Assembly (NCBI GenBank): GCA_051748445.1
Contig: JBNJHL010000002.1
Location: 1-48,651 of the forward strand
Length of the DNA stretch: 48,651 nt
DNA from: Bacillota bacterium
Lineage (GTDB): Bacteria; Bacillota; Dethiobacteria; DTU022
Direction of reading: 5' to 3'
The notes under the pieces were generated by a model. It was given only the letters and a program-made list of their open reading frames with translations, was not told the DNA's origin and ran no database searches. Within the stretch, counting starts at the first letter, position 1. Every line of letters starts with the position of its first letter. Position numbers and translations under genes: made by a program. Of this stretch, positions 1 to 48,651 are shown one piece after another.

Positions 1-1311
1 GGTGATTTCGATCTGATCAGGAATGATTTAAGCGGGCACTTTAAATTGATTAATGATATTCAATTAACAGGCAACTGGGAGCCGATAGGCCAGGATACGG
101 ATGGTAAATCACCATTTAGCGGCACTTTTGACGGACAGGGCTTTACCATTAGCGATCTTATAATCGGCAATAACGATTTACCGGAAGGGTATAATGCCGG
201 TTTTTTCGGTCACACCAGCGGGGCTACCATAAAGAATGTTAACTTGCGTGAGGTCGATGTCAGTGGTAGTGGAAATGTTGGCACACTTGCTGGTAAGGCA
301 AAAAATACAATAGTTGAAAATTGCACAGTCAGCGGTACAGTGCAGGGAAGTGGAAATAATGTTGGAGGCCTTGTTGGTCAGGCTGCAAATGTCAGTATCA
401 CAAACAGTTCCGTTTCAGGTGAGGTATCCGGTGATGCAAACATGGTAGGCGGCCTTGTTGGCAACATGACCGATTACAATTATTCCACAGAGGCCAAAAT
501 TTCTTTTTCTTTTGCTGACGCTGAGGTAAGCGGTAATCAGGGTGTCGGCGGATTGGTTGGTTCTACTCAATCAAAAAGTAATATTAACGATTCGTATGCG
601 ACAGGTATGGTAGAAGGAGATTGCTGTATCGGCGGCCTGGCTGGAGGGGTTTTTAAAGACACTTCAATTAAAAATTGTTATTCGTCATCAACTGTTAACT
701 TAACCAACCAATCAGCAGCTAACACAGGCGGGTTGGCGGGATATGCCCATCCGGAAACCATTGATCAGAATAATTATTGGAATATCTGCCAGAGCGGTCT
801 GGCTGAGTCAGCCCTGGGTACTGGCAATACAAACGAGCAGATGATGCGGGCTTCTTCTTTTGAGAAGTGGGATTTTGAACAAACCTGGCATATCCGGGAA
901 GGATCAGGCAGCCCGATTTTAAAGTGGCAGCTGGAGCATGAAAACAGCAATGATAATGAGCAGTCTGGACAAGAAAACGAGAAGGGTGATTACCGGTCAC
1001 CGAAAAAGCTCTTTAGCTCAGGGTTTTTTATGTTTGCAATGGATTATTCTCCTTGCTTATCTTTAAATATTGAAACTGCTGTTGATTTAATCTTGGCTAA
1101 GTTGGAAAAAGTTGACTTGCTCTTAGAAGTTATGCTGGATAAAGAAAAAGTTGACTTAGAAGAGCTGAATCTTGCTATGGGATTGCTCGAGGAAGTTCGT
1201 GGTTTGCTAACCAGGTATGCTGATCAGCTAGAGGATATAGAGCATTTGCAGCTTTCTGAGAAGGTAGAAGAGCAGATGAACCTGGTCGCTGGTTTGATAG
1301 CGGCAAACTAA
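1..1311 (+). CDS. GLUG-motif repeat protein, 5'-truncated at window edge (putative secreted/cell-surface protein)
   Basis: The frame of ORF 46..1311 stays open back to nt 1 (GDFDLIRNDLSGHFK...), so the TTG at 46 need not be the start. There are six ~28-aa repeats ending in G-G/T-L-V/A-G (NVGTLAGK, NVGGLVGQ, MVGGLVGN, GVGGLVGS, CIGGLAGG, NTGGLAGY). These are followed by WDFEQTW...SPILKWQ, as in GLUG-domain proteins. The C-terminal ~110 aa are acidic and leucine-rich, and look helical. Confidence 0.8.
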   Translation, partial: GDFDLIRNDLSGHFKLINDIQLTGNWEPIGQDTDGKSPFSGTFDGQGFTISDLIIGNNDLPEGYNAGFFGHTSGATIKNVNLREVDVSGSGNVGTLAGKAKNTIVENCTVSGTVQGSGNNVGGLVGQAANVSITNSSVSGEVSGDANMVGGLVGNMTDYNYSTEAKISFSFADAEVSGNQGVGGLVGSTQSKSNINDSYATGMVEGDCCIGGLAGGVFKDTSIKNCYSSSTVNLTNQSAANTGGLAGYAHPETIDQNNYWNICQSGLAESALGTGNTNEQMMRASSFEKWDFEQTWHIREGSGSPILKWQLEHENSNDNEQSGQENEKGDYRSPKKLFSSGFFMFAMDYSPCLSLNIETAVDLILAKLEKVDLLLEVMLDKEKVDLEELNLAMGLLEEVRGLLTRYADQLEDIEHLQLSEKVEEQMNLVAGLIAAN

Positions 1312-1348
1312 TATTAGTCGACTATATTACCGGACAGTAACTGCCCGG

Positions 1349-1398
1349 CCAGCTTAAGAAATCTGAAGCGATAAGCGTGCGCAGTTTTCTTAAGCTGG
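1349..1398. repeat. 13-bp perfect inverted repeat (CCAGCTTAAGAAA / TTTCTTAAGCTGG) with a 24-nt spacer
   Basis: Read directly. Arms are at 1349-1361 and 1386-1398. It is preceded by a smaller hairpin, CCGGACAG-TAA-CTGCCCGG, at 1330-1348. No U-tract follows, so terminator function is uncertain. Confidence 0.5.
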
Positions 1399-1549
1399 CA
1401 AATGCAATTGAATATAGCTGGGCAATTACACCGGATTTATATTCCGGCAGTATATTTACTAAACCAGGCAGGAATAACATTTGCCCTGTCGAATATGCAG
1501 AAAGGTATTGACCCGGTTTCATCCATAATAAGTTTTGGAGGTTTTTTAG

Positions 1550-1807
1550 ATGAGTTTCAAGGTGCGTTTTGCCCTTGTCTGCCTGATTGTCCTGGTTATG
1601 TTTATACTGCACAACAGCTTCTGGTTATGGGGGCTGGATGATAAGGTACCTCTGCTCTTCGGCTTTATGCCTTTTGCCTATTCCTACTATGTTGGTTATG
1701 CATTTTTAGCCCTGTTAGCCATGAAAACGATTATTTCGCTGGCCTGGCCGGATCCTCCTGCTGATCTGTTTGATGCGACAAATGATGAGGGGGGCCCTAA
1801 GAAATGA
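1550..1807 (+). CDS. DUF3311-like small membrane protein (accessory partner of a sodium:solute symporter)
   Basis: 85 aa with two hydrophobic helices. GGAGG lies 11 nt upstream of the ATG. The stop overlaps the start of the downstream SSS transporter (ATGA at 1804-1807), the usual arrangement for DUF3311/SSS pairs. Confidence 0.7.
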   Translation: MSFKVRFALVCLIVLVMFILHNSFWLWGLDDKVPLLFGFMPFAYSYYVGYAFLALLAMKTIISLAWPDPPADLFDATNDEGGPKK

Positions 1808-3303
1808 TTACAACTGTTAGTATTGCACTTATCGCACTATATTTTTTTGTTTTAGTCGGAATCGGAATCTACGGAGCAAGGGTTAGTTTGAAAACCAGGG
1901 AAGATTATTTTATGGCAGGAAGAGGGTTGGGCAGCGTGGCCATATTTATGGCTCTTTTTGCCAGCAATATCACTGCATTTACGATTATCGGTCATGCCGG
2001 CTTTTCTTATGAAGTCGGTTATGGAGCTTACGGTTATGTGATCGGGTGGAGTATTTTTATTACTCCTTTCACTTATTACCTGGTTGGCTATCGTTCCTGG
2101 TTATTAGGTAAACGTTACGGTTATGCTACACAGCCCCAGGTATTTGGGGGGATATTTAATAGCAAATTCGTGGGGTTGCTTTTTTTAATCTTGCTTCTTT
2201 ACTATACTATTCCTTACCTGGTAGTAAGTATTATCGGAGGCAGTCTGGCTTTATCCACCATTACAGACGGAGCTGTGCCTTACTGGCTGGCTTCTTTAAT
2301 TATAATAGGGGTTTCACTTATTTATACTATTCCCGCCGGTTTGCGCGGTACCGTCTGGACAGATGTATTCCAGGGAATTTTATTTATAGTTTTAGCAGTG
2401 CTGCTTCTTGGTGCTGTAGCCCAGGCCCTGGGAGGGTTTTCCGACATAACCCAACAGATTGTTGAGCAAAATCCAGCCATGCTGCGAAGAGAACTATCTG
2501 AAACAATCGCCCCGATTAACTGGTTTAGTTTTTCTTTCGTCAACTCAATTGCGGTAATTGTTTTTCCCCAGATGTTTACTCGGATTCTTGCTGCCCGCCA
2601 GAGCAGTAATTTAAAGAGGGCAAGCCTTTATTATCCCCTGGCTCTGGCCGGTATTTTTGGTGTATCGACGTTACTCGGGGTGTGGGGATCTGTGGCAATA
2701 CCTGGTTTAGGTGGTATTGATGCCGATAATATTGTCCCGATGCTAATCCATCAATTTCTTTCACCTGTCTGGATGATCCTGGGCCTGGTGGTTATACTGG
2801 CCGTGGTAAAATCATCTATAGATTCCCAGTTGCTCTCAATTACTCATCTGGTCACCGATGATCTGCTGCCCTGGTTTAAAAAGGTCAGCTCAGAAAAGGC
2901 AGTATTCTTGGGCAGGATTTTATTGATTATATTTGCTTTTATAGCATTTTACATAGCCCTGGTTCGTCCAGCTGCTATTTTAAACATTGCAGCTTTTGCG
3001 TTTTCTGGTTTTTCAATTATGCTTCCAGTAATGATTGGCGGGCTTTACTGGCGGCGGGCAAACAAGTATGGTGCCTGTGCGGCCCTGATCTTTCCGGCGA
3101 TAATGCTGCACCTGTGGTATCTTAATATTTTACCTGGATGGACTACGTTTGGGTTTATGCCTGTGTTCCCTTCATTTATTCTTTCCACTCTGACCCTGGT
3201 GGTTGTATCTTGCCTGAGTGAACCACCAACGCGGGAAGTACAGGAGAAAACATTTGGTATTTTTTCCCAAGTCTTTAAATATGATGACCAGGCCATTAAT
3301 TAA
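1804..3303 (+). CDS. sodium:solute symporter (SSS) family transporter
   Basis: 499 aa, roughly 13 predicted TM helices, SSS-like sequence (e.g. GLRGTVWTDVFQG). Translationally coupled to the small membrane ORF upstream. Substrate not inferable. Confidence 0.85.
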   Translation: MITTVSIALIALYFFVLVGIGIYGARVSLKTREDYFMAGRGLGSVAIFMALFASNITAFTIIGHAGFSYEVGYGAYGYVIGWSIFITPFTYYLVGYRSWLLGKRYGYATQPQVFGGIFNSKFVGLLFLILLLYYTIPYLVVSIIGGSLALSTITDGAVPYWLASLIIIGVSLIYTIPAGLRGTVWTDVFQGILFIVLAVLLLGAVAQALGGFSDITQQIVEQNPAMLRRELSETIAPINWFSFSFVNSIAVIVFPQMFTRILAARQSSNLKRASLYYPLALAGIFGVSTLLGVWGSVAIPGLGGIDADNIVPMLIHQFLSPVWMILGLVVILAVVKSSIDSQLLSITHLVTDDLLPWFKKVSSEKAVFLGRILLIIFAFIAFYIALVRPAAILNIAAFAFSGFSIMLPVMIGGLYWRRANKYGACAALIFPAIMLHLWYLNILPGWTTFGFMPVFPSFILSTLTLVVVSCLSEPPTREVQEKTFGIFSQVFKYDDQAIN

Positions 3304-3482
3304 GCTGTCAATGTTATTATCCGGGTCCAGTTTATTGCTGGTGCCTGTTGCATAAAACTGAAGCGAGAATAAAGGGCAGTTCCAGCCTAAATGATCAGCG
3401 AACGCCGTTTTATCAGCAGGCTGAAAGTTACCTGTTACTAATAGATAAGGAGCAAGTTATTAGCTAGTATTACAACAAAATA

Positions 3483-5996
3483 ATGGAAAATAAAAATGGA
3501 CCAGTTAATCGCAGCAATTCATTAATCGCGGCAATTTCTAACCGCTTTTTGTTGACCCTGACCCTGTATTACTGTACGGGTATATTGATCGCATATTTAT
3601 GGGTAGTCCGCTATACAGGGTTATTCTGGCCGGTTGTAATAATTTTGGCTTTAACCTTGCTTATTTTTTATTACAGGGTTTTTGTTTTGTATAAAGCAGT
3701 TCTTTTCCTGCTGGCTGCAGCTGCAGGAGGAGCTGCTTTTTATTATGCTTATCTCCCCTCAAATCATAATATAACTTCATTTGCTGGTTCATCGCTTTAT
3801 TTTGAAGGTACCATCATTGAGGAACCGGTTCATTATGACGAACATAGTGTGTATAACCTGGAAATTGAAATGGCAGAAACTGGCAAGCAATCGCATCGCT
3901 TAAATGGAGTAATTCAGCTAAGAATATACGAGGATCAAGGAAAAAGATACTGGTATGGCGAACGCCTGGGTATTAAAGGTAAGATAGTGGAGCCGCGAGG
4001 CATGCGAAACCCTGGTGGCTTTGATTATCGCCTTTACCTGCGCAGCCAGGGTGTAGATGCTCTGATCTATGCAAATTCCTCCCAGGTTTCTTTCCTGGGA
4101 ACAGGCCACACTAACTTCCTGGCAGCTTCGGCAATCAGGCTTCGCAGCAACATGACTGAGCAGATTAAAGCAGCGTTACCTTCACCTTCAGCAGAACTTC
4201 TAATTGCTATATTATTTGGCCAGCGGCATCACCTGCCACCTGAGGTGGAGGATAATTTTCGCCGGGCCGGGGCGGGCCACCTGATGGCGGTTTCAGGCTT
4301 GCATGTCGGCATGGTTGCTGCGCTTGTGCTAGGCTTGTGGAGCCGGATGAATCTGCGCGGGCGCATTCCCCTGGTTCTGGCTATTGTCATGGTTTTTGCT
4401 TATGCTTATCTTACCGGGATGCGTCCATCTGCTTTACGGGCGGCAATTATGGTTTCGCTGGCCCTGGGGGCTATGCTGCTTGATCGTGAAAATGATTTGC
4501 CAACGGCTGTGTCATTTGCAGCGCTGGCAACTTTATTTATCAACCCTTTGCTGCTGTTTTCAGTTGGCTTTCAACTTTCTTATGCCGCCGCTTTAACCAT
4601 AATTTATGCCTATAGACCACTTGAGCACATAATCAGCAGGCTTAATTTGCCCGGCATTTTAACAGGCCCCCTGGCCATAACGATAGCTGCTCAGCTGGGT
4701 GTTATGCCTCTTTGTCTTTATTATTTTCATCATTTCCCGGCCGGAGCTTTACTTTTTAATATTCTCCTGCTACCGTTGATCGCTTTTATAGTTGGAATAG
4801 GATTAACCGGCGCCGTAACCGGTTTAATTGTTGCCGCAGGGGGTGAAATATTACTTTGGGCAGTATATCCCCTGCTTGAATTGATGATGGCTATTACTGC
4901 TTTGGCCAAAGCTGATATATTTTACCATGCTGTTATTCCTCCTGGCATATTATTTTTGGTTATTTATTATAGTTTGATGTGCCTCGCCTTAAGATTTTAT
5001 TACCTGGATTATTACAAGCCAGAGGTTTTTAACCAAACTGTGGCAGGCAGGTACAGTGCATGGGGGTTAAATATTATCTCACGGCTTTACCGGTATAAGC
5101 CAGCTGCACTTGCTATTATCGGGTTAGCACTATTTGTTATCATGATATGGTTTCCCATATTATTTCCCGGCCAGCATCGGTTAAAGGTTACTTTTATTGA
5201 TGTCGGTCAGGGGGCGGCAGCATTAATTGAGGCACCATGTGGAATGACAGTCATGGTTGATGGTGGGGGGCGACCTGCCTATCAGGGAAGCCCGGGGGTA
5301 GTTGGTGAAAGGGTGGTGCTTCCTTTTTTGCGGGAGCGGGGAATAAAAAGATTGGACCTGGCAGTTATCACTCATCCCCATGAAGATCATTACGGCGGCT
5401 TTATTCCCTTGTTAGAAAGTATGCCTGTTGATACAATTTTTGTATCCCAGCTTAAGGAAGGGGCGGGTTATTATGAGGCTTTGCTTGAAGACGCAAATGC
5501 GGCCGGCTCTCAAATATATGAAATCAGGGCAGGACAAACCTGGTTGTGCTGTGATGAGCTGTCACTCGAAGTGATCAACCCCCCGGATAAACTCTTATCA
5601 GGAACAGGAAATGATTCAAATAATAATTCAATTGTTTTTAAAATGCACTATAAAGAAATGGCTATGCTTTTTACTGGAGATATTGAAGATGAGGCTGTAA
5701 ATCAACTGTTCAGGAATGGGGAATGTCTTCAGGCAGATTTACTTTTAATCCCCCATCACGGTGGTTTCATGGAATCGATACCCCGGTTTTTAGAAGCCGT
5801 TGATCCAGTAATTTCAATAATCCAGGTTGGAGTTAATTCTTTCGGCCATCCTCATCCTTTTGTAATTAAGACCCTCGATGATAAGGGTATCCCCGTCTAT
5901 CGAAATGATTACCATGGTGCTGTGATTGTTGAAACAGATGGCAGTAAATTACAGATTACAACCATGGAAAAACCTGAGATTACTGTCAATCAATAA
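3483..5996 (+). CDS. comEC: DNA internalization competence protein ComEC/Rec2
   Basis: 837 aa. It has a polytopic membrane core with the competence-domain sequence (FRRAGAGHLMAVSGLHVG). The C-terminal metallo-beta-lactamase domain shows VTFIDVGQGAA...ITHPHEDHYGG...PHHG. Confidence 0.92.
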   Translation: MENKNGPVNRSNSLIAAISNRFLLTLTLYYCTGILIAYLWVVRYTGLFWPVVIILALTLLIFYYRVFVLYKAVLFLLAAAAGGAAFYYAYLPSNHNITSFAGSSLYFEGTIIEEPVHYDEHSVYNLEIEMAETGKQSHRLNGVIQLRIYEDQGKRYWYGERLGIKGKIVEPRGMRNPGGFDYRLYLRSQGVDALIYANSSQVSFLGTGHTNFLAASAIRLRSNMTEQIKAALPSPSAELLIAILFGQRHHLPPEVEDNFRRAGAGHLMAVSGLHVGMVAALVLGLWSRMNLRGRIPLVLAIVMVFAYAYLTGMRPSALRAAIMVSLALGAMLLDRENDLPTAVSFAALATLFINPLLLFSVGFQLSYAAALTIIYAYRPLEHIISRLNLPGILTGPLAITIAAQLGVMPLCLYYFHHFPAGALLFNILLLPLIAFIVGIGLTGAVTGLIVAAGGEILLWAVYPLLELMMAITALAKADIFYHAVIPPGILFLVIYYSLMCLALRFYYLDYYKPEVFNQTVAGRYSAWGLNIISRLYRYKPAALAIIGLALFVIMIWFPILFPGQHRLKVTFIDVGQGAAALIEAPCGMTVMVDGGGRPAYQGSPGVVGERVVLPFLRERGIKRLDLAVITHPHEDHYGGFIPLLESMPVDTIFVSQLKEGAGYYEALLEDANAAGSQIYEIRAGQTWLCCDELSLEVINPPDKLLSGTGNDSNNNSIVFKMHYKEMAMLFTGDIEDEAVNQLFRNGECLQADLLLIPHHGGFMESIPRFLEAVDPVISIIQVGVNSFGHPHPFVIKTLDDKGIPVYRNDYHGAVIVETDGSKLQITTMEKPEITVNQ

Positions 5997-6170
5997 TTTG
6001 CCACCAGGATAGCAGGTTGCAGTTTCAGAATAAATGATAAGTGATTGTAGTTTTTTAAGCAGGCAGCAGAATGTAGCCGGACAAAGACAAATTAATAATA
6101 TGTTAGCTGGATATTGAGAACTGAAAAGGATAATACTTTGTTTTGCAGAACAATATCTACAGGTGATTAA

Positions 6171-6755
6171 ATGGTTGTGATGGAACACTCAGAGGTAAAA
6201 AAACTGGTCAGGCAGAATGATAATGAAGCCCGGCGGGCTTTGTTCGAGGCGTATTATGGGCGTACTTTTGCTGTTGTTTACAATATTTTACGCCGCCGTG
6301 AAAACGCTGAAGATATTACCCAGGATGCATTCATCAAGGCTTTTCAGAGTCTCGATCAACTGCAGGATCAATCAAAATTTGGAGCCTGGTTGACAGTTAT
6401 TGCATCAAACCTGGCGCGCAATTACCTGAAACGTGAAAAGAAAATAATTCTTACCGAAGAACTACCTGAAATATCAACCGGTTCGACCTCAGGAAATACT
6501 GAAGAGGAAGCGCTGCGCGGCCTGGAAATGGAGAGGGTTAGAAAGGCGATCAGGACCCTGCCTCCTGAACATTACCAAGTTGTTGTCTTGCATTACTATC
6601 ATGACTTAAAGATTGAAGAAATTGCTTCAATGCTCGGTATTCGTGCCGGCACTGTTAAGTCACGCCTTTTCAGGGCAAGAGAAAAACTTGCCGGTGAACT
6701 GGAACTCGAAGAAGGCTACAATTGTCATACTAACAAAGGAGGTGGCTGTGACTGA
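6171..6755 (+). CDS. ECF-type RNA polymerase sigma-70 family factor
   Basis: Region 2 (EDITQDAFIKAF...FGAWLTVIASNLARNYLKR) and region 4 HTH (YQVVVLHYYHDLKIEEIASMLGIRAGTVKSRLFRAREKL). The true start may be GTG 6177 or ATG 6180, because AGGTGA at 6162-6167 is too close to 6171. Confidence 0.9.
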   Translation: MVVMEHSEVKKLVRQNDNEARRALFEAYYGRTFAVVYNILRRRENAEDITQDAFIKAFQSLDQLQDQSKFGAWLTVIASNLARNYLKREKKIILTEELPEISTGSTSGNTEEEALRGLEMERVRKAIRTLPPEHYQVVVLHYYHDLKIEEIASMLGIRAGTVKSRLFRAREKLAGELELEEGYNCHTNKGGGCD

Positions 6756-7519
6756 TGACAGAAAAGCGGAAGTCAGAATTAAATGATGAATTAATCTGTA
6801 ATGCCTTAGAGCTGGAGTTACAGTCTTTGGAAGCCCCTCCAGATCAAAAAAAATGGGAAAGGATAGAATCTGCCCTTCAAAACGAAAAGAATGGTTACCC
6901 TTCCGGTTTAAGCCGTTTTAACTGGAGCAGGGCTGCTGTTGCCGCTGCGGCATGCCTGGTTTTGGTTGTCAGTGGAATTGGGCTGGTCAGAAACCTTAAT
7001 ATATCGATGACTCCTCTTGCCGATGATGCTGTTCCGGAAGCTGCTGATGAAGTAGAAATACTCCATACTGATGAAGAACCTGCAGAGGTGGAAATTATGG
7101 AAGAAGATGCTGTCCGAGCAGCTGACGAAGATGCGCCACTGGCAGGTGAAATAGATCCGGTTCCGCCTGATTGGCCGGATAGCTTGCCCGGTAACTATCG
7201 TTTTAGCACTGCGGTCCTTTTCACCGCGGGAGGAGAACCGATTTATCGCGGCGCGATTTATCAAAATCGCAATGCTGACCTTTTGCTGGTAAAAAAGGAG
7301 CCTTTCCAAAAAGATCTTTTTGGATTTATAGATCATCTTGGCGGGCATATACAGTTAGATGTTGAGGACGTTGACAGTGTTGATGGGTTTGTTCGCTTTA
7401 TGGTAGATGAAAAGCCGGGCCTGGCCTGGCAGGATGATAGCCGCAACCAGGCCCTTTTGGTCTTATCCGGTCAGGAATCCAGAGAAACACTGAAAACTAT
7501 CGCTGTTTCACTGGAATAA
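6755..7519 (+). CDS. putative anti-sigma factor (single-pass membrane protein)
   Basis: The start overlaps the sigma-factor stop (TGATG at 6753-6757). It has a short cytoplasmic N-terminus, one TM helix (AAVAAAACLVLVVSGIGLV), an acidic linker and an extracytoplasmic C-domain. No HxxxCxxC zinc motif is present. Confidence 0.65.
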   Translation: MTEKRKSELNDELICNALELELQSLEAPPDQKKWERIESALQNEKNGYPSGLSRFNWSRAAVAAAACLVLVVSGIGLVRNLNISMTPLADDAVPEAADEVEILHTDEEPAEVEIMEEDAVRAADEDAPLAGEIDPVPPDWPDSLPGNYRFSTAVLFTAGGEPIYRGAIYQNRNADLLLVKKEPFQKDLFGFIDHLGGHIQLDVEDVDSVDGFVRFMVDEKPGLAWQDDSRNQALLVLSGQESRETLKTIAVSLE

Positions 7520-7540
7520 AAGAAGGGCGCCGGATATTGC

Positions 7541-8536
7541 CTATGATGGATCTATATACTTCATCATTTTACGCAGTTTATTTCCAACATCAACAATCTG
7601 ATGTTTATCTTCGATTTTTCTCAAGGCTTTGAACTGGGGCTGGTTAGCCTGATTCTCTGTAACCCATTCCAGTGCGAATTGACCAGTTTGGATTTCTTCC
7701 AGAATTTTTTTCATTTCGCTGCGTACCTTGTCGTTGATAATCCTTGGTCCTCTGGTTAAATCACCATATTCAGCAGTATCGCTTACTGAATAGCGCATCC
7801 TCTCAAGGCCACCTTCATATATCAGGTCTACTATTAATTTTAGTTCGTGCAGGCATTCAAAATAAGCTACCTCGGGTTGATATCCTGCTTCAACCAGGGT
7901 TTCAAAGCTGGTCTTGATTAGCGCAGAAACACCGCCACACAGGATGACCTGTTCTCCAAACAAATCGGTTTCAGTTTCCTCCTGGAGGCTTGTTTCAATT
8001 ACTCCTGAACGGGTGCAGCCAATCCCTTTGGCATAGGCCAGGGCAAGCTGTTTGGCTTTCCCGGTGTAATCCTGGTGGACTGCCATCAGGCCAGGAACGC
8101 CGGCACCTTCTTTGTAAAGCCTTCTTAACAAGTGCCCAGGGCTTTTTGGGGCCACCATAAAAACATCAACATTTTCAGGTGGTACAACCTGGTTATAAAT
8201 AATATTAAACCCGTGTGATACTACCAGGGCTTTACCTTCAGAAAGGTGAGGTAAAACTGACTCCTTGTAAACAACCGGCTGGACATTATCACCAATTAAG
8301 ATTTGGATTAAGTCGGCTTCCTTTGCCGCATCGCTTACTGTTTCTACTTTGAGACCATCCTTTTTAACCTGGTCCCTGCTTTTACTTTCTGCATGCAAAC
8401 CTACGACAACATCAAGACCGCTGTCCTTAAGATTTTGGGCTTGCGAATGTCCCTGGCTGCCGTAGCCTAGTACGGCAATTTTTTTGTTTTTCAGGATGTT
8501 TAGGTCGGCATCCTGGTCATAGTACATTACTGCCAT
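7541..8536 (-). CDS. ilvC: ketol-acid reductoisomerase (class I)
   Basis: 331 aa. N-terminus is [40 protein letters not shown], with the rest typical of short-form KARI. Confidence 0.95.
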
Positions 8537-8693
8537 TTATTCAGTCCTCCCTAATTTTGATAACATTATTAATTAGCCATTATAAGCCAAACTCCTGCCG
8601 GAAGATGAATAAAAAAATGAATTGGGCATGTGAAATAGGTTTATCAGATGATTTATAAGCACACGCGTAAACTGAAATAGCGGATGCATGGGT

Positions 8694-8722
8694 TTGTAAA
8701 GCGTTCGGAAAATGTTTATAAT
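8694..8722 (+). promoter_or_regulatory. sigmaA-type promoter candidate for the rubrerythrin gene (TTGTAA-17-TATAAT)
   Basis: The -35 is TTGTAA at 8694-8699 and the -10 is TATAAT at 8717-8722, with a 17-nt spacer, about 55 nt upstream of the start codon. Confidence 0.45.
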
Positions 8723-8775
8723 AAAAAAGTCGAACTAAGGCAGGTTTTAAAAATATAAGAAAGGAGTGGTTGCTA

Positions 8776-9348
8776 ATGAGCTTAAAAGGAACACGGACTG
8801 AAAAAAATATTCTAACTGCGTTTGCCGGAGAATCTCAAGCACGAAACCGCTATACTTATTTCGCCAGCAAAGCGAAAAAGGATGGCTATGTGCAGATATC
8901 CGCGATATTCGAGGAAACAGCAAACCAGGAAAAGGAACATGCCAAAAGGCTTTTTAAGCTGCTTGAAGGCGGCGAAGTTGAAATACAGGCTTCTTTTCCA
9001 GCCGGGGTTATCGGTAATACTATGGAAAACTTGAAAGAAGCTGCCGGCGGAGAAAACTACGAGTGGACAGACATGTACCCCGGTTTCGCCAGAGTGGCCA
9101 GGCAGGAAGGGTTTAATGATATAGCCGATATATTTGAATCGATTGCGGTAGCAGAAAAGCAGCACGAAAAGCGCTACCTGGGGTTAATGGATAATATTAA
9201 GAATGGTAAAGTATTCAAGAAGGATCAGGTTGAAGTGTGGTTTTGCCGAAACTGTGGTTATGTTTATGAAGGGAAGGAGTCTCCTTTAGTCTGTCCTTCA
9301 TGCAATCATTCGCAGGCTCATTTTGAAGTTGTAAGCGAAAACTGGTAA
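8776..9348 (+). CDS. rbr: rubrerythrin
   Basis: Ferritin-like diiron domain ([11 protein letters not shown]...EKEHAKRL...[11 protein letters not shown]...EKQHEKRY) plus a C-terminal rubredoxin-like CRNCGY...CPSCNH. I prefer ATG 8776, 9 nt after AAGGAG (8761-8766), over the TTG at 8770 in the ORF track. Confidence 0.93.
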
Positions 9349-9409
9349 ATATTAGTCTAAGTTTTGGTGTCAAACTTCGGATTTCTTATTACTTAGGGGG
9401 GGACTGAAA

Positions 9410-10183
9410 TTGAAACTGGTTCGTTTTTTAGAAGATAAGACTGTCCGAATTGGCAGGCTTGAAGAAGATGTGATAATTGAAATCAGCCAGTCAGCAAATG
9501 ATTGGCTGATCAAACATGCTGAGACAGGAAGGCAGTTTAAGAGTAGCGAGATAAAGCTAATCTCCCCCTGCCTGCCGTCAAAGGTGATTTGCCTGGGTCT
9601 GAACTATCGCTCTCACGCCGAGGAAATGAATATTCCTTTACCCAAAAAACCAATTATTTTTATAAAGCCTTCGACTTCGGTTATTGGTCCAGGTGCTGAT
9701 ATAATTGTTCCACCCCAGAGCAAGCGTGTTGACTATGAAGCTGAACTGGGAGTAGTAATCGGTAGAAAAGCTTACAGAGTGAGCGCTGAAAAAGGTTTGG
9801 ACTTTGTTGCTGGTTACACCTGTGCCAATGATGTCACGGCCAGGGACAAGCAGCCTAAAGAAGGTCAGTGGACTTATGCCAAGGGTTTTGACACTTTTTG
9901 CCCCCTGGGTCCGGTTATCGAAACAGAAATTGAAAATCCCGAGAGTCTTGTTGTCCAGGGTTTTTTGAATGGCAAAAAGGTTCAGGAAGCCCCTACAGCA
10001 GACCATTATTTTACAACAGCGCAGATAATTGAGTTCGTTTCCGGTTGTATGACTCTTTTACCTGGTGATGTTATTATGACAGGCACACCTTCTGGAATCG
10101 GGCAGCTAAAACCGGGAGATAAATTTGAGGTTTTTATTGAGGGGATTGGAACTCTCGGTAATTCGGTTGTCTCAGACAGCTAA
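9410..10183 (+). CDS. fumarylacetoacetate hydrolase (FAH) family protein
   Basis: 257 aa with an FAH-fold C-terminal domain (KVICLGLNYRSHAEE...DYEAELGVVIG...GYTCANDVTARD...KGFDTFCPLGP...GDVIMTGTPSGIG). TTG start follows AGGGGGGG. Confidence 0.88.
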   Translation: MKLVRFLEDKTVRIGRLEEDVIIEISQSANDWLIKHAETGRQFKSSEIKLISPCLPSKVICLGLNYRSHAEEMNIPLPKKPIIFIKPSTSVIGPGADIIVPPQSKRVDYEAELGVVIGRKAYRVSAEKGLDFVAGYTCANDVTARDKQPKEGQWTYAKGFDTFCPLGPVIETEIENPESLVVQGFLNGKKVQEAPTADHYFTTAQIIEFVSGCMTLLPGDVIMTGTPSGIGQLKPGDKFEVFIEGIGTLGNSVVSDS

Positions 10184-10217
10184 GTTAAAAAATACTCGTT
10201 TTTAAGTGGAAATGGTG

Positions 10218-10246
10218 TTGTCATCAAACAGATGATAGTATATAAT
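10218..10246 (+). promoter_or_regulatory. sigmaA-type promoter (TTGTCA-17-TATAAT) driving the riboswitch-trkAH transcript
   Basis: The -35 is TTGTCA at 10218-10223, followed by a 17-nt spacer and a perfect TATAAT at 10241-10246. The predicted transcription start is a few nt before the aptamer. Confidence 0.6.
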
Positions 10247-10261
10247 ATGGTTAGTTTATTA

Positions 10262-10344
10262 GACCGTTCAGGGCAAACCTGCCGAAAGGCAGGGACGCAA
10301 AGCCTTGAGTCCTCTGAGCCAGAGAGACTGCCGGGCTGCCGGTC
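10262..10344 (+). promoter_or_regulatory. c-di-GMP-I (GEMM-I) riboswitch aptamer
   Basis: CAGGGCAAACC-UGCC-GAAA-GGCA-GGGACGCAAAGCC (10269-10303) matches both conserved blocks and the GAAA-capped hairpin of the V. cholerae Vc2 aptamer. A second hairpin is AGUCCUCUG/CAGAG(A)GACU (10308-10329). The 3' block is GCCGGGCUGCCGG. P1 pairs GACCG (10262-66) with CGGUC (10340-44). Confidence 0.8.
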
Positions 10345-10380
10345 AGGTTATAAATTTGTTTTTTAATTTTTCTCCCTGAT

Positions 10381-10410
10381 GAGGCAGCGTAGCCGCTGTC
10401 TCTTTTTTTT
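10381..10410 (+). terminator. intrinsic terminator (riboswitch expression platform)
   Basis: 9-bp stem GAGGCAGCG / CGCUGUCUC (one G-U pair) with a UAGC loop, followed by U8 (10403-10410). The 5' arm and its flank (CCUGAUGAGGCAGC, 10375-88) are complementary to the aptamer 3' strand (GCUGCCGGUCAGG, 10335-47). Confidence 0.8.
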
Positions 10411-10432
10411 CGAAAGTGAGGTCGATGGTGAA

Positions 10433-11839
10433 ATGCAGATCATTATTGTCGGTGGAGGAGGGGTTGGGTATGAGTTGGCCCGCAACCTGTCGGAGAAAGC
10501 CCAGGATGTTGTTGTTATAGAAAAAAATGAAGTTAAAGCCAGACGCTTTAAGGAAGCGCTTGATGTAATGGTTATTGAAGATAATGGTGCTAACGCCGCA
10601 GTTCTGGAAAAAGCTAATATTAAGAATGCTGATATGATGATTGCAGTTACCCAGGTAGATGAAGTAAATATTATTGCCTGTATGCTGGCAAAACAGTATG
10701 ATGTGCCGATCACAGTTTGCAGAATAAGAAATTCCGGCTACGCGGGAGACGAATCGGTCTTAACACCCAAGCAACTGGGGATTGATATTGTTATCAACCC
10801 GGAGAGGGTTGCCGCGATGGAAATATCTAAAATGCTGCATTTCCCCGATGCAGCAGAGGTAGAGTATTTTAAACGGGGTAAGGTGATGATGCTGGGTGTG
10901 GTAGTCGGTTCCGAAGCTGAGATTACAGGGGTTCCCCTGCACAATCTTCCTCTTCATAATGATGCTATTATTGTCGGGATCAGTGATCCTGATGGCAAAT
11001 TTATTGTTCCAGGTGGCAATGATGTAATTTATCCGGGTAATAAAATATATTTGCTGGGCAGAACAGGAACGCTAAAAGATATTAGCTCGCTTTTACATCA
11101 TGAAAAAACCAGGGTTCATAATGTTACTATCATGGGTGGAGGACTGATCGGACGTCAACTGGCTCTCCTGCTTGAAAAGAGTAAACAGAATTTTACCGTC
11201 CAGTTAATTGAGAAGAGTGAAGAACGCTGTGAAGAATTATGCCGGGATCTAAATAAGACCCTTGTTGTTCAGGGCGATGCGACTGAAATTGCCATGCTTA
11301 AAGAAGAAGATACCGACTGGGCGGATGCTGTAATAGCTTCTACCGGTGATGATCGCAATAATATTGTTGCTGCATTATTGTCACGTCAGTTTGGGGTTAA
11401 GAAGATTATCTGCGAGATAATGAAGCCTCAATATGTGCCGGTTTATAGTGCCCTCGGTATTAACAGTGTAATTAATCCTCGCTTGCTGGTTGCTTCCCAG
11501 ATATTAAGGTTCACTCGTAAAGAAGATGTTGTTTCTTTATCGATCCTGCAGGATGAAAAAGCTGAGATTATTGAAATAATCCTGCCTCAGTCAGCCGGTG
11601 TGGCGAATAAGACTATCGCCCAGTCTAAGCTGCCACGGGGAATGCTGATTGGCTCAATAGTACGCGATGATGAAGTGATTATACCCAGCGGTGACACAGT
11701 TCTGATGCCTGATGATCACCTTGTTATTTTTTCTGTGCCGAAAGTTAGTGCAAAGCTTGATCGTTTTTTTGCACCTTCTTCAGGCAAGGAAGACCGAAAG
11801 TACCTGCGTGATAAGCTGGTGCATATCGAGGAAGATTAA
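10433..11839 (+). CDS. trkA: Trk system potassium uptake protein TrkA (two RCK_N/RCK_C tandem units)
   Basis: Starts MQIIIVGGGGVGYELARNL (Rossmann GxGxxG). The second repeat starts NVTIMGGGLIGRQLA. The track ORF start at 10379 reads through the terminator, so it is rejected. ATG 10433 follows GUGAGG. Confidence 0.92.
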   Translation: MQIIIVGGGGVGYELARNLSEKAQDVVVIEKNEVKARRFKEALDVMVIEDNGANAAVLEKANIKNADMMIAVTQVDEVNIIACMLAKQYDVPITVCRIRNSGYAGDESVLTPKQLGIDIVINPERVAAMEISKMLHFPDAAEVEYFKRGKVMMLGVVVGSEAEITGVPLHNLPLHNDAIIVGISDPDGKFIVPGGNDVIYPGNKIYLLGRTGTLKDISSLLHHEKTRVHNVTIMGGGLIGRQLALLLEKSKQNFTVQLIEKSEERCEELCRDLNKTLVVQGDATEIAMLKEEDTDWADAVIASTGDDRNNIVAALLSRQFGVKKIICEIMKPQYVPVYSALGINSVINPRLLVASQILRFTRKEDVVSLSILQDEKAEIIEIILPQSAGVANKTIAQSKLPRGMLIGSIVRDDEVIIPSGDTVLMPDDHLVIFSVPKVSAKLDRFFAPSSGKEDRKYLRDKLVHIEED

Positions 11840-11872
11840 TCTGCCGGATTAACTGTTTAGGGAGGTTCAACG

Positions 11873-13348
11873 GTGCGAAACAACCGCATTTTTTTCCTCA
11901 TTGGTATTATGCTCATCTTCCTGGCCTTGACCATGCTTTTACCGACAATTTGGGCTTTTGTAGAGCAGGGCCGTGATCAAACAGCTTTTTTAAAATCAAT
12001 TATGCTTTGTCTGGCTTTGGGAGGATTATTATACTGGTTTTTTCTTCCTGCCAGGGGCGAAGAGTTAAATATTGTTGAAAATTTCACCATGGTTACCCTG
12101 GCCTGGTTTATTGCCGGTATATTCGGAGCGCTGCCTTATCATTTCTATGGAGTTTTTGATGGTTCATTCCTGCAGGCATTTTTTGAATCCGTTTCCGGCT
12201 TTACTACTACCGGAGCCACCTTAATCGAAGATGTAGAAGTTTTGCCGCGTGGAATATTATTATGGCGCAGCCTGACCCAGTGGCTTGGCGGAATGGGTAT
12301 TATCGTACTGTTCCTGGCGGTTCTGCCCAGGTTCGGCTTTCGCAGCATGACCATGTTTAAGGCAGAATTGCCCGGGCCAATAGCAGAAAGGGTTGTGCCC
12401 CGGGTTGTTGAAACTGCCCGGAGGCTCTGGTTGATTTATGTTGCCCTGACTGTCATCCAAATATTGTTGTTGATTATTTCAGGGCTTGGGATTTATGACT
12501 CAATAGCTCATGCCTTTACCACTATGCCTACCGGTGGTTTTTCTACTTACAATGCAAGTATTGCTGCTTTTAACAATCCCTATGCTGAAATAATCATTAT
12601 AGTTTTCATGCTTTTTGCAGGGATTAACTTTGCCCTTTACTTCCGCCTTATCCGCGGTGATTTAAGCATTTTTAAAAATCCCGAGCTTCGTTTTTTCCTC
12701 ATAGTTATTCTGGCCGGGATTATCCTGGTATCGATAAATACGCATAGTCACAGTTCTCTCAAGCTTTCACAGATATTACGCGAAAGTGCTTTTCAGGTTG
12801 TTTCCATCACTACGACAACCGGTTATGCAACAGCTGATTTTGAACTCTGGCCCAGCTTCTCGCGTGCTTTCTTGCTGTTCATGATGTTTTTAGGGGCATG
12901 CGGGGGGTCAACCGGTGGTTCGATGAAACAGGTGCGCTGGATGATGATGATTAAATATTCTTTCCGTGAATTAAGACAAACGATTCACCCGTCAGCAAGA
13001 GCTTCTGTCAAGCTTGGTGATCATACCGTCAGCGAGGAAGTCCTTCGTCCGATCATGGGATTTGGCTTTACATACCTTGCTCTTACTGGCCTGGCCACAC
13101 TGGCTATTGCTTTTATGGGTCTTGATTTTGAGACAGCTTTTTCTTCTGTTGCAGCGACAATTGGTAATGTTGGGCCCGGCCTATCCGGGGTCGGCCCGAC
13201 AGAAACTTACGGGATTATTCCACCAGCGGGGCTTTTTTTGCTTACGATAATGATGGTTGTCGGACGCCTGGAAGTGTTTACAGTTCTTGTAATTTTACTG
13301 CCTGAATCAAGGCAGCTGTGGGCCAGGAGATTAAACAAAAGAGGTTAA
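11873..13348 (+). CDS. trkH: TrkH/KtrB-family potassium uptake membrane subunit
   Basis: 491 aa, polytopic, with four pore-loop-like motifs (SGFTTTGAT, MPTGGFS, TTTTGYAT, IGNVGPG). GTG start follows GGGAGG. Confidence 0.92.
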   Translation: MRNNRIFFLIGIMLIFLALTMLLPTIWAFVEQGRDQTAFLKSIMLCLALGGLLYWFFLPARGEELNIVENFTMVTLAWFIAGIFGALPYHFYGVFDGSFLQAFFESVSGFTTTGATLIEDVEVLPRGILLWRSLTQWLGGMGIIVLFLAVLPRFGFRSMTMFKAELPGPIAERVVPRVVETARRLWLIYVALTVIQILLLIISGLGIYDSIAHAFTTMPTGGFSTYNASIAAFNNPYAEIIIIVFMLFAGINFALYFRLIRGDLSIFKNPELRFFLIVILAGIILVSINTHSHSSLKLSQILRESAFQVVSITTTTGYATADFELWPSFSRAFLLFMMFLGACGGSTGGSMKQVRWMMMIKYSFRELRQTIHPSARASVKLGDHTVSEEVLRPIMGFGFTYLALTGLATLAIAFMGLDFETAFSSVAATIGNVGPGLSGVGPTETYGIIPPAGLFLLTIMMVVGRLEVFTVLVILLPESRQLWARRLNKRG

Positions 13349-13350
13349 TA

Positions 13351-14442
13351 ATGTTATCCTACATGAATATAATAAAAAATATCAGGCAAAAGGAGTTTTC
13401 TCCGGTTTACCTGCTTTATGGTGAAGAAAGATATTTACAGGAAGAGCTTATTTCACTTCTGGCAGCTGCATTTCTTGATGGGGAGAGCGAGTATGGCTGG
13501 GAAAATTATGATGGTCGCAGTCTAAACCTTGAGCAAATAATAGAGAGGCTAAGTGAAGGTGGTTTATTTTCCAGCAGGCGGTTGATAGTTGTAGATAACC
13601 CACCGTACCTGACTCCTGTTCGGAGAAATGAAGAAAAGGTAGAGGGAGAAAAGGAATCTATTCAAAGCAGCAGCGAAAAAAAACATGCTGAAATGTTAGA
13701 AGAATACCTCAAACAGGCTTTCACAGGAGGGCAGCAAGGGATTTTAATTTTTTTAACCCGGGCTGTGGATCGGCGCAGGAGAATTTTCAAGGTGCTCAAT
13801 AAATACGGAACAGTATTGGACTGCAGTCCCTTAAAAGGGGAGGCACTTGCTTCATGGATCAAGAATAAAGCTTCGAAGTTTGGCAAAAAGATTGAAAGGT
13901 CGGCCCTTGAAAAAATACTTGCTTCCGGGAACCACGATTTACACTTCCTTTCCAATGAATTGAATAAATATGCTTCCTATCTCGATTCAGAAGAAGAAAT
14001 AATAACTACTTCTGTTGTTGAAGAACTTTTTACAGGTGATATCCAGGGTGATGTATTCAAGCTTTCCGATGCCATGGCTGAAGGAAATCTAGCCGGAGCT
14101 TATAATATTATGGATCTGTTATTAAGGAAACGTGAAAAGCCACTGTTAATTTTCTTTATGCTTGTCCGCCACTATCGGCTGTTGTTACAGACACATAGCT
14201 TAATGCAAGACGGTTTACCGCAGCAGGAATTTGCTTCGACACTCGAGATTCATCCTTTTGTTGCAGGCAAGTTGAGGGAGCAGGCGGTATCCTATAACAG
14301 ATATGTTCTTGAAGAAGTATTAATGGCTCTCCAGGAAGCAGATCGGCAGATTAAAACCGGGCGTATTGAACCTGAGCGAGCTCTGGAATTAATCCTGGGC
14401 AGAATTGATTATATCCAAAGCGCTTCACAACATGGTGTATAA
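13351..14442 (+). CDS. holA: DNA polymerase III delta subunit
   Basis: N-terminus is ...FSPVYLLYGEERYLQEE, and length and organisation are delta-like. ATG 13351 follows AAGAGG (13338-44) and lies 2 nt after the trkH stop. The track start at 13318 overlaps trkH. Confidence 0.85.
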   Translation: MLSYMNIIKNIRQKEFSPVYLLYGEERYLQEELISLLAAAFLDGESEYGWENYDGRSLNLEQIIERLSEGGLFSSRRLIVVDNPPYLTPVRRNEEKVEGEKESIQSSSEKKHAEMLEEYLKQAFTGGQQGILIFLTRAVDRRRRIFKVLNKYGTVLDCSPLKGEALASWIKNKASKFGKKIERSALEKILASGNHDLHFLSNELNKYASYLDSEEEIITTSVVEELFTGDIQGDVFKLSDAMAEGNLAGAYNIMDLLLRKREKPLLIFFMLVRHYRLLLQTHSLMQDGLPQQEFASTLEIHPFVAGKLREQAVSYNRYVLEEVLMALQEADRQIKTGRIEPERALELILGRIDYIQSASQHGV

Positions 14443-14465
14443 TATAAGGGTGGAGGAGTGGTTAT

Positions 14466-14993
14466 ATGGATGAACGGATTAAAGTTGATAAGGAAAGAAT
14501 CATGCAGGATGTTTATCAGCGTGGTTATGAATACGAGCAGCGTTACGATGGGTGTGCTCAGTGTGTGGTTGGAGCTATTCAGGATTTTTTTCCGGTAAAT
14601 AATGCAATATTTAAGGCATCAACATCACTTTCCGGAGGGATAGCATCGACAACTGAAGGCCCCTGCGGAGCTTTTAGCGGTGGGGTTCTCATCCTCAGTT
14701 ATTTCTTCGGCCGTTCTCGTGATGACTTTTCTGATATAGGACTTTTAAGGAGGCCCGGACCGATAGTCAGAGCTTATTGGGATTTATTTAAAGAAAAATA
14801 CGGAGGGTATACCTGTCACCAGGTCCAGACTACCCTTTTCGGCAGGGCATACCATTTTCTTGATAATGAAGAATATTATGAGTATGAAGAAGCAGGTGGC
14901 ACAAAAGATAAATGTCCTTCAGTGGTAGGTCAGGCCGGGGCATGGCTGGCTGAATTTTTGATAGAAAATAATGTGCCCTGCTTAAAATCTTAA
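14466..14993 (+). CDS. C_GCAxxG_C_C family (putative redox-active) protein
   Basis: 175 aa containing DGCAQCVVGA (C-GCAxxG) plus downstream conserved Cys residues (GPCGAFSG, YTCHQ, DKCPS). Confidence 0.75.
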   Translation: MDERIKVDKERIMQDVYQRGYEYEQRYDGCAQCVVGAIQDFFPVNNAIFKASTSLSGGIASTTEGPCGAFSGGVLILSYFFGRSRDDFSDIGLLRRPGPIVRAYWDLFKEKYGGYTCHQVQTTLFGRAYHFLDNEEYYEYEEAGGTKDKCPSVVGQAGAWLAEFLIENNVPCLKS

Positions 14994-15000
14994 AAATAAT

Positions 15001-15048
15001 AAACCGACCTGCAGTCCAGTTAAATCAATGACTACGGTCGGTTTTTTT
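15001..15048. terminator. bidirectional intrinsic terminator between the C_GCAxxG gene and rpsT
   Basis: AAACCGACC (15001-09) pairs with GGUCGGUUU (15036-44), and GCAGUC/GACUAC adds further inner pairing. A T-run follows on the + strand (to 15048), and U-rich sequence follows on the - strand. Confidence 0.7.
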
Positions 15049-15050
15049 GA

Positions 15051-15320
15051 TTAAACCGCTTTGCTTCTGTTAAAAGCGCGATTCAGGGATGATTTCTTAC
15101 GGGCTGCATTATTTTTATGCAAAACCCCTTTTGCCGCAGCTTTATCAATAGTGCGCACTGCCGCAGTCAGTTTAACTTCCGCGGTTTCAAGATCTCCTTC
15201 GGCCAGAGAATCTTCAAAATGACGAATTGAAGTTTTAAGCGCACTTTTGACTCTCCGGTTACGTTCTTCGCGTTTTATGCTCTGCCTGGTTCTTTTCGCA
15301 GCTGATTTAATATTAGGCAA
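15051..15320 (-). CDS. rpsT: 30S ribosomal protein S20
   Basis: 89 aa, MPNIKSAAKRTRQSIKREERNRRVKS..., a typical S20. Confidence 0.95.
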   Translation of the reverse strand: MPNIKSAAKRTRQSIKREERNRRVKSALKTSIRHFEDSLAEGDLETAEVKLTAAVRTIDKAAAKGVLHKNNAARKKSSLNRAFNRSKAV

Positions 15321-15583
15321 ACTAAAACCCTCCTTCCTTATGCATTAAGGCAATAAGATATTATCATCAGTATTCCCAAAAAAGCAAGTACCCTATTTAG
15401 CAAACACAATTATTATAATACATTTGGCTTTTTGCATCAATTATATTTAAAAAATGATTTAGCCTGGCCCAATAAAACAAAATCACTTTACAATTATTCT
15501 GTAAAGAAGGAGTAAATTGGATCTATATCGAAGTATTAACATGCTGTCGGTAGTAGAAACAAATGGGGAGGCCTAAATATATA

Positions 15584-17164
15584 ATGAAGGTATTGAGCCG
15601 GGACTCCATGCGGAAGGCGGATCGGAAAACCATCGAGGAGTACGGTTTGCCTGGTTCTGTTTTAATGGAAACTGCAGGCATGCGCATTGCAGAATTTGTT
15701 ACTTCTTTGCTACCTGAGAATACACGGGTGGTGATCCTGGCCGGACATGGTAACAACGGCGGTGATGGTCTTGTTGCAGCACGCTTGCTGGAAAAAGCGG
15801 GCTATAAGGTTTTTCTCTGGTGCTCTGCAAAACCTGGTGGCTGTAAAGCTGAAGCAGCAGGCCAGGAAAAATATTTGAAGAAGGTCGGGTATCCAATTAA
15901 TTACCTTACGGACAAAAGTGGGTTGGAGGTTTTAGTTGAGGATGTTCAAAATGCCGATCTGGTAATCGATGCGCTTCTAGGTATTGGAGTTGACCGTGAA
16001 ATTACCGGCTTAACAGCAGACCTTATTAAGATTGTCAATGATAGTAATGTTCCTGTGCTGGCTGTTGATATACCATCCGGGATAGATGCTGATAGTGGCC
16101 AAATCTTAGGTATAGCTGTCAAAGCTGATTGGACTATAACTTTTGCCGCTCCGAAACTCGGTATGTTCCTTTACCCCGGAGCAGGTTTAACAGGAAAAGT
16201 AATTGTTGGCGATATCCATATACCTGACAACCTGCTAAAAGAAGAAACGGTTGAGCTGGTTACACCTGCTTTTGTCAGAAAGGTATTACCTGACCGTCCA
16301 CCTGACGCCCATAAAGGAAGTGTAGGGAAATCTTTAATAGTTGCCGGTTCACCGGGAATGGCCGGTGCAGCAGTGATGACTGCAGAATCAGCGTTAAGTT
16401 GTGGCTCCGGCCTGGTATACCTGGCTGTACCGGAAAGTATTTGTCATGAAGTTGGGACTAAAACAATGGAAGTAATTATTGTCCCCCTGCCGGAACAGCA
16501 AAAGGGGATTATCAGCCCTGAAGCAGTAAATACAATTATTGGTAAATCTAAAGAATGTGACGCTCTTGCTGTTGGTCCCGGCCTTGATACGGGCAATGTT
16601 ACTTCAGAATTAATAAGTAAATTAGTTCAGTTGAGCCCTGTTCCACTTGTTTTGGATGCGGGAGCCCTGGCTGCCCTGGGGAAAAAAATGAATAATTTGC
16701 GATCAGCAAGGCACACACCTGTAATAACGCCACATCCCGGCGAAATGAGCCGTCTAACTGGTATACCTGCCGGTCAAATTCAGAGCAGCCGCCTCGATGT
16801 GGCTATAAAAAATGCCCGCCTGTGGGAATGTATAATTATTTTAAAAGGTTCAAATACTGTTATTGCAACTCCCGGCGGCAAAGTGAGTATTAATCCTACC
16901 GGCAGTCAAGCACTTGCTACTGCCGGCACCGGTGACTTGTTAACCGGGATGGTGACTTCATTTATTGCCCAGGGGATGGCTTACAGCGATGCTTCCAGGG
17001 CAGCTGTTTTTATGCACGGACTGGCAGGGGACCTGGTTCCAGAAGGACGTGGTCACATGGCCAGGGACGTGTTGGCCCGCTATAAGGAGGCATTTCAATA
17101 CCTGGTTGATTGTGATTCTAATTTTGAGGGGAACCCTTACCTGAAGATGGTAAGGCCTTTATAA
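15584..17164 (+). CDS. nnr: bifunctional NAD(P)H-hydrate repair enzyme (epimerase + ADP-dependent dehydratase)
   Basis: N-terminal YjeF_N domain (ILAGHGNNGGDGLVAAR) and C-terminal carbohydrate-kinase-like domain (HKGSVGKSLIVAGSPGMAGAAVM...GTGDLLTG). The start could be 15563 or 15584; GGGGAGG lies at 15565-71. Confidence 0.9.
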   Translation: MKVLSRDSMRKADRKTIEEYGLPGSVLMETAGMRIAEFVTSLLPENTRVVILAGHGNNGGDGLVAARLLEKAGYKVFLWCSAKPGGCKAEAAGQEKYLKKVGYPINYLTDKSGLEVLVEDVQNADLVIDALLGIGVDREITGLTADLIKIVNDSNVPVLAVDIPSGIDADSGQILGIAVKADWTITFAAPKLGMFLYPGAGLTGKVIVGDIHIPDNLLKEETVELVTPAFVRKVLPDRPPDAHKGSVGKSLIVAGSPGMAGAAVMTAESALSCGSGLVYLAVPESICHEVGTKTMEVIIVPLPEQQKGIISPEAVNTIIGKSKECDALAVGPGLDTGNVTSELISKLVQLSPVPLVLDAGALAALGKKMNNLRSARHTPVITPHPGEMSRLTGIPAGQIQSSRLDVAIKNARLWECIIILKGSNTVIATPGGKVSINPTGSQALATAGTGDLLTGMVTSFIAQGMAYSDASRAAVFMHGLAGDLVPEGRGHMARDVLARYKEAFQYLVDCDSNFEGNPYLKMVRPL

Positions 17165-17183
17165 AATATGGGGAGGGTCTTAG

Positions 17184-18422
17184 ATGCTCGACTGTTTGAT
17201 GACAGCTGAAGAAAAAAAACTGCAGGAGGAAGTAAGGGCTTTTGTCAAAGAAGATATTGATAAGCAGCTATTGCGTGACATGGATGAAGATAAAGTTCGC
17301 TACCCCCGTGAGTTCCTGGAAAAAGCGGCAGCCCGGGGTTTACTTGGTCTGCGTTTTCCAGAAAAATATAGTGGACGTGGGATGCCGTGGACTTCGGAAA
17401 TAATTGCCCTGGAGGAGGTAGGAGTTCTTGGAACCTCGCTGGGCTGCCTTTATTCACTGGTTAGTATTGTTGGCGAAGCCATAGATAAGTTCGGATCTGA
17501 CCTGCTCAAGGAAAAATATCTCCGCCCGACAATCGAAGGACGTCTAACTGCCGCTGAAGCGCTAACAGAGCCGCGCGGCGGTTCTGATTTTTTCGGAGCA
17601 GCCTGCACGGCAATTAAAGATGGAGATTACTATATTCTTAACGGTCAAAAACGTTTTGTTGTCGGTTCAGAAGGTGCTGATTATTTTATGGTTTATGCCC
17701 GGACCAATCCTGAAGGAAAACCGCATCAGTCTATCAGTGCTTTCCTGGTTGATCGCTGCCCGGAAGTAAAAGCAGAGTACCTTTACGGACTGATGGGAAC
17801 CCGTGGTGGTGGAACAGGCCGTCTTGTATTCAATAATGTCAGGGTACCTGCAGAGAATTTGCTCGGGGAGGAAAACAAAGGCTCGGAAATCTTTTACCAG
17901 ATGATGATTCCCGAGAGGATGACCAGCGCCGGCGGCGCTATCGGTATGGGTCGGGCGGCGAATGAAATTGCAGCCCGTTACAGCACCAGGCGCAAAGCAT
18001 TTGGGACGGAAATTAAAAATTTTCAGGCTGTTAGTTTTAAGGTAGCTGATAATGTTACTCTGCTCGATACTGCCAGGGGCATAGTTTACCTGGCTGCCCG
18101 TACTGTAGATGCGGGAGATCCGCCTGGCAGATCAAGGCGAATGGTTTCTGAGGCTAAAAAGGTTGCCACAGAAAATGCCTGGAAAGTGGTAAATAATGCG
18201 ATGCAGGTAATGGGAGGCATCGGTTATTCTAATGTCTACCCGATCGAAAAAATGCTGCGCGATGTTCGCCTGATTATGATTTGGACAGGTACAAACGAAA
18301 TTATGGACTTGATTATTCAGCATGAGTATTTTAAAGAAATGGGCAAAGAAGGAATCATGGGCCGTGATATCGAATTCGATGCCGTTGAAGCAGATCAGGT
18401 GGATGAAAAGATCTACGAATAA
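17184..18422 (+). CDS. acyl-CoA dehydrogenase family protein
   Basis: 412 aa with ACAD signatures ([11 protein letters not shown]; [23 protein letters not shown]...GTNEI). Substrate not inferable. Confidence 0.88.
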
Positions 18423-18433
18423 AGCGGAAGGGC

Positions 18434-19735
18434 GTGGTAAAAGCGATGGATAAAGAGGCAGTAAAGATAGGACTAATTGGCAGCGGTACCATTGGCAGTG
18501 GAGTTCTGGATCTTTTTAAAGACAATGGGGAAAAAATCAGCGAAAAAATAGGTGTCAACCTTATTCTGGAAAAGGTTGCTGACCGTGATATTACCAGGTT
18601 GAGAGCTCTTCAACTGCCTGAAGAAGTAATAACCTCTTCAGCAGAAGAGGTTATTCAGGAGACTGAAATAGATATTGTGATCGAACTGATAGGAGGAATA
18701 GAACCTGCCTTTAGTTTTATTAAAAAAGCCCTGGAATATGGCAAGTACGTGGTTACTGCTAACAAAGATTTAATGGCCACCCATGGTGAAGAACTGCTGG
18801 CCATGGCCAGGGAAAAGGATTTAAATATTTTTTACGAAGCATCTGTCGGCGGGGGGATTCCCCTGATTCGTCCATTAAAACAAAGCCTGGTATCTGACCG
18901 GATTCATCGTCTTGTTGGCATTGTTAACGGTACTACCAATTATATTTTTACCCGTATGACCCAGGATCAGCTGAGTTTGGATGAAGCATTAGCTGAAGCA
19001 CAAAAACAGGGATTTGCTGAAGCTGATCCTTCCAGTGATCTTGAAGGACGTGATGCCGCCTATAAGTTAATTATCATGAGTGGCCTGGCTTTCGGAAATA
19101 ACATTGATCCCACACAGGTTTATGTTGAGGGTATTAGAGGTGTAACTTACCAGGATATTGCTTATGCAAAAGAAATTGGTTATACAGTAAAGCTGCTTGC
19201 CATTGGCGAAAGGCTTCCCGAGGGCCTTGCTTTAAGGGTTCACCCGACCCTTGTTCCGGATAATCATCCAATCGCGTCAGTTTTGAATGAGTTTAATGCT
19301 ATTTTCATTGAAGCAGATGCCGTCGGTGAATTAATGTTTTATGGTCCGGGAGCCGGAGCCAAACCGACTGCAACAGCAATTCTGGCAGATGTCGCTGAAG
19401 CTGCTCGCAGCATCCGGTATCAGTGTTTTGATCGAATCATTGAGGAAACTTTCAGTAAAACCTCATTTGTATCGATTGATGATTTAATGACCAGGTTTTA
19501 TCTGCGGTTTCTTGCTGATGACAGGCCCGGGGTTTTTGCTTCCCTGGCTGAAGCTTTTGGCAATGAAGATGTCAGCCTGGACATGGTCATCCAGAAATGC
19601 CGTTACGGTAATACTGCAGAGATTGTCCTGGTAACTCATGATGTCAAGGAAAAGGCTTTCCAGCAAGCCCTGGCCAAGGTTTTAGAAATACCCGAGATCA
19701 AACCAAATCCCAGTGTGATTCGTTTACTTGGTTGA
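18434..19735 (+). CDS. hom: homoserine dehydrogenase (with C-terminal ACT domain)
   Basis: IGLIGSGTIGSG at the N-terminus, the catalytic domain (VTANKDL...EASVGGGIPLIRPL...GIVNGTTNYI) and an ACT-like tail (FYLRFLADDRPGVFASL). Confidence 0.92.
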   Translation: MVKAMDKEAVKIGLIGSGTIGSGVLDLFKDNGEKISEKIGVNLILEKVADRDITRLRALQLPEEVITSSAEEVIQETEIDIVIELIGGIEPAFSFIKKALEYGKYVVTANKDLMATHGEELLAMAREKDLNIFYEASVGGGIPLIRPLKQSLVSDRIHRLVGIVNGTTNYIFTRMTQDQLSLDEALAEAQKQGFAEADPSSDLEGRDAAYKLIIMSGLAFGNNIDPTQVYVEGIRGVTYQDIAYAKEIGYTVKLLAIGERLPEGLALRVHPTLVPDNHPIASVLNEFNAIFIEADAVGELMFYGPGAGAKPTATAILADVAEAARSIRYQCFDRIIEETFSKTSFVSIDDLMTRFYLRFLADDRPGVFASLAEAFGNEDVSLDMVIQKCRYGNTAEIVLVTHDVKEKAFQQALAKVLEIPEIKPNPSVIRLLG

Positions 19736-19807
19736 ATCACTTGCCCTCCCGGATAGAGGATATGGTTACTTAAAAATATTAGCAGGGATCAGAAACAGGG
19801 TGAAGCA

Positions 19808-21001
19808 ATGAAATCAATACTGTCAGTCCGTCCGGCCTGGGCAGAGATAAACCTCGACCATATAGCCCATAATATCAGGTTGTTTAGGAAGCAGATCGGC
19901 TCAGTAACTGAGATTATAGCCGTAGTGAAAGCTGATGGCTACGGGCATGGAGCAAGAAGGGTTGCTGAAATGGCGATTAATGCGGGTGCTTCATGCCTGG
20001 CAGTTGCCTTTGTAGATGAAGCAGTTGATTTGCGAAAAGCCGGAATAAAGGCTAAAATTTTGATCCTGGGTTATACTGATCCCTCACTTTTTAAAAAACT
20101 GGTTGAATATAATTTAACACCGACAATTTTTGGCCTTGATACTGCCGAACAGCTTTCCTGGCAGGCTCAGGAGCTAAATATTGTATTACCGGTTCATATT
20201 AAAGTTGATACAGGAATGGGCCGGGTAGGCTTGCTTCCCGAAGAAGCTCTTGAGGTAATAACCAGAATTTCTATTCTAGAAGGCTTAAGCCTGGAAGGAA
20301 TATTTACGCACCTGGCCTCCGCAGAGGATAATGATTTTACCTACACAACCGAACAGATGCTGCTATTTAACAGGATCATTGATAGCTGCCAGGAAAGAGG
20401 CATCTCATTTTCCCTGGTTCATGCGGCCAATAGCGCTGCTGCCCTTAATCACCCGTCGTCTCGTTTTAACATGATCAGGCTGGGTCTGTCCATGTATGGT
20501 CATTATCCGGCTTCTGAAATGCGGGATATTGAACCGAACCTTAAACCTTCACTTTCTTTCAAAAGCAGGGTTATCCTTGTAAAAAAAGTTCAGGCAGGCA
20601 AAGCTATCGGTTATGGCTGCACTTATCACACCAGCCGGGAAAGCCTGATTGCGACTATTCCGGTCGGTTATGCGGATGGATACAGCAGGCTGTTATCGAA
20701 TAAAGGGCAGGTTTTAATTCGTAGCTGTCGTGTCCCCGTGGTGGGAACAATTTGTATGGACCAGATGATGGTTGATGTAACAGACGTACCGGGAGTGCGC
20801 CTCGGCGACGAAGTTGTTTTATATGGCAAGCAGGGGCAGGAGGAAATCAAGGTTGAAGAAGCCGCCGAGCTGATTGGCACCATTAACTACGAACTGCTTT
20901 GTGCGGTGAGTAAAAGGGTGCCCCGATATTATTTTAAAAATAATAAGCTGGCTTCAATCTATGATATATTTGACGGGGAATTAGTCCCTTCCGAAAACTG
21001 A
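19808..21001 (+). CDS. alr: alanine racemase
   Basis: PLP-lysine motif AVVKADGYGHG, plus the C-terminal domain (GYGCTY...IPVGYADGY...ICMDQMMVD). Confidence 0.93.
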   Translation: MKSILSVRPAWAEINLDHIAHNIRLFRKQIGSVTEIIAVVKADGYGHGARRVAEMAINAGASCLAVAFVDEAVDLRKAGIKAKILILGYTDPSLFKKLVEYNLTPTIFGLDTAEQLSWQAQELNIVLPVHIKVDTGMGRVGLLPEEALEVITRISILEGLSLEGIFTHLASAEDNDFTYTTEQMLLFNRIIDSCQERGISFSLVHAANSAAALNHPSSRFNMIRLGLSMYGHYPASEMRDIEPNLKPSLSFKSRVILVKKVQAGKAIGYGCTYHTSRESLIATIPVGYADGYSRLLSNKGQVLIRSCRVPVVGTICMDQMMVDVTDVPGVRLGDEVVLYGKQGQEEIKVEEAAELIGTINYELLCAVSKRVPRYYFKNNKLASIYDIFDGELVPSEN

Positions 21002-22144
21002 TAGATCGAGGCTGTGACTAAACCAGGACAAGTTATCCATCATCGCTGCTATTTCGGAAGGAAGGGTTGAAGGAGCGATGATGGAACGAACATGAAGAGA
21101 AATAGAACCAATCAGAGTTTTAAAAAAGGTGAAAAAAAACTGCTTTTTGATAAGGGGCCTGTATATTTCTGCCGCCTTAGCCTTGTTCTCAATGCCGGCC
21201 AGGCAGTTCAAGATAGCATGCACGGCCAGGTGCGAACTTACCAGGGAGTTATAAAGTCCTTCGCCGGAATATGGTTCTACCAGTCCCGCTGCATCTCCCA
21301 CTAATATAATATTGTCCGAGGCGATATTCTGTAAAGGACCCAAAAAAGGAAGAGGCCAGCTTTGCGGCCCGGGATGATCTGAATTTTCTTCGGACTCAGG
21401 TGGAAATAACTGCCGGTAAGATTTTGCCAGTATTTTTTTACAAGAAAGACCGCCAACACCCTGGTTAATCCATTCAGGACCGCTAAATGACCAGCCCATT
21501 CCTCCTAAAAAAGGCTGAGGATAAAACTTTAGAGATCCTCTTTCTGCGATAGCTGTTTCGGTATTAAAGGTTTGGGATAATCCCCAGCCGGGAAAAGCCT
21601 GCCTTTTTTTGCGAATACCGGCTAACGAGGCAGTGCAGCCAAAGGCTCCGTCAGCACCTATAATGAAATGTGATTTCAAGGTGATGTTATTATTAAGCTG
21701 CACGGAATAATAAGTATGGTTTTTATTTTTGTCTACAGATTTGTTTATTGCTCTAAGGGATTCTTGTTCTTTTAATTCAGCACCGTATTTACAAGCGTAT
21801 TTAACCATCAGGTGATCAAGGTCTTCTCTTTTTAATATTATTCCCAGGCGGCTTTTACTGTTAAAAGTATAAGGCTTTCTGTTTTTTATAACGCTAACCT
21901 GGTAAACTGGTTCTGTTTTTAACGAACCCAGTTTTAAGTCTTCAGGCAGTAAGGAGATAGCGCGATTGGAAAGAAAACCACCGCATGTTTTTAAACGGGG
22001 GTGTTTTTTGCGCTCAATCATGATGACAGAGAGCCCGGCTTTTGCAGCCCGGGCAGCTGCAAGTGAACCGGAAGGGCCTGAGCCAACTATAACCAGGTCG
22101 TATGTTTTCTCTTGGCGGTTACCTTTAATAGAAACATTTACCAT
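20981..22144 (-). CDS. FAD-dependent oxidoreductase, geranylgeranyl reductase-like family
   Basis: YDLVIVGSGPSGSLAAARAAKAGLSVIMIER (GxGxxG, FAD) and VGDAAGLVEPYSGEGL. I prefer ATG 22144 (MVNVSIKG...) over the track start at 22210. The 3' end overlaps alr by 21 nt. Confidence 0.8.
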   Translation of the reverse strand: MVNVSIKGNRQEKTYDLVIVGSGPSGSLAAARAAKAGLSVIMIERKKHPRLKTCGGFLSNRAISLLPEDLKLGSLKTEPVYQVSVIKNRKPYTFNSKSRLGIILKREDLDHLMVKYACKYGAELKEQESLRAINKSVDKNKNHTYYSVQLNNNITLKSHFIIGADGAFGCTASLAGIRKKRQAFPGWGLSQTFNTETAIAERGSLKFYPQPFLGGMGWSFSGPEWINQGVGGLSCKKILAKSYRQLFPPESEENSDHPGPQSWPLPFLGPLQNIASDNIILVGDAAGLVEPYSGEGLYNSLVSSHLAVHAILNCLAGIENKAKAAEIYRPLIKKQFFFTFFKTLIGSISLHVRSIIAPSTLPSEIAAMMDNLSWFSHSLDLSVFGRD

Positions 22145-22215
22145 TTGGCAAAAAACCCCCAAAGAATTTTCTACGATTATACCACAGCTAAAAGGTTTGA
22201 ATGTGAACAATTTCC

Positions 22216-22244
22216 TTGACTGAACAGGGCAGATGGATTAAAAT
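22216..22244 (+). promoter_or_regulatory. sigmaA-type promoter candidate for the gatCAB leader (TTGACT-17-TAAAAT)
   Basis: TTGACT at 22216-22221, a 17-nt spacer, and TAAAAT at 22239-22244. Confidence 0.45.
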
Positions 22245-22355
22245 ATTTTTGTGATATCAATACAATATATTAAGGGTAAGAGTAGAAAACAGCGGCAAAA
22301 AACGGGAATTGCAAAAAAGGTCCTGCCAGATCAGCTAGGCTCAATAAAGTTAGCA

Positions 22356-22388
22356 AAACCGGCTCAGGGAAGCCGGTTTATTGTTTTT
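22356..22388 (+). terminator. intrinsic terminator-like hairpin inside the gatCAB 5' leader
   Basis: AAACCGGCU (22356-64) pairs with AGCCGGUUU (22371-79), loop CAGGGA, followed by AUUGUUUUU. It lies 28 nt upstream of the gatC start, with no upstream + strand gene to terminate. Confidence 0.6.
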
Positions 22389-22416
22389 GCATTCTTTAAA
22401 GAGGGGGAAAGAGTAG

Positions 22417-22743
22417 ATGAGCTCTGTTGATTTTAGTAAAGAAGTTGAATATGTTGCCCGCCTGGCCAGACTAGATCTTAAGGCGGAAGAAAAAGAAGTA
22501 ATGGCCGGTCAACTTGGTGATATCCTGAATACTGCTCGTAAGGTTCAGGAAATTGATACTACAGGTGTTGAGCCAACTTCTCATGTAATAGCTTTGCCGA
22601 CAGTGCTGCGTGATGATCAAACCAGGGTCTCACTAACCTTAAGCCGTGTTTTGCAAAACGCACCGAGACGTCAGCAGGATTATTTTAAAGTTCCAAGCAT
22701 TACTGCTAAAGATAATAAAAGTGATGCGGGAAAAGAGGTTTAA
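22417..22743 (+). CDS. gatC: Asp/Glu-tRNA(Asn/Gln) amidotransferase subunit C
   Basis: 108 aa with VEYVARLARLDLKAEEKE...L..IL, and position immediately upstream of gatA. Confidence 0.9.
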   Translation: MSSVDFSKEVEYVARLARLDLKAEEKEVMAGQLGDILNTARKVQEIDTTGVEPTSHVIALPTVLRDDQTRVSLTLSRVLQNAPRRQQDYFKVPSITAKDNKSDAGKEV

Positions 22744-22744
22744 C

Positions 22745-24226
22745 ATGAAGTTATACGAAAAAACTGCTTCAGAACTAAGTGGTATGATTCGCAAAAAAGA
22801 AGTGAGTGCAGTGGAAGTGGTGCAAAGCTTTCTTGATCGGATAGAGCTGCTTGAACCTCATTTAAGGGCATTTGTAACCCATACTCCCGCAATGGCATTG
22901 CAAACCGCGAGCGAGGTTGACAGCCGGATTGAAAAGGGAGAAGAACTCCATCCACTGGCCGGAGTACCGATTGCCCTGAAAGATAATATCAGCACCCAGG
23001 GGTTAAGAACAACCTGTGCTTCACATATCCTTGAAAACTATATACCACCTTACGACGCATCCGTAGTTCTTGCCATAAAAAAAGCTGGTTTACCAGTGCT
23101 TGGCAAAACCAATATGGATGAATTTGCTATGGGTTCCTCTACTGAAAATTCAGCCTTCTATCCTACCCATAATCCCTGGAACCTTGAAAAGGTTCCAGGA
23201 GGTTCCAGCGGGGGATCTGCTGTGGCGGTATCAGCTGGGATGGCTCCGTTGGCGCTGGGATCCGATACAGGTGGATCCATACGTCAACCTGCTTCCCTTT
23301 GCGGATTAACCGGCTTGCGCCCTACTTATGGCCGTGTGTCCCGTTATGGTTTAATTGCTTTTGCCTCTTCTCTTGATCAGATTGGGCCTTTGACAATTAC
23401 AGCCAGGGATAGTGCTTTATTGTTGAACTTAATTTCCGGGTATGATCCGTTAGACTCTACTGCTTTGCCCGGAGAAGTTCCTGATTTTACTAAAGATCTT
23501 GGTCGGGACATCAAAAAGCTGAAAGTAGGGGTGATCCGTCAAAATGTTTCCGAGAGCCTTGACCCTGAAATAACTGCAGCCGTGTTAAAAGCAGTCAAAC
23601 TATTAAAAGATAACGGCGCGGAAGTGGATGAAATATCGCTACCCCTGACAGACCATGGTCTCAGTGCTTATTACCTGATTGCTCCTTCCGAAGCCAGTTC
23701 TAACCTTGGACGTTATGATGGAGTACGTTACGGATATAATGCTGGAGGTGACAGCATCGAAGAAATGTTCTGCAAAACAAGAGGAAAAGGTTTTGGCCCC
23801 GAGGTTAAGAGGAGAATTATGATTGGTACGTATGCTCTGAGTGCGGGATATTATGATGCTTACTACCTGCAGGCTATGAAAGTAAGAACAATGATTCGCC
23901 GTGATTATGATGCCGCTTTCAGACGTTTTGATGTATTAATCGGGGCCACTACACCTACCCCTGCATTTAATATTGGAGAAAAAACAGAGGATCCTTTACA
24001 GATGTATCTTTCTGATGTATGCAATATTACTGACTCCCTGGCAGGAGTACCATCCCTTTCCGTTCCATGTGGGATCAGCTCTGAAGGGTTGCCGCTGGGC
24101 ATGCAGCTTTCAGGCTCTTACTTTAATGAAGGACAGCTGTTCAAGGTAGCTTCTTTTTTAGAAGAAGCAGGAGAACCACAACCAATGAGGCCAAAAGTAA
24201 AGCTTCCCGAAGGAGGCGAAGTTTAA
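22745..24226 (+). CDS. gatA: Asp/Glu-tRNA(Asn/Gln) amidotransferase subunit A
   Basis: Amidase signature GGSSGGSAVAVSAG...GSDTGGSIRQPA. ATG 22745 lies 1 nt after the gatC stop. The track start at 22646 overlaps gatC. Confidence 0.95.
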   Translation: MKLYEKTASELSGMIRKKEVSAVEVVQSFLDRIELLEPHLRAFVTHTPAMALQTASEVDSRIEKGEELHPLAGVPIALKDNISTQGLRTTCASHILENYIPPYDASVVLAIKKAGLPVLGKTNMDEFAMGSSTENSAFYPTHNPWNLEKVPGGSSGGSAVAVSAGMAPLALGSDTGGSIRQPASLCGLTGLRPTYGRVSRYGLIAFASSLDQIGPLTITARDSALLLNLISGYDPLDSTALPGEVPDFTKDLGRDIKKLKVGVIRQNVSESLDPEITAAVLKAVKLLKDNGAEVDEISLPLTDHGLSAYYLIAPSEASSNLGRYDGVRYGYNAGGDSIEEMFCKTRGKGFGPEVKRRIMIGTYALSAGYYDAYYLQAMKVRTMIRRDYDAAFRRFDVLIGATTPTPAFNIGEKTEDPLQMYLSDVCNITDSLAGVPSLSVPCGISSEGLPLGMQLSGSYFNEGQLFKVASFLEEAGEPQPMRPKVKLPEGGEV

Positions 24227-24227
24227 G

Positions 24228-25670
24228 ATGAATAAATATGAAGTTGTCATCGGCCTTGAAATACACCTCGAACTGAAGACCAGATCTAAACTGTTTTGCA
24301 GCTGCAGCACAGTCTTCGGGCAAGAACCAAATACAAATTGTTGCCCTGTTTGCCTGGGGCTACCTGGCAGCCTGCCGGTCTTTAATCGGAGGGCCATTGA
24401 GCTGGCCGTTACGGCAGCTCTTGCTTTAAACAGCAAGGTACAGCTGCAGAGCCGTTTTGACCGGAAAAACTATTTTTATCCTGATCTGCCAAAAGCCTAC
24501 CAGGTATCACAGTATGACCAGCCGCTGGCCAGGGGTGGGTTTTTGGAAATTGAATTTGAGGGAGTAGAGCGCTCTATTAACCTGGAAAGGATTCACCTGG
24601 AAGAGGAAGCGGGCAAACTAATTCATGCCGGCAACTCAATTATGGTTTCTGCATATTCACTGGTTGATTATAACCGGGCCGGTATACCCCTGCTTGAAAT
24701 AGTTACCGCTCCTGATATTAAGTCCGGCCAGGAAGCACGGCTATTTTTAGAAGATCTGCACGCCCTTCTGTTATATTCCGGTGCCTCTGATTGCAAGATG
24801 GAAGAGGGTTCGCTGCGTTGTGACGCCAATATATCACTTCGCCCAGTCGGTTCAAATCAGCTGGGGACAAAGGCAGAAGTGAAAAATATGAATTCATTCC
24901 GAGCGGTGGAGCTGGCTCTTAATTACGAAGCAGAAAGGCAGGCCAAAATTTTATCTACCGGGGGGGCTATTACCCAGGAAACATGCCATTGGGATGAAGG
25001 ATCAAAAAAGACTATTCCCCTGCGAAGCAAAGAGGGCTCATCAGATTACCGTTACTTTCCGGAACCCGATCTTTTACCACTGGTGTTCGAGCAAGAATTT
25101 GTAGATAAAATTTTAGCTTCATTGCCTGAATTACCGGCTGCGCGCCGAAAAAGGCTTAAGGAAAATTACGACCTGAGCGCAGTAGCAGCGGCCCAATTAA
25201 CAGCTAACAGGTCACTTGGCGATTTCTTCGAAGCAGCAGCTCAGCATTATGGTCAATACAGCAACCTTGCCAACTGGGTCCAGGGTGATTTGCAATATCA
25301 ACTGAGAGAAAGCGGAAAAGATGCTGCTGATCTAGAAGCAAAAAGGCTTGCTGAACTGTTGGAGCTTTTAGACCAGGGTGAAATCAACCGCCCTACAGCA
25401 AAAGAGCTGTTAACTGAAATGGTAAAGAGTGGCAGAAGCCCTAAAAAGATGCTTAAAGAAAAGGGCCTGGGCCGTATTTCAGGACAAGAAAAACTGCAGC
25501 CGCTGGTGGAGGCGGTTATATCAGAAAATCCGGAGGCTGTAGAAAATTATCTCAAGGGCAAAGAAAAAGCGCTCGCTTTCCTGGTTGGCAGGGTAATGGC
25601 GATGACGAAAGGTAGAGCTGACCCGGCCGAATTAAATCAAATATTTAAAGAAAGAATTAGTAATTTATAG
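24228..25670 (+). CDS. gatB: Asp/Glu-tRNA(Asn/Gln) amidotransferase subunit B
   Basis: MNKYEVVIGLEIHLELKT..KLFC, PNTNCCPVCLGLPG, and the C-terminal YqeY-like domain. Confidence 0.95.
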   Translation: MNKYEVVIGLEIHLELKTRSKLFCSCSTVFGQEPNTNCCPVCLGLPGSLPVFNRRAIELAVTAALALNSKVQLQSRFDRKNYFYPDLPKAYQVSQYDQPLARGGFLEIEFEGVERSINLERIHLEEEAGKLIHAGNSIMVSAYSLVDYNRAGIPLLEIVTAPDIKSGQEARLFLEDLHALLLYSGASDCKMEEGSLRCDANISLRPVGSNQLGTKAEVKNMNSFRAVELALNYEAERQAKILSTGGAITQETCHWDEGSKKTIPLRSKEGSSDYRYFPEPDLLPLVFEQEFVDKILASLPELPAARRKRLKENYDLSAVAAAQLTANRSLGDFFEAAAQHYGQYSNLANWVQGDLQYQLRESGKDAADLEAKRLAELLELLDQGEINRPTAKELLTEMVKSGRSPKKMLKEKGLGRISGQEKLQPLVEAVISENPEAVENYLKGKEKALAFLVGRVMAMTKGRADPAELNQIFKERISNL

Positions 25671-25681
25671 GCGGTGTTGAG

Positions 25682-26992
25682 ATGAACAGGAGCAAAAGCC
25701 TTGTGGTTGTCGGTGCTCAGTGGGGGGATGAAGGTAAGGGCAAGGTGATTGATTATCTTGCTGCTAAAGCAGATCTTGTAGCCAGGTTTCAGGGTGGGAA
25801 TAATGCCGGGCATACCGTAGTTTATGGGGCAAATGTTTTTAAGCTGCACCATGTTCCTTCAGGGATTCTGAACGAAGGCACCTTATGTTTGCTTGGTAAC
25901 GGGATGGTTGTTGACCCCCTGGTTTTAGTTGAAGAACTATCAGAACTGGAAAAACGTGGTATAGACACCAAGGGTCTTCGTATTAGCAGCAAAGCTCACC
26001 TAAATATGCTTTACCATCGTGATCTGGATGAAGAAAATGAAAAATTACTTGGTGATAAAAAAATTGGCACTACCGGCCGCGGGATTGGTCCTGCTTATGC
26101 GGATAAAGTTATGCGCCGGGGAATAAGGGCTGTTGATATGATAGCTTATGAATGTTTTAAGCAGCGGCTGGAAGAAATATTACCTATGCAAAACCTTATA
26201 CTAAATAAAGTATATAATCATAAAGGCTATAACCTGAGCGAACTTTTGGATTTTTACCGACCGGCTATTGAAAAACTGGGTCCACTGGTAACCGATACTT
26301 CGCAAATCCTTGAAGAAAGTCTGCAGAGGGGAGCTAAGGTTTTATTTGAAGGAGCACAGGGAGCTTTATTAGACCTTGATCACGGAACTTATCCTTACGT
26401 TACTTCTTCTTCGACAACTGCTGCTGCCGCAGCAAGCGGTAATGGCATTGGGCCTCAACATCTTGCCCAGGTTCTGGGGGTGATCAAGGCTTATACAACC
26501 AGGGTTGGGGAAGGTCCATTTCCCACAGAAGATAACTCAGAAGCTGGTAAGCAGCTAAGAGAAAGAGGTAATGAATTTGGCACAACTACTGGTCGCCCAA
26601 GACGGTGCGGCTGGTTTGATGCTGTAATAGCCTGTTATGCAGCCAGAGTGAATGGTTTAACCGGCCTGGCTGTTACCAAGCTTGATGTGCTGAGTGGTAT
26701 GGATACAGTAAAATTGGGTGTTAGTTATGATTATAAAAATACCAGGACAGAGGTTTTTCCTGCGAGCATTGAAGAGCTAAGCCGGTGCAGCCCTGTTTTA
26801 GAGACTTTTCCTGGTTGGGATGAAGATATTTCAAGGGTAAAGGTGTTCGAAGATTTGCCGGTATCAGCCAGGCAATTCCTTGAAGCGATTGAAGACAAGG
26901 TAGGAGTAAGAATAGAGCTTGTGTCAGTAGGACCTGATCGTTCACAAACTATCATTAAGGACAACGTTAACTTGAAAATGTGGGTTTTTTAG
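25682..26992 (+). CDS. purA: adenylosuccinate synthetase
   Basis: VVVGAQWGDEGKGKVID, GGNNAGHT, IGTTGRGIGPAY, GTTTGRPRRCGW. Confidence 0.96.
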   Translation: MNRSKSLVVVGAQWGDEGKGKVIDYLAAKADLVARFQGGNNAGHTVVYGANVFKLHHVPSGILNEGTLCLLGNGMVVDPLVLVEELSELEKRGIDTKGLRISSKAHLNMLYHRDLDEENEKLLGDKKIGTTGRGIGPAYADKVMRRGIRAVDMIAYECFKQRLEEILPMQNLILNKVYNHKGYNLSELLDFYRPAIEKLGPLVTDTSQILEESLQRGAKVLFEGAQGALLDLDHGTYPYVTSSSTTAAAAASGNGIGPQHLAQVLGVIKAYTTRVGEGPFPTEDNSEAGKQLRERGNEFGTTTGRPRRCGWFDAVIACYAARVNGLTGLAVTKLDVLSGMDTVKLGVSYDYKNTRTEVFPASIEELSRCSPVLETFPGWDEDISRVKVFEDLPVSARQFLEAIEDKVGVRIELVSVGPDRSQTIIKDNVNLKMWVF

Positions 26993-27070
26993 TAGAAAAA
27001 AATTATTGAAGGATTATTGCTTGTCCCAGTAGAATAACATTATTTAACCTATTTAAAAGGGGGATGTTAT

Positions 27071-27574
27071 TTGCATAGTTTAAAAGTATCGGTAAAAACA
27101 ATCATAAGCTTACTTTTTTCTTTGAATGTGCTTTTAACTTTCCTTACCCTTTCTTTGTTCGGGGTTGAGGCCAGTGATACCGTCAGGCTTATCGTTACCG
27201 AGGCTACCGGATTACAACGTGACATGGTAATTTTAAATGTTGATCTCAGGCCAATGGTAATTCACAATGTTTTCTGGCTCTGTCTTGCATCATTCGGATT
27301 CATGCTGATATTTTTGTTTTTTATTGATCACAAATTTAGGGTATTTCTTGGTCCGGGGGTATTAGCCCTTGCTATCACTATATTTATGGTTATTGTTTTT
27401 GTCTTTTCAGCAGAGGACATTGTTCGCTTTGTCGGGCATTCAATGGATCTTTATATTCAAACCGCTCTTAATCGTTTCAGAGATGCTGCTATCGGAATGG
27501 CTATCTTCGGGATAATACTAATCGTTCTTGGCTTAAAGGGTGATCAATACCTGAAAAAGCCCGGGGTCCAGTAA
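27071..27574 (+). CDS. hypothetical membrane protein (about 4 TM helices)
   Basis: 167 aa ORF with a TTG start 5 nt after AAAGGGGGA and strongly hydrophobic segments. I recognise no family. Confidence 0.5.
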   Translation: MHSLKVSVKTIISLLFSLNVLLTFLTLSLFGVEASDTVRLIVTEATGLQRDMVILNVDLRPMVIHNVFWLCLASFGFMLIFLFFIDHKFRVFLGPGVLALAITIFMVIVFVFSAEDIVRFVGHSMDLYIQTALNRFRDAAIGMAIFGIILIVLGLKGDQYLKKPGVQ

Positions 27575-27650
27575 AATCAATACAAATTAATAAATAATAA
27601 AATGAAAGGGGCGACCAAATCATCGCCCCTTTCACATGAGGAGATTTGAA

Positions 27651-28715
27651 ATGATTATTTTGCATACTGCTGATTTGCACCTGGACGAAGAGCATGAAGA
27701 GCGCTGGTCGGCATTTGATGAGCTGGTCAGTTCCGCCAGGGAACATGAAGTAGATGCCCTGATAATATCCGGTGATCTTTTTGATCATGGCTTGGAAGCG
27801 GAAAAGCTAAGAAACAGGCTGCGTTCTACAATCGGCAGCGGAAGTTTCCGGACCGTGATCCTTCCAGGTAATCATGATTACAAGGCTTATCGCAGCGGTC
27901 TTTATTTTGGGGAAAATGTTTCTGTTATCAATAATTGGGAGGATCCGGTGGAAGTTGGAGAGGTAGTAATCTGGGGCCTGCCTTATGAAAGTTTAAGCGC
28001 TGAGAAAATAGTAAGGCGCCTCAAGGATTTAGGAATGAGGATGGATCCTGATCGCATCAATTATTTACTCTTCCATGGTGAGCTTTTAGATGCTTATTTT
28101 TCGCCCGAAGACATGGGTGATGAAGGTGACCAAAGGTTTCTGCCTGTAAAACTATCCTATTTTGCAGATCTGCCAATAAAGCATGTCCTGGCCGGTCATT
28201 TTCATTCAAGATACGCCGCCTGGAACTTGCCTGGCGGAGGGCTGTTCGTTTATCCAGGGTCCCCTTCAGCAGTAACCAGGAGAGAAATAGGGATTCGTAA
28301 AGCCAACCTGGTAGAACACGGTGGTATAATTTCTGAACTAATTCTTAACACTGCTCACTATGAAAGACTGTCTTTAAACCTTGATCCATTCAGCGAAAGA
28401 AACCCTCTTGAACAGCTTGAACAATTTTTGCAGGGATTGCACCTCCGGGCAAAACTAATTCTATCTATCAGCGGGTATTTCAACGGCGCTGCCCTGGGGT
28501 TAAATGAGAGCGAACTGGTTGATGCTATTAAGCTAAAAATGGATAATTACCTGGTTGACGAATTAGTGATTGAATTCAAAGATGTTCAGCATATCCTGGA
28601 AGACGATCTATTTAAAAAGTTTCGCGAAAAATTATCACTAACCGATTATACCCGGGATCAGCAGGAGAAAGCCGAGAAGATGCTGATAGATGCTTTCAGG
28701 GGGGTGAAAAGATGA
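27651..28715 (+). CDS. metallophosphoesterase, SbcD/Mre11-like DNA repair exonuclease (YhaO/SbcF-type)
   Basis: Calcineurin-like motifs appear in order: HTADLHL, SGDLFD, GNHD, FHGEL, GHFH. ATG 27651 lies 7 nt after GAGGAG. The stop overlaps the next gene (ATGA). Confidence 0.8.
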   Translation: MIILHTADLHLDEEHEERWSAFDELVSSAREHEVDALIISGDLFDHGLEAEKLRNRLRSTIGSGSFRTVILPGNHDYKAYRSGLYFGENVSVINNWEDPVEVGEVVIWGLPYESLSAEKIVRRLKDLGMRMDPDRINYLLFHGELLDAYFSPEDMGDEGDQRFLPVKLSYFADLPIKHVLAGHFHSRYAAWNLPGGGLFVYPGSPSAVTRREIGIRKANLVEHGGIISELILNTAHYERLSLNLDPFSERNPLEQLEQFLQGLHLRAKLILSISGYFNGAALGLNESELVDAIKLKMDNYLVDELVIEFKDVQHILEDDLFKKFREKLSLTDYTRDQQEKAEKMLIDAFRGVKR

Positions 28716-31030
28716 TTATTAAAGAATATGGTATCAGGCGGTATGGCCCCCTCTCCGATAGCGGTATCAAGAAACCGGGTTTATTTAACCATATTTATGC
28801 TTCTAATGAAGAAGGAAAAACACTGACCATCGATGCTCTTTTAAAAATGCTCTTTAAAAAAAACCTGAAGGTTTTCAAAGGCATAAAAAGGGTGGAAGAA
28901 AAGCCTGAAGGTTACCTGGTTCTAGCAGAGAGTTCTCAAAGGGAAATAAAATTTCCGGAAGCGGGTACTTTTGATCAACATTTCGGGCTTAGTCCAGATC
29001 TGTTTGCTAATATTTTTGTTATCAGGGACAGCGATCTTTCTATTAATGACGAGAACTCTTTTTACCGCGATTTTACCAGCCGTTTAACAGGCCTGAGGAC
29101 GGGAGAAATTGAGAAGCTTAAAAGTGTAGTCCTTGATCTTGGCGGTATAACCGAAGGTGGTAGTTATCAGAACACCGCCCCCGTTAAGTTGAAGGATAAA
29201 ATTAGCAGGGCATCTGCCTTAAAAGATAAAGCAAAAATGATTTTAAATCAGCTGCGGGAGGAAAATTTTGCAAGTTTTGAAGAAGAGCTGGCAGAACTTG
29301 AGTTAAAAGATCGCAAAGCCGCAGAAAAAATAAATTCATATCATGATGCGCAAAACAGGGAGATATATGAAAAAGGCGCTGCAGCGCTCAACCGGTTAAA
29401 ATCAGTTAGGACAGAGGCCGAAAAGCTAAGCAGTTACTCACAGGATGAATATGAAGCCTGGCAGAAAACGGTTTCAGAACTTGATTATCTTCATAATGAA
29501 TTAAAAAGTATTGAGGAACAAATTAATGAACAAAAATCTACCCTGCAGGATTTACGCCATAAGTATAATGACCAGCAGGAAGCTTTGAAAAGCGTGGAAC
29601 AGGATGTGAGGTCAGCGGAAAAGCTGGAGCCTGGTCTGGCCGAATATAACCAGGCAAAGCAGGCATTGAGCAAAGAACAGATTCTTGTTCAAGCGCCTAT
29701 CTATAACCGGGCTTTAATGGTGAGCGCTCTTGCTTTTCTGCTAAGCCTGAGCGGATTACTAATCAGTGACTCCTGGTGGCCCCAGCCTTTACTGGTTGTT
29801 ACATTCCTGGCTGTTGTTGTTTTAACAGGGAATATGTTTTTTTATCTAAAAAAGAAGGGATGCCTGGCGGCTTTGGAAGCTCAGCTCTGTTCTGAAGCAG
29901 AGAAACTTGGCCTGCCGGCAGAAAATGTCAGTTCCTTACAAAAACAGATCAGTTCCCTGCAAAAAGATCTATCATTGAAAAATGATATGCAGGTTGAACT
30001 GGAAAATGAACTGGAATGGCAGCGTAAAGAACGGGAACGTCTGCGCGGTCAACAGCAAGACAAAATGAAAAAAATCAAAACAGCAGAAGAGAAGATTAAT
30101 AACTTAAAAAGCAAGTCGGGCCTTGATAATCTTAATAACTATAGAGAAATCTTAAATCGTAAGCACCAGCTTAAAACGGATTTGGAAAGAGAAATAGGGA
30201 TACTTAGCAGCCATTTCGGTAATGCAGGCAGTAATGCTTCAGTTCAAGCCAACTTTGATTACTGGAAAGAAGAGCTTGACCGGCTGAAGATCTATGCCAA
30301 TGCAGCTGAGAATTATACTTTTGACCAGGTGGAATACAACCAACTGCTCCGTGAAAAGGAGGAGTTGGAACAGCAGATAAAAGATCTGTCTGAAAAAATG
30401 CAGGATCGTTCAACACAGCTGCGAGACCTGGAAAAAGAAGCAAATATGATTCTCTCCAGTAATGGCGATAAAAGTTTACCCTGCCAGACAACCTATGACC
30501 TGGAGGTAATCCTGTCAAAGGTAGAAGGCTGGCTTCAGCAGCAGGAGGAAAACAGGAATTGTGCTTTAATCGTGCGTGATATGCTTGATACTATAGAAGA
30601 GGAAGAAGAGGAAAAAGTAACTGCACTTTTTGGTTCAGAAAGTCCTGTCAGTGAATACTTCCGAAGAATAACTGCAGGCCGCTATAAAGAGGTTGTTTTT
30701 AGAAGCGGAGAAAATAGAATTAAAACTGTTCGCAGCGACGGGGTCGAGCTAGATGCTGCCCAGCTTTCCGGCGGAGCTTATGACCAGCTATATTTTTCTA
30801 TCAGGCTGGCCCTGGGGGAAAAGCTAATGGAAGGCGAAAAGGGGTTTTTTATCCTTGATGATCCCTTTATTAAAGCCGATCCGGAAAGATTGAATGAACT
30901 TCTTTCCATGCTTGATTCAATAGCTTCTGAAGGCTGGCAGATTCTTTACTTCAGTTCCAAGGGTGAAATAAGCGAAGCTTTCCGGCAGAAAATAAGTAGT
31001 GGTAAAGTCAGGGAATTAACAATTAATTGA
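28712..31030 (+). CDS. SMC/Rad50/SbcC-like AAA ATPase with a central membrane hairpin (YhaN/SbcE-type)
   Basis: N-terminal P-loop ASNEEGKT ([AG]x4GK[ST]). Long heptad-rich coiled-coil regions flank two hydrophobic helices (ALMVSALAFLLSLSGLLI...LLVVTFLAVVVLTGNMFFYL, about nt 29700-29850). C-terminal ABC signature LSGGAYDQL and Walker B FFILDDPF. Confidence 0.8.
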   Translation: MIIKEYGIRRYGPLSDSGIKKPGLFNHIYASNEEGKTLTIDALLKMLFKKNLKVFKGIKRVEEKPEGYLVLAESSQREIKFPEAGTFDQHFGLSPDLFANIFVIRDSDLSINDENSFYRDFTSRLTGLRTGEIEKLKSVVLDLGGITEGGSYQNTAPVKLKDKISRASALKDKAKMILNQLREENFASFEEELAELELKDRKAAEKINSYHDAQNREIYEKGAAALNRLKSVRTEAEKLSSYSQDEYEAWQKTVSELDYLHNELKSIEEQINEQKSTLQDLRHKYNDQQEALKSVEQDVRSAEKLEPGLAEYNQAKQALSKEQILVQAPIYNRALMVSALAFLLSLSGLLISDSWWPQPLLVVTFLAVVVLTGNMFFYLKKKGCLAALEAQLCSEAEKLGLPAENVSSLQKQISSLQKDLSLKNDMQVELENELEWQRKERERLRGQQQDKMKKIKTAEEKINNLKSKSGLDNLNNYREILNRKHQLKTDLEREIGILSSHFGNAGSNASVQANFDYWKEELDRLKIYANAAENYTFDQVEYNQLLREKEELEQQIKDLSEKMQDRSTQLRDLEKEANMILSSNGDKSLPCQTTYDLEVILSKVEGWLQQQEENRNCALIVRDMLDTIEEEEEEKVTALFGSESPVSEYFRRITAGRYKEVVFRSGENRIKTVRSDGVELDAAQLSGGAYDQLYFSIRLALGEKLMEGEKGFFILDDPFIKADPERLNELLSMLDSIASEGWQILYFSSKGEISEAFRQKISSGKVRELTIN

Positions 31031-31064
31031 CCAGGGTCGATGAGATGTTAATCATTTCAAATAT

Positions 31065-31090
31065 AAAAAAGTGGGGCTATTGTGCCCCCA
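31065..31090 (-). terminator. intrinsic terminator oriented for minus-strand transcription
   Basis: The minus strand reads GGGGC-ACAAUA-GCCCC followed by ACUUUUUUAU. On the plus strand the same hairpin is followed only by AAUUUAU. Confidence 0.5.
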
Positions 31091-31367
31091 ATTTATGAAG
31101 CTCGTAATTTGCTTATTCGAAAAAAAACTATTCCTTCTTTAAGAGCCATTTCTTCCATTCAAAAGACACTTCATTCATTACACTACCCTTTTTAATTTCT
31201 GCCACTTTTCCCTGGATCTTATTTCTTGCTTCATACTTTATCGATATAATCTCCTTTATCTTATTACAAGACTAATTCTGTGTTATACTCATAATAACCT
31301 TTATAATCAAATGTTTTTGATTACGTAAGAATGATGCTGCAACAATGAGATGGAGGGGGGTATACTT

Positions 31368-32105
31368 ATGCAGCTAACAGTGCTTGGTTGTTTCGGTCCT
31401 TATCCACCAGCGGGAGGCTGCTGTTCGGGCTATTTGCTGCAAGAGGACAACTGTAATCTTTTAATTGATTGTGGCAATGGGGTTCTCAGCCGCCTTCAGC
31501 AGCACTTGGATTACAAAAAACTTAACGCAGTGATACTAAGTCACCTCCATGCCGACCACTGCTCAGATATTATGATCATGCGCTACGGTCTCGAAATCTC
31601 ATATCAGCAGGGAGAACGCTTTGAACCGCTTCCGCTTTACGCTCCTGCACAGCCTGAAACGGAATTTAATCGACTTTCCTATAAGAATGCCTATAGTGTT
31701 AGGGCACTGGAGCCAGGGCAGCCCCTACAAATCGGTCCTTTTACTATTCTGCCCAGGGAAGGTATTCATGCCATACCATCCCTGGCTTTTAAAATCCGTA
31801 CTTCATCAGCAATATTTGTTTATTCCGGCGATACCGAATTTGATTCCGGACTGGTCCAGTTTGCTTGCGGGGCGGACCTGTTCCTTTGTGAAGCTAACTT
31901 TTTAGAAGCAGATATCGAAAAAGGATTGCCCAATCATTTAAGTTCCAGTCAGGCTGCGCAAATTGCTGCTGCAGCAGGAGTTAAAAAATTGTATTTAACC
32001 CATCATCATCCCGAGCGCGACCTGGAACGGTACCTGGCAGAAGCGCAAAAAAACTTCCCCGAAGTCGAAGCCGCCCGGGAGGGTGAAACATATCAAATCT
32101 CATAA
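31368..32105 (+). CDS. MBL-fold metallo-hydrolase
   Basis: HLHADHCSD motif, GDTEF, and THHHPE near the C-terminus. ATG 31368 follows GGAGGGGGG (31352-60). Confidence 0.85.
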   Translation: MQLTVLGCFGPYPPAGGCCSGYLLQEDNCNLLIDCGNGVLSRLQQHLDYKKLNAVILSHLHADHCSDIMIMRYGLEISYQQGERFEPLPLYAPAQPETEFNRLSYKNAYSVRALEPGQPLQIGPFTILPREGIHAIPSLAFKIRTSSAIFVYSGDTEFDSGLVQFACGADLFLCEANFLEADIEKGLPNHLSSSQAAQIAAAAGVKKLYLTHHHPERDLERYLAEAQKNFPEVEAAREGETYQIS

Positions 32106-32274
32106 GTGATCAGAGAGTGTAGGTATATAGATTGTTAAAAAGCGAATTAAAGTGTCATGAGTTTAAAGTTATTACTTAGAATTACAGGTGAGCAGTTCAA
32201 TTCTTGCCCGAACGACCAATGAATGAATATTTCAGTTTAGCTAATCTACGATAAAATTTAGGAGGATGACTGTT

Positions 32275-32832
32275 ATGTCCAAGCAAAAGCAATCCACCCA
32301 GATCCTGCTCGGTCCCGTTCCCCCGGCCCTGATCGGCTGCGGTAACGAATCAGAAAAGAATATCATAACTCTGGCCTGGGTCGGTGTGGTTAATTCTTCA
32401 CCGCCGATGATTACTGCGGCTGTTCGCCCCAACCGGCACTCCTATCAAATTATAAAAGAAAGTGAGGAATTTACCGTCAACTTGCCCAATAAAACCCAGG
32501 TTGAGCTGGCTGATGGTTGCGGCACTTTAAGCGGACGTGATCTGAACAAATTTGAACACTTTAAAGTTACAGCAGAACAAGGAACTTTGAAGCAGGCTCC
32601 GATGATTGCCGAATGTCCGGTCAGCATGGAGTGTAAGCTTGAGCATACACTCGAGCTGGCCAGCCATACCGTGTTTATCGCAGAGGTGGTTTCATCTTAT
32701 GTTGATTCAGCAGTCCTTGATGATCAAGGGAAAATTGATTTTGAAAAATGCAATCTGCTTGGTTTCTGTGCCGGAAATTACCTTGGCACAAAACCGCTGG
32801 GCCTTTCTATTGGTTACACCAGAAAGGGGTAA
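32275..32832 (+). CDS. flavin reductase family protein (FMN-binding split barrel)
   Basis: About 185 aa with NIITLAWVGVVNSSPPMITAAVRP..HSY..I and similar features. ATG 32275 lies 9 nt after GGAGG. Confidence 0.8.
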   Translation: MSKQKQSTQILLGPVPPALIGCGNESEKNIITLAWVGVVNSSPPMITAAVRPNRHSYQIIKESEEFTVNLPNKTQVELADGCGTLSGRDLNKFEHFKVTAEQGTLKQAPMIAECPVSMECKLEHTLELASHTVFIAEVVSSYVDSAVLDDQGKIDFEKCNLLGFCAGNYLGTKPLGLSIGYTRKG

Positions 32833-32852
32833 GTTAAAAAGACTTCAGCTAA

Positions 32853-32882
32853 CTTGCTTTGTTTGCCAAGTCTTCATACAAG
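32853..32882 (+). promoter_or_regulatory. sigmaA-type promoter candidate for selA-selB-selD (TTGCCA-18-TATAAT)
   Basis: TTGCCA at 32853-58, an 18-nt spacer, and TATAAT at 32877-82. Confidence 0.45.
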
Positions 32883-33000
32883 TTGTTATAATCTAAAGGA
32901 TTAGTGTGCACCTATTAAGATTTGAAAGTAATATAGCTTTAGCTCCTTAAAAACCATGATTTGAATATAAAAAAGCTGTGAATAGTTTTGGAAAAGGAGT

Positions 33001-34428
33001 ATGAAAGTGACTGAAAAACGAAATTTGCTGCGCGATCTTCCCGCTGTTGACCGCCTGCTGCATGAAGAAGTTATTGATGATTTACTGGAATGCCTGCCGC
33101 GTCGTATAGTTTTAGAGGCTGCCCAGGAAACAATTGCATCGTACCGTGATGCTATAACCGGCAGGGCAGACGCTGATAAGGAGCCGGAAGCTTTCGACCT
33201 TTCACCGGAAATACTGGCGAAGGAAGCTGCCGCGCTGGCTGAAAAAATGGGCAAAATGAACCTGAGATCACTGATTAATGCCACCGGTATTATCATTCAT
33301 ACAAACCTCGGCCGTGCTCCTCTGCCGGAAGCGGCGGTTGAAGCATTGAATGATATAGCCTCCCGCTATAACAATCTGGAGTATTCACTGGATAAAGGCA
33401 AACGTGGCTCAAGACAGGAACACATTGAAGATTTGATTTGCCAGTTAAGCGGGGCTGAAGCAGCCGCGGCCGTCAATAATAACGCCGCTGCTGTATTCCT
33501 TGCCCTCAACACCATAGCCGTCGGCAGGGAAGTAATTGTTTCCAGGGGACAGCTGGTCGAAATTGGCGGATCGTTTAGAATTCCTGAGATTATGACAACC
33601 AGCGGCGCTACCCTCAGGGAAGTAGGTACTACCAATAAAACTTACCTGCGCGACTATGAAGAAGCGGTTAATGAAGATACTGCTGCTTTCTTGAAGGTGC
33701 ATACCAGTAACTACCACATGGTTGGCTTTACAGCAGAGGTTGGCACGGCAGAACTTGCGGTGGCGGCCCATAAGCGCGGATTGCTGTTGTTGGAAGACCT
33801 GGGCAGCGGAGTTTTTATTGACCTTGAAAAATTCAGCTTGCCTCCTGAACCGCGGGTTCAGGACAGTATAGCTAACGGGGCTGACCTGGTAACTTTCAGC
33901 GGGGATAAAATGCTTGGCGGCCCCCAGGCCGGCATCATTATTGGCCGCCAAGAGCTAATATCTGCTATCAAGACCAACCAGCTGGCCAGGACCCTGCGAG
34001 TTGATAAGTTCGCTGTGGCAGCCCTCGAAGCGACTTTAAGGCTTTACCTTGATGAAGAACGGGCAGTAAAAGAAATCCCTGTCTGGCAAATGCTTACTGC
34101 CAAACCTGAAGCACTCAGAAAAAGGGCAGGTAAACTGGCCGAAGCACTGGGTAATATTTTTGAGGCGGAACGGGTTAAAGTTGTAAAAAGTATTTCCAAG
34201 GTTGGCGGGGGAGCACTACCCATGGCTGAGTTGCCAACTTACCTGGTTTCCCTGGAACTGTCCGGGATGGAATTGACCCCCGGGGAAGTGGTAGAAAAAC
34301 TGCGCTATACTGACCCTCCTGTAATCCTGCGCATCTACCAGGACAACCTGCTTTTTGATCCCCGCACCATATTTGAATACCAGGAAGAAACCCTGGTTAA
34401 AATAGTTGGTGCAGTATGCCAGGGATAG
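33001..34428 (+). CDS. selA: L-seryl-tRNA(Sec) selenium transferase
   Basis: 475 aa with LRDLPAVDRLL at the N-terminus, NATGIIIHTNLGRAPL, and the PLP-lysine context FSGDKMLGGPQAG. The start may be GTG 33007, because GGAG ends 1 nt before ATG 33001. Confidence 0.93.
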   Translation: MKVTEKRNLLRDLPAVDRLLHEEVIDDLLECLPRRIVLEAAQETIASYRDAITGRADADKEPEAFDLSPEILAKEAAALAEKMGKMNLRSLINATGIIIHTNLGRAPLPEAAVEALNDIASRYNNLEYSLDKGKRGSRQEHIEDLICQLSGAEAAAAVNNNAAAVFLALNTIAVGREVIVSRGQLVEIGGSFRIPEIMTTSGATLREVGTTNKTYLRDYEEAVNEDTAAFLKVHTSNYHMVGFTAEVGTAELAVAAHKRGLLLLEDLGSGVFIDLEKFSLPPEPRVQDSIANGADLVTFSGDKMLGGPQAGIIIGRQELISAIKTNQLARTLRVDKFAVAALEATLRLYLDEERAVKEIPVWQMLTAKPEALRKRAGKLAEALGNIFEAERVKVVKSISKVGGGALPMAELPTYLVSLELSGMELTPGEVVEKLRYTDPPVILRIYQDNLLFDPRTIFEYQEETLVKIVGAVCQG

Positions 34429-34458
34429 GCCACCTATTCGATAAGGAGTGTTGTAAGC

Positions 34459-36366
34459 TTGGAACAGCTTATAATCGGCACAGCCGGTCATGTTGATCAC
34501 GGCAAAACGGTTTTGATTAAAGCCCTAACCGGGATGGACACCGATCGTTTCCAGGAAGAGAAAGAGCGCGGCATTTCCATCGATCTTGGTTTTGCTCCCT
34601 TTAAATTACCCGACGGCAGACTGGCCGGGGTAATTGATGTGCCCGGGCATGAAAAATTTATCCATAATATGCTGGCCGGGGCAGGCGGAATGGACCTGGT
34701 CATGCTGGTGATCGATGCAACTGAAGGAGTAATGCCTCAGACCCGGGAACATCTGGATATTCTGGAACTCCTTGGAACAAAAAACGGTATTGTGGTTATT
34801 ACCAAGATTGACCTGGTTGAAGAAGAATGGCGGGAACTGGTCCAGGATGAAATTAGGGAGGAACTGGCCGGTACTTTTTTGGAAGATGCCACCATTCATG
34901 CTGTCGCCGCTCTGCAAGGAGCGGGGATAGAAGAACTTAAGGAACTAATTCATAAACTTACCCTGGACCTGGAACCGCGGGATTCCAGTGGACCGCTGCG
35001 CCTGCCCGTTGATCGTTCTTTCGTTATTTCCGGCTTTGGCACCGTGATAACGGGAACTTTGATTCAGGGATCGGTCAGGGTTGGTGACATAGTATCTATT
35101 GTCCCCCCCGGAATTGAAGTGCGGGTCCGTAATATCCAGGTACATGATACTGATGTAAAAGAAGCAGGAGCGGGAACCAGGGTGGCCTTAAATCTTTCCG
35201 GCCTGGAAAAAGACCAGGTTCTAAGGGGCAGTGTAATTAGCAATCCAGGCTATTACCGGCAGACGGATCTGATTGATGTATCGGTTGAACTGCTCGAAAA
35301 AGCTCCGCGTAAATTAAAAAATCTTGATCCTGTTCACTTTTTCCTGGGCACTGCCCGGACTGTGGCCAGGATGCATATTTTGGACAAGGAAGAACTTCTG
35401 CCGGGGCAAAGCGCCCTGGTCCAGTGCCGTTTGGAAAAACCCCTGGTAACGGAAAGGGGCGATCCTTTTGTGGTCCGCTCATATTCGCCAATGACTACAA
35501 TTGGCGGGGGGAAGGTGCTCGATCCATTCCCAGAGAGGCATCGCCGTTTTCGTACTGATGTTATCGAGCGTCTGCACGAACTTGAACAGGCTCCTGCTGC
35601 CGGTGGGGACTCTGCCTTTGTACGCCGCAAGTTGGAAGAACTGGTGGCAGCAGATATTTTCCACCTGGTAAAGGAAACACGCATGGGTCAGGCCAAAGTA
35701 GAGGATATATTAAAAGATCTAATTGCAATGAAACAGGTTAAAAAAATAGGTGAAACCTATCTTTTAACTGAAAAACTTAAAGAATTTGAAGAGAAACTGA
35801 TTCAGGAACTTGAGCGTTTCCACCAGAAGCGGCCCCTTGCTTATGGTATTTCCCGGGCTCGTTTAAAGGGCTTTTTGCCGCCTTCTTTTAATCAGCGAGA
35901 ATATGATGCCCTGCTTGATAATCTGGAGGAAAGAGAACTGATTTTTGTAAAAAATAACCTGGTTGCGAAATATGGTTTTGAGCCAGAGCCTTCAGCTTCC
36001 GACAGAGAAAAGATCGATAAACTAAGCGAACAATACCGACAGGGTTGGCTGCAGCCACCATCTATCGGGGAAGCCTTCGAGAAAGCAGCAGTCAAGCAGG
36101 ACCGAAAAGATGAACTGTACAACTACCTGGTTAGCAATGAAACACTGATTAAAATTAGTGAAGATCTTTATTTTCACCGGGATGCTTATAATGCTGCTCT
36201 TGATTTGCTGCGCAAACATTTTACTGACAACCAGCAGCTAACCCTGGCAGAATTTCGTGATCTGTCGGGCAGCTCAAGAAAATTTGCCCAGGCCCTGCTT
36301 GAGCACTTCGACCAGGTCAAAATCACCCGCCGGGTCGAAGACCACCGCGTCCCCAACAAACTCTAA
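34459..36366 (+). CDS. selB: selenocysteine-specific translation elongation factor
   Basis: GTPase motifs IIGTAGHVDHGKT, DVPGHE, TKID, followed by EF-Tu-like domains II/III and a long C-terminal winged-helix (SECIS-binding) extension. TTG start. Confidence 0.93.
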   Translation: MEQLIIGTAGHVDHGKTVLIKALTGMDTDRFQEEKERGISIDLGFAPFKLPDGRLAGVIDVPGHEKFIHNMLAGAGGMDLVMLVIDATEGVMPQTREHLDILELLGTKNGIVVITKIDLVEEEWRELVQDEIREELAGTFLEDATIHAVAALQGAGIEELKELIHKLTLDLEPRDSSGPLRLPVDRSFVISGFGTVITGTLIQGSVRVGDIVSIVPPGIEVRVRNIQVHDTDVKEAGAGTRVALNLSGLEKDQVLRGSVISNPGYYRQTDLIDVSVELLEKAPRKLKNLDPVHFFLGTARTVARMHILDKEELLPGQSALVQCRLEKPLVTERGDPFVVRSYSPMTTIGGGKVLDPFPERHRRFRTDVIERLHELEQAPAAGGDSAFVRRKLEELVAADIFHLVKETRMGQAKVEDILKDLIAMKQVKKIGETYLLTEKLKEFEEKLIQELERFHQKRPLAYGISRARLKGFLPPSFNQREYDALLDNLEERELIFVKNNLVAKYGFEPEPSASDREKIDKLSEQYRQGWLQPPSIGEAFEKAAVKQDRKDELYNYLVSNETLIKISEDLYFHRDAYNAALDLLRKHFTDNQQLTLAEFRDLSGSSRKFAQALLEHFDQVKITRRVEDHRVPNKL

Positions 36367-36396
36367 GTACACGGGGACGGAGGTTTTGTACTTGAA

Positions 36397-37461
36397 ATGG
36401 ATGGTGCTAATATGAGCCGTGAAGAAATACGCCTTACCAGTATGACGGCCAGTGCCGGTTGAGCGGCGAAAGTAGGGCCGGAGGCCCTGGCGCAGGTCCT
36501 GCGCCACCTGCCACCAATAGATGATCCCAATTACCTGAACCGGGAACAGCATTTTGCTGATGCCGGTATATATCGTATTTCGGAAACCCAGGCCCTGGTT
36601 CAGACTGTTGATTTTTTCACCCCAATAGTTGATGGCCCTTACGATTTTGGCCGTATTGCTGCTGCCAATGCTTTAAGTGATGTCTATGCTATGGGCGGCA
36701 AACCTCTTACGGCACTTAATATAATCTGCTTTCCTGTTTCCTGTCAGCCCCTGTCGATTATGGAAGAGATATTGCGGGGTGGTTACGATAAAATCATTGA
36801 AGCCGGTGCAGTCCTGGTTGGTGGACATAGTGTTGAAGATAACGAGCCGAAATATGGTTTATCTATAACCGGCCTGGTTGACTTAGATAAGCTGGTGACC
36901 GGAAGCGGGGCCAGGGCGGGAGACTGCCTGGTTTTAACAAAGCCGATCGGGACAGGCATAATTTCCACAGCTGTGAAAGGTGAGATAATAACAGCAGATG
37001 AAGCTGCTGAGGTAATCGAAGGGATGGCTGTTTTAAATGCAGTGTCAGCGTCTGAAATGGTCAAGTTTGGAGCAACTGCCTGTACAGATATAACCGGTTT
37101 TGGCTTGCTCGGCCACTTGCATGAAATGCTCTTATCAAGTGGAGTTTCCGCAGAACTTAACTTTCAAAAGATCCCCCTTTACCCCTCTGTCAAAGATATG
37201 GCCGCCATGGGCATGATTCCCGCTGGAGCTTACCGCAACCTGGATTATATTAAAGCTCATGTCTCCTGGCAGGGCAGATTTGATCAAAAAGACGATGCCC
37301 TGATTATTTTAGCCGATCCACAGACTTCCGGGGGTCTTTTGGTTGCCCTCCCGGAAGCAAACCTGCAAGAATATCTCACTTCCCTTAAGGAAAAGAATGC
37401 TGACGGCTGCTTGATTGGCCGCATCATTGAGGGTTCACCAGGCGCTATCACCATTGTATAA
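36397..37461 (+). CDS. selD: selenide, water dikinase (selenophosphate synthetase), selenocysteine-containing via in-frame UGA at 36460-36462
   Basis: Track ORF 36691..37461 is only the C-terminal part. The same frame continues upstream as M(DGANM)SREEIRLTSMTASAG-U-AAKVGPEALAQVL...FTPIVDGPYDFGRIAAANALSDVYAMGGKP with a single TGA. That TGA sits exactly where SelD has its catalytic Cys/Sec (SxGxGCK-type N-terminal loop). GGAGG lies at 36379-83. The start is either ATG 36397 or ATG 36412. Confidence 0.88.
36466..36505 (+). promoter_or_regulatory. candidate bacterial SECIS element(s) downstream of the selD UGA
   Basis: Hairpin 1 is GCG-[AAAGUA]-GGGCC-GGA-GGCCC-[UGG]-CGC (36466-36493), with its apical loop about 21 nt from the UGA. 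Hairpin 2 is GGCGCAG-GUC-CUGCGCC (36489-36505), which resembles the GCAGGUCUGC apex of the E. coli fdhF SECIS. The two overlap and are alternatives. Confidence 0.55.
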
Positions 37462-37774
37462 CTATTGCTACCGATTTAACAGTATAGTTAATTTACCTTT
37501 AAATGAAATTGTTTCTATAACAGCATTGACAGATCATTGTCCAATATTTATTTTATGGGTTAATAGTTGATTATGTTAAATATTTATGAATTTAAAAATC
37601 CAGGCAGGAAAATTTAAAGGAAATGTCGAAATCCTCAAATATACGCGAGTAATGTTGCAATTATCTGTTAATTGAATCAAGGTTGTGGAGGTGTTAGCAT
37701 AAAAAAACCATTATTTGAAGAGGAATCCGGTTAAATACTAATTTGCCGGGAGTATTTTAGTATCTAATTACTTA

Positions 37775-38929
37775 ATGATGCGGGGTATGCCAATGAGTAC
37801 GGAAATGCAAACATTTACTGAAAAATATGATTTGCTCGGATGTATCCAATGTGGTCGTTGCACCGGTGGCTGCCCGGTAACAGTCCGGGCTAACTTGAAT
37901 GTCCGCCAGTTTGTTAACGATGCCTATAACGAAGAAAAGCTTGAGGAGTTGGCCAGGCTGGCTGAAATATGGGACTGCACTGCCTGCCATACCTGTGCTG
38001 TCCGCTGCCCCAAGGGCTTGAAACCCCTGGAGGTATTGATTGGCTTGAGGGCAATGATTGTTGAGAGCGGAAAAGTAGAGCCGACAGTGCGGGACGCATT
38101 ACAGAGTGTGCTTCTAGAAGGAAACCCCTGGGATAAACCAAGGGCGACCCGATTGGATTGGATGGAAGGTCTGGATGTAAAGATTGCCGACCCGGATGAA
38201 CCGGTTGAAAACCTTTTTTTTGTCTGTTGTACTATTGCTTATGACCCCCGGGTTCGTGTAGTAGCACAGAATATGGTCAAGCTTCTTAATAAAGCCGGGG
38301 TTGACTACGCTTTTTTACCTGAAGATGAATCGTGTTGCGGCAGCGAAGTCTTTACCCTGGGTGAAGAAGGTCTTTTCGAAATGCAGGTGGAGGATAACAC
38401 AGAATATTTGAATGAATTTAAGGCTAAACGGATAGTTGCCCTTTCTCCTCACTGTTATACCACTTATAAAACCCGATACCCTGATCTTAAAGCACCGGTA
38501 GTTCACTATACTGAGCTTTTGGTTGAATTATTGAATGATGGCAAGCTAACCTGGAAAGAAGAGCTGCCAAAAAAAATTGTTTACCATGATCCCTGCTACC
38601 TGGGGAAGCAGGGTGATATTTATGATCAGCCAAGAGAGCTGCTTAAAAATATTCCCGGCGCTGAACTGGTAGAATTTAATAGATGCCGCGAACGCAGTCT
38701 CTGTTGCGAGGGCGGTGGCGGGAAAATGTGGGTTGAGTCTGAATCAAAGGAAGAAAGGCTGGCAGACAGGCGGATTAAAGATGCCAAGGAATTAGGAGCC
38801 GATATAGTGGCCGTAGCCTGCCCGTTTTGTGTATTAACCCTGGAGGATTCCGTGAAAGGCCTGGGCTACGAAGAAGAAATGCGAGTAGCTGAAATCATGG
38901 AACTTTTAGGTGAACTGATGGAAACATAA
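37775..38929 (+). CDS. HdrD-like (Fe-S)-binding oxidoreductase (fused HdrC-type 2x[4Fe-4S] + HdrB-type 2xCCG domains), soluble
   Basis: CIQCGRCTGGCP and CTACHTCAVRCP ferredoxin motifs, then two cysteine-rich CCG modules (ESCCGSE...PHC...; DPCYLG...SLCCEGGGG...ACPFC). No hydrophobic TM segment. The start could be 37775 or 37793. Confidence 0.82.
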   Translation: MMRGMPMSTEMQTFTEKYDLLGCIQCGRCTGGCPVTVRANLNVRQFVNDAYNEEKLEELARLAEIWDCTACHTCAVRCPKGLKPLEVLIGLRAMIVESGKVEPTVRDALQSVLLEGNPWDKPRATRLDWMEGLDVKIADPDEPVENLFFVCCTIAYDPRVRVVAQNMVKLLNKAGVDYAFLPEDESCCGSEVFTLGEEGLFEMQVEDNTEYLNEFKAKRIVALSPHCYTTYKTRYPDLKAPVVHYTELLVELLNDGKLTWKEELPKKIVYHDPCYLGKQGDIYDQPRELLKNIPGAELVEFNRCRERSLCCEGGGGKMWVESESKEERLADRRIKDAKELGADIVAVACPFCVLTLEDSVKGLGYEEEMRVAEIMELLGELMET

Positions 38930-38961
38930 TCATTTTAACCTGGTAGGAGGTGGCATGAAAG

Positions 38962-39750
38962 TTGAAAACGTTAGTATGTATTAAGTATGTGCCTGACACT
39001 TCCGAAGCGGAAGTAAATGTCAACCCTGACGGTATAAGTGTTGATGATAAACGGTTTTCCTTTGACATCAACGATGCCGACAATTATGCAGTTGAAGAAT
39101 CGGTGCTTATTAAAGAGGCCCATGGTGGTGAGGTAACTGTTTTATCAATGGGTCCAAAAAAATCTGAAGTAATGATTCGTATGGCCCTGGCCAAGGGTTG
39201 TGATAAAGCTGTTCGGATTGAAGATGAACGGGTTGCAGGACACGATCCCCTGATGGTAGCAAAAACCCTGGCAGGTGCTATCAAGGGCCAGGAATTTGAT
39301 CTGGTTTTTACCGGCTGTATGGCTAATGATGACTGGCATATGTCAACCGGAGTAGCCCTGGCAGAAGAGCTCGGTATAAATCATGCTTCGATGGTCAAAC
39401 ATATTGAAGTTATGGATGGAAAAGTTAAAGTCCAGCGCGAGCTTGAAGGCGGCTTACTGGAGGCAGTTGAACTGGAGTTGCCCGCGGTGCTTACGATCCA
39501 AACCGGTATTAATGAGCCTCGCTATGCCCCGATTCGCGGTATTCGCCAGGCCCAGAAAAAAGAATTAAATGTAGTCAGTCTTGATGATCTCGGAATTGAT
39601 CCGGCAACAGTGAGTATGGATGCTTCCCAGGTTGTGCTGGAGAAACTTTATATTCCCGATGTGCAATCCACTGCAGAATTTATTGAGGGCGAACCGGAAG
39701 AAAAGGCTGAAAAACTGGCATCCATTTTGCAAAAGGGAGGCTTAGTATAA
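38962..39750 (+). CDS. etfB: electron transfer flavoprotein beta subunit
   Basis: MKTLVCIKYVPDT..., DADNYAVEESV, and ETF-beta length (262 aa). TTG start 11 nt after AGGAGG. Confidence 0.9.
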   Translation: MKTLVCIKYVPDTSEAEVNVNPDGISVDDKRFSFDINDADNYAVEESVLIKEAHGGEVTVLSMGPKKSEVMIRMALAKGCDKAVRIEDERVAGHDPLMVAKTLAGAIKGQEFDLVFTGCMANDDWHMSTGVALAEELGINHASMVKHIEVMDGKVKVQRELEGGLLEAVELELPAVLTIQTGINEPRYAPIRGIRQAQKKELNVVSLDDLGIDPATVSMDASQVVLEKLYIPDVQSTAEFIEGEPEEKAEKLASILQKGGLV

Positions 39751-40713
39751 ATGGGTAATGTATTAGTTTTGGCGGAACACCGCCAGGGAGAATTAAGAGA
39801 CGTATCTTTTGAAATGTTAGCAGTTGCCCCTGCTCTTGCCAGGGATATGGGTGGCGAGGCTATAGTGCTATTGATCGGCAGCGATATGGATGATCTGGCG
39901 AATCAGATGGCTGCTTACGAGGTTAACGTTAAGGTTGTTGACGATCCTAATTTTGAAAACTTTAATGCAGAAAAGTACCAAAAAGTACTTTCAGTTTTAA
40001 TAGATGAACTTAAGCCTGCTGTATTGATGACCGGACATACTGCCCAGGGTGTCGATTTTATGCCTGCCCTGGCTGTTGAAAAGAACCTGCCCCTGGTGGC
40101 AGATGCGATTGAACTGGCTTATGAAGATGGAACTGTTAAAGCCACCCGTTCGATGTATTCAGGTAAAGTTAACGCGGTTGTGGCATTTAAGCCAGCCGAC
40201 ACTTACCTGGTTACTTTCCGGGAAGGGGCTGTTGAAGCTCCGGAAGCAGCTGCAGAAGGCAGTGTGGAAAAAATCGACAATCCTTTTACCGATGATATTC
40301 CTTATCGTAAATTCGTGGAATACGTTGAAGCAGAAGTCGGTGATGTAGATATTACCCAGTCCGATGTCCTGGTTGCTATAGGCCGCGGATTGAAAGAAGA
40401 TAAGAACCTGCCCGTAATTGAAGAACTGGCAGCAGCCATAAAAGCAGATCTGGCCGGTTCAAGGGCGGCTACAGATGCAGGTTGGATACCTCATGACCGC
40501 CAGGTTGGAACATCGGGCAAAACGGTAAAACCGAAACTCTATATAGCCATGGGTATTTCCGGAGCATTCCAGCACCTGGCTGGAATGAAAGGGGCCAAAA
40601 CAATTGTAGCTATTAATAAAGACCCCGAGGCTCCGATATTTTCCGTGGCTGATTATGCAATCGTCGATGATCTGTTCAAAGTTGTGCCCAAGTTAACTGA
40701 AAAGCTTAAGTAG
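39751..40713 (+). CDS. etfA: electron transfer flavoprotein alpha subunit
   Basis: [18 protein letters not shown] at the N-terminus. The C-terminal FAD-binding region is [36 protein letters not shown]. There is no N-terminal ferredoxin domain. Confidence 0.92.
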
Positions 40714-40770
40714 CATTAATATAAGCTATCTAATTTTAGGGCCAATTTATGCGGGAGGATGAAAAGCCAG

Positions 40771-42771
40771 ATGACGGAAAAACCAAAAGTGGGTGTCTAT
40801 GTCTGTCACTGTGGAATTAACATTTCTTCGACAGTAGATGTGGATACAGTTGCGAAATTTGCGGAAAGACTGCCTAACGTAAAAGTGGCGCGCACCTACT
40901 CCTATATGTGCTCCGATCCCGGCCAGGCCCTGATCAAGAAAGATATAGAGGATCAGGGATTAAATCGGATTGTTGTTGCATCCTGTTCGCCACGCATGCA
41001 TGAGCCTACCTTCAGAAAGGCGATTGCCGATGCCGGGGTCAATCCCTATTATCTTGAGATGGCCAATATCCGGGAGCAGTGTTCCTGGGTTCATGAGGAA
41101 ATTGAAGAAGGTACAGCCAAGGCAAAAAAACTGATTAGCGCATCAGTGGCAAAAGTCAGGCTACTCGAAGCACTTGAACAAAAAGAAGTTGATGCCGAAC
41201 CGGCAGCCCTGGTCATCGGGGCCGGGATAGCCGGTATTCAATCAGCTCTTGATATTGCTGATGCTGGCTTTCAGGTTTACCTGGTCGAGAAAACACCATC
41301 AGTTGGGGGACGGATGGCCCAGCTTGATAAAACCTTTCCCACCCTGGATTGTTCGGCCTGTATCTTAACCCCGAAAATGGTTGATGCTGCCAATCACCCC
41401 AATATTGAACTGATGACCTATTCTGAGGTAGAAGAGGTTAACGGGTTTATCGGTAATTTCGAGGTAAAGGTGCGCAAGAAAGCCCGTTACGTCGATTTCG
41501 ATAAATGCACCGGCTGTGGTGACTGTGCCAAGGAATGCCGGATAAAAGATCGGGTGCCCAACGAATTTGACGAGGGCCTGGGCAAAAGGTCTGCTATATA
41601 CCTGCCTTTCCCCCAGGCAGTTCCGGCCAAGTATACGATTGATCCCGAAAACTGTCTATACCTTAGTAAAGGAAAGTGCGGGAAGAGTCCTAAATGCCAG
41701 GAAGTGTGCGGCACCGGGGCGATTGATTTTGAGCAGGAAGACGAGTTTATCGAATTCAAGGTTGGCGCAATTATAGTAGCGACCGGTTTCGATCCCTTTA
41801 ACCCGTCTCGTAAGCCGGAATATGGTTATGATGATTACCCCAACGTGATAACCGGTATGGAAATGGAACGTCTTGTTTCCGCTTCCGGTCCAACGGAGGG
41901 TAAAGTTAAAGTATTTAATGGTGAAGAAGAGATTGAGCCAAAAGAAGTGGCTTTAATTAAGTGTGTCGGTTCGCGAGATCAAAGTGTGGGCAATGAATAT
42001 TGCTCCAGGGTGTGTTGCATGTATGTAGCCAAGCAGGCCCATCTGATCAGGGATAAACTGCCTGATGCCAATATCCGGATTTACTATATGGATGTGCGCG
42101 CCTTCGGTAAGGGTTTTGAGGAGTTTTATGACCGGGTTCGCCGTGAAAATGTCCGCTATATCAGAGGCAATCCTTCCGAGATATTCAAGAGGGGTAACAA
42201 GTTGGTAGTAAAGGTTGAAGATACTCTGACCTCTACACCGCTTGAAGATGAAGTGGATATGGTCGTGCTGGGAGTAGGACTCGAACCACGGGCAGATATG
42301 CGTAAAGTGATGAATTTGCTGCGCCTCTCGCAGTCACCGGATAAGTTTTTCCTGGAAGCGCATCCCAAACTAAGGCCTGTGGATACTGCAACAGATGGTG
42401 TTTTCCTGGCTGGCTGTGCCCAGGGTCCGAAGGATATACCCGATACGGTAGCCCAGGCCAAGGGAGCAGCAGCTTCAGCAATGATTCCGCTGGCCAGGGG
42501 CAAGGTTCCAATTAATGCCCAGGTGGCTATCGTTAATGAGGCAACCTGCCGGGGCTGCGCTTTCTGTGTCAATATTTGCCCCTATTCAGCGATAGAAATG
42601 GTTACCGTCAACCGTTTTGGCAACGAGGTCGAGGTAGCCCGGGTCAATGAGGCTCTCTGTAAAGGCTGTGGATCATGTGCAGCTGCCTGTTTGTCTGATT
42701 CAATTCAGCCTAAATCGTTCCGCGACAGCCAGATACTACCGCAAATCGCGGCATTGGGAGGCATGAAATGA
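40771..42771 (+). CDS. hdrA: heterodisulfide reductase subunit A-like flavo-Fe-S protein
   Basis: VGVYVCHCGINIS...VVASCSPRMHE (N-terminal HdrA module), FAD-binding ALVIGAGIAGIQSALDIADAG, CTGCGDCAKEC, and the C-terminal motifs CRGCAFCVNICP and CKGCGSCAAAC. ATG 40759 abuts GGGAGG, so ATG 40771 is the likelier start. Confidence 0.9.
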   Translation: MTEKPKVGVYVCHCGINISSTVDVDTVAKFAERLPNVKVARTYSYMCSDPGQALIKKDIEDQGLNRIVVASCSPRMHEPTFRKAIADAGVNPYYLEMANIREQCSWVHEEIEEGTAKAKKLISASVAKVRLLEALEQKEVDAEPAALVIGAGIAGIQSALDIADAGFQVYLVEKTPSVGGRMAQLDKTFPTLDCSACILTPKMVDAANHPNIELMTYSEVEEVNGFIGNFEVKVRKKARYVDFDKCTGCGDCAKECRIKDRVPNEFDEGLGKRSAIYLPFPQAVPAKYTIDPENCLYLSKGKCGKSPKCQEVCGTGAIDFEQEDEFIEFKVGAIIVATGFDPFNPSRKPEYGYDDYPNVITGMEMERLVSASGPTEGKVKVFNGEEEIEPKEVALIKCVGSRDQSVGNEYCSRVCCMYVAKQAHLIRDKLPDANIRIYYMDVRAFGKGFEEFYDRVRRENVRYIRGNPSEIFKRGNKLVVKVEDTLTSTPLEDEVDMVVLGVGLEPRADMRKVMNLLRLSQSPDKFFLEAHPKLRPVDTATDGVFLAGCAQGPKDIPDTVAQAKGAAASAMIPLARGKVPINAQVAIVNEATCRGCAFCVNICPYSAIEMVTVNRFGNEVEVARVNEALCKGCGSCAAACLSDSIQPKSFRDSQILPQIAALGGMK

Positions 42772-43199
42772 GTGCAAATTATGAACCAAACATTGTAGCG
42801 TTTCTTTGTAACTGGTGTTCCTATGCCGGTGCCGACCTGGCCGGGACCAGCCGGGTCAGCTATCCAGCCAATATTCAGATTATCAGGGTAATGTGCTCCG
42901 GCAGAGTTAATCCGCTTTATGTAATGAATGCCCTCCAGCAGGGTGCAGACGGGGTGCTTGTGTCGGGCTGTCATCCCGGGGACTGCCATTATATGGAAGG
43001 GAACTATTATGCCAGGCGGCGTCTTGGTATGCTAAAAGACCTGATGGAATTTGTCGGGGTCGATCCAAAGCGTTTTCATATGAGCTGGGTATCTGCTTCA
43101 GAGGGACACAAGTGGAAAGAAGTAGTGGAAAAAACCGTTGAAGATGCCAAAGAAGCCGGACCTTTTGAAGGATTCAGGCGCCGGCAGATTGACTGGTAG
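42768..43199 (+). CDS. mvhD: MvhD/FlxD-like hydrogenase iron-sulfur (delta) subunit
   Basis: 143 aa with IVAFLCNWCSYAGADLAG...MCSGRV...VSGCHPGDCHY. The start overlaps the hdrA stop (ATGA). Confidence 0.9.
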   Translation: MSANYEPNIVAFLCNWCSYAGADLAGTSRVSYPANIQIIRVMCSGRVNPLYVMNALQQGADGVLVSGCHPGDCHYMEGNYYARRRLGMLKDLMEFVGVDPKRFHMSWVSASEGHKWKEVVEKTVEDAKEAGPFEGFRRRQIDW

Positions 43200-43213
43200 G
43201 AGGGTTTAGGATA

Positions 43214-44194
43214 ATGGATCTGGAACTATTACGCAAAACCGCGGCGGAAGTTGTTGCCCGTGATGATGTTAAGTACCTTCTAGGTTGGAAACAGGGTACT
43301 TACGGGTACCGGGTAGCACCTGCCTTTGTTGAAGACGCTGCCGGTGCTGCAGAGCTGATCTTTTCGCCTCTCTGCACCGCCAATCTTGCTACGTATTTAA
43401 CCCTTGTAGAGCAGCTGCCGGTGCCACGTGGGGAGGAACCGGATAAACGAAAAGTTGCCCTTATGGTAAAAGGTTGTGACAGCAGAGCTGTTACTCAACT
43501 CCTGGTAGAAAAGGGCATTGAACGCGATGAAGTGGTTGTGATCGGCTGCCCTTGTCCGGGAGTAGTTGATTCTGCCCTGCTTGTTGAAAAATACCCGGAG
43601 ACTGAAGAACCGGCTGAAATGAAATGGGACGGAGCAGATTTCTTGCTGATCAGGAATGGAGAAGAAACTATAATTTCCAGGGATGAGCTGCTGGCAGAAA
43701 AATGCCGTCTTTGCCGATATCCTAATCCGGTTATCAGTGATGAAATGCTGGGTGAACTGGTTGAGAATTGGGAACTGGTTGAAGATAAAGGTGTTGAAGA
43801 AGTAGAGGCTAAAGATTTAGATAGCCGCTGGGAGTTTTGGATGGAGCAATTTGATAAGTGTGTGCGCTGTTACAGCTGTCGCAATGTTTGTCCGCTTTGT
43901 TACTGCCAGGACTGTATTCTTGATCGCCTTAACCCGACCTGGGTAAACCGCTCGGTCAACTTTTCCGAGAATACTGCTTTTAATATAGCCCGGGCGTTTC
44001 ACCTGGCCGGTCGCTGCATAGAATGCGGCGAGTGTGAGCGGGTTTGCCCGGCTAATATTCCCCTGGGCAAAATAAATCGGAAATTAGCCCGGGATGTAAG
44101 GGACAAATACGGTTTTGAACCGGGAATCGATCCCGAAGCAGAACCGTTCCAGGCCAGCTATAAGCCTGATGATCCCGAAGACTTCATACTTTAG
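43214..44194 (+). CDS. 4Fe-4S dicluster protein, FlxC-like (FrhB/F420-hydrogenase-beta-like N-terminal part)
   Basis: CVRCYSCRNVCPLCYC and CIECGECERVCPANI. Sits between mvhD-like and AsrA/HydB-like genes, as in flx clusters. Confidence 0.7.
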   Translation: MDLELLRKTAAEVVARDDVKYLLGWKQGTYGYRVAPAFVEDAAGAAELIFSPLCTANLATYLTLVEQLPVPRGEEPDKRKVALMVKGCDSRAVTQLLVEKGIERDEVVVIGCPCPGVVDSALLVEKYPETEEPAEMKWDGADFLLIRNGEETIISRDELLAEKCRLCRYPNPVISDEMLGELVENWELVEDKGVEEVEAKDLDSRWEFWMEQFDKCVRCYSCRNVCPLCYCQDCILDRLNPTWVNRSVNFSENTAFNIARAFHLAGRCIECGECERVCPANIPLGKINRKLARDVRDKYGFEPGIDPEAEPFQASYKPDDPEDFIL

Positions 44195-44205
44195 AGGTGG
44201 GTGAT

Positions 44206-45219
44206 ATGTCAGCGATGCTGTTGAGTAAAGAAAAATGGCCTGAATTTGTCGGAAAGTTGACCGGTAAAAATGTTTGGGCCCCGCAGGCAAATGGCGCTGA
44301 AATGCGTTTTGCCCCTGTGGGCGAAAATGAAGAAATTGTCCTAGACTATAACAACACCAGGGTTCCGCCCAAGGGAGCGCTATTTCCTCAGACGGAAACC
44401 ATGTTTAAATTCGAACTCGGTTCAGAACAGGTTGAAGAACCGCCGCTGGATCAGGATGTTGTTGTATTAGGTTTGCGTCCCTGTGATGCCAGGGCTATGT
44501 CTATTGTAGATAAGCTGTTTAAGTGGGATATTGATGATCCCTACTTTGTAAAGCGCCAGGAGAAAACCACCCTGGTTGGACTGGCCTGTAATGAACCCGG
44601 CCTTAACTGTTTTTGCACCTCAGTTGGTGGTGGCCCCGCTTCAACCGAAGGCCTTGACCTCTTAATGGTTGACCTGGGCGGAAACTACCTGATGGAATCA
44701 TTAACAGATAAGGGTAATGCTCTTCTGGATGAAACAAAGAATCTCCTTGAGAATGCTGATGATAGTGCAATAAAGCAGAAAGAAAAACTGGCCGGTGAAG
44801 CAGAAGATAAAATTAAACGTTCTGTTGATACCGAGGGTGTTCCGGAAGGTCTGCCCGGTTTATGGGATAATCCACTCTGGCAGGATATTTCTGCTTCCTG
44901 CCTGGGCTGTGGCACCTGCACTTATCTCTGTCCAACCTGCCATTGTTTTGATATTCAGGATGAAAACGAAGGGCTTGATTCAAGGCGCTGCCGGATGTGG
45001 GATTCCTGTATGTTCACTGAATATACCCAGCATACCGGGGGGCATAACCCCCGACCCACCAGAAAAGAGCGGACCAGGAACCGCATTAATCACAAGTACA
45101 GCTACTATGTCGATAAGTTTGACGTAATTGCCTGCGTCGGGTGCGGCCGGTGTATCAACCTCTGCCCTGTCAATATTGATATTATCGAAATCTTGCGGCA
45201 GGTAAAGGAGGCTCTTTAA
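44206..45219 (+). CDS. 4Fe-4S dicluster protein, AsrA/HydB/FlxB-like
   Basis: CLGCGTCTYLCPTCHCFD and CVGCGRCINLCPVNI, with a conserved N-terminal region as in anaerobic sulfite reductase subunit A / sulfhydrogenase beta. I prefer ATG 44206 (after AGAGGUGG) over GTG 44197. Confidence 0.75.
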   Translation: MSAMLLSKEKWPEFVGKLTGKNVWAPQANGAEMRFAPVGENEEIVLDYNNTRVPPKGALFPQTETMFKFELGSEQVEEPPLDQDVVVLGLRPCDARAMSIVDKLFKWDIDDPYFVKRQEKTTLVGLACNEPGLNCFCTSVGGGPASTEGLDLLMVDLGGNYLMESLTDKGNALLDETKNLLENADDSAIKQKEKLAGEAEDKIKRSVDTEGVPEGLPGLWDNPLWQDISASCLGCGTCTYLCPTCHCFDIQDENEGLDSRRCRMWDSCMFTEYTQHTGGHNPRPTRKERTRNRINHKYSYYVDKFDVIACVGCGRCINLCPVNIDIIEILRQVKEAL

Positions 45220-45220
45220 A

Positions 45221-46063
45221 TTGGTTAAGAATCCTTATATACCATATACAGCAACCGTCGAAGATACCTGGTATGAAACAGGTGGCGACCGCTGTATAAA
45301 AACTTTTAAGGTTGTTTTCGATGATGAAAATGTACGTGACCAGTGGAGCCATCTTCCGGGTCAGTGTGCCATGATTGGGTTGCTTGGAGTCGGGGAAAGT
45401 ATGATCTCAATTTCCTGTTCACCGACAGAAGGGCAGTTTCTGCGCTTCTCGGTTATGAAAATGGGTAAAGTAACCCAGGCTTTACATGAGCTTGAACCGG
45501 GAGACAAAATAATGGTTCGCGGACCATATGGCAATAATTTTCCTGTTGATGAATGGCAGGGCAAAAAAATCTTGACCATTGGCGGTGGGATTGGCCAGGC
45601 TCCCCTTCGCCCGATCATAGAATATGTCAGGGCTAACCTGGATAAATATGATGGCTTGACGATGATTTATGGCGCCCGCACTTCTAACGACCTCTGTTTT
45701 AAAGGCGAGTTTGAAGAAATGAGTAAATGTGATGATTTGTTCTGTCACCTGACTATTGACATAGAGGAAGAAGACTGGCAGTATAATGTTGGTTTTGTGC
45801 CGCAGATGCTCTTGGATCTTGATCCTTCACCGGAAAATACTGTTGCCATTACCTGCGGTCCTCCGATCATGATCCGCTTTGTTCTTGAAAACCTGAAGAA
45901 GCTGGGTTTTGAAGATGAACAGATTTATACCACCATGGAAAACAGGATGAAATGCGGTATCGGCAAATGCGGTCGTTGTAACATTGAAAACATGTATGTC
46001 TGTAAAGATGGTCCTGTTTTCAACTATTCTATCTTAAAAGAGATACCGGAAGCTTTTGCCTAA
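45221..46063 (+). CDS. FAD/NAD(P)-binding oxidoreductase with C-terminal [2Fe-2S], AsrB/HydG/FlxA-like
   Basis: Ferredoxin-reductase-type fold (RFSV...GKVT; GPYGN; ILTIGGGIGQAPLRP) and C-terminal CGIGKCGRCN. TTG start 8 nt after AAGGAGG. Confidence 0.8.
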   Translation: MVKNPYIPYTATVEDTWYETGGDRCIKTFKVVFDDENVRDQWSHLPGQCAMIGLLGVGESMISISCSPTEGQFLRFSVMKMGKVTQALHELEPGDKIMVRGPYGNNFPVDEWQGKKILTIGGGIGQAPLRPIIEYVRANLDKYDGLTMIYGARTSNDLCFKGEFEEMSKCDDLFCHLTIDIEEEDWQYNVGFVPQMLLDLDPSPENTVAITCGPPIMIRFVLENLKKLGFEDEQIYTTMENRMKCGIGKCGRCNIENMYVCKDGPVFNYSILKEIPEAFA

Positions 46064-46140
46064 GATCAAGTTATTTCACGAAATATTTTTAATTAAAGAT
46101 AAGGGGGCAGGGGGACATTTTCTTGTCCCACCCAAAAACA

Positions 46141-46170
46141 AGGGGGGCGCAGCCGAAGGGCAGCGCCCCC
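46141..46170 (+). other. very stable GC hairpin (GGGGGGCGC-A-GCC-GAA-GGC-A-GCGCCCCCC)
   Basis: Read directly. Followed only by UUU. Lies between a weaker hairpin (GGGACA/UGUCCC, 46111-46128) and the terminator at 46174. Confidence 0.6.
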
Positions 46171-46173
46171 CTT

Positions 46174-46219
46174 TAAATAAGTTGAAAAGATGTCAGACAC
46201 AAATTCAACTTATTTTTTT
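46174..46219 (+). terminator. intrinsic terminator of the hdr/etf/flx operon
   Basis: 12-bp stem AAAUAAGUUGAA (46174-85) / UUCAACUUAUUU (46203-14) followed by UUUUU. Confidence 0.7.
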
Positions 46220-46291
46220 GCTTAGGCTGTCCACTTGTTACTGTCCTGCTGATGTGCTAAGATATTTTTAACTTCTCGGGAGGAGATAACA

Positions 46292-46768
46292 ATGGAACAA
46301 TATGGAGAAATTATTGAGAATAGAGAAGATATAGCACTGGTTAACCTGCAACGGCACTTAATTTGCGGTGAATGCGGCAAGTGTGGAATTATGAGTGGAG
46401 CTACAAAGCGCAATATAACCATAGAGGCTCATAATCCAATTAAGGCAAAGGAAGGTCAGAAGGTCCGTATTGAATCTGACGATCGCCAGGTAATATTTCT
46501 TGCCTTCATGCTTTATATTGTTCCGCTTGCAGGTCTGATGGGTGGCATCCTGCTCTGGTTTCAGCTGGCCGGACGTTTCAGTATTGCAGGGAGTCAGGAA
46601 CTGCAAGCATTTGCTGTCGGGATGGCCATGATGGTTGTTATTTTCCTTATGATCAGGAATTGGGATCGTCGAGTAAAAAATGATCCCCGGTACAAGCCGG
46701 TGATTACCGGCTTGTTACTTGATAAAAATGACTGTAATGATCAACTTGAACCTGAAATAAAGAATTGA
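46292..46768 (+). CDS. RseC/MucC-family (SoxR-reducing system RseC-like) membrane protein
   Basis: N-terminal G.I......A.V......CGECGKCG motif followed by two TM helices (VIFLAFMLYIVPLAGLMGGILLW; AFAVGMAMMVVIFLMI). RBS GGGAGGAG. Confidence 0.7.
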   Translation: MEQYGEIIENREDIALVNLQRHLICGECGKCGIMSGATKRNITIEAHNPIKAKEGQKVRIESDDRQVIFLAFMLYIVPLAGLMGGILLWFQLAGRFSIAGSQELQAFAVGMAMMVVIFLMIRNWDRRVKNDPRYKPVITGLLLDKNDCNDQLEPEIKN

Positions 46769-46783
46769 TCGTTTGGAGGAAAT

Positions 46784-47812
46784 ATGGCGATGACTAAAAA
46801 ATATAACGTAGCAGTAGTGGGAGCAACAGGTATGGTAGGACAAAAAATGATTGAGGTTTTGATGGAGAGAAAATTTCCGATTAACGGAATCAAACTGCTT
46901 GCATCTTCTCGCTCGGCCGGAACAAAGTTGCAGGTGGGCTCTGGAACAGAAGCAGTGCATGAATTAAAACCGCAATCTTTTGATGGGATAGATTATGCTT
47001 TTTTTAGCGCCGGAGGAGATATTAGTAAAGAAATGGCTCCCGAAGCGGTCAGGCGCGGGGCCATAGTTGTTGATAACAGCAGCGCTTTTAGAATGGATGA
47101 AAATGTGCCCCTGGTAGTGCCTGAAGTTAACCCTGAAACTGTTAAGCAGCACAGCGGAATTATAGCAAATCCAAATTGCTCAACTATCCAGATGGTCGTT
47201 GCCCTTCAGCCTTTACAGACAGTGGTACCCCTGAAAAGGGTTGTGGCAGCAACTTACCAGGCAGTGTCGGGCGCCGGCAGGGAAGCAGTAGATGAGCTGT
47301 ATGATCAGAGCAGGGCTTACCTGGAAGGAAAACCGGTCAAGGCGGAGCGCATTCCCCATGTCGGGGCAGAACGAACATACCAGATTGCCTTTAACCTGGT
47401 TCCCCAGCTGGATGTCTTTTCCGATGAGGACTATTGCAAGGAAGAAATTAAAATGATACGTGAAACCAGGAAAATAATGAATCTGCCGGAGCTTCCTGTT
47501 ACAGCAACGACCGTTCGGGTGCCGGTGGCAAATAGTCATTCCATTGCTCTAAATGTAGAATTTGAAAAAGTACTGGGTGCAGCAGAAGCAAGAAAACTTT
47601 TGGAAAAAGCACCCGGAATTATAGTTATCGATAATCCTAAACAGCTTGAATATCCAACTCCACTTGAAGCAGATGGGGCAGATGAGGTTTTCGTTGGACG
47701 GATTCGCACAGATCATTCAGTTACTTACGGTCTTAATTTCTGGGTTGTCGCAGATAATATCCGCAAGGGAGCAGCTACCAACTCAATACAAATCGCTGAA
47801 CTGCTACTATAA
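46784..47812 (+). CDS. asd: aspartate-semialdehyde dehydrogenase
   Basis: YNVAVVGATGMVGQ, active-site IANPNCSTIQ, and AVSGAG. The start could be 46784 or 46790. Confidence 0.94.
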   Translation: MAMTKKYNVAVVGATGMVGQKMIEVLMERKFPINGIKLLASSRSAGTKLQVGSGTEAVHELKPQSFDGIDYAFFSAGGDISKEMAPEAVRRGAIVVDNSSAFRMDENVPLVVPEVNPETVKQHSGIIANPNCSTIQMVVALQPLQTVVPLKRVVAATYQAVSGAGREAVDELYDQSRAYLEGKPVKAERIPHVGAERTYQIAFNLVPQLDVFSDEDYCKEEIKMIRETRKIMNLPELPVTATTVRVPVANSHSIALNVEFEKVLGAAEARKLLEKAPGIIVIDNPKQLEYPTPLEADGADEVFVGRIRTDHSVTYGLNFWVVADNIRKGAATNSIQIAELLL

Positions 47813-47933
47813 AAATATTGTTCTATATAATATTTAAGTTATAACTGTTTGATTAAATCTACTCCATTAATTATGACCGAATATGATTAATTAAATATTA
47901 TTACTCAAGTGGCGAGTGATATTTGTTTTTAAA

Positions 47934-47963
47934 TTGAGGATTTTATTCCCCTGCGTCTATAAT
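47934..47963 (+). promoter_or_regulatory. sigmaA-type promoter candidate (TTGAGG-18-TATAAT)
   Basis: TTGAGG at 47934-39, an 18-nt spacer, and TATAAT at 47958-63, about 27 nt before the next start codon. Confidence 0.4.
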
Positions 47964-47989
47964 CTAAATTGTGGTAAGGAGGCCATTAA

Positions 47990-48651
47990 ATGAGCAGGAA
48001 AGTGAGAGTAGCTTTAATCCAGGCTAAACACGATGTAAATGGTGATGAACCGGTCCATAAGCACAAGCAGGTAGCAATCGAAAAACAATTAAAAATGATT
48101 AAGAAAGCTGCCGATCAAAAGGCACAGATTCTCTGTTTGCAGGAAATATTTTACGGGCCTTATTTTTGTGCAGAACAAAACGTAAAGTGGTACGAAGCGG
48201 CAGAAAATATACCTGGTGGACCGACAGTTGATTTATTCCAAAAGGAAGCACAAAAGCACGGCATGGTAATTATTGTCCCCATTTATGAAGTAGATATTGC
48301 CGGGGTTTACTACAATACAGCAGCAGTGATCGATGCCGATGGCAAATATCTGGGTAAATTCCGTAAAATTCATATCCCTCACGTTCAATGTGGCAAATCT
48401 CCTCACACAGGTTTTTGGGAAAAGTATTACTTTAAACCGGGCAACCTCGGACATCCTGTATTTGATACTGCATTTGCCAAAATAGGTGTTTTCATTTGTT
48501 ATGACCGGCATTTTCCCGAAGGTCCCCGTATTTTAGGTTTAAAAGGAGCAGAGATAGTTTTTAATCCTTCTGCAACCGTAGCCGGACTTTCCGAATATTT
48601 ATGGAAGCTTGAACAACCTGCCCACGCAGTGGCCAACGTAAACTTTGTCGC
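47990..48651 (+). CDS. carbon-nitrogen hydrolase (nitrilase superfamily; beta-ureidopropionase / N-carbamoyl-amidase-like), 3'-truncated at window edge
   Basis: Not in the ORF track because it has no stop within the window. ATG lies 9 nt after AAGGAGG. My translation is MSRKVRVALIQAKH...ILCLQEIFYGPYFC...GKFRKIHIP...IGVFICYDRHFPE...IVFNPSAT, which shows the Glu-Lys-Cys catalytic triad contexts. Confidence 0.85.
   Translation, partial: MSRKVRVALIQAKHDVNGDEPVHKHKQVAIEKQLKMIKKAADQKAQILCLQEIFYGPYFCAEQNVKWYEAAENIPGGPTVDLFQKEAQKHGMVIIVPIYEVDIAGVYYNTAAVIDADGKYLGKFRKIHIPHVQCGKSPHTGFWEKYYFKPGNLGHPVFDTAFAKIGVFICYDRHFPEGPRILGLKGAEIVFNPSATVAGLSEYLWKLEQPAHAVANVNFV

Follow-up and report, generated by a model that had tools for sequence, protein, structure and literature searches.

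The leader of trkA at 10253-10410 is likely to be a riboswitch of the c-di-GMP-I (GEMM-I) class that acts on transcription as an OFF switch and controls a Trk-type K+ uptake operon. It was found in a 48,651-nt stretch of a Bacillota bacterium contig that was analyzed as a whole (hereafter the window), and the features discussed here are collected in Table 1. Class membership, the pocket residues, the mutually exclusive helices, the genes downstream and the kept layout of the switch are observed in the sequence, and the identity of the ligand, the direction of regulation in vivo and the co-transcription of holA are inferred.

The aptamer, its expression platform and the operon

A cmscan search with 4227 Rfam families over both strands of the whole window returned a single RNA-family match, at 10263-10344 on the forward strand (clan CL00126, 62.3 bits, E 1.9e-12). 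The top-scoring model, to which the 62.3 bits belong, is RF03167 (c-di-GMP-I-GGC), and its gathering score is 59. One more family of the clan lies above its own gathering score and is masked through clan competition. That masked family is almost certainly RF01051 (gathering score 35). In L013, a relative that differs from the window sequence by a few nucleotides, RF01051 scores 59.5 bits and RF03167 58.8 bits, so the two models are practically tied. The score thus lies above the gathering score of a GEMM-I family and the aptamer of the original prediction is present, although the strong match had been expected to RF01051 only and RF03167 scores slightly higher. In the Rfam alignment P1 is followed by a GAAA-capped P2, which is flanked by GC/GC pairs and AAA and GAC bulges, and then by P3 and the GGGCUGCCG 3′ block. 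The conserved blocks are CAGGGCAAACC, the GAAA-capped P2, GGGACGCAAAGCC and GGGCUGCCGG, and the tetraloop on P2 at 10284-10287, of the GNRA type, reads GCAA in relatives. All of the blocks, the GAAA hairpin and the GACCG/CGGUC P1 that had been proposed were recovered at, or within a few nucleotides of, their predicted places.

Folding and comparison agree with the match. When the aptamer domain is folded alone, its minimum free energy (MFE) structure is the native fold (-38 kcal/mol). Across the P1, P2 and P3-base helices, 98.1% of cells are paired and six pairs have changed on both sides, in a small set of six sequences that consists of five distinct canonical relatives and Vc2. None of 500 shuffles was as high as observed, and slid controls were 22–45% paired. 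Since a covariance-model match is accompanied by compensatory changes in P1, P2 and P3, membership of the GEMM-I class holds, and we take the GEMM-I aptamer upstream of trkA as confirmed by these two lines of sequence evidence.

Table 1. Positions of the leader elements and operon genes in the window.
Feature	Position	Strand	Basis
Sigma-70-type promoter, TTGTCA-17 nt-TATAAT	10218..10246	+	consensus scan, 11/12 positions
c-di-GMP-I (GEMM-I) aptamer, 83 nt	10262..10344	+	Rfam match, fold, comparison with relatives
P1, GACCG/CGGUC	10262-10266 with 10340-10344	+	sequence, Rfam alignment
P2 cap, GAAA loop	10284-10287	+	Rfam alignment
P3 base, AGCC/GGCU	10301-10304 with 10334-10337	+	fold, model alignment
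Pocket, G20, A47, C92	10272, 10299, 10339	+	model structure line, Vc2 alignment
Switching strand GCUGCCGGUCAGG (P3 3′ strand, G91-C92, P1 3′ strand, AGG)	10335..10347	+	folding
A/U-rich spacer, loop of antiterminator hairpin	10348..10366	+	sequence, relatives
Invariant block TTTTTCTCCCTGATGAGGCAGCGTAGCCGCTGTCTC: pyrimidine tract, antiterminator 3′ arm 10375-10388, hairpin 10381-10402	10367..10402	+	relatives
Intrinsic terminator: 9-bp stem, UAGC loop, U8 tract 10403-10410	10381..10410	+	consensus scan
trkA ribosome-binding region AAGTGAGG	10414..10421	+	sequence; GAAAG..AGG kept in relatives
trkA, 468 aa, two TrkA_N and two TrkA_C domains	10433..11839	+	Pfam
trkH	11873..13348	+	Pfam
holA (DNA polymerase III delta subunit)	13351..14442	+	gene order kept in relatives
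C_GCAxxG_C_C family gene, probable last operon gene	14466..14993	+	domain match, relatives' gene order

The near-consensus promoter expected just upstream is there, matching at 11 of 12 positions. Its GTGTTGTCA and TATAAT cores, together with an AG at 10253-10254 that is the probable transcription start, are invariant across 14 relatives. The platform that follows is also largely as first described: the terminator stem at 10381-10402 has nine pairs (six G-C and one G-U) and runs into T8 at 10403-10410, while 36 nt, and not the 30 nt given originally, separate P1 and the terminator. The switching strand GCUGCCGGUCAGG doubles as the antiterminator 5′ arm, in which role it pairs with CCUGAUGAGGCAGC (10375-10388) at a duplex energy of -20.6 kcal/mol. 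This alternative pairing, which had been proposed from the sequence, is contained in the centroid structure when the full leader is folded. It also forms the ligand-free MFE structure at leader nt 136 (window 10388), the last base of the antiterminator 3′ arm. In the transcript to this point, which holds no more of the terminator than its 5′ arm, GCUGCC..UCAGG pairs with CCUGA...GGCAGC, and P1 and the P3 base are broken. For the full leader, the native aptamer with the terminator has -54.4 to -56.2 kcal/mol and the best antiterminator fold -59.1 kcal/mol. As these states exclude each other and differ little in energy, ligand binding should favor termination. An OFF-type logic, in which the aptamer 3′ strand and the antiterminator exclude each other, is thus supported by the models and agrees with the wiring predicted at the outset, which is also that of the Cd1 design. 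A leader position with an expression platform overlapping the aptamer 3′ strand is likewise in keeping with the GEMM-I class. A K-turn in the internal loop of the antiterminator was considered and rejected by inspection, as position 1b is C and not G.

In the mechanism that we propose, RNA polymerase would start ~7 nt past the -10 box and the 83-nt aptamer would fold into P1, P2 and P3. Binding of c-di-GMP, with G20 in a Hoogsteen pair to G-alpha, C92 in a Watson-Crick pair to G-beta and A47 intercalated, would lock P1, the P3 base and C92, leaving GCUGCCGGUCAGG unavailable for the antiterminator. The GAGGCAGCG/CGCUGUCUC hairpin and the U8 tract would then stop transcription before trkA. Without ligand, GCUGCCGGUCAGG would pair with CCUGAUGAGGCAGC and consume the terminator 5′ arm, permitting read-through into trkA-trkH-holA-(C_GCAxxG_C_C). 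High c-di-GMP would consequently mean lower Trk-type K+ uptake.

The target had been given as trkA-trkH. Pfam confirms both TrkA and TrkH, but these two genes are not the full extent of the operon, which continues with holA. The holA ATG at 13351 sits 2 nt past the trkH stop, its SD sequence lies inside trkH, no convincing terminator was found between trkH and holA, and the C_GCAxxG_C_C gene begins 23 nt after holA. The order Rbr-FAH-leader-trkA-trkH-holA-GCAxxG is kept in relatives. holA is translationally coupled to trkH and probably carried on the same transcript, and the operon probably comprises trkA, trkH, holA and the C_GCAxxG_C_C gene. Given this spacing, the lack of a convincing terminator and the kept gene order, the leader probably governs four genes, one of them essential. 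An OFF switch over the essential holA would be odd and counts against the proposal, unless there is read-through or an internal promoter. A longer trkA ORF from the in-frame ATG at 10379 was rejected, as the added stretch is interrupted by a stop codon in relatives; all of their TrkA proteins start at M(Q/H)IIIVGGGG.

Homologous leaders and the identity of the ligand

The original prediction suggested a survey of trkA leaders in relatives, and this yielded 44 distinct homologous leaders at the same locus, the window and L051 included, of which five have a GEMM-I score. A protein-guided scan of one genome per species gave 14 loci with TrkA 72–91% identical to that of the window, all from metagenome-assembled genomes of Syntrophomonadaceae (GTDB Dethiobacteria) from soda-lake sediments. 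Thirteen of the 14 are orthologous, and all 13 carry the same cassette of promoter, AGACCG, ~75-nt interior, CGGUCAGG, A/U-rich spacer, TTTTTCTCCCTGATGAGGCAGCGTAGCCGCTGTCTC and T tract, whereas loci at 68–70% TrkA identity with other synteny are without the cassette altogether. The orthologue L051, also retrieved by protein (TrkA 71%), has the exact block and a P1 that is compensatorily changed to GGCCG/CGGCC. A metagenome scan for the block with the loop left free added 36 soda-lake and saline contigs, in all of which the loop is UAGC and the flanks agree with the cassette. These contigs were ascertained by the block and provide no evidence on its invariance; they enlarge the sample for the interior and the context.

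The switch layout is kept in the 44 leaders. In 43 distinct leaders, P1 is 98–100% paired at all five core pairs, with double changes at pair 2 (A-U to G-C), pair 3 (C-G to U-A) and pair 5 (G-C to A-U) and with wobble intermediates. The antiterminator duplex is strong in GEMM-like leaders, with -16 to -21 kcal/mol, and weak in those that are eroded the most, with -4 to -11 kcal/mol, although the half that the block contributes is the same throughout. The parts of the cassette differ widely in conservation. Mean pairwise identity among the window and the 13 orthologous loci is 48% in the aptamer interior (three of 70 columns invariant), 68% in the spacer, 77% in the promoter and 100% in the 36-nt block (36 of 36 columns). 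This invariance of the block is seen in relatives retrieved by protein, and L051 is no exception. Only the two closest of the 13 loci, at 91% TrkA identity, have a GEMM-I aptamer that Rfam detects.

Across all leaders, a GEMM-I score is found in the window, L001, L013/L022, L041/L042 and L045, and in the other 39 of 44 the pocket is gone and the platform kept; ten of the eroded leaders, searched with a lax threshold (E<=1), gave no GEMM-I match. Neighbor-joining trees of TrkA and FAH place the window, L001, L013/L022 and L041/L042 in one terminal clade and L045 far from it, beside L010/L011, in both trees. Because canonical aptamers occur in two distant branches, the comparison indicates that the aptamer is ancestral and that its pocket has been lost independently many times. 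Positions 47/48/92 read AA/C in the canonical form and CG/U, UC/C, CC/G or AU/A in other branches, and in L002/L030 a longer junction, UCUUA, replaces position 47/48 and is found with U92. Some eroded interiors are AT-rich and unrecognizable, and L016 retains only an 8-bp P1 hairpin; a search of L016 for a second promoter past the terminator gave only a weak match, TTGACA-17-TTAATT. No alternative pocket is shared among the eroded leaders, which argues against a single new ligand.

The interiors are nevertheless structured on average, with a mean z of -1.8 against dinucleotide shuffles (n=36), although the AT-rich group lies at or above 0. When 25 aptamer domains were aligned with MAFFT, RNAalifold recovered only P1, since the interior is too divergent for sequence alignment. 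An MFE-based count of substitutions in eroded interiors gave 136 that kept pairing and 176 that broke it, and the change rate was 15.5% at paired vs. 25.2% at unpaired sites. With 39 of 44 leaders lacking the pocket, c-di-GMP sensing is dispensable for whatever keeps the leader under selection. The contig of one relative with an eroded leader encodes a PAS-PAS-GGDEF-HD-GYP protein, so c-di-GMP turnover exists in the clade and loss of c-di-GMP signaling is no general explanation of the erosion. Within the 48-kb window, no GGDEF, EAL or HD-GYP gene was found.

It could be argued from these data that the window aptamer is an intact but unused relic, that the real input acts on the 36-nt platform, be it by way of a partner (protein or RNA) or as plain constitutive attenuation, and that c-di-GMP has little physiological effect on trkAH, which must hold for the many relatives without a pocket. 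The rarity of a GEMM-I score (five of 44, even at E<=1), the independent losses of the pocket in many branches, the contrast of a platform that is 100% identical with an interior that is 48% identical, and the persistence of the cassette where trkAH has been deleted all speak for a relic. We nevertheless consider it unlikely for the window, because the pocket and helices are intact in the window clade (four distinct sequences) and in the distant L045, because substitutions in the canonical aptamers are compensatory or wobble changes that indicate purifying selection on ligand binding, and because the antiterminator, at -20.6 kcal/mol, is as strong as a working switch needs.

In favor of a c-di-GMP switch, the residues expected to contact the ligand are those of the canonical class. 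G20 pairs with G-alpha, C92 with G-beta and A47 touches the ligand in GEMM-I (PMC5888326), and alignment to the model and to Vc2 places G20 on 10272, A47 on 10299 and C92 on 10339 of the window. As all three are canonical, the window aptamer is of the G/A/C type, with c-di-GMP as the predicted ligand. The earlier argument from the intact GGG of CAGGGC led to the same ligand, and gains support from G20, A47 and C92 and from the absence of A20. The GGC variant is said to stem from Weinberg 2017 PNAS. It was rejected for the window, as the RF03167 consensus GGGACGCGAA has G at the A47 position and the window, with GGGACGCAAA, has A47. The consensus reads GGGACGC-G-AA with A at position 19, and the window GGGACGC-A-AA and CAGGGC with G19; the name "GGC" was here read as G20/G47/C92 from the consensus that Rfam prints. 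The c-AMP-GMP riboswitch (GEMM-Ib) was likewise rejected, as it needs A at position 20 and the window has G at 10272. The ydaO/c-di-AMP riboswitch (RF00379) gave no match in 10150-10480 even at E<=10, as had been expected. A search of 18 related loci at E<=1 was equally negative, and no match was seen in the neighboring lineages L052, L056 and L058.

Although the residues are canonical, another or a broader cyclic dinucleotide such as 3′3′-cGAMP might be sensed, or binding might be promiscuous. GEMM-I scaffolds shift specificity with few substitutions (PMC7266159), the best-scoring model is a variant family, and position 92 is C, U, G or A in relatives. Still, with G20 rather than A20, A47 rather than G47, C92 rather than U92 and no ydaO-type match, this is quite improbable for the window. 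An ON switch or a switch at the level of translation is most improbable, as nothing specific speaks for it except that some GEMM-I riboswitches are ON (PMC9262584), while the aptamer 3′ strand competes with the antiterminator and not with the terminator, the ribosome-binding site at 10414-10421 takes part in no predicted switch helix and an anti-SD role of the pyrimidine tract was rejected.

Other RNA classes were considered for the same region. A lax Rfam search of 10150-10480 (E<=10) listed csRNA (21.4 bits, E 1.4), PinT (15.8) and L20 leader (12.9), all of them noise with E ~1 or more. A hammerhead ribozyme (CUGAUGA...GAAA) was rejected, as the U8 tract parts the stem from GAAAG and there was no Rfam match at E<=10.

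The invariant block

The 36-nt block is identical in all 50 cassettes examined, most of which were found by the block itself, and HolA between the same genomes is just 41–73% identical. A frozen block next to an aptamer interior of 48% identity inverts what is usual for riboswitches. Two alternative helices meet in the block, so pairing constraints explain part of its invariance. They are not the whole explanation, since the partner strand varies without compensation and since neither the loop nor the UUUUUCUCCC tract upstream shows any change. This inversion of conservation hints at a second partner or a role in trans.

Several possible roles and origins of the block were examined. An anti-SD role of UUUUUCUCC was rejected, as the native tract pairs worse than composition-matched shuffles with a set of 28 distinct trkA ribosome-binding sites (means of -5.4 vs. 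-6.6 kcal/mol). A search for trans targets complementary to the block, covering the window and 58 loci, gave scattered 10-mers only and no pattern. No diverged copies of the block (<=9 mismatches) were found in the examined loci that are without the exact block, and none in viral contigs.

In six contigs, all found via the block, trkAH is precisely absent and the cassette stands directly before holA. The cassette can thus outlive trkAH, and may supply the holA promoter in genomes without trkAH. One possible reading, offered tentatively, is that the ~160-nt promoter-leader-terminator cassette is an RNA module with deep conservation among soda-lake Dethiobacteria, for which GEMM-I would be an ancestral and dispensable input. 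Its core UUUUUCUCCCUGAUGAGGCAGCGUAGCCGCUGUCUC would either be recognized by a conserved trans partner, such as an RNA-binding antitermination or termination protein, or serve as seed and scaffold in an sRNA that termination releases and that acts in trans. If this were true, c-di-GMP in the window lineage would control both read-through into trkAH-holA and the amount of the short RNA.

c-di-GMP, K+ uptake and known systems

K+ uptake in Firmicutes is a textbook target of c-di-AMP, through ydaO/kimA riboswitches and binding to RCK_C domains. The original prediction remarked on this oddity and the literature agrees, as K+ importers are described as c-di-AMP targets (PMC6488665; 10.1101/2023.07.05.547876). 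Full-text searches of the literature returned neither a c-di-GMP riboswitch tied to Trk, Ktr or K+ uptake nor any work on Dethiobacter riboswitches. The riboswitch class is a known one, and its link to a K+ regulon is unreported in the searchable literature. If real, a canonical c-di-GMP switch on trkAH would tie a lifestyle messenger directly to K+ and osmotic homeostasis, in an uncultured soda-lake haloalkaliphile for which K+ uptake is central. The 44 orthologous leaders also form a series at one locus from intact to fully eroded aptamers, which makes riboswitch decay and platform constraint directly testable and draws attention to a 36-nt element whose conservation is rRNA-like.

The terminated RNA of ~155 nt would have the layout of an sRNA, in which a single-stranded UCUCCC tract lies between the structured 5′ domain and the terminator. 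SreA of Listeria is a riboswitch leader that acts in trans, and the terminated window leader would resemble such trans-acting leaders and sRNAs (SreA; the streptococcal csRNAs) in its layout, the csRNA match of the window being weak and below significance (21.4 bits, E 1.4). With the ydaO/kimA riboswitches (RF00379) the window element shares K+ importers as targets and shut-off via termination by a cyclic dinucleotide (10.1101/2023.07.05.547876; PMC6488665), whereas fold and ligand are unrelated.

Within the GEMM-I scaffold, which is also that of the c-AMP-GMP (GEMM-Ib) riboswitches of Geobacter (PMC7266159), the latter have A20, in contrast to the G20 of the window, and typically switch exoelectrogenesis genes on. 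The RF03167 GGC variant, the top score at 62.3, is similar in the length and sequence of P3 but has G at the A47 position and A at 19, where the window has A47 and G19. Compared with Vc2 of Vibrio cholerae (RF01051), the conserved blocks, G20, A47, C92 and the GAAA tetraloop are identical (PMC5888326), while the window has a different and shorter P3, another expression platform and a host from another phylum. The nearest counterpart in design is Cd1, the leader of flgB in Clostridioides difficile, which is a characterized OFF switch of the P-A-T-H design (PMC9262584). Cd1 controls flagellar genes and the window element trkA-trkH(-holA), and the platform of the latter is invariant over deep divergence, a property not known for Cd1. 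Both are found in Firmicutes, and in both an antiterminator and then an intrinsic terminator come after a GEMM-I aptamer in a transcriptional OFF arrangement (PMC9262584), which for the window is the predicted one.

Gene content behind the cassette

Since the trkH stop codon is followed 2 nt later by the holA start codon in the window (13346-13353), and the holA SD sequence is located within trkH, holA, an essential gene that encodes the DNA polymerase III delta subunit, appears to be co-transcribed downstream of the riboswitch. Among the related loci compared with the window, trkA-trkH is precisely absent from L018, L021, L023, L026, L032 and L037, where the cassette of promoter, leader and terminator lies directly 5′ of holA and the surrounding Rbr-FAH ... 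holA-GCAxxG synteny is retained. The L018 contig also carries a T-box leader (114.8 bits, 19-249, − strand) unrelated to the cassette. At three further loci, the canonical trkA is separated from the cassette by two inserted genes, one for an Na_H_Exchanger-family antiporter and the other a second TrkA-like gene (table); their leader is also found in L009 and L040, there without this insertion.

In L031, the eroded trkA leader lies within a few kb of a gene for a PAS-PAS-GGDEF-HD-GYP protein (9214-11067, + strand as stored); c-di-GMP turnover is thus present in this lineage, which no longer has the aptamer pocket.

Positions of accessory features at related loci and in the window
Feature	Position	Loci or context
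GCTCTTT(T/A)... segment	10-30 nt past the U tract	L009, L033, L036, L039, L049
Na_H_Exchanger + TrkA-like insertion	~160 nt past the cassette terminator	L015, L024, L027
Hairpin-like repeat units GTTGACGACAACCCCGTCCCTCCGTCAAC	~1255-1335 (two copies)	L052
Hairpin-like repeat units GTTGACGACAACCCCGTCCCTCCGTCAAC	~905-1030	L056
selA	33001-34428	window; directly 5′ of selD, with selB
selB	34459-36366	window; directly 5′ of selD, with selA

trkA genes without the cassette and other window genes

Repeated hairpin-like units are found upstream of the trkA orthologues just beyond the cassette clade (L052 and L056), adjoining a Y1_Tnp (IS200/IS605-type) gene in L052. The different, GC-rich structured leader that follows these units at both loci had no Rfam match. 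Paralogous trkA genes of the same lineages also occur without the cassette (L012, L055 and L053/L054/L057), some solitary beside a tRNA and others in a trkH / short-trkA / trkA arrangement.

Elsewhere in the window, the AIR-synthase-related selD (ORF region 36370-37461) contains an in-frame TGA at about 36460-36462 in the motif ...TASAG*AAKVGPE, and selenocysteine is therefore probably encoded there. Two window ORFs, 28712-31030 (772 aa) and 27071-27574 (167 aa), had no Pfam match at E<=1e-8.

Conservation within the leader

In five leaders, all of them with weak antiterminators, an additional segment follows the terminator and precedes the ribosome-binding site of trkA (table). This segment is similar to the boxA element (GCUCUUUAACAA), but its location 3′ of the terminator is at odds with how boxA works.

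The 36-nt expression-platform block (window 10367-10402) is 100% identical across all orthologous leaders, being carried by L001-L011 and L013-L051 besides the window, whereas identity in the aptamer interior is just 48%. A frozen platform combined with a variable aptamer interior is the inverse of the usual pattern of riboswitch conservation.

Follow-up and report, generated by a model that had tools for sequence, protein, structure and literature searches.

What does the run of eight co-directional genes at positions 37775–46063 on the (+) strand of the window (the whole analyzed stretch, 48,651 nt of DNA from a member of the Dethiobacteria) encode, one enzyme or several, and in which direction would electrons flow through it? 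All eight ORFs, here g1 to g8, lie at the coordinates first reported. The intergenic gaps from g1 to g8 measure 32, 0, 45, −4, 14, 2, and 1 nt, respectively, with the largest (45 nt) between g3 and g4 and the 4-nt overlap joining the g4 stop codon to the start of g5. Downstream of g8, RNA folding revealed two hairpins (46104–46173, [+] strand), the second of which (46140–46173) has a long G+C-rich stem with a UUU end and is the probable intrinsic terminator of the block. Specifically, the fold of 46064–46200 reached −52.5 kcal/mol (z = −6.48), and 0 of 200 shuffled sequences were as stable; a simple terminator scanner missed the second hairpin because its T tract is short. Terminator-like matches inside the block occurred at chance frequency (13 versus 10.6 ± 3.0 expected). 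An initial sequence-only reading had described tight packing with a terminator only after the last gene, and both features hold.

The same reading placed the block downstream of selABD, and selA, selB, and selD indeed adjoin it directly on the 5′ side. A non-coding spacer of 313 nt (37462–37774, [+] strand) separates selD from g1; its median length is 321.5 nt among 44 related loci. Column conservation over 61 orthologous upstream regions uncovered conserved blocks at ~37560–37600, 37603–37609 (GGCAGG), and 37624–37631 (TGTCGAAA), and a promoter and leader specific to the operon probably lie within the spacer. A promoter-like TTGACA-17-TATTTT at 37526–37554 lies outside the conserved blocks; an Rfam search of the spacer returned no family above threshold, and a search of the spacer for a Rex box found none. 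Three features speak for treating the eight genes as one unit: they overlap or lie no more than 45 nt apart, the strong hairpin follows g8 alone, and a separate 313-nt spacer precedes them. No in-frame UGA was found in any of them, as previously noted, or in any ortholog (78 loci). An in-frame UGA is present in selD itself.

Conservation of the block as a unit in other genomes, on which the initial proposal depended, was complete: all eight genes occur in the same order in 43 of the 43 related loci from Dethiobacteria that are long enough to contain them, and this colinearity persists down to 51–75% identity. The block spans the entire class, lineages labelled Dethiobacter among them, and its hosts are Dethiobacteria from soda lakes, serpentinite, and digesters, not the sulfate-reducing Clostridia once suggested.

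Pfam and NCBIfam searches bore out all eight module assignments made earlier. Gene g4 (40759–42771), the most conserved of the block (74–92% identity), encodes a full-length HdrA (NCBIfam NF040770 [HdrA2], 892 bits), the proposed bifurcating flavoprotein. Residues 7–664 aligned with residues 2–647 of M. thermolithotrophicus HdrA (5odc_A, E = 7e-248), and the protein comprises an N-terminal cluster, a thioredoxin-reductase-like FAD domain, an inserted ferredoxin, and a C-terminal ferredoxin. With CX2CX2CX3C motifs at 250, 597, and 634 and the Lys of the CCMYxxK motif retained (K425), g4 is, as judged from its sequence, a complete methanogen-type HdrA with a bifurcation site and a ferredoxin exit. 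Gene g5 (42768–43199) encodes MvhD (Pfam FlpD, E = 4.7e-54), the putative [2Fe-2S] adaptor feeding HdrA, and uses Cys, not selenocysteine.

Together with g5, the remaining three genes would form the input side. The g6 product (43214–44194) is an FlxC-like iron-sulfur protein with two predicted [4Fe-4S] clusters (CX2CX2CX3C at 216 and 268), whose residues 206–312 match FdhB of Fdh-Hdr complexes (9t1s_M [2e-28], 8rvu_E, and 7bkb_E); it is also a paralog of g7 (22% identity over ~270 residues, E = 3e-6). Gene g7 (44197–45219) encodes an FlxB-like or sulfhydrogenase beta (HydB/ShyB/AsrA)-like iron-sulfur protein (Pfam Fer4_22, E = 1e-33; NCBIfam ShyB, E = 1e-63), and g8 (45221–46063) an FlxA-like or sulfhydrogenase gamma (HydG/AsrB)-like protein with FAD, NAD(P)H, and [2Fe-2S] sites (Pfam NAD_binding_1 and DHODB_Fe-S_bind). 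They matched the beta and gamma subunits of P. furiosus sulfhydrogenase I, respectively (9nez_B, E = 4.8e-51; 9nez_C, E = 5.3e-62), and we propose that NAD(P)(H) reacts at g8. A D. reducens locus with the set HdrA/MvhD/FeS/FeS/FAD-NAD was matched by its authors to FlxABCD, and this locus, together with the sulfhydrogenase I and FdhB matches, upholds the Flx-like interpretation of the last four genes.

In the Desulfovibrio system, the FlxABCD-HdrA portion has counterparts to the Flx-like proteins, MvhD, and HdrA found here, and on this basis the operon might encode an Flx-Hdr-type NADH:disulfide/ferredoxin oxidoreductase, in which g1 would reduce DsrC-like or other (hetero)disulfides and the ETF would be an additional or alternative donor. 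Gene g1 (37775–38929) encodes a soluble HdrD-like/EtfD (EMO)-like/BamD-like iron-sulfur protein. Because the NCBI call (378 aa) begins at 37793 rather than 37775, with a conserved GCGGGGT, the probable ribosome-binding site for g1, just upstream (37780–37786), the true start is likely 37793. Pfam detected CCG in two stretches (E = 6e-32) plus a Fer4 dicluster. Two cubane [4Fe-4S] motifs of the CX2CX2CX3C type (Cys23/26/29/33 and Cys68/71/74/78) are accompanied by a non-cubane-cluster domain (two CCG) with Cys151/152/187/188/227, Cys274/310/311/349/352, and His226. As in HdrB, both CCG pairs are kept (Cys187/188 and Cys310/311) and the non-cubane domain has at least 10 Cys. With each CC(G/E) pair present and sufficient Cys to complete two non-cubane clusters, g1 would suit disulfide reduction. 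No transmembrane-like segment was detected in any of the eight proteins, and the domain composition confirms that a fused, TM-less HdrD-like protein plus an ETF replaces HdrBC.

However, the closest solved relative of g1 is M. smegmatis EtfD (9ojn_A, E = 1.2e-49), which is far nearer than HdrC (6e-13) or HdrB (2e-07). Foldseek with a moderate AF2 model of g1 (mean pLDDT 67.7; ferredoxin domain <50) likewise ranked EtfD first (3e-16), with LutA and HdrB after, and 106 of the 150 closest g1-family representatives are proteins of EMO/EtfD length. His226 aligned with EtfD His583, and the position is invariant in 150 of 151 g1-family representatives. Published work equates EtfD His583 with SaEMO H534 and BamD His230, a residue that, in EtfD, EMO, and BamD, blocks or ligates the proximal non-cubane cluster on its substrate side and makes the non-cubane clusters of ETF:menaquinone oxidoreductases non-catalytic. 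In addition, no DsrC-like gene was found among the annotated neighbors of the block, and etf genes repeatedly adjoin soluble g1 relatives (see below). Disulfide reduction is, in our judgment, unlikely, and the thiol/disulfide carrier initially offered as an alternative acceptor is disfavored, given an EtfD/EMO-like g1 with the invariant His. Instead, g1 is most likely an ETF-docking type of HdrD and is proposed to carry electrons between the flavins of HdrA and the ETF; in the cryo-EM structure of EMO:ETF, the FAD lies 12–13 Å from the non-cubane clusters.

The ETF itself was classified by its EtfB beta-FAD motif, the check put forward at the outset for separating bifurcating from non-bifurcating groups. 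Among solved proteins, g2 (38962–39750; ETF beta, Pfam ETF, E = 5e-39) is closest to the ETF beta of M. methylotrophus W3A1 (1o94_C, E = 2e-52). It reads NDDWHMSTG at the site where DGDTAQVG stands in two bifurcating proteins, CarD and C. difficile EtfB; this resembles W3A1 (SDQAYASTG) and Paracoccus (DNDMNATG) and places g2 in the non-bifurcating (AMP-type) class. Gene g3 (39751–40713; Pfam ETF_alpha, E = 4e-34, and ETF, E = 1e-33), encoding the ETF alpha chain predicted to bind the electron-transfer FAD, matched every solved ETF alpha chain (E = 9e-62 to 1e-38) and has no N-terminal ferredoxin extension. We assign g2/g3 to the one-FAD, non-bifurcating type, which would make this ETF a carrier, not a second bifurcation site, consistent with its place in the path proposed below.

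Do g1–g3 and g4–g8 work together? They could be two independent enzymes on one transcript, a soluble ETF-linked iron-sulfur oxidoreductase (g1–g3) and an HdrA-MvhD-Flx enzyme (g4–g8) acting as an NAD(P)H:ferredoxin or NAD(P)H:unknown-acceptor oxidoreductase. The widest gap, 45 nt, falls at the g3/g4 junction, and the D. reducens Hdr/Flx-like locus has no etf. We surveyed soluble g1 relatives from other lineages (35–48% identity to g1) at 10 informative loci, all on short metagenomic contigs, and found HdrA-like neighbors in 8 of 10 and etf neighbors in 6 of 10, with both present at four (L079, L081, L089, and L091). At L083 and L084, g1 and etf occur with HdrA not within reach, and input modules vary among the surveyed relatives (a fusion with a GltD-like part, an HdrA-MvhD fusion, or a double HdrA). 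Against separate enzymes stand these HdrA-like neighbors, the pairing of both halves in 43 of 43 Dethiobacteria loci, and the existence in nature of an HdrA–HdrD-like–ETF junction (BamE-BamD-ETF). Moreover, an HdrA without a high-potential branch cannot bifurcate, and a partnerless soluble g1 would be an electron dead end. We regard two separate enzymes as quite improbable.

The reading that we favor, with somewhat better than even confidence, is that all eight genes contribute to a single soluble oxidoreductase of the HdrA type that performs flavin-based electron bifurcation. Homologous complexes of solved structure suggest the order of transfer: NAD(P)H would be oxidized at g8 (FAD, [2Fe-2S]), and electrons would travel via two iron-sulfur proteins, first g7 and then g6, to the MvhD adaptor (g5) and on to the bifurcating FAD of HdrA (g4). 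The low-potential electron would leave through the HdrA ferredoxin domains to ferredoxin, and the high-potential electron would cross the two cubane and then the two non-cubane clusters of g1 to the FAD of the dedicated one-FAD ETF (g2/g3), giving a net reaction of 2 NAD(P)H + Fd(ox) + 2 ETF(ox) = 2 NAD(P)+ + Fd(red, 2−) + 2 ETF(red). Reduced ETF could then supply ETF-linked enzymes, either an acyl-CoA dehydrogenase working in the enoyl-CoA-reducing direction or an ETF:quinone oxidoreductase in the membrane. Two points weigh against this reading: neither an ETF-dependent dehydrogenase nor an ETF:quinone oxidoreductase gene lies in or beside the operon, and sulfur or thiosulfate respiration, which has been reported for Dethiobacter, would by our reasoning have too low a potential to reoxidize an ETF of about 0 mV. 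The ORF at 17184, earlier named as a source of ETF electrons, does belong to the acyl-CoA dehydrogenase family, but its link to the block is weak, as it lies 20 kb away, with housekeeping genes of unrelated function around it.

Running the same machine in reverse would be confurcation, in which reduced ETF, supplied by an acyl-CoA dehydrogenase or some other ETF-linked dehydrogenase, and reduced ferredoxin jointly reduce NAD(P)+. This was the direction first envisaged and, if true, would provide a soluble route for high-potential electrons in syntrophic oxidizers. HdrA-type and Flx-type systems are considered reversible in the literature, relatives derive from habitats of syntrophs (sediments of soda lakes that host syntrophic acetate oxidizers, and anaerobic digesters), and the g1/etf genes adjoin an acyl-CoA dehydrogenase gene at L084 and a 3-hydroxyacyl-CoA dehydrogenase/enoyl-CoA hydratase at L091. 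However, by our arithmetic from quoted standard potentials (NADH, −320 mV; Fd, about −450 mV; ETF, about +16 mV), the forward reaction from NADH to Fd and ETF yields about −40 kJ per 2 NADH and is the favored direction, whereas confurcation costs about +40 kJ per 2 NADH. The operon also lacks a dehydrogenase, and the one at 17184 is distant. The class-wide block extends to lineages labelled Dethiobacter, and this further argues against confurcation: Dethiobacter alkaliphilus is reported to be a sulfur/thiosulfate reducer and grows lithoautotrophically. We consider confurcation a possible but clearly less probable direction. The broader initial proposal, a soluble flavin-based complex that bifurcates or confurcates electrons between ETF, NAD(P), and ferredoxin, finds support in the neighborhoods of g1 relatives from other lineages and in the BamE-BamD-ETF precedent. 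Flow from ETF to NAD(P)+ is opposed by the standard potentials.

The proposed bifurcating oxidoreductase can be compared with several known systems. Enzymes of the HdrA-bifurcating kind are already known, but this combination of parts has not yet been characterized. On the input side, g7 and g8 have counterparts in P. furiosus sulfhydrogenase I, whose beta and gamma subunits are NAD(P)H-linked, the C-terminal ferredoxin domain of g6 resembles the FdhB domain of solved, MvhD-containing Fdh-Hdr supercomplexes, and D. reducens carries the same five-gene set as g4–g8, but without etf. On the output side, g1 shares its invariant His with ETF:menaquinone oxidoreductases such as mycobacterial EtfD but lacks their membrane domain. 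A direct precedent for g4-g1-g2/g3, a block known here from sequence alone, is class II benzoyl-CoA reductase, in which the high-potential electron passes from the HdrA-type BamE through the HdrD-like BamD to an ETF (2026 preprint), a path shown by cryo-ET and in vitro.

The redox operon consists of eight ORFs, all in one direction on the (+) strand, whose coordinates in the ORF listing match exactly those of the sequence-only reading; Pfam and NCBIfam likewise upheld the identities that this reading had given to all eight genes. Specifically, g1 (37775–38929), with two ferredoxin-type motifs and two CCG stretches, is followed by the genes for ETF beta (g2, 38962–39750), ETF alpha (g3, 39751–40713), HdrA (g4, 40759–42771), MvhD (g5, 42768–43199), an iron-sulfur protein with two CX2CX2CX3C motifs (g6, 43214–44194), an AsrA/HydB-like iron-sulfur protein (g7, 44197–45219), and an AsrB/HydG-like FAD/NAD(P)/[2Fe-2S] protein (g8, 45221–46063). 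The intergenic gaps from g1 to g8 are 32, 0, 45, −4, 14, 2, and 1 nt. No membrane-like segment was found in any of the eight proteins, and the ORF listing contains no membrane protein encoded in the operon. A long G+C-rich hairpin (46140–46173) follows g8, in a region with a fold z of −6.5. Beyond this terminator hairpin lies a gene for a small RseC/MucC-family membrane protein (46292–46768 on the (+) strand; Pfam E-value of 2.5e-26) with an N-terminal CGECGKCG, and a gene of this family occurs downstream of the operon in most Dethiobacteria loci (31–68% identity), followed by asd.

Immediately upstream of the operon are selA, selB, and selD, with a spacer of 313 nt between selD and g1. Since the NCBI annotation calls a g1 protein of 378 aa and a conserved GCGGGGT lies just upstream, we place the start of g1 at 37793. 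The length of the spacer is conserved across related loci (median of 321.5 nt), and the spacer hosts conserved non-coding blocks at 37560–37631 on the (+) strand, namely an AT-rich block (~37560–37600), then GGCAGG, then TGTCGAAA. Among 61 orthologous upstream regions, conservation is at least 70% in the block columns and reaches at least 90% over most of the GGCAGG and TGTCGAAA cores. No known RNA or riboswitch scored above the Rfam gathering thresholds in the 313-nt leader. An NADH-sensing Rex operator was rejected as well: matches to two Rex consensus sequences carried 2 to 6 mismatches in AT-rich DNA, which amounts to no signal, and the best match in the leaders (2 mismatches) was confined to a single locus. 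A promoter proposed by a scanner at 37526–37554 was discarded, as it is not kept among the orthologous regions.

A genome scan with g1 peptide patterns (one genome per species), the reach of which is close g1 relatives, yielded 78 loci. Nearly all of them are labelled as Syntrophomonadaceae, Bacillota, Dethiobacter, or Dethiobacteria metagenome-assembled genomes, and their sources are soda-lake sediments, serpentinite sites, and digesters. One of the refutations named by the sequence-only reading was a lack of conservation of the cluster as a unit in other genomes, and this refutation failed: g1–g8 are all present, colinear, and on a single strand in each of the 43 loci that extend 8.35 kb or more beyond g1, at amino acid identities down to 51–75%. 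The idea that two unrelated enzymes share one transcript is disfavoured, because the two halves are never apart in these 43 loci and neither half alone has a complete electron path. An apparent g1 homolog without etf genes (L088, contig FZPS01000036.1) proved to be an artefact, with the start of etfB present before an N gap. This "3.3 Mb contig" is made of short contigs chained by 100-N runs (9704–9803 and 11830–11929), so gene neighbourhoods that span its joints are artefactual.

The best solved relative of g1 is mycobacterial EtfD, an ETF:menaquinone oxidoreductase (E-value of 1.2e-49, versus 6e-13 for HdrC and 2e-07 for HdrB), and the AF2 model of g1 (mean pLDDT of 67.7, with a well-modelled non-cubane domain) ranked its relatives in the same order in Foldseek as sequence did. 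An exhaustive profile-free search, from which the closest 150 cluster representatives were taken, returned 106 proteins of EMO/EtfD length, 16 TfrB-like proteins (~520 aa), and 29 short soluble g1-like proteins (g1 itself counted). When g1 was aligned with EtfD, both cubane motifs were conserved and Cys152, Cys187, Cys188, and Cys227 were in place, although M. smegmatis EtfD has Thr539 at the position of Cys188, with which the Cys pair of the first CCG in g1 is complete. Cys274, Cys310, Cys311, and Cys349 stand opposite EtfD cysteines, while Cys352 falls outside the displayed EtfD alignment and is conserved in 148 of the 151 family representatives. In addition, Cys581 of EtfD is replaced by Ser224 in g1, and Cys151 is extra in g1.

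His226 of g1 stands opposite EtfD His583 and is invariant in 150 of the 151 family sequences. According to the structural papers, EtfD His583 (SaEMO His534, BamD His230) fills or completes the proximal non-cubane cluster on the side where HdrB binds CoM, and this cluster is therefore an electron-transfer rather than a catalytic one. Cryo-EM of EMO:ETF has revealed the ETF docked on the non-cubane domain, with its FAD 12–13 Å from the non-cubane clusters. The EMO/EtfD combination of cubane and non-cubane domains with the conserved His is present in g1, and at the level of gene linkage g1 is directly followed by etfB and etfA in every locus. The N-terminal membrane domain of EMO/EtfD (haem b, quinone) is missing from g1, which has no hydrophobic segment and reaches its first cluster motif as early as residue 23. 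The operon might instead encode a true Flx-Hdr disulfide reductase to which the ETF is a side donor, and the full Cys set kept in g1 would agree with this; however, the family to which g1 belongs and its His226 speak against this reading, which we disfavour. Judging from sequence, separate HdrB and HdrC with an open catalytic non-cubane site are not among the products of the eight genes; g1 is one fused protein, closest to EtfD and with the invariant His. The earlier proposal that HdrBC is replaced by a fused HdrD-like protein plus an ETF is sustained.

The sequence-only reading had linked the ETF to flavin-based bifurcation and had suggested assigning its group from the FAD motif of EtfB, ETFs in general being split into groups I and II. 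This check did not bear out a bifurcating type. The closest match of g2 is the W3A1 ETF beta of Methylophilus methylotrophus (E-value of 2e-52), which we take to be of the AMP type, with AMP in place of the second FAD, and g2 has NDDWHMSTG where bifurcating EtfB proteins (CarD, C. difficile EtfB) have DGDTAQVG. This EtfB stretch was reportedly put forward as a marker of bifurcating ETFs by Garcia Costas et al. in 2017. Based on these two observations, the ETF of g2/g3 is predicted to be a one-FAD carrier, and a bifurcating (two-FAD, group 2) ETF was rejected on the EtfB sequence.

The g4 protein aligns from end to end with HdrA of Methanothermococcus thermolithotrophicus (5odc_A), for which a crystal structure exists (E-value of 7e-248; residues 7–664 against 2–647). 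Its FAD domain, N-terminal cluster, and both ferredoxin domains (inserted and C-terminal) are retained, as are its cluster motifs and the lysine of CCMYxxK, which presumably faces N5 of the bifurcating flavin. The gene for g5, a Cys-type [2Fe-2S] adaptor of the MvhD type (143 aa; Pfam FlpD E-value of 4.7e-54), overlaps the g4 stop codon. Both g7 and g8 match P. furiosus sulfhydrogenase I, in its beta (E-value of 5e-51) and gamma (E-value of 5e-62) subunits, respectively, while g6 and g7 are distantly paralogous, and the ferredoxin domain at the C-terminus of g6 matches FdhB of Fdh-Hdr supercomplexes in its corresponding domain (E-value of 2e-28). The Flx-like resemblance noticed earlier for the last four genes is borne out by these matches, and, judged by their content, g5–g8 make up a Flx-type input module for NAD(P)H.

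The best-supported model is one in which NAD(P)H would deliver electrons through the HdrA flavin to both ferredoxin and ETF, along a path drawn by analogy with homologous solved complexes. Specifically, NAD(P)H would be oxidized at g8, and the electrons would pass via g7 and g6 to the MvhD protein g5 and from there to the flavin of g4, where they would be split between ferredoxin (via the HdrA ferredoxin domains) and the ETF of g2/g3 (via g1). The model draws on the BamE-BamD-ETF precedent, the identities of the individual parts, the family of g1, and its context in other lineages. From the quoted potentials (NADH, −320 mV; ferredoxin, ~−450 mV; ETF, ~+16 mV), we calculated ~−40 kJ per 2 NADH for the forward reaction. 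The same machine could run as confurcation in syntrophic oxidizers, as the sequence-only reading had it; this is ecologically plausible, but it is uphill at standard potentials and would require strongly displaced pools. Neither an ETF-dependent dehydrogenase nor a membrane EMO is encoded in or beside the operon, and the acyl-CoA dehydrogenase gene at 17184 lies 20 kb away amid housekeeping genes.

Outside Dethiobacteria, we sampled contigs with soluble g1 relatives at 35–48% identity (ten short contigs of unassigned taxonomy, designated by L numbers). An HdrD-like gene is accompanied by both etf and HdrA-like genes in L079 (679–7985; HdrD-like, EtfB, EtfA, an HdrA/GltD-like fusion, and HdrA-like), in L081 (EtfA and EtfB, then, further along, HdrA-like and HdrD-like), in L089 (1–4447; an HdrA-MvhD fusion, HdrD-like, EtfA, and EtfB), and in L091 (7150–12922; a double HdrA, HdrD-like, EtfB, and EtfA). 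The double HdrA of L091 recalls BamE; a beta-oxidation gene lies ~650 nt upstream of this block, and glycyl-radical enzyme genes are nearby. HdrA-like adjoins HdrD-like on the short contigs L080, L071, and L085, and L086 carries HdrD-like, HdrA/GltD-like, MvhD, an iron-sulfur protein, and a large HdrA-like protein. In L083 and L084, HdrD-like occurs with etf (and acyl-CoA dehydrogenase), with HdrA not within reach. Counted over the ten informative loci, the neighbours of soluble g1 relatives include HdrA-like genes in eight, etf genes in six, and both in four. The junction of HdrA, soluble HdrD, and ETF thus recurs across loci, and the input modules vary. It is a real possibility, though one we hold tentatively and short of probable, that the operon is the class-wide Dethiobacteria form of an unnamed family of soluble bifurcases built from HdrA, a membrane-less EMO-like HdrD, and ETF; on this reading, the family would also be represented, with different input modules, in four or more further lineages.

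The selenium genes next door are part of a block, selA-selB(-selD), that lies directly upstream of the operon in 39 of 39 loci, down to ~50% identity (33001–37461 and related loci); selB itself is upstream in every one of the 39 related loci with room for it. No functional tie of this selAB synteny to the redox operon was found, and the adjacency may be mere class-wide synteny. A selenoprotein link was rejected: as the sequence-only reading had stated for g1–g8, no UGA is in frame in these genes, and neither they nor their orthologs in the 78 loci have an in-frame TGA at any Cys position. By contrast, selD (36412–37461 on the (+) strand) is itself a selenoprotein gene, with an in-frame UGA at 36460–36462, where the motif reads SAG-U-AAKV; in the ORF listing the gene is represented just by its C-terminal 256 aa. 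No tRNA-Sec gene was found within the window. Elsewhere in the window, a c-di-GMP-I-GGC riboswitch (RF03167; 10263–10344 on the (+) strand; 62.3 bits, E-value of 1.9e-12) sits directly upstream of trkA (10379–11839), which is followed by trkH (11873–13348), an arrangement that points to potassium uptake being controlled by c-di-GMP. Three consecutive ORFs of 167, 359, and 772 aa (27071–31030 on the (+) strand) had no NCBIfam match at an E-value of 1e-10.

If the family reading is true, the proposed bifurcases would be a direct link between the pools of NAD(P)H, ferredoxin, and ETF and would provide a third route of NADH-driven ferredoxin reduction, beside bifurcating ETFs and Flx-Hdr. The high-potential acceptors of HdrA-type bifurcation outside methanogens have long eluded identification, both for Flx-Hdr and for many "Hdr-like" loci of syntrophs, acetogens, and sulfate reducers, and ETF as the acceptor of HdrA has been shown only within benzoyl-CoA reductase, in a 2026 preprint (bioRxiv 10.64898/2026.04.10.717634). 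For the transfer from the HdrA flavin to an ETF at high potential, the operon would be much easier to study than benzoyl-CoA reductase with its 1 MDa: in a soluble eight-gene system with its own ETF, the route from HdrA over non-cubane clusters to ETF would be directly testable with recombinant proteins, which makes the operon a compact case of genuine interest for research on electron bifurcation. It would also explain how electrons are balanced between NAD(P)H, ferredoxin, and the ETF level in Dethiobacteria from digesters, soda lakes, and serpentinising systems. Moreover, many soluble proteins annotated as "HdrD" or "(Fe-S)-binding protein" may be ETF-docking modules rather than disulfide reductases.

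Among known systems, FlxABCD-HdrABC of Desulfovibrio vulgaris, a NADH dehydrogenase/heterodisulfide reductase (Ramos et al. 2015, as cited by later work), likewise has genes for a FAD/[2Fe-2S] subunit that binds NAD(P)H, a pair of iron-sulfur subunits, MvhD, and HdrA in one operon, and ferredoxin reduction from NADH by HdrA bifurcation is proposed for both. By contrast, the gene order is reversed here, the ETF is encoded within the operon, a single fused EtfD/EMO-like protein with a non-catalytic His takes the place of HdrB and HdrC, and the predicted high-potential acceptor is ETF rather than DsrC/disulfide. The FlxA-like, FlxB/FlxC-like, and FlxD (MvhD) set is present, equated by domain content and through the Desulfotomaculum reducens locus rather than through D. 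vulgaris sequences; the authors of the D. reducens proteome equated the same gene set with FlxABCD (PMC4759654). That locus (hdr locus I, Dred_0137–0148; PMC4759654) and the HdrD, HdrA/HdrL, and MvhD loci of Desulfobacterium autotrophicum (PMC2702500) are similar gene clusters, likened here by description, with HdrA, MvhD, two iron-sulfur proteins, a FAD/NAD(P) oxidoreductase, and a soluble HdrD. No etf genes were reported for them, and the soluble HdrD genes beside HdrA/HdrL/MvhD in these sulfate-reducer genomes were left without an assigned function (PMC4759654, PMC2702500).

The closest precedent for the junction is the BamD-BamE-BamF part of the class II benzoyl-CoA reductase of Geobacter metallireducens, in which electrons take the high-potential route from BamE (HdrA-type) over BamD (HdrD-like) to the ETF BamOP as acceptor; this ETF was observed on BamD in cells, and its reduction was shown in vitro (bioRxiv 10.64898/2026.04.10.717634). 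The path predicted for the operon is alike: an MvhD-type adaptor supplies an HdrA-type flavin, whose high-potential electron goes to a non-bifurcating ETF by way of an HdrD-like protein that has two cubane and two non-cubane clusters and a His in what was formerly the substrate site. However, HdrA is one canonical copy here and a permuted double HdrA in BamE, MvhD is short with Cys whereas BamF is long and contains Sec, a Flx/sulfhydrogenase-like module for NAD(P)H serves as input instead of BamGHI, low-potential electrons presumably leave to free ferredoxin instead of the tungsten BamBC module, and the ETF genes lie within the operon. None of the Bam traits (tungsten BamB with BamC, double-HdrA BamE, long Sec BamF, NuoEF-like BamGHI) is present in the operon, in which Pfam and NCBIfam detected no AOR or NuoEF-like gene, and the BamD-like/HdrA/ETF junction is the only part common to the two.

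EMO/EtfD is the closest family of g1 in both sequence and fold (PMC13083937; bioRxiv 10.64898/2026.08.18.745454), with the cubane domain, the non-cubane domain, the invariant His, and adjoining etf genes in common, and ETF docks on the EMO domain; g1 differs in having no membrane or haem b domain, so its electrons cannot reach quinone. Methanogen HdrABC-MvhAGD and Fdh-Hdr (PDB 5ODC, 7BKB, 8RVU) resemble the operon in HdrA from end to end, in MvhD, and in the FdhB-like domain of g6, whereas the operon has no hydrogenase, formate dehydrogenase, or catalytic HdrB, and by analogy its donor would be NAD(P)H and its acceptor ETF. With Bcd-EtfAB and EtfABCX it shares the predicted chemistry, i.e., ferredoxin reduction by NADH driven by an acceptor at the level of ETF, acyl-CoA, or quinone, but there the ETF bifurcates via a second FAD in EtfB; here that motif is missing and the bifurcating flavin would be that of HdrA. 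Literature searches covering Dethiobacter, "Ca. Contubernalis", and "Ca. Syntrophonatronum" brought up WL-cluster HdrA/MvhD alone and nothing that describes the operon. Flx-Hdr shares with it the input module, MvhD, and HdrA, benzoyl-CoA reductase the junction, and EMO/EtfD the family of g1; since the operon is without separate catalytic HdrBC, without BamBC, BamGHI, and a double HdrA, and without a membrane haem domain, it belongs to none of the three. The operon is a compact putative HdrA-to-ETF system, not a categorically new one.
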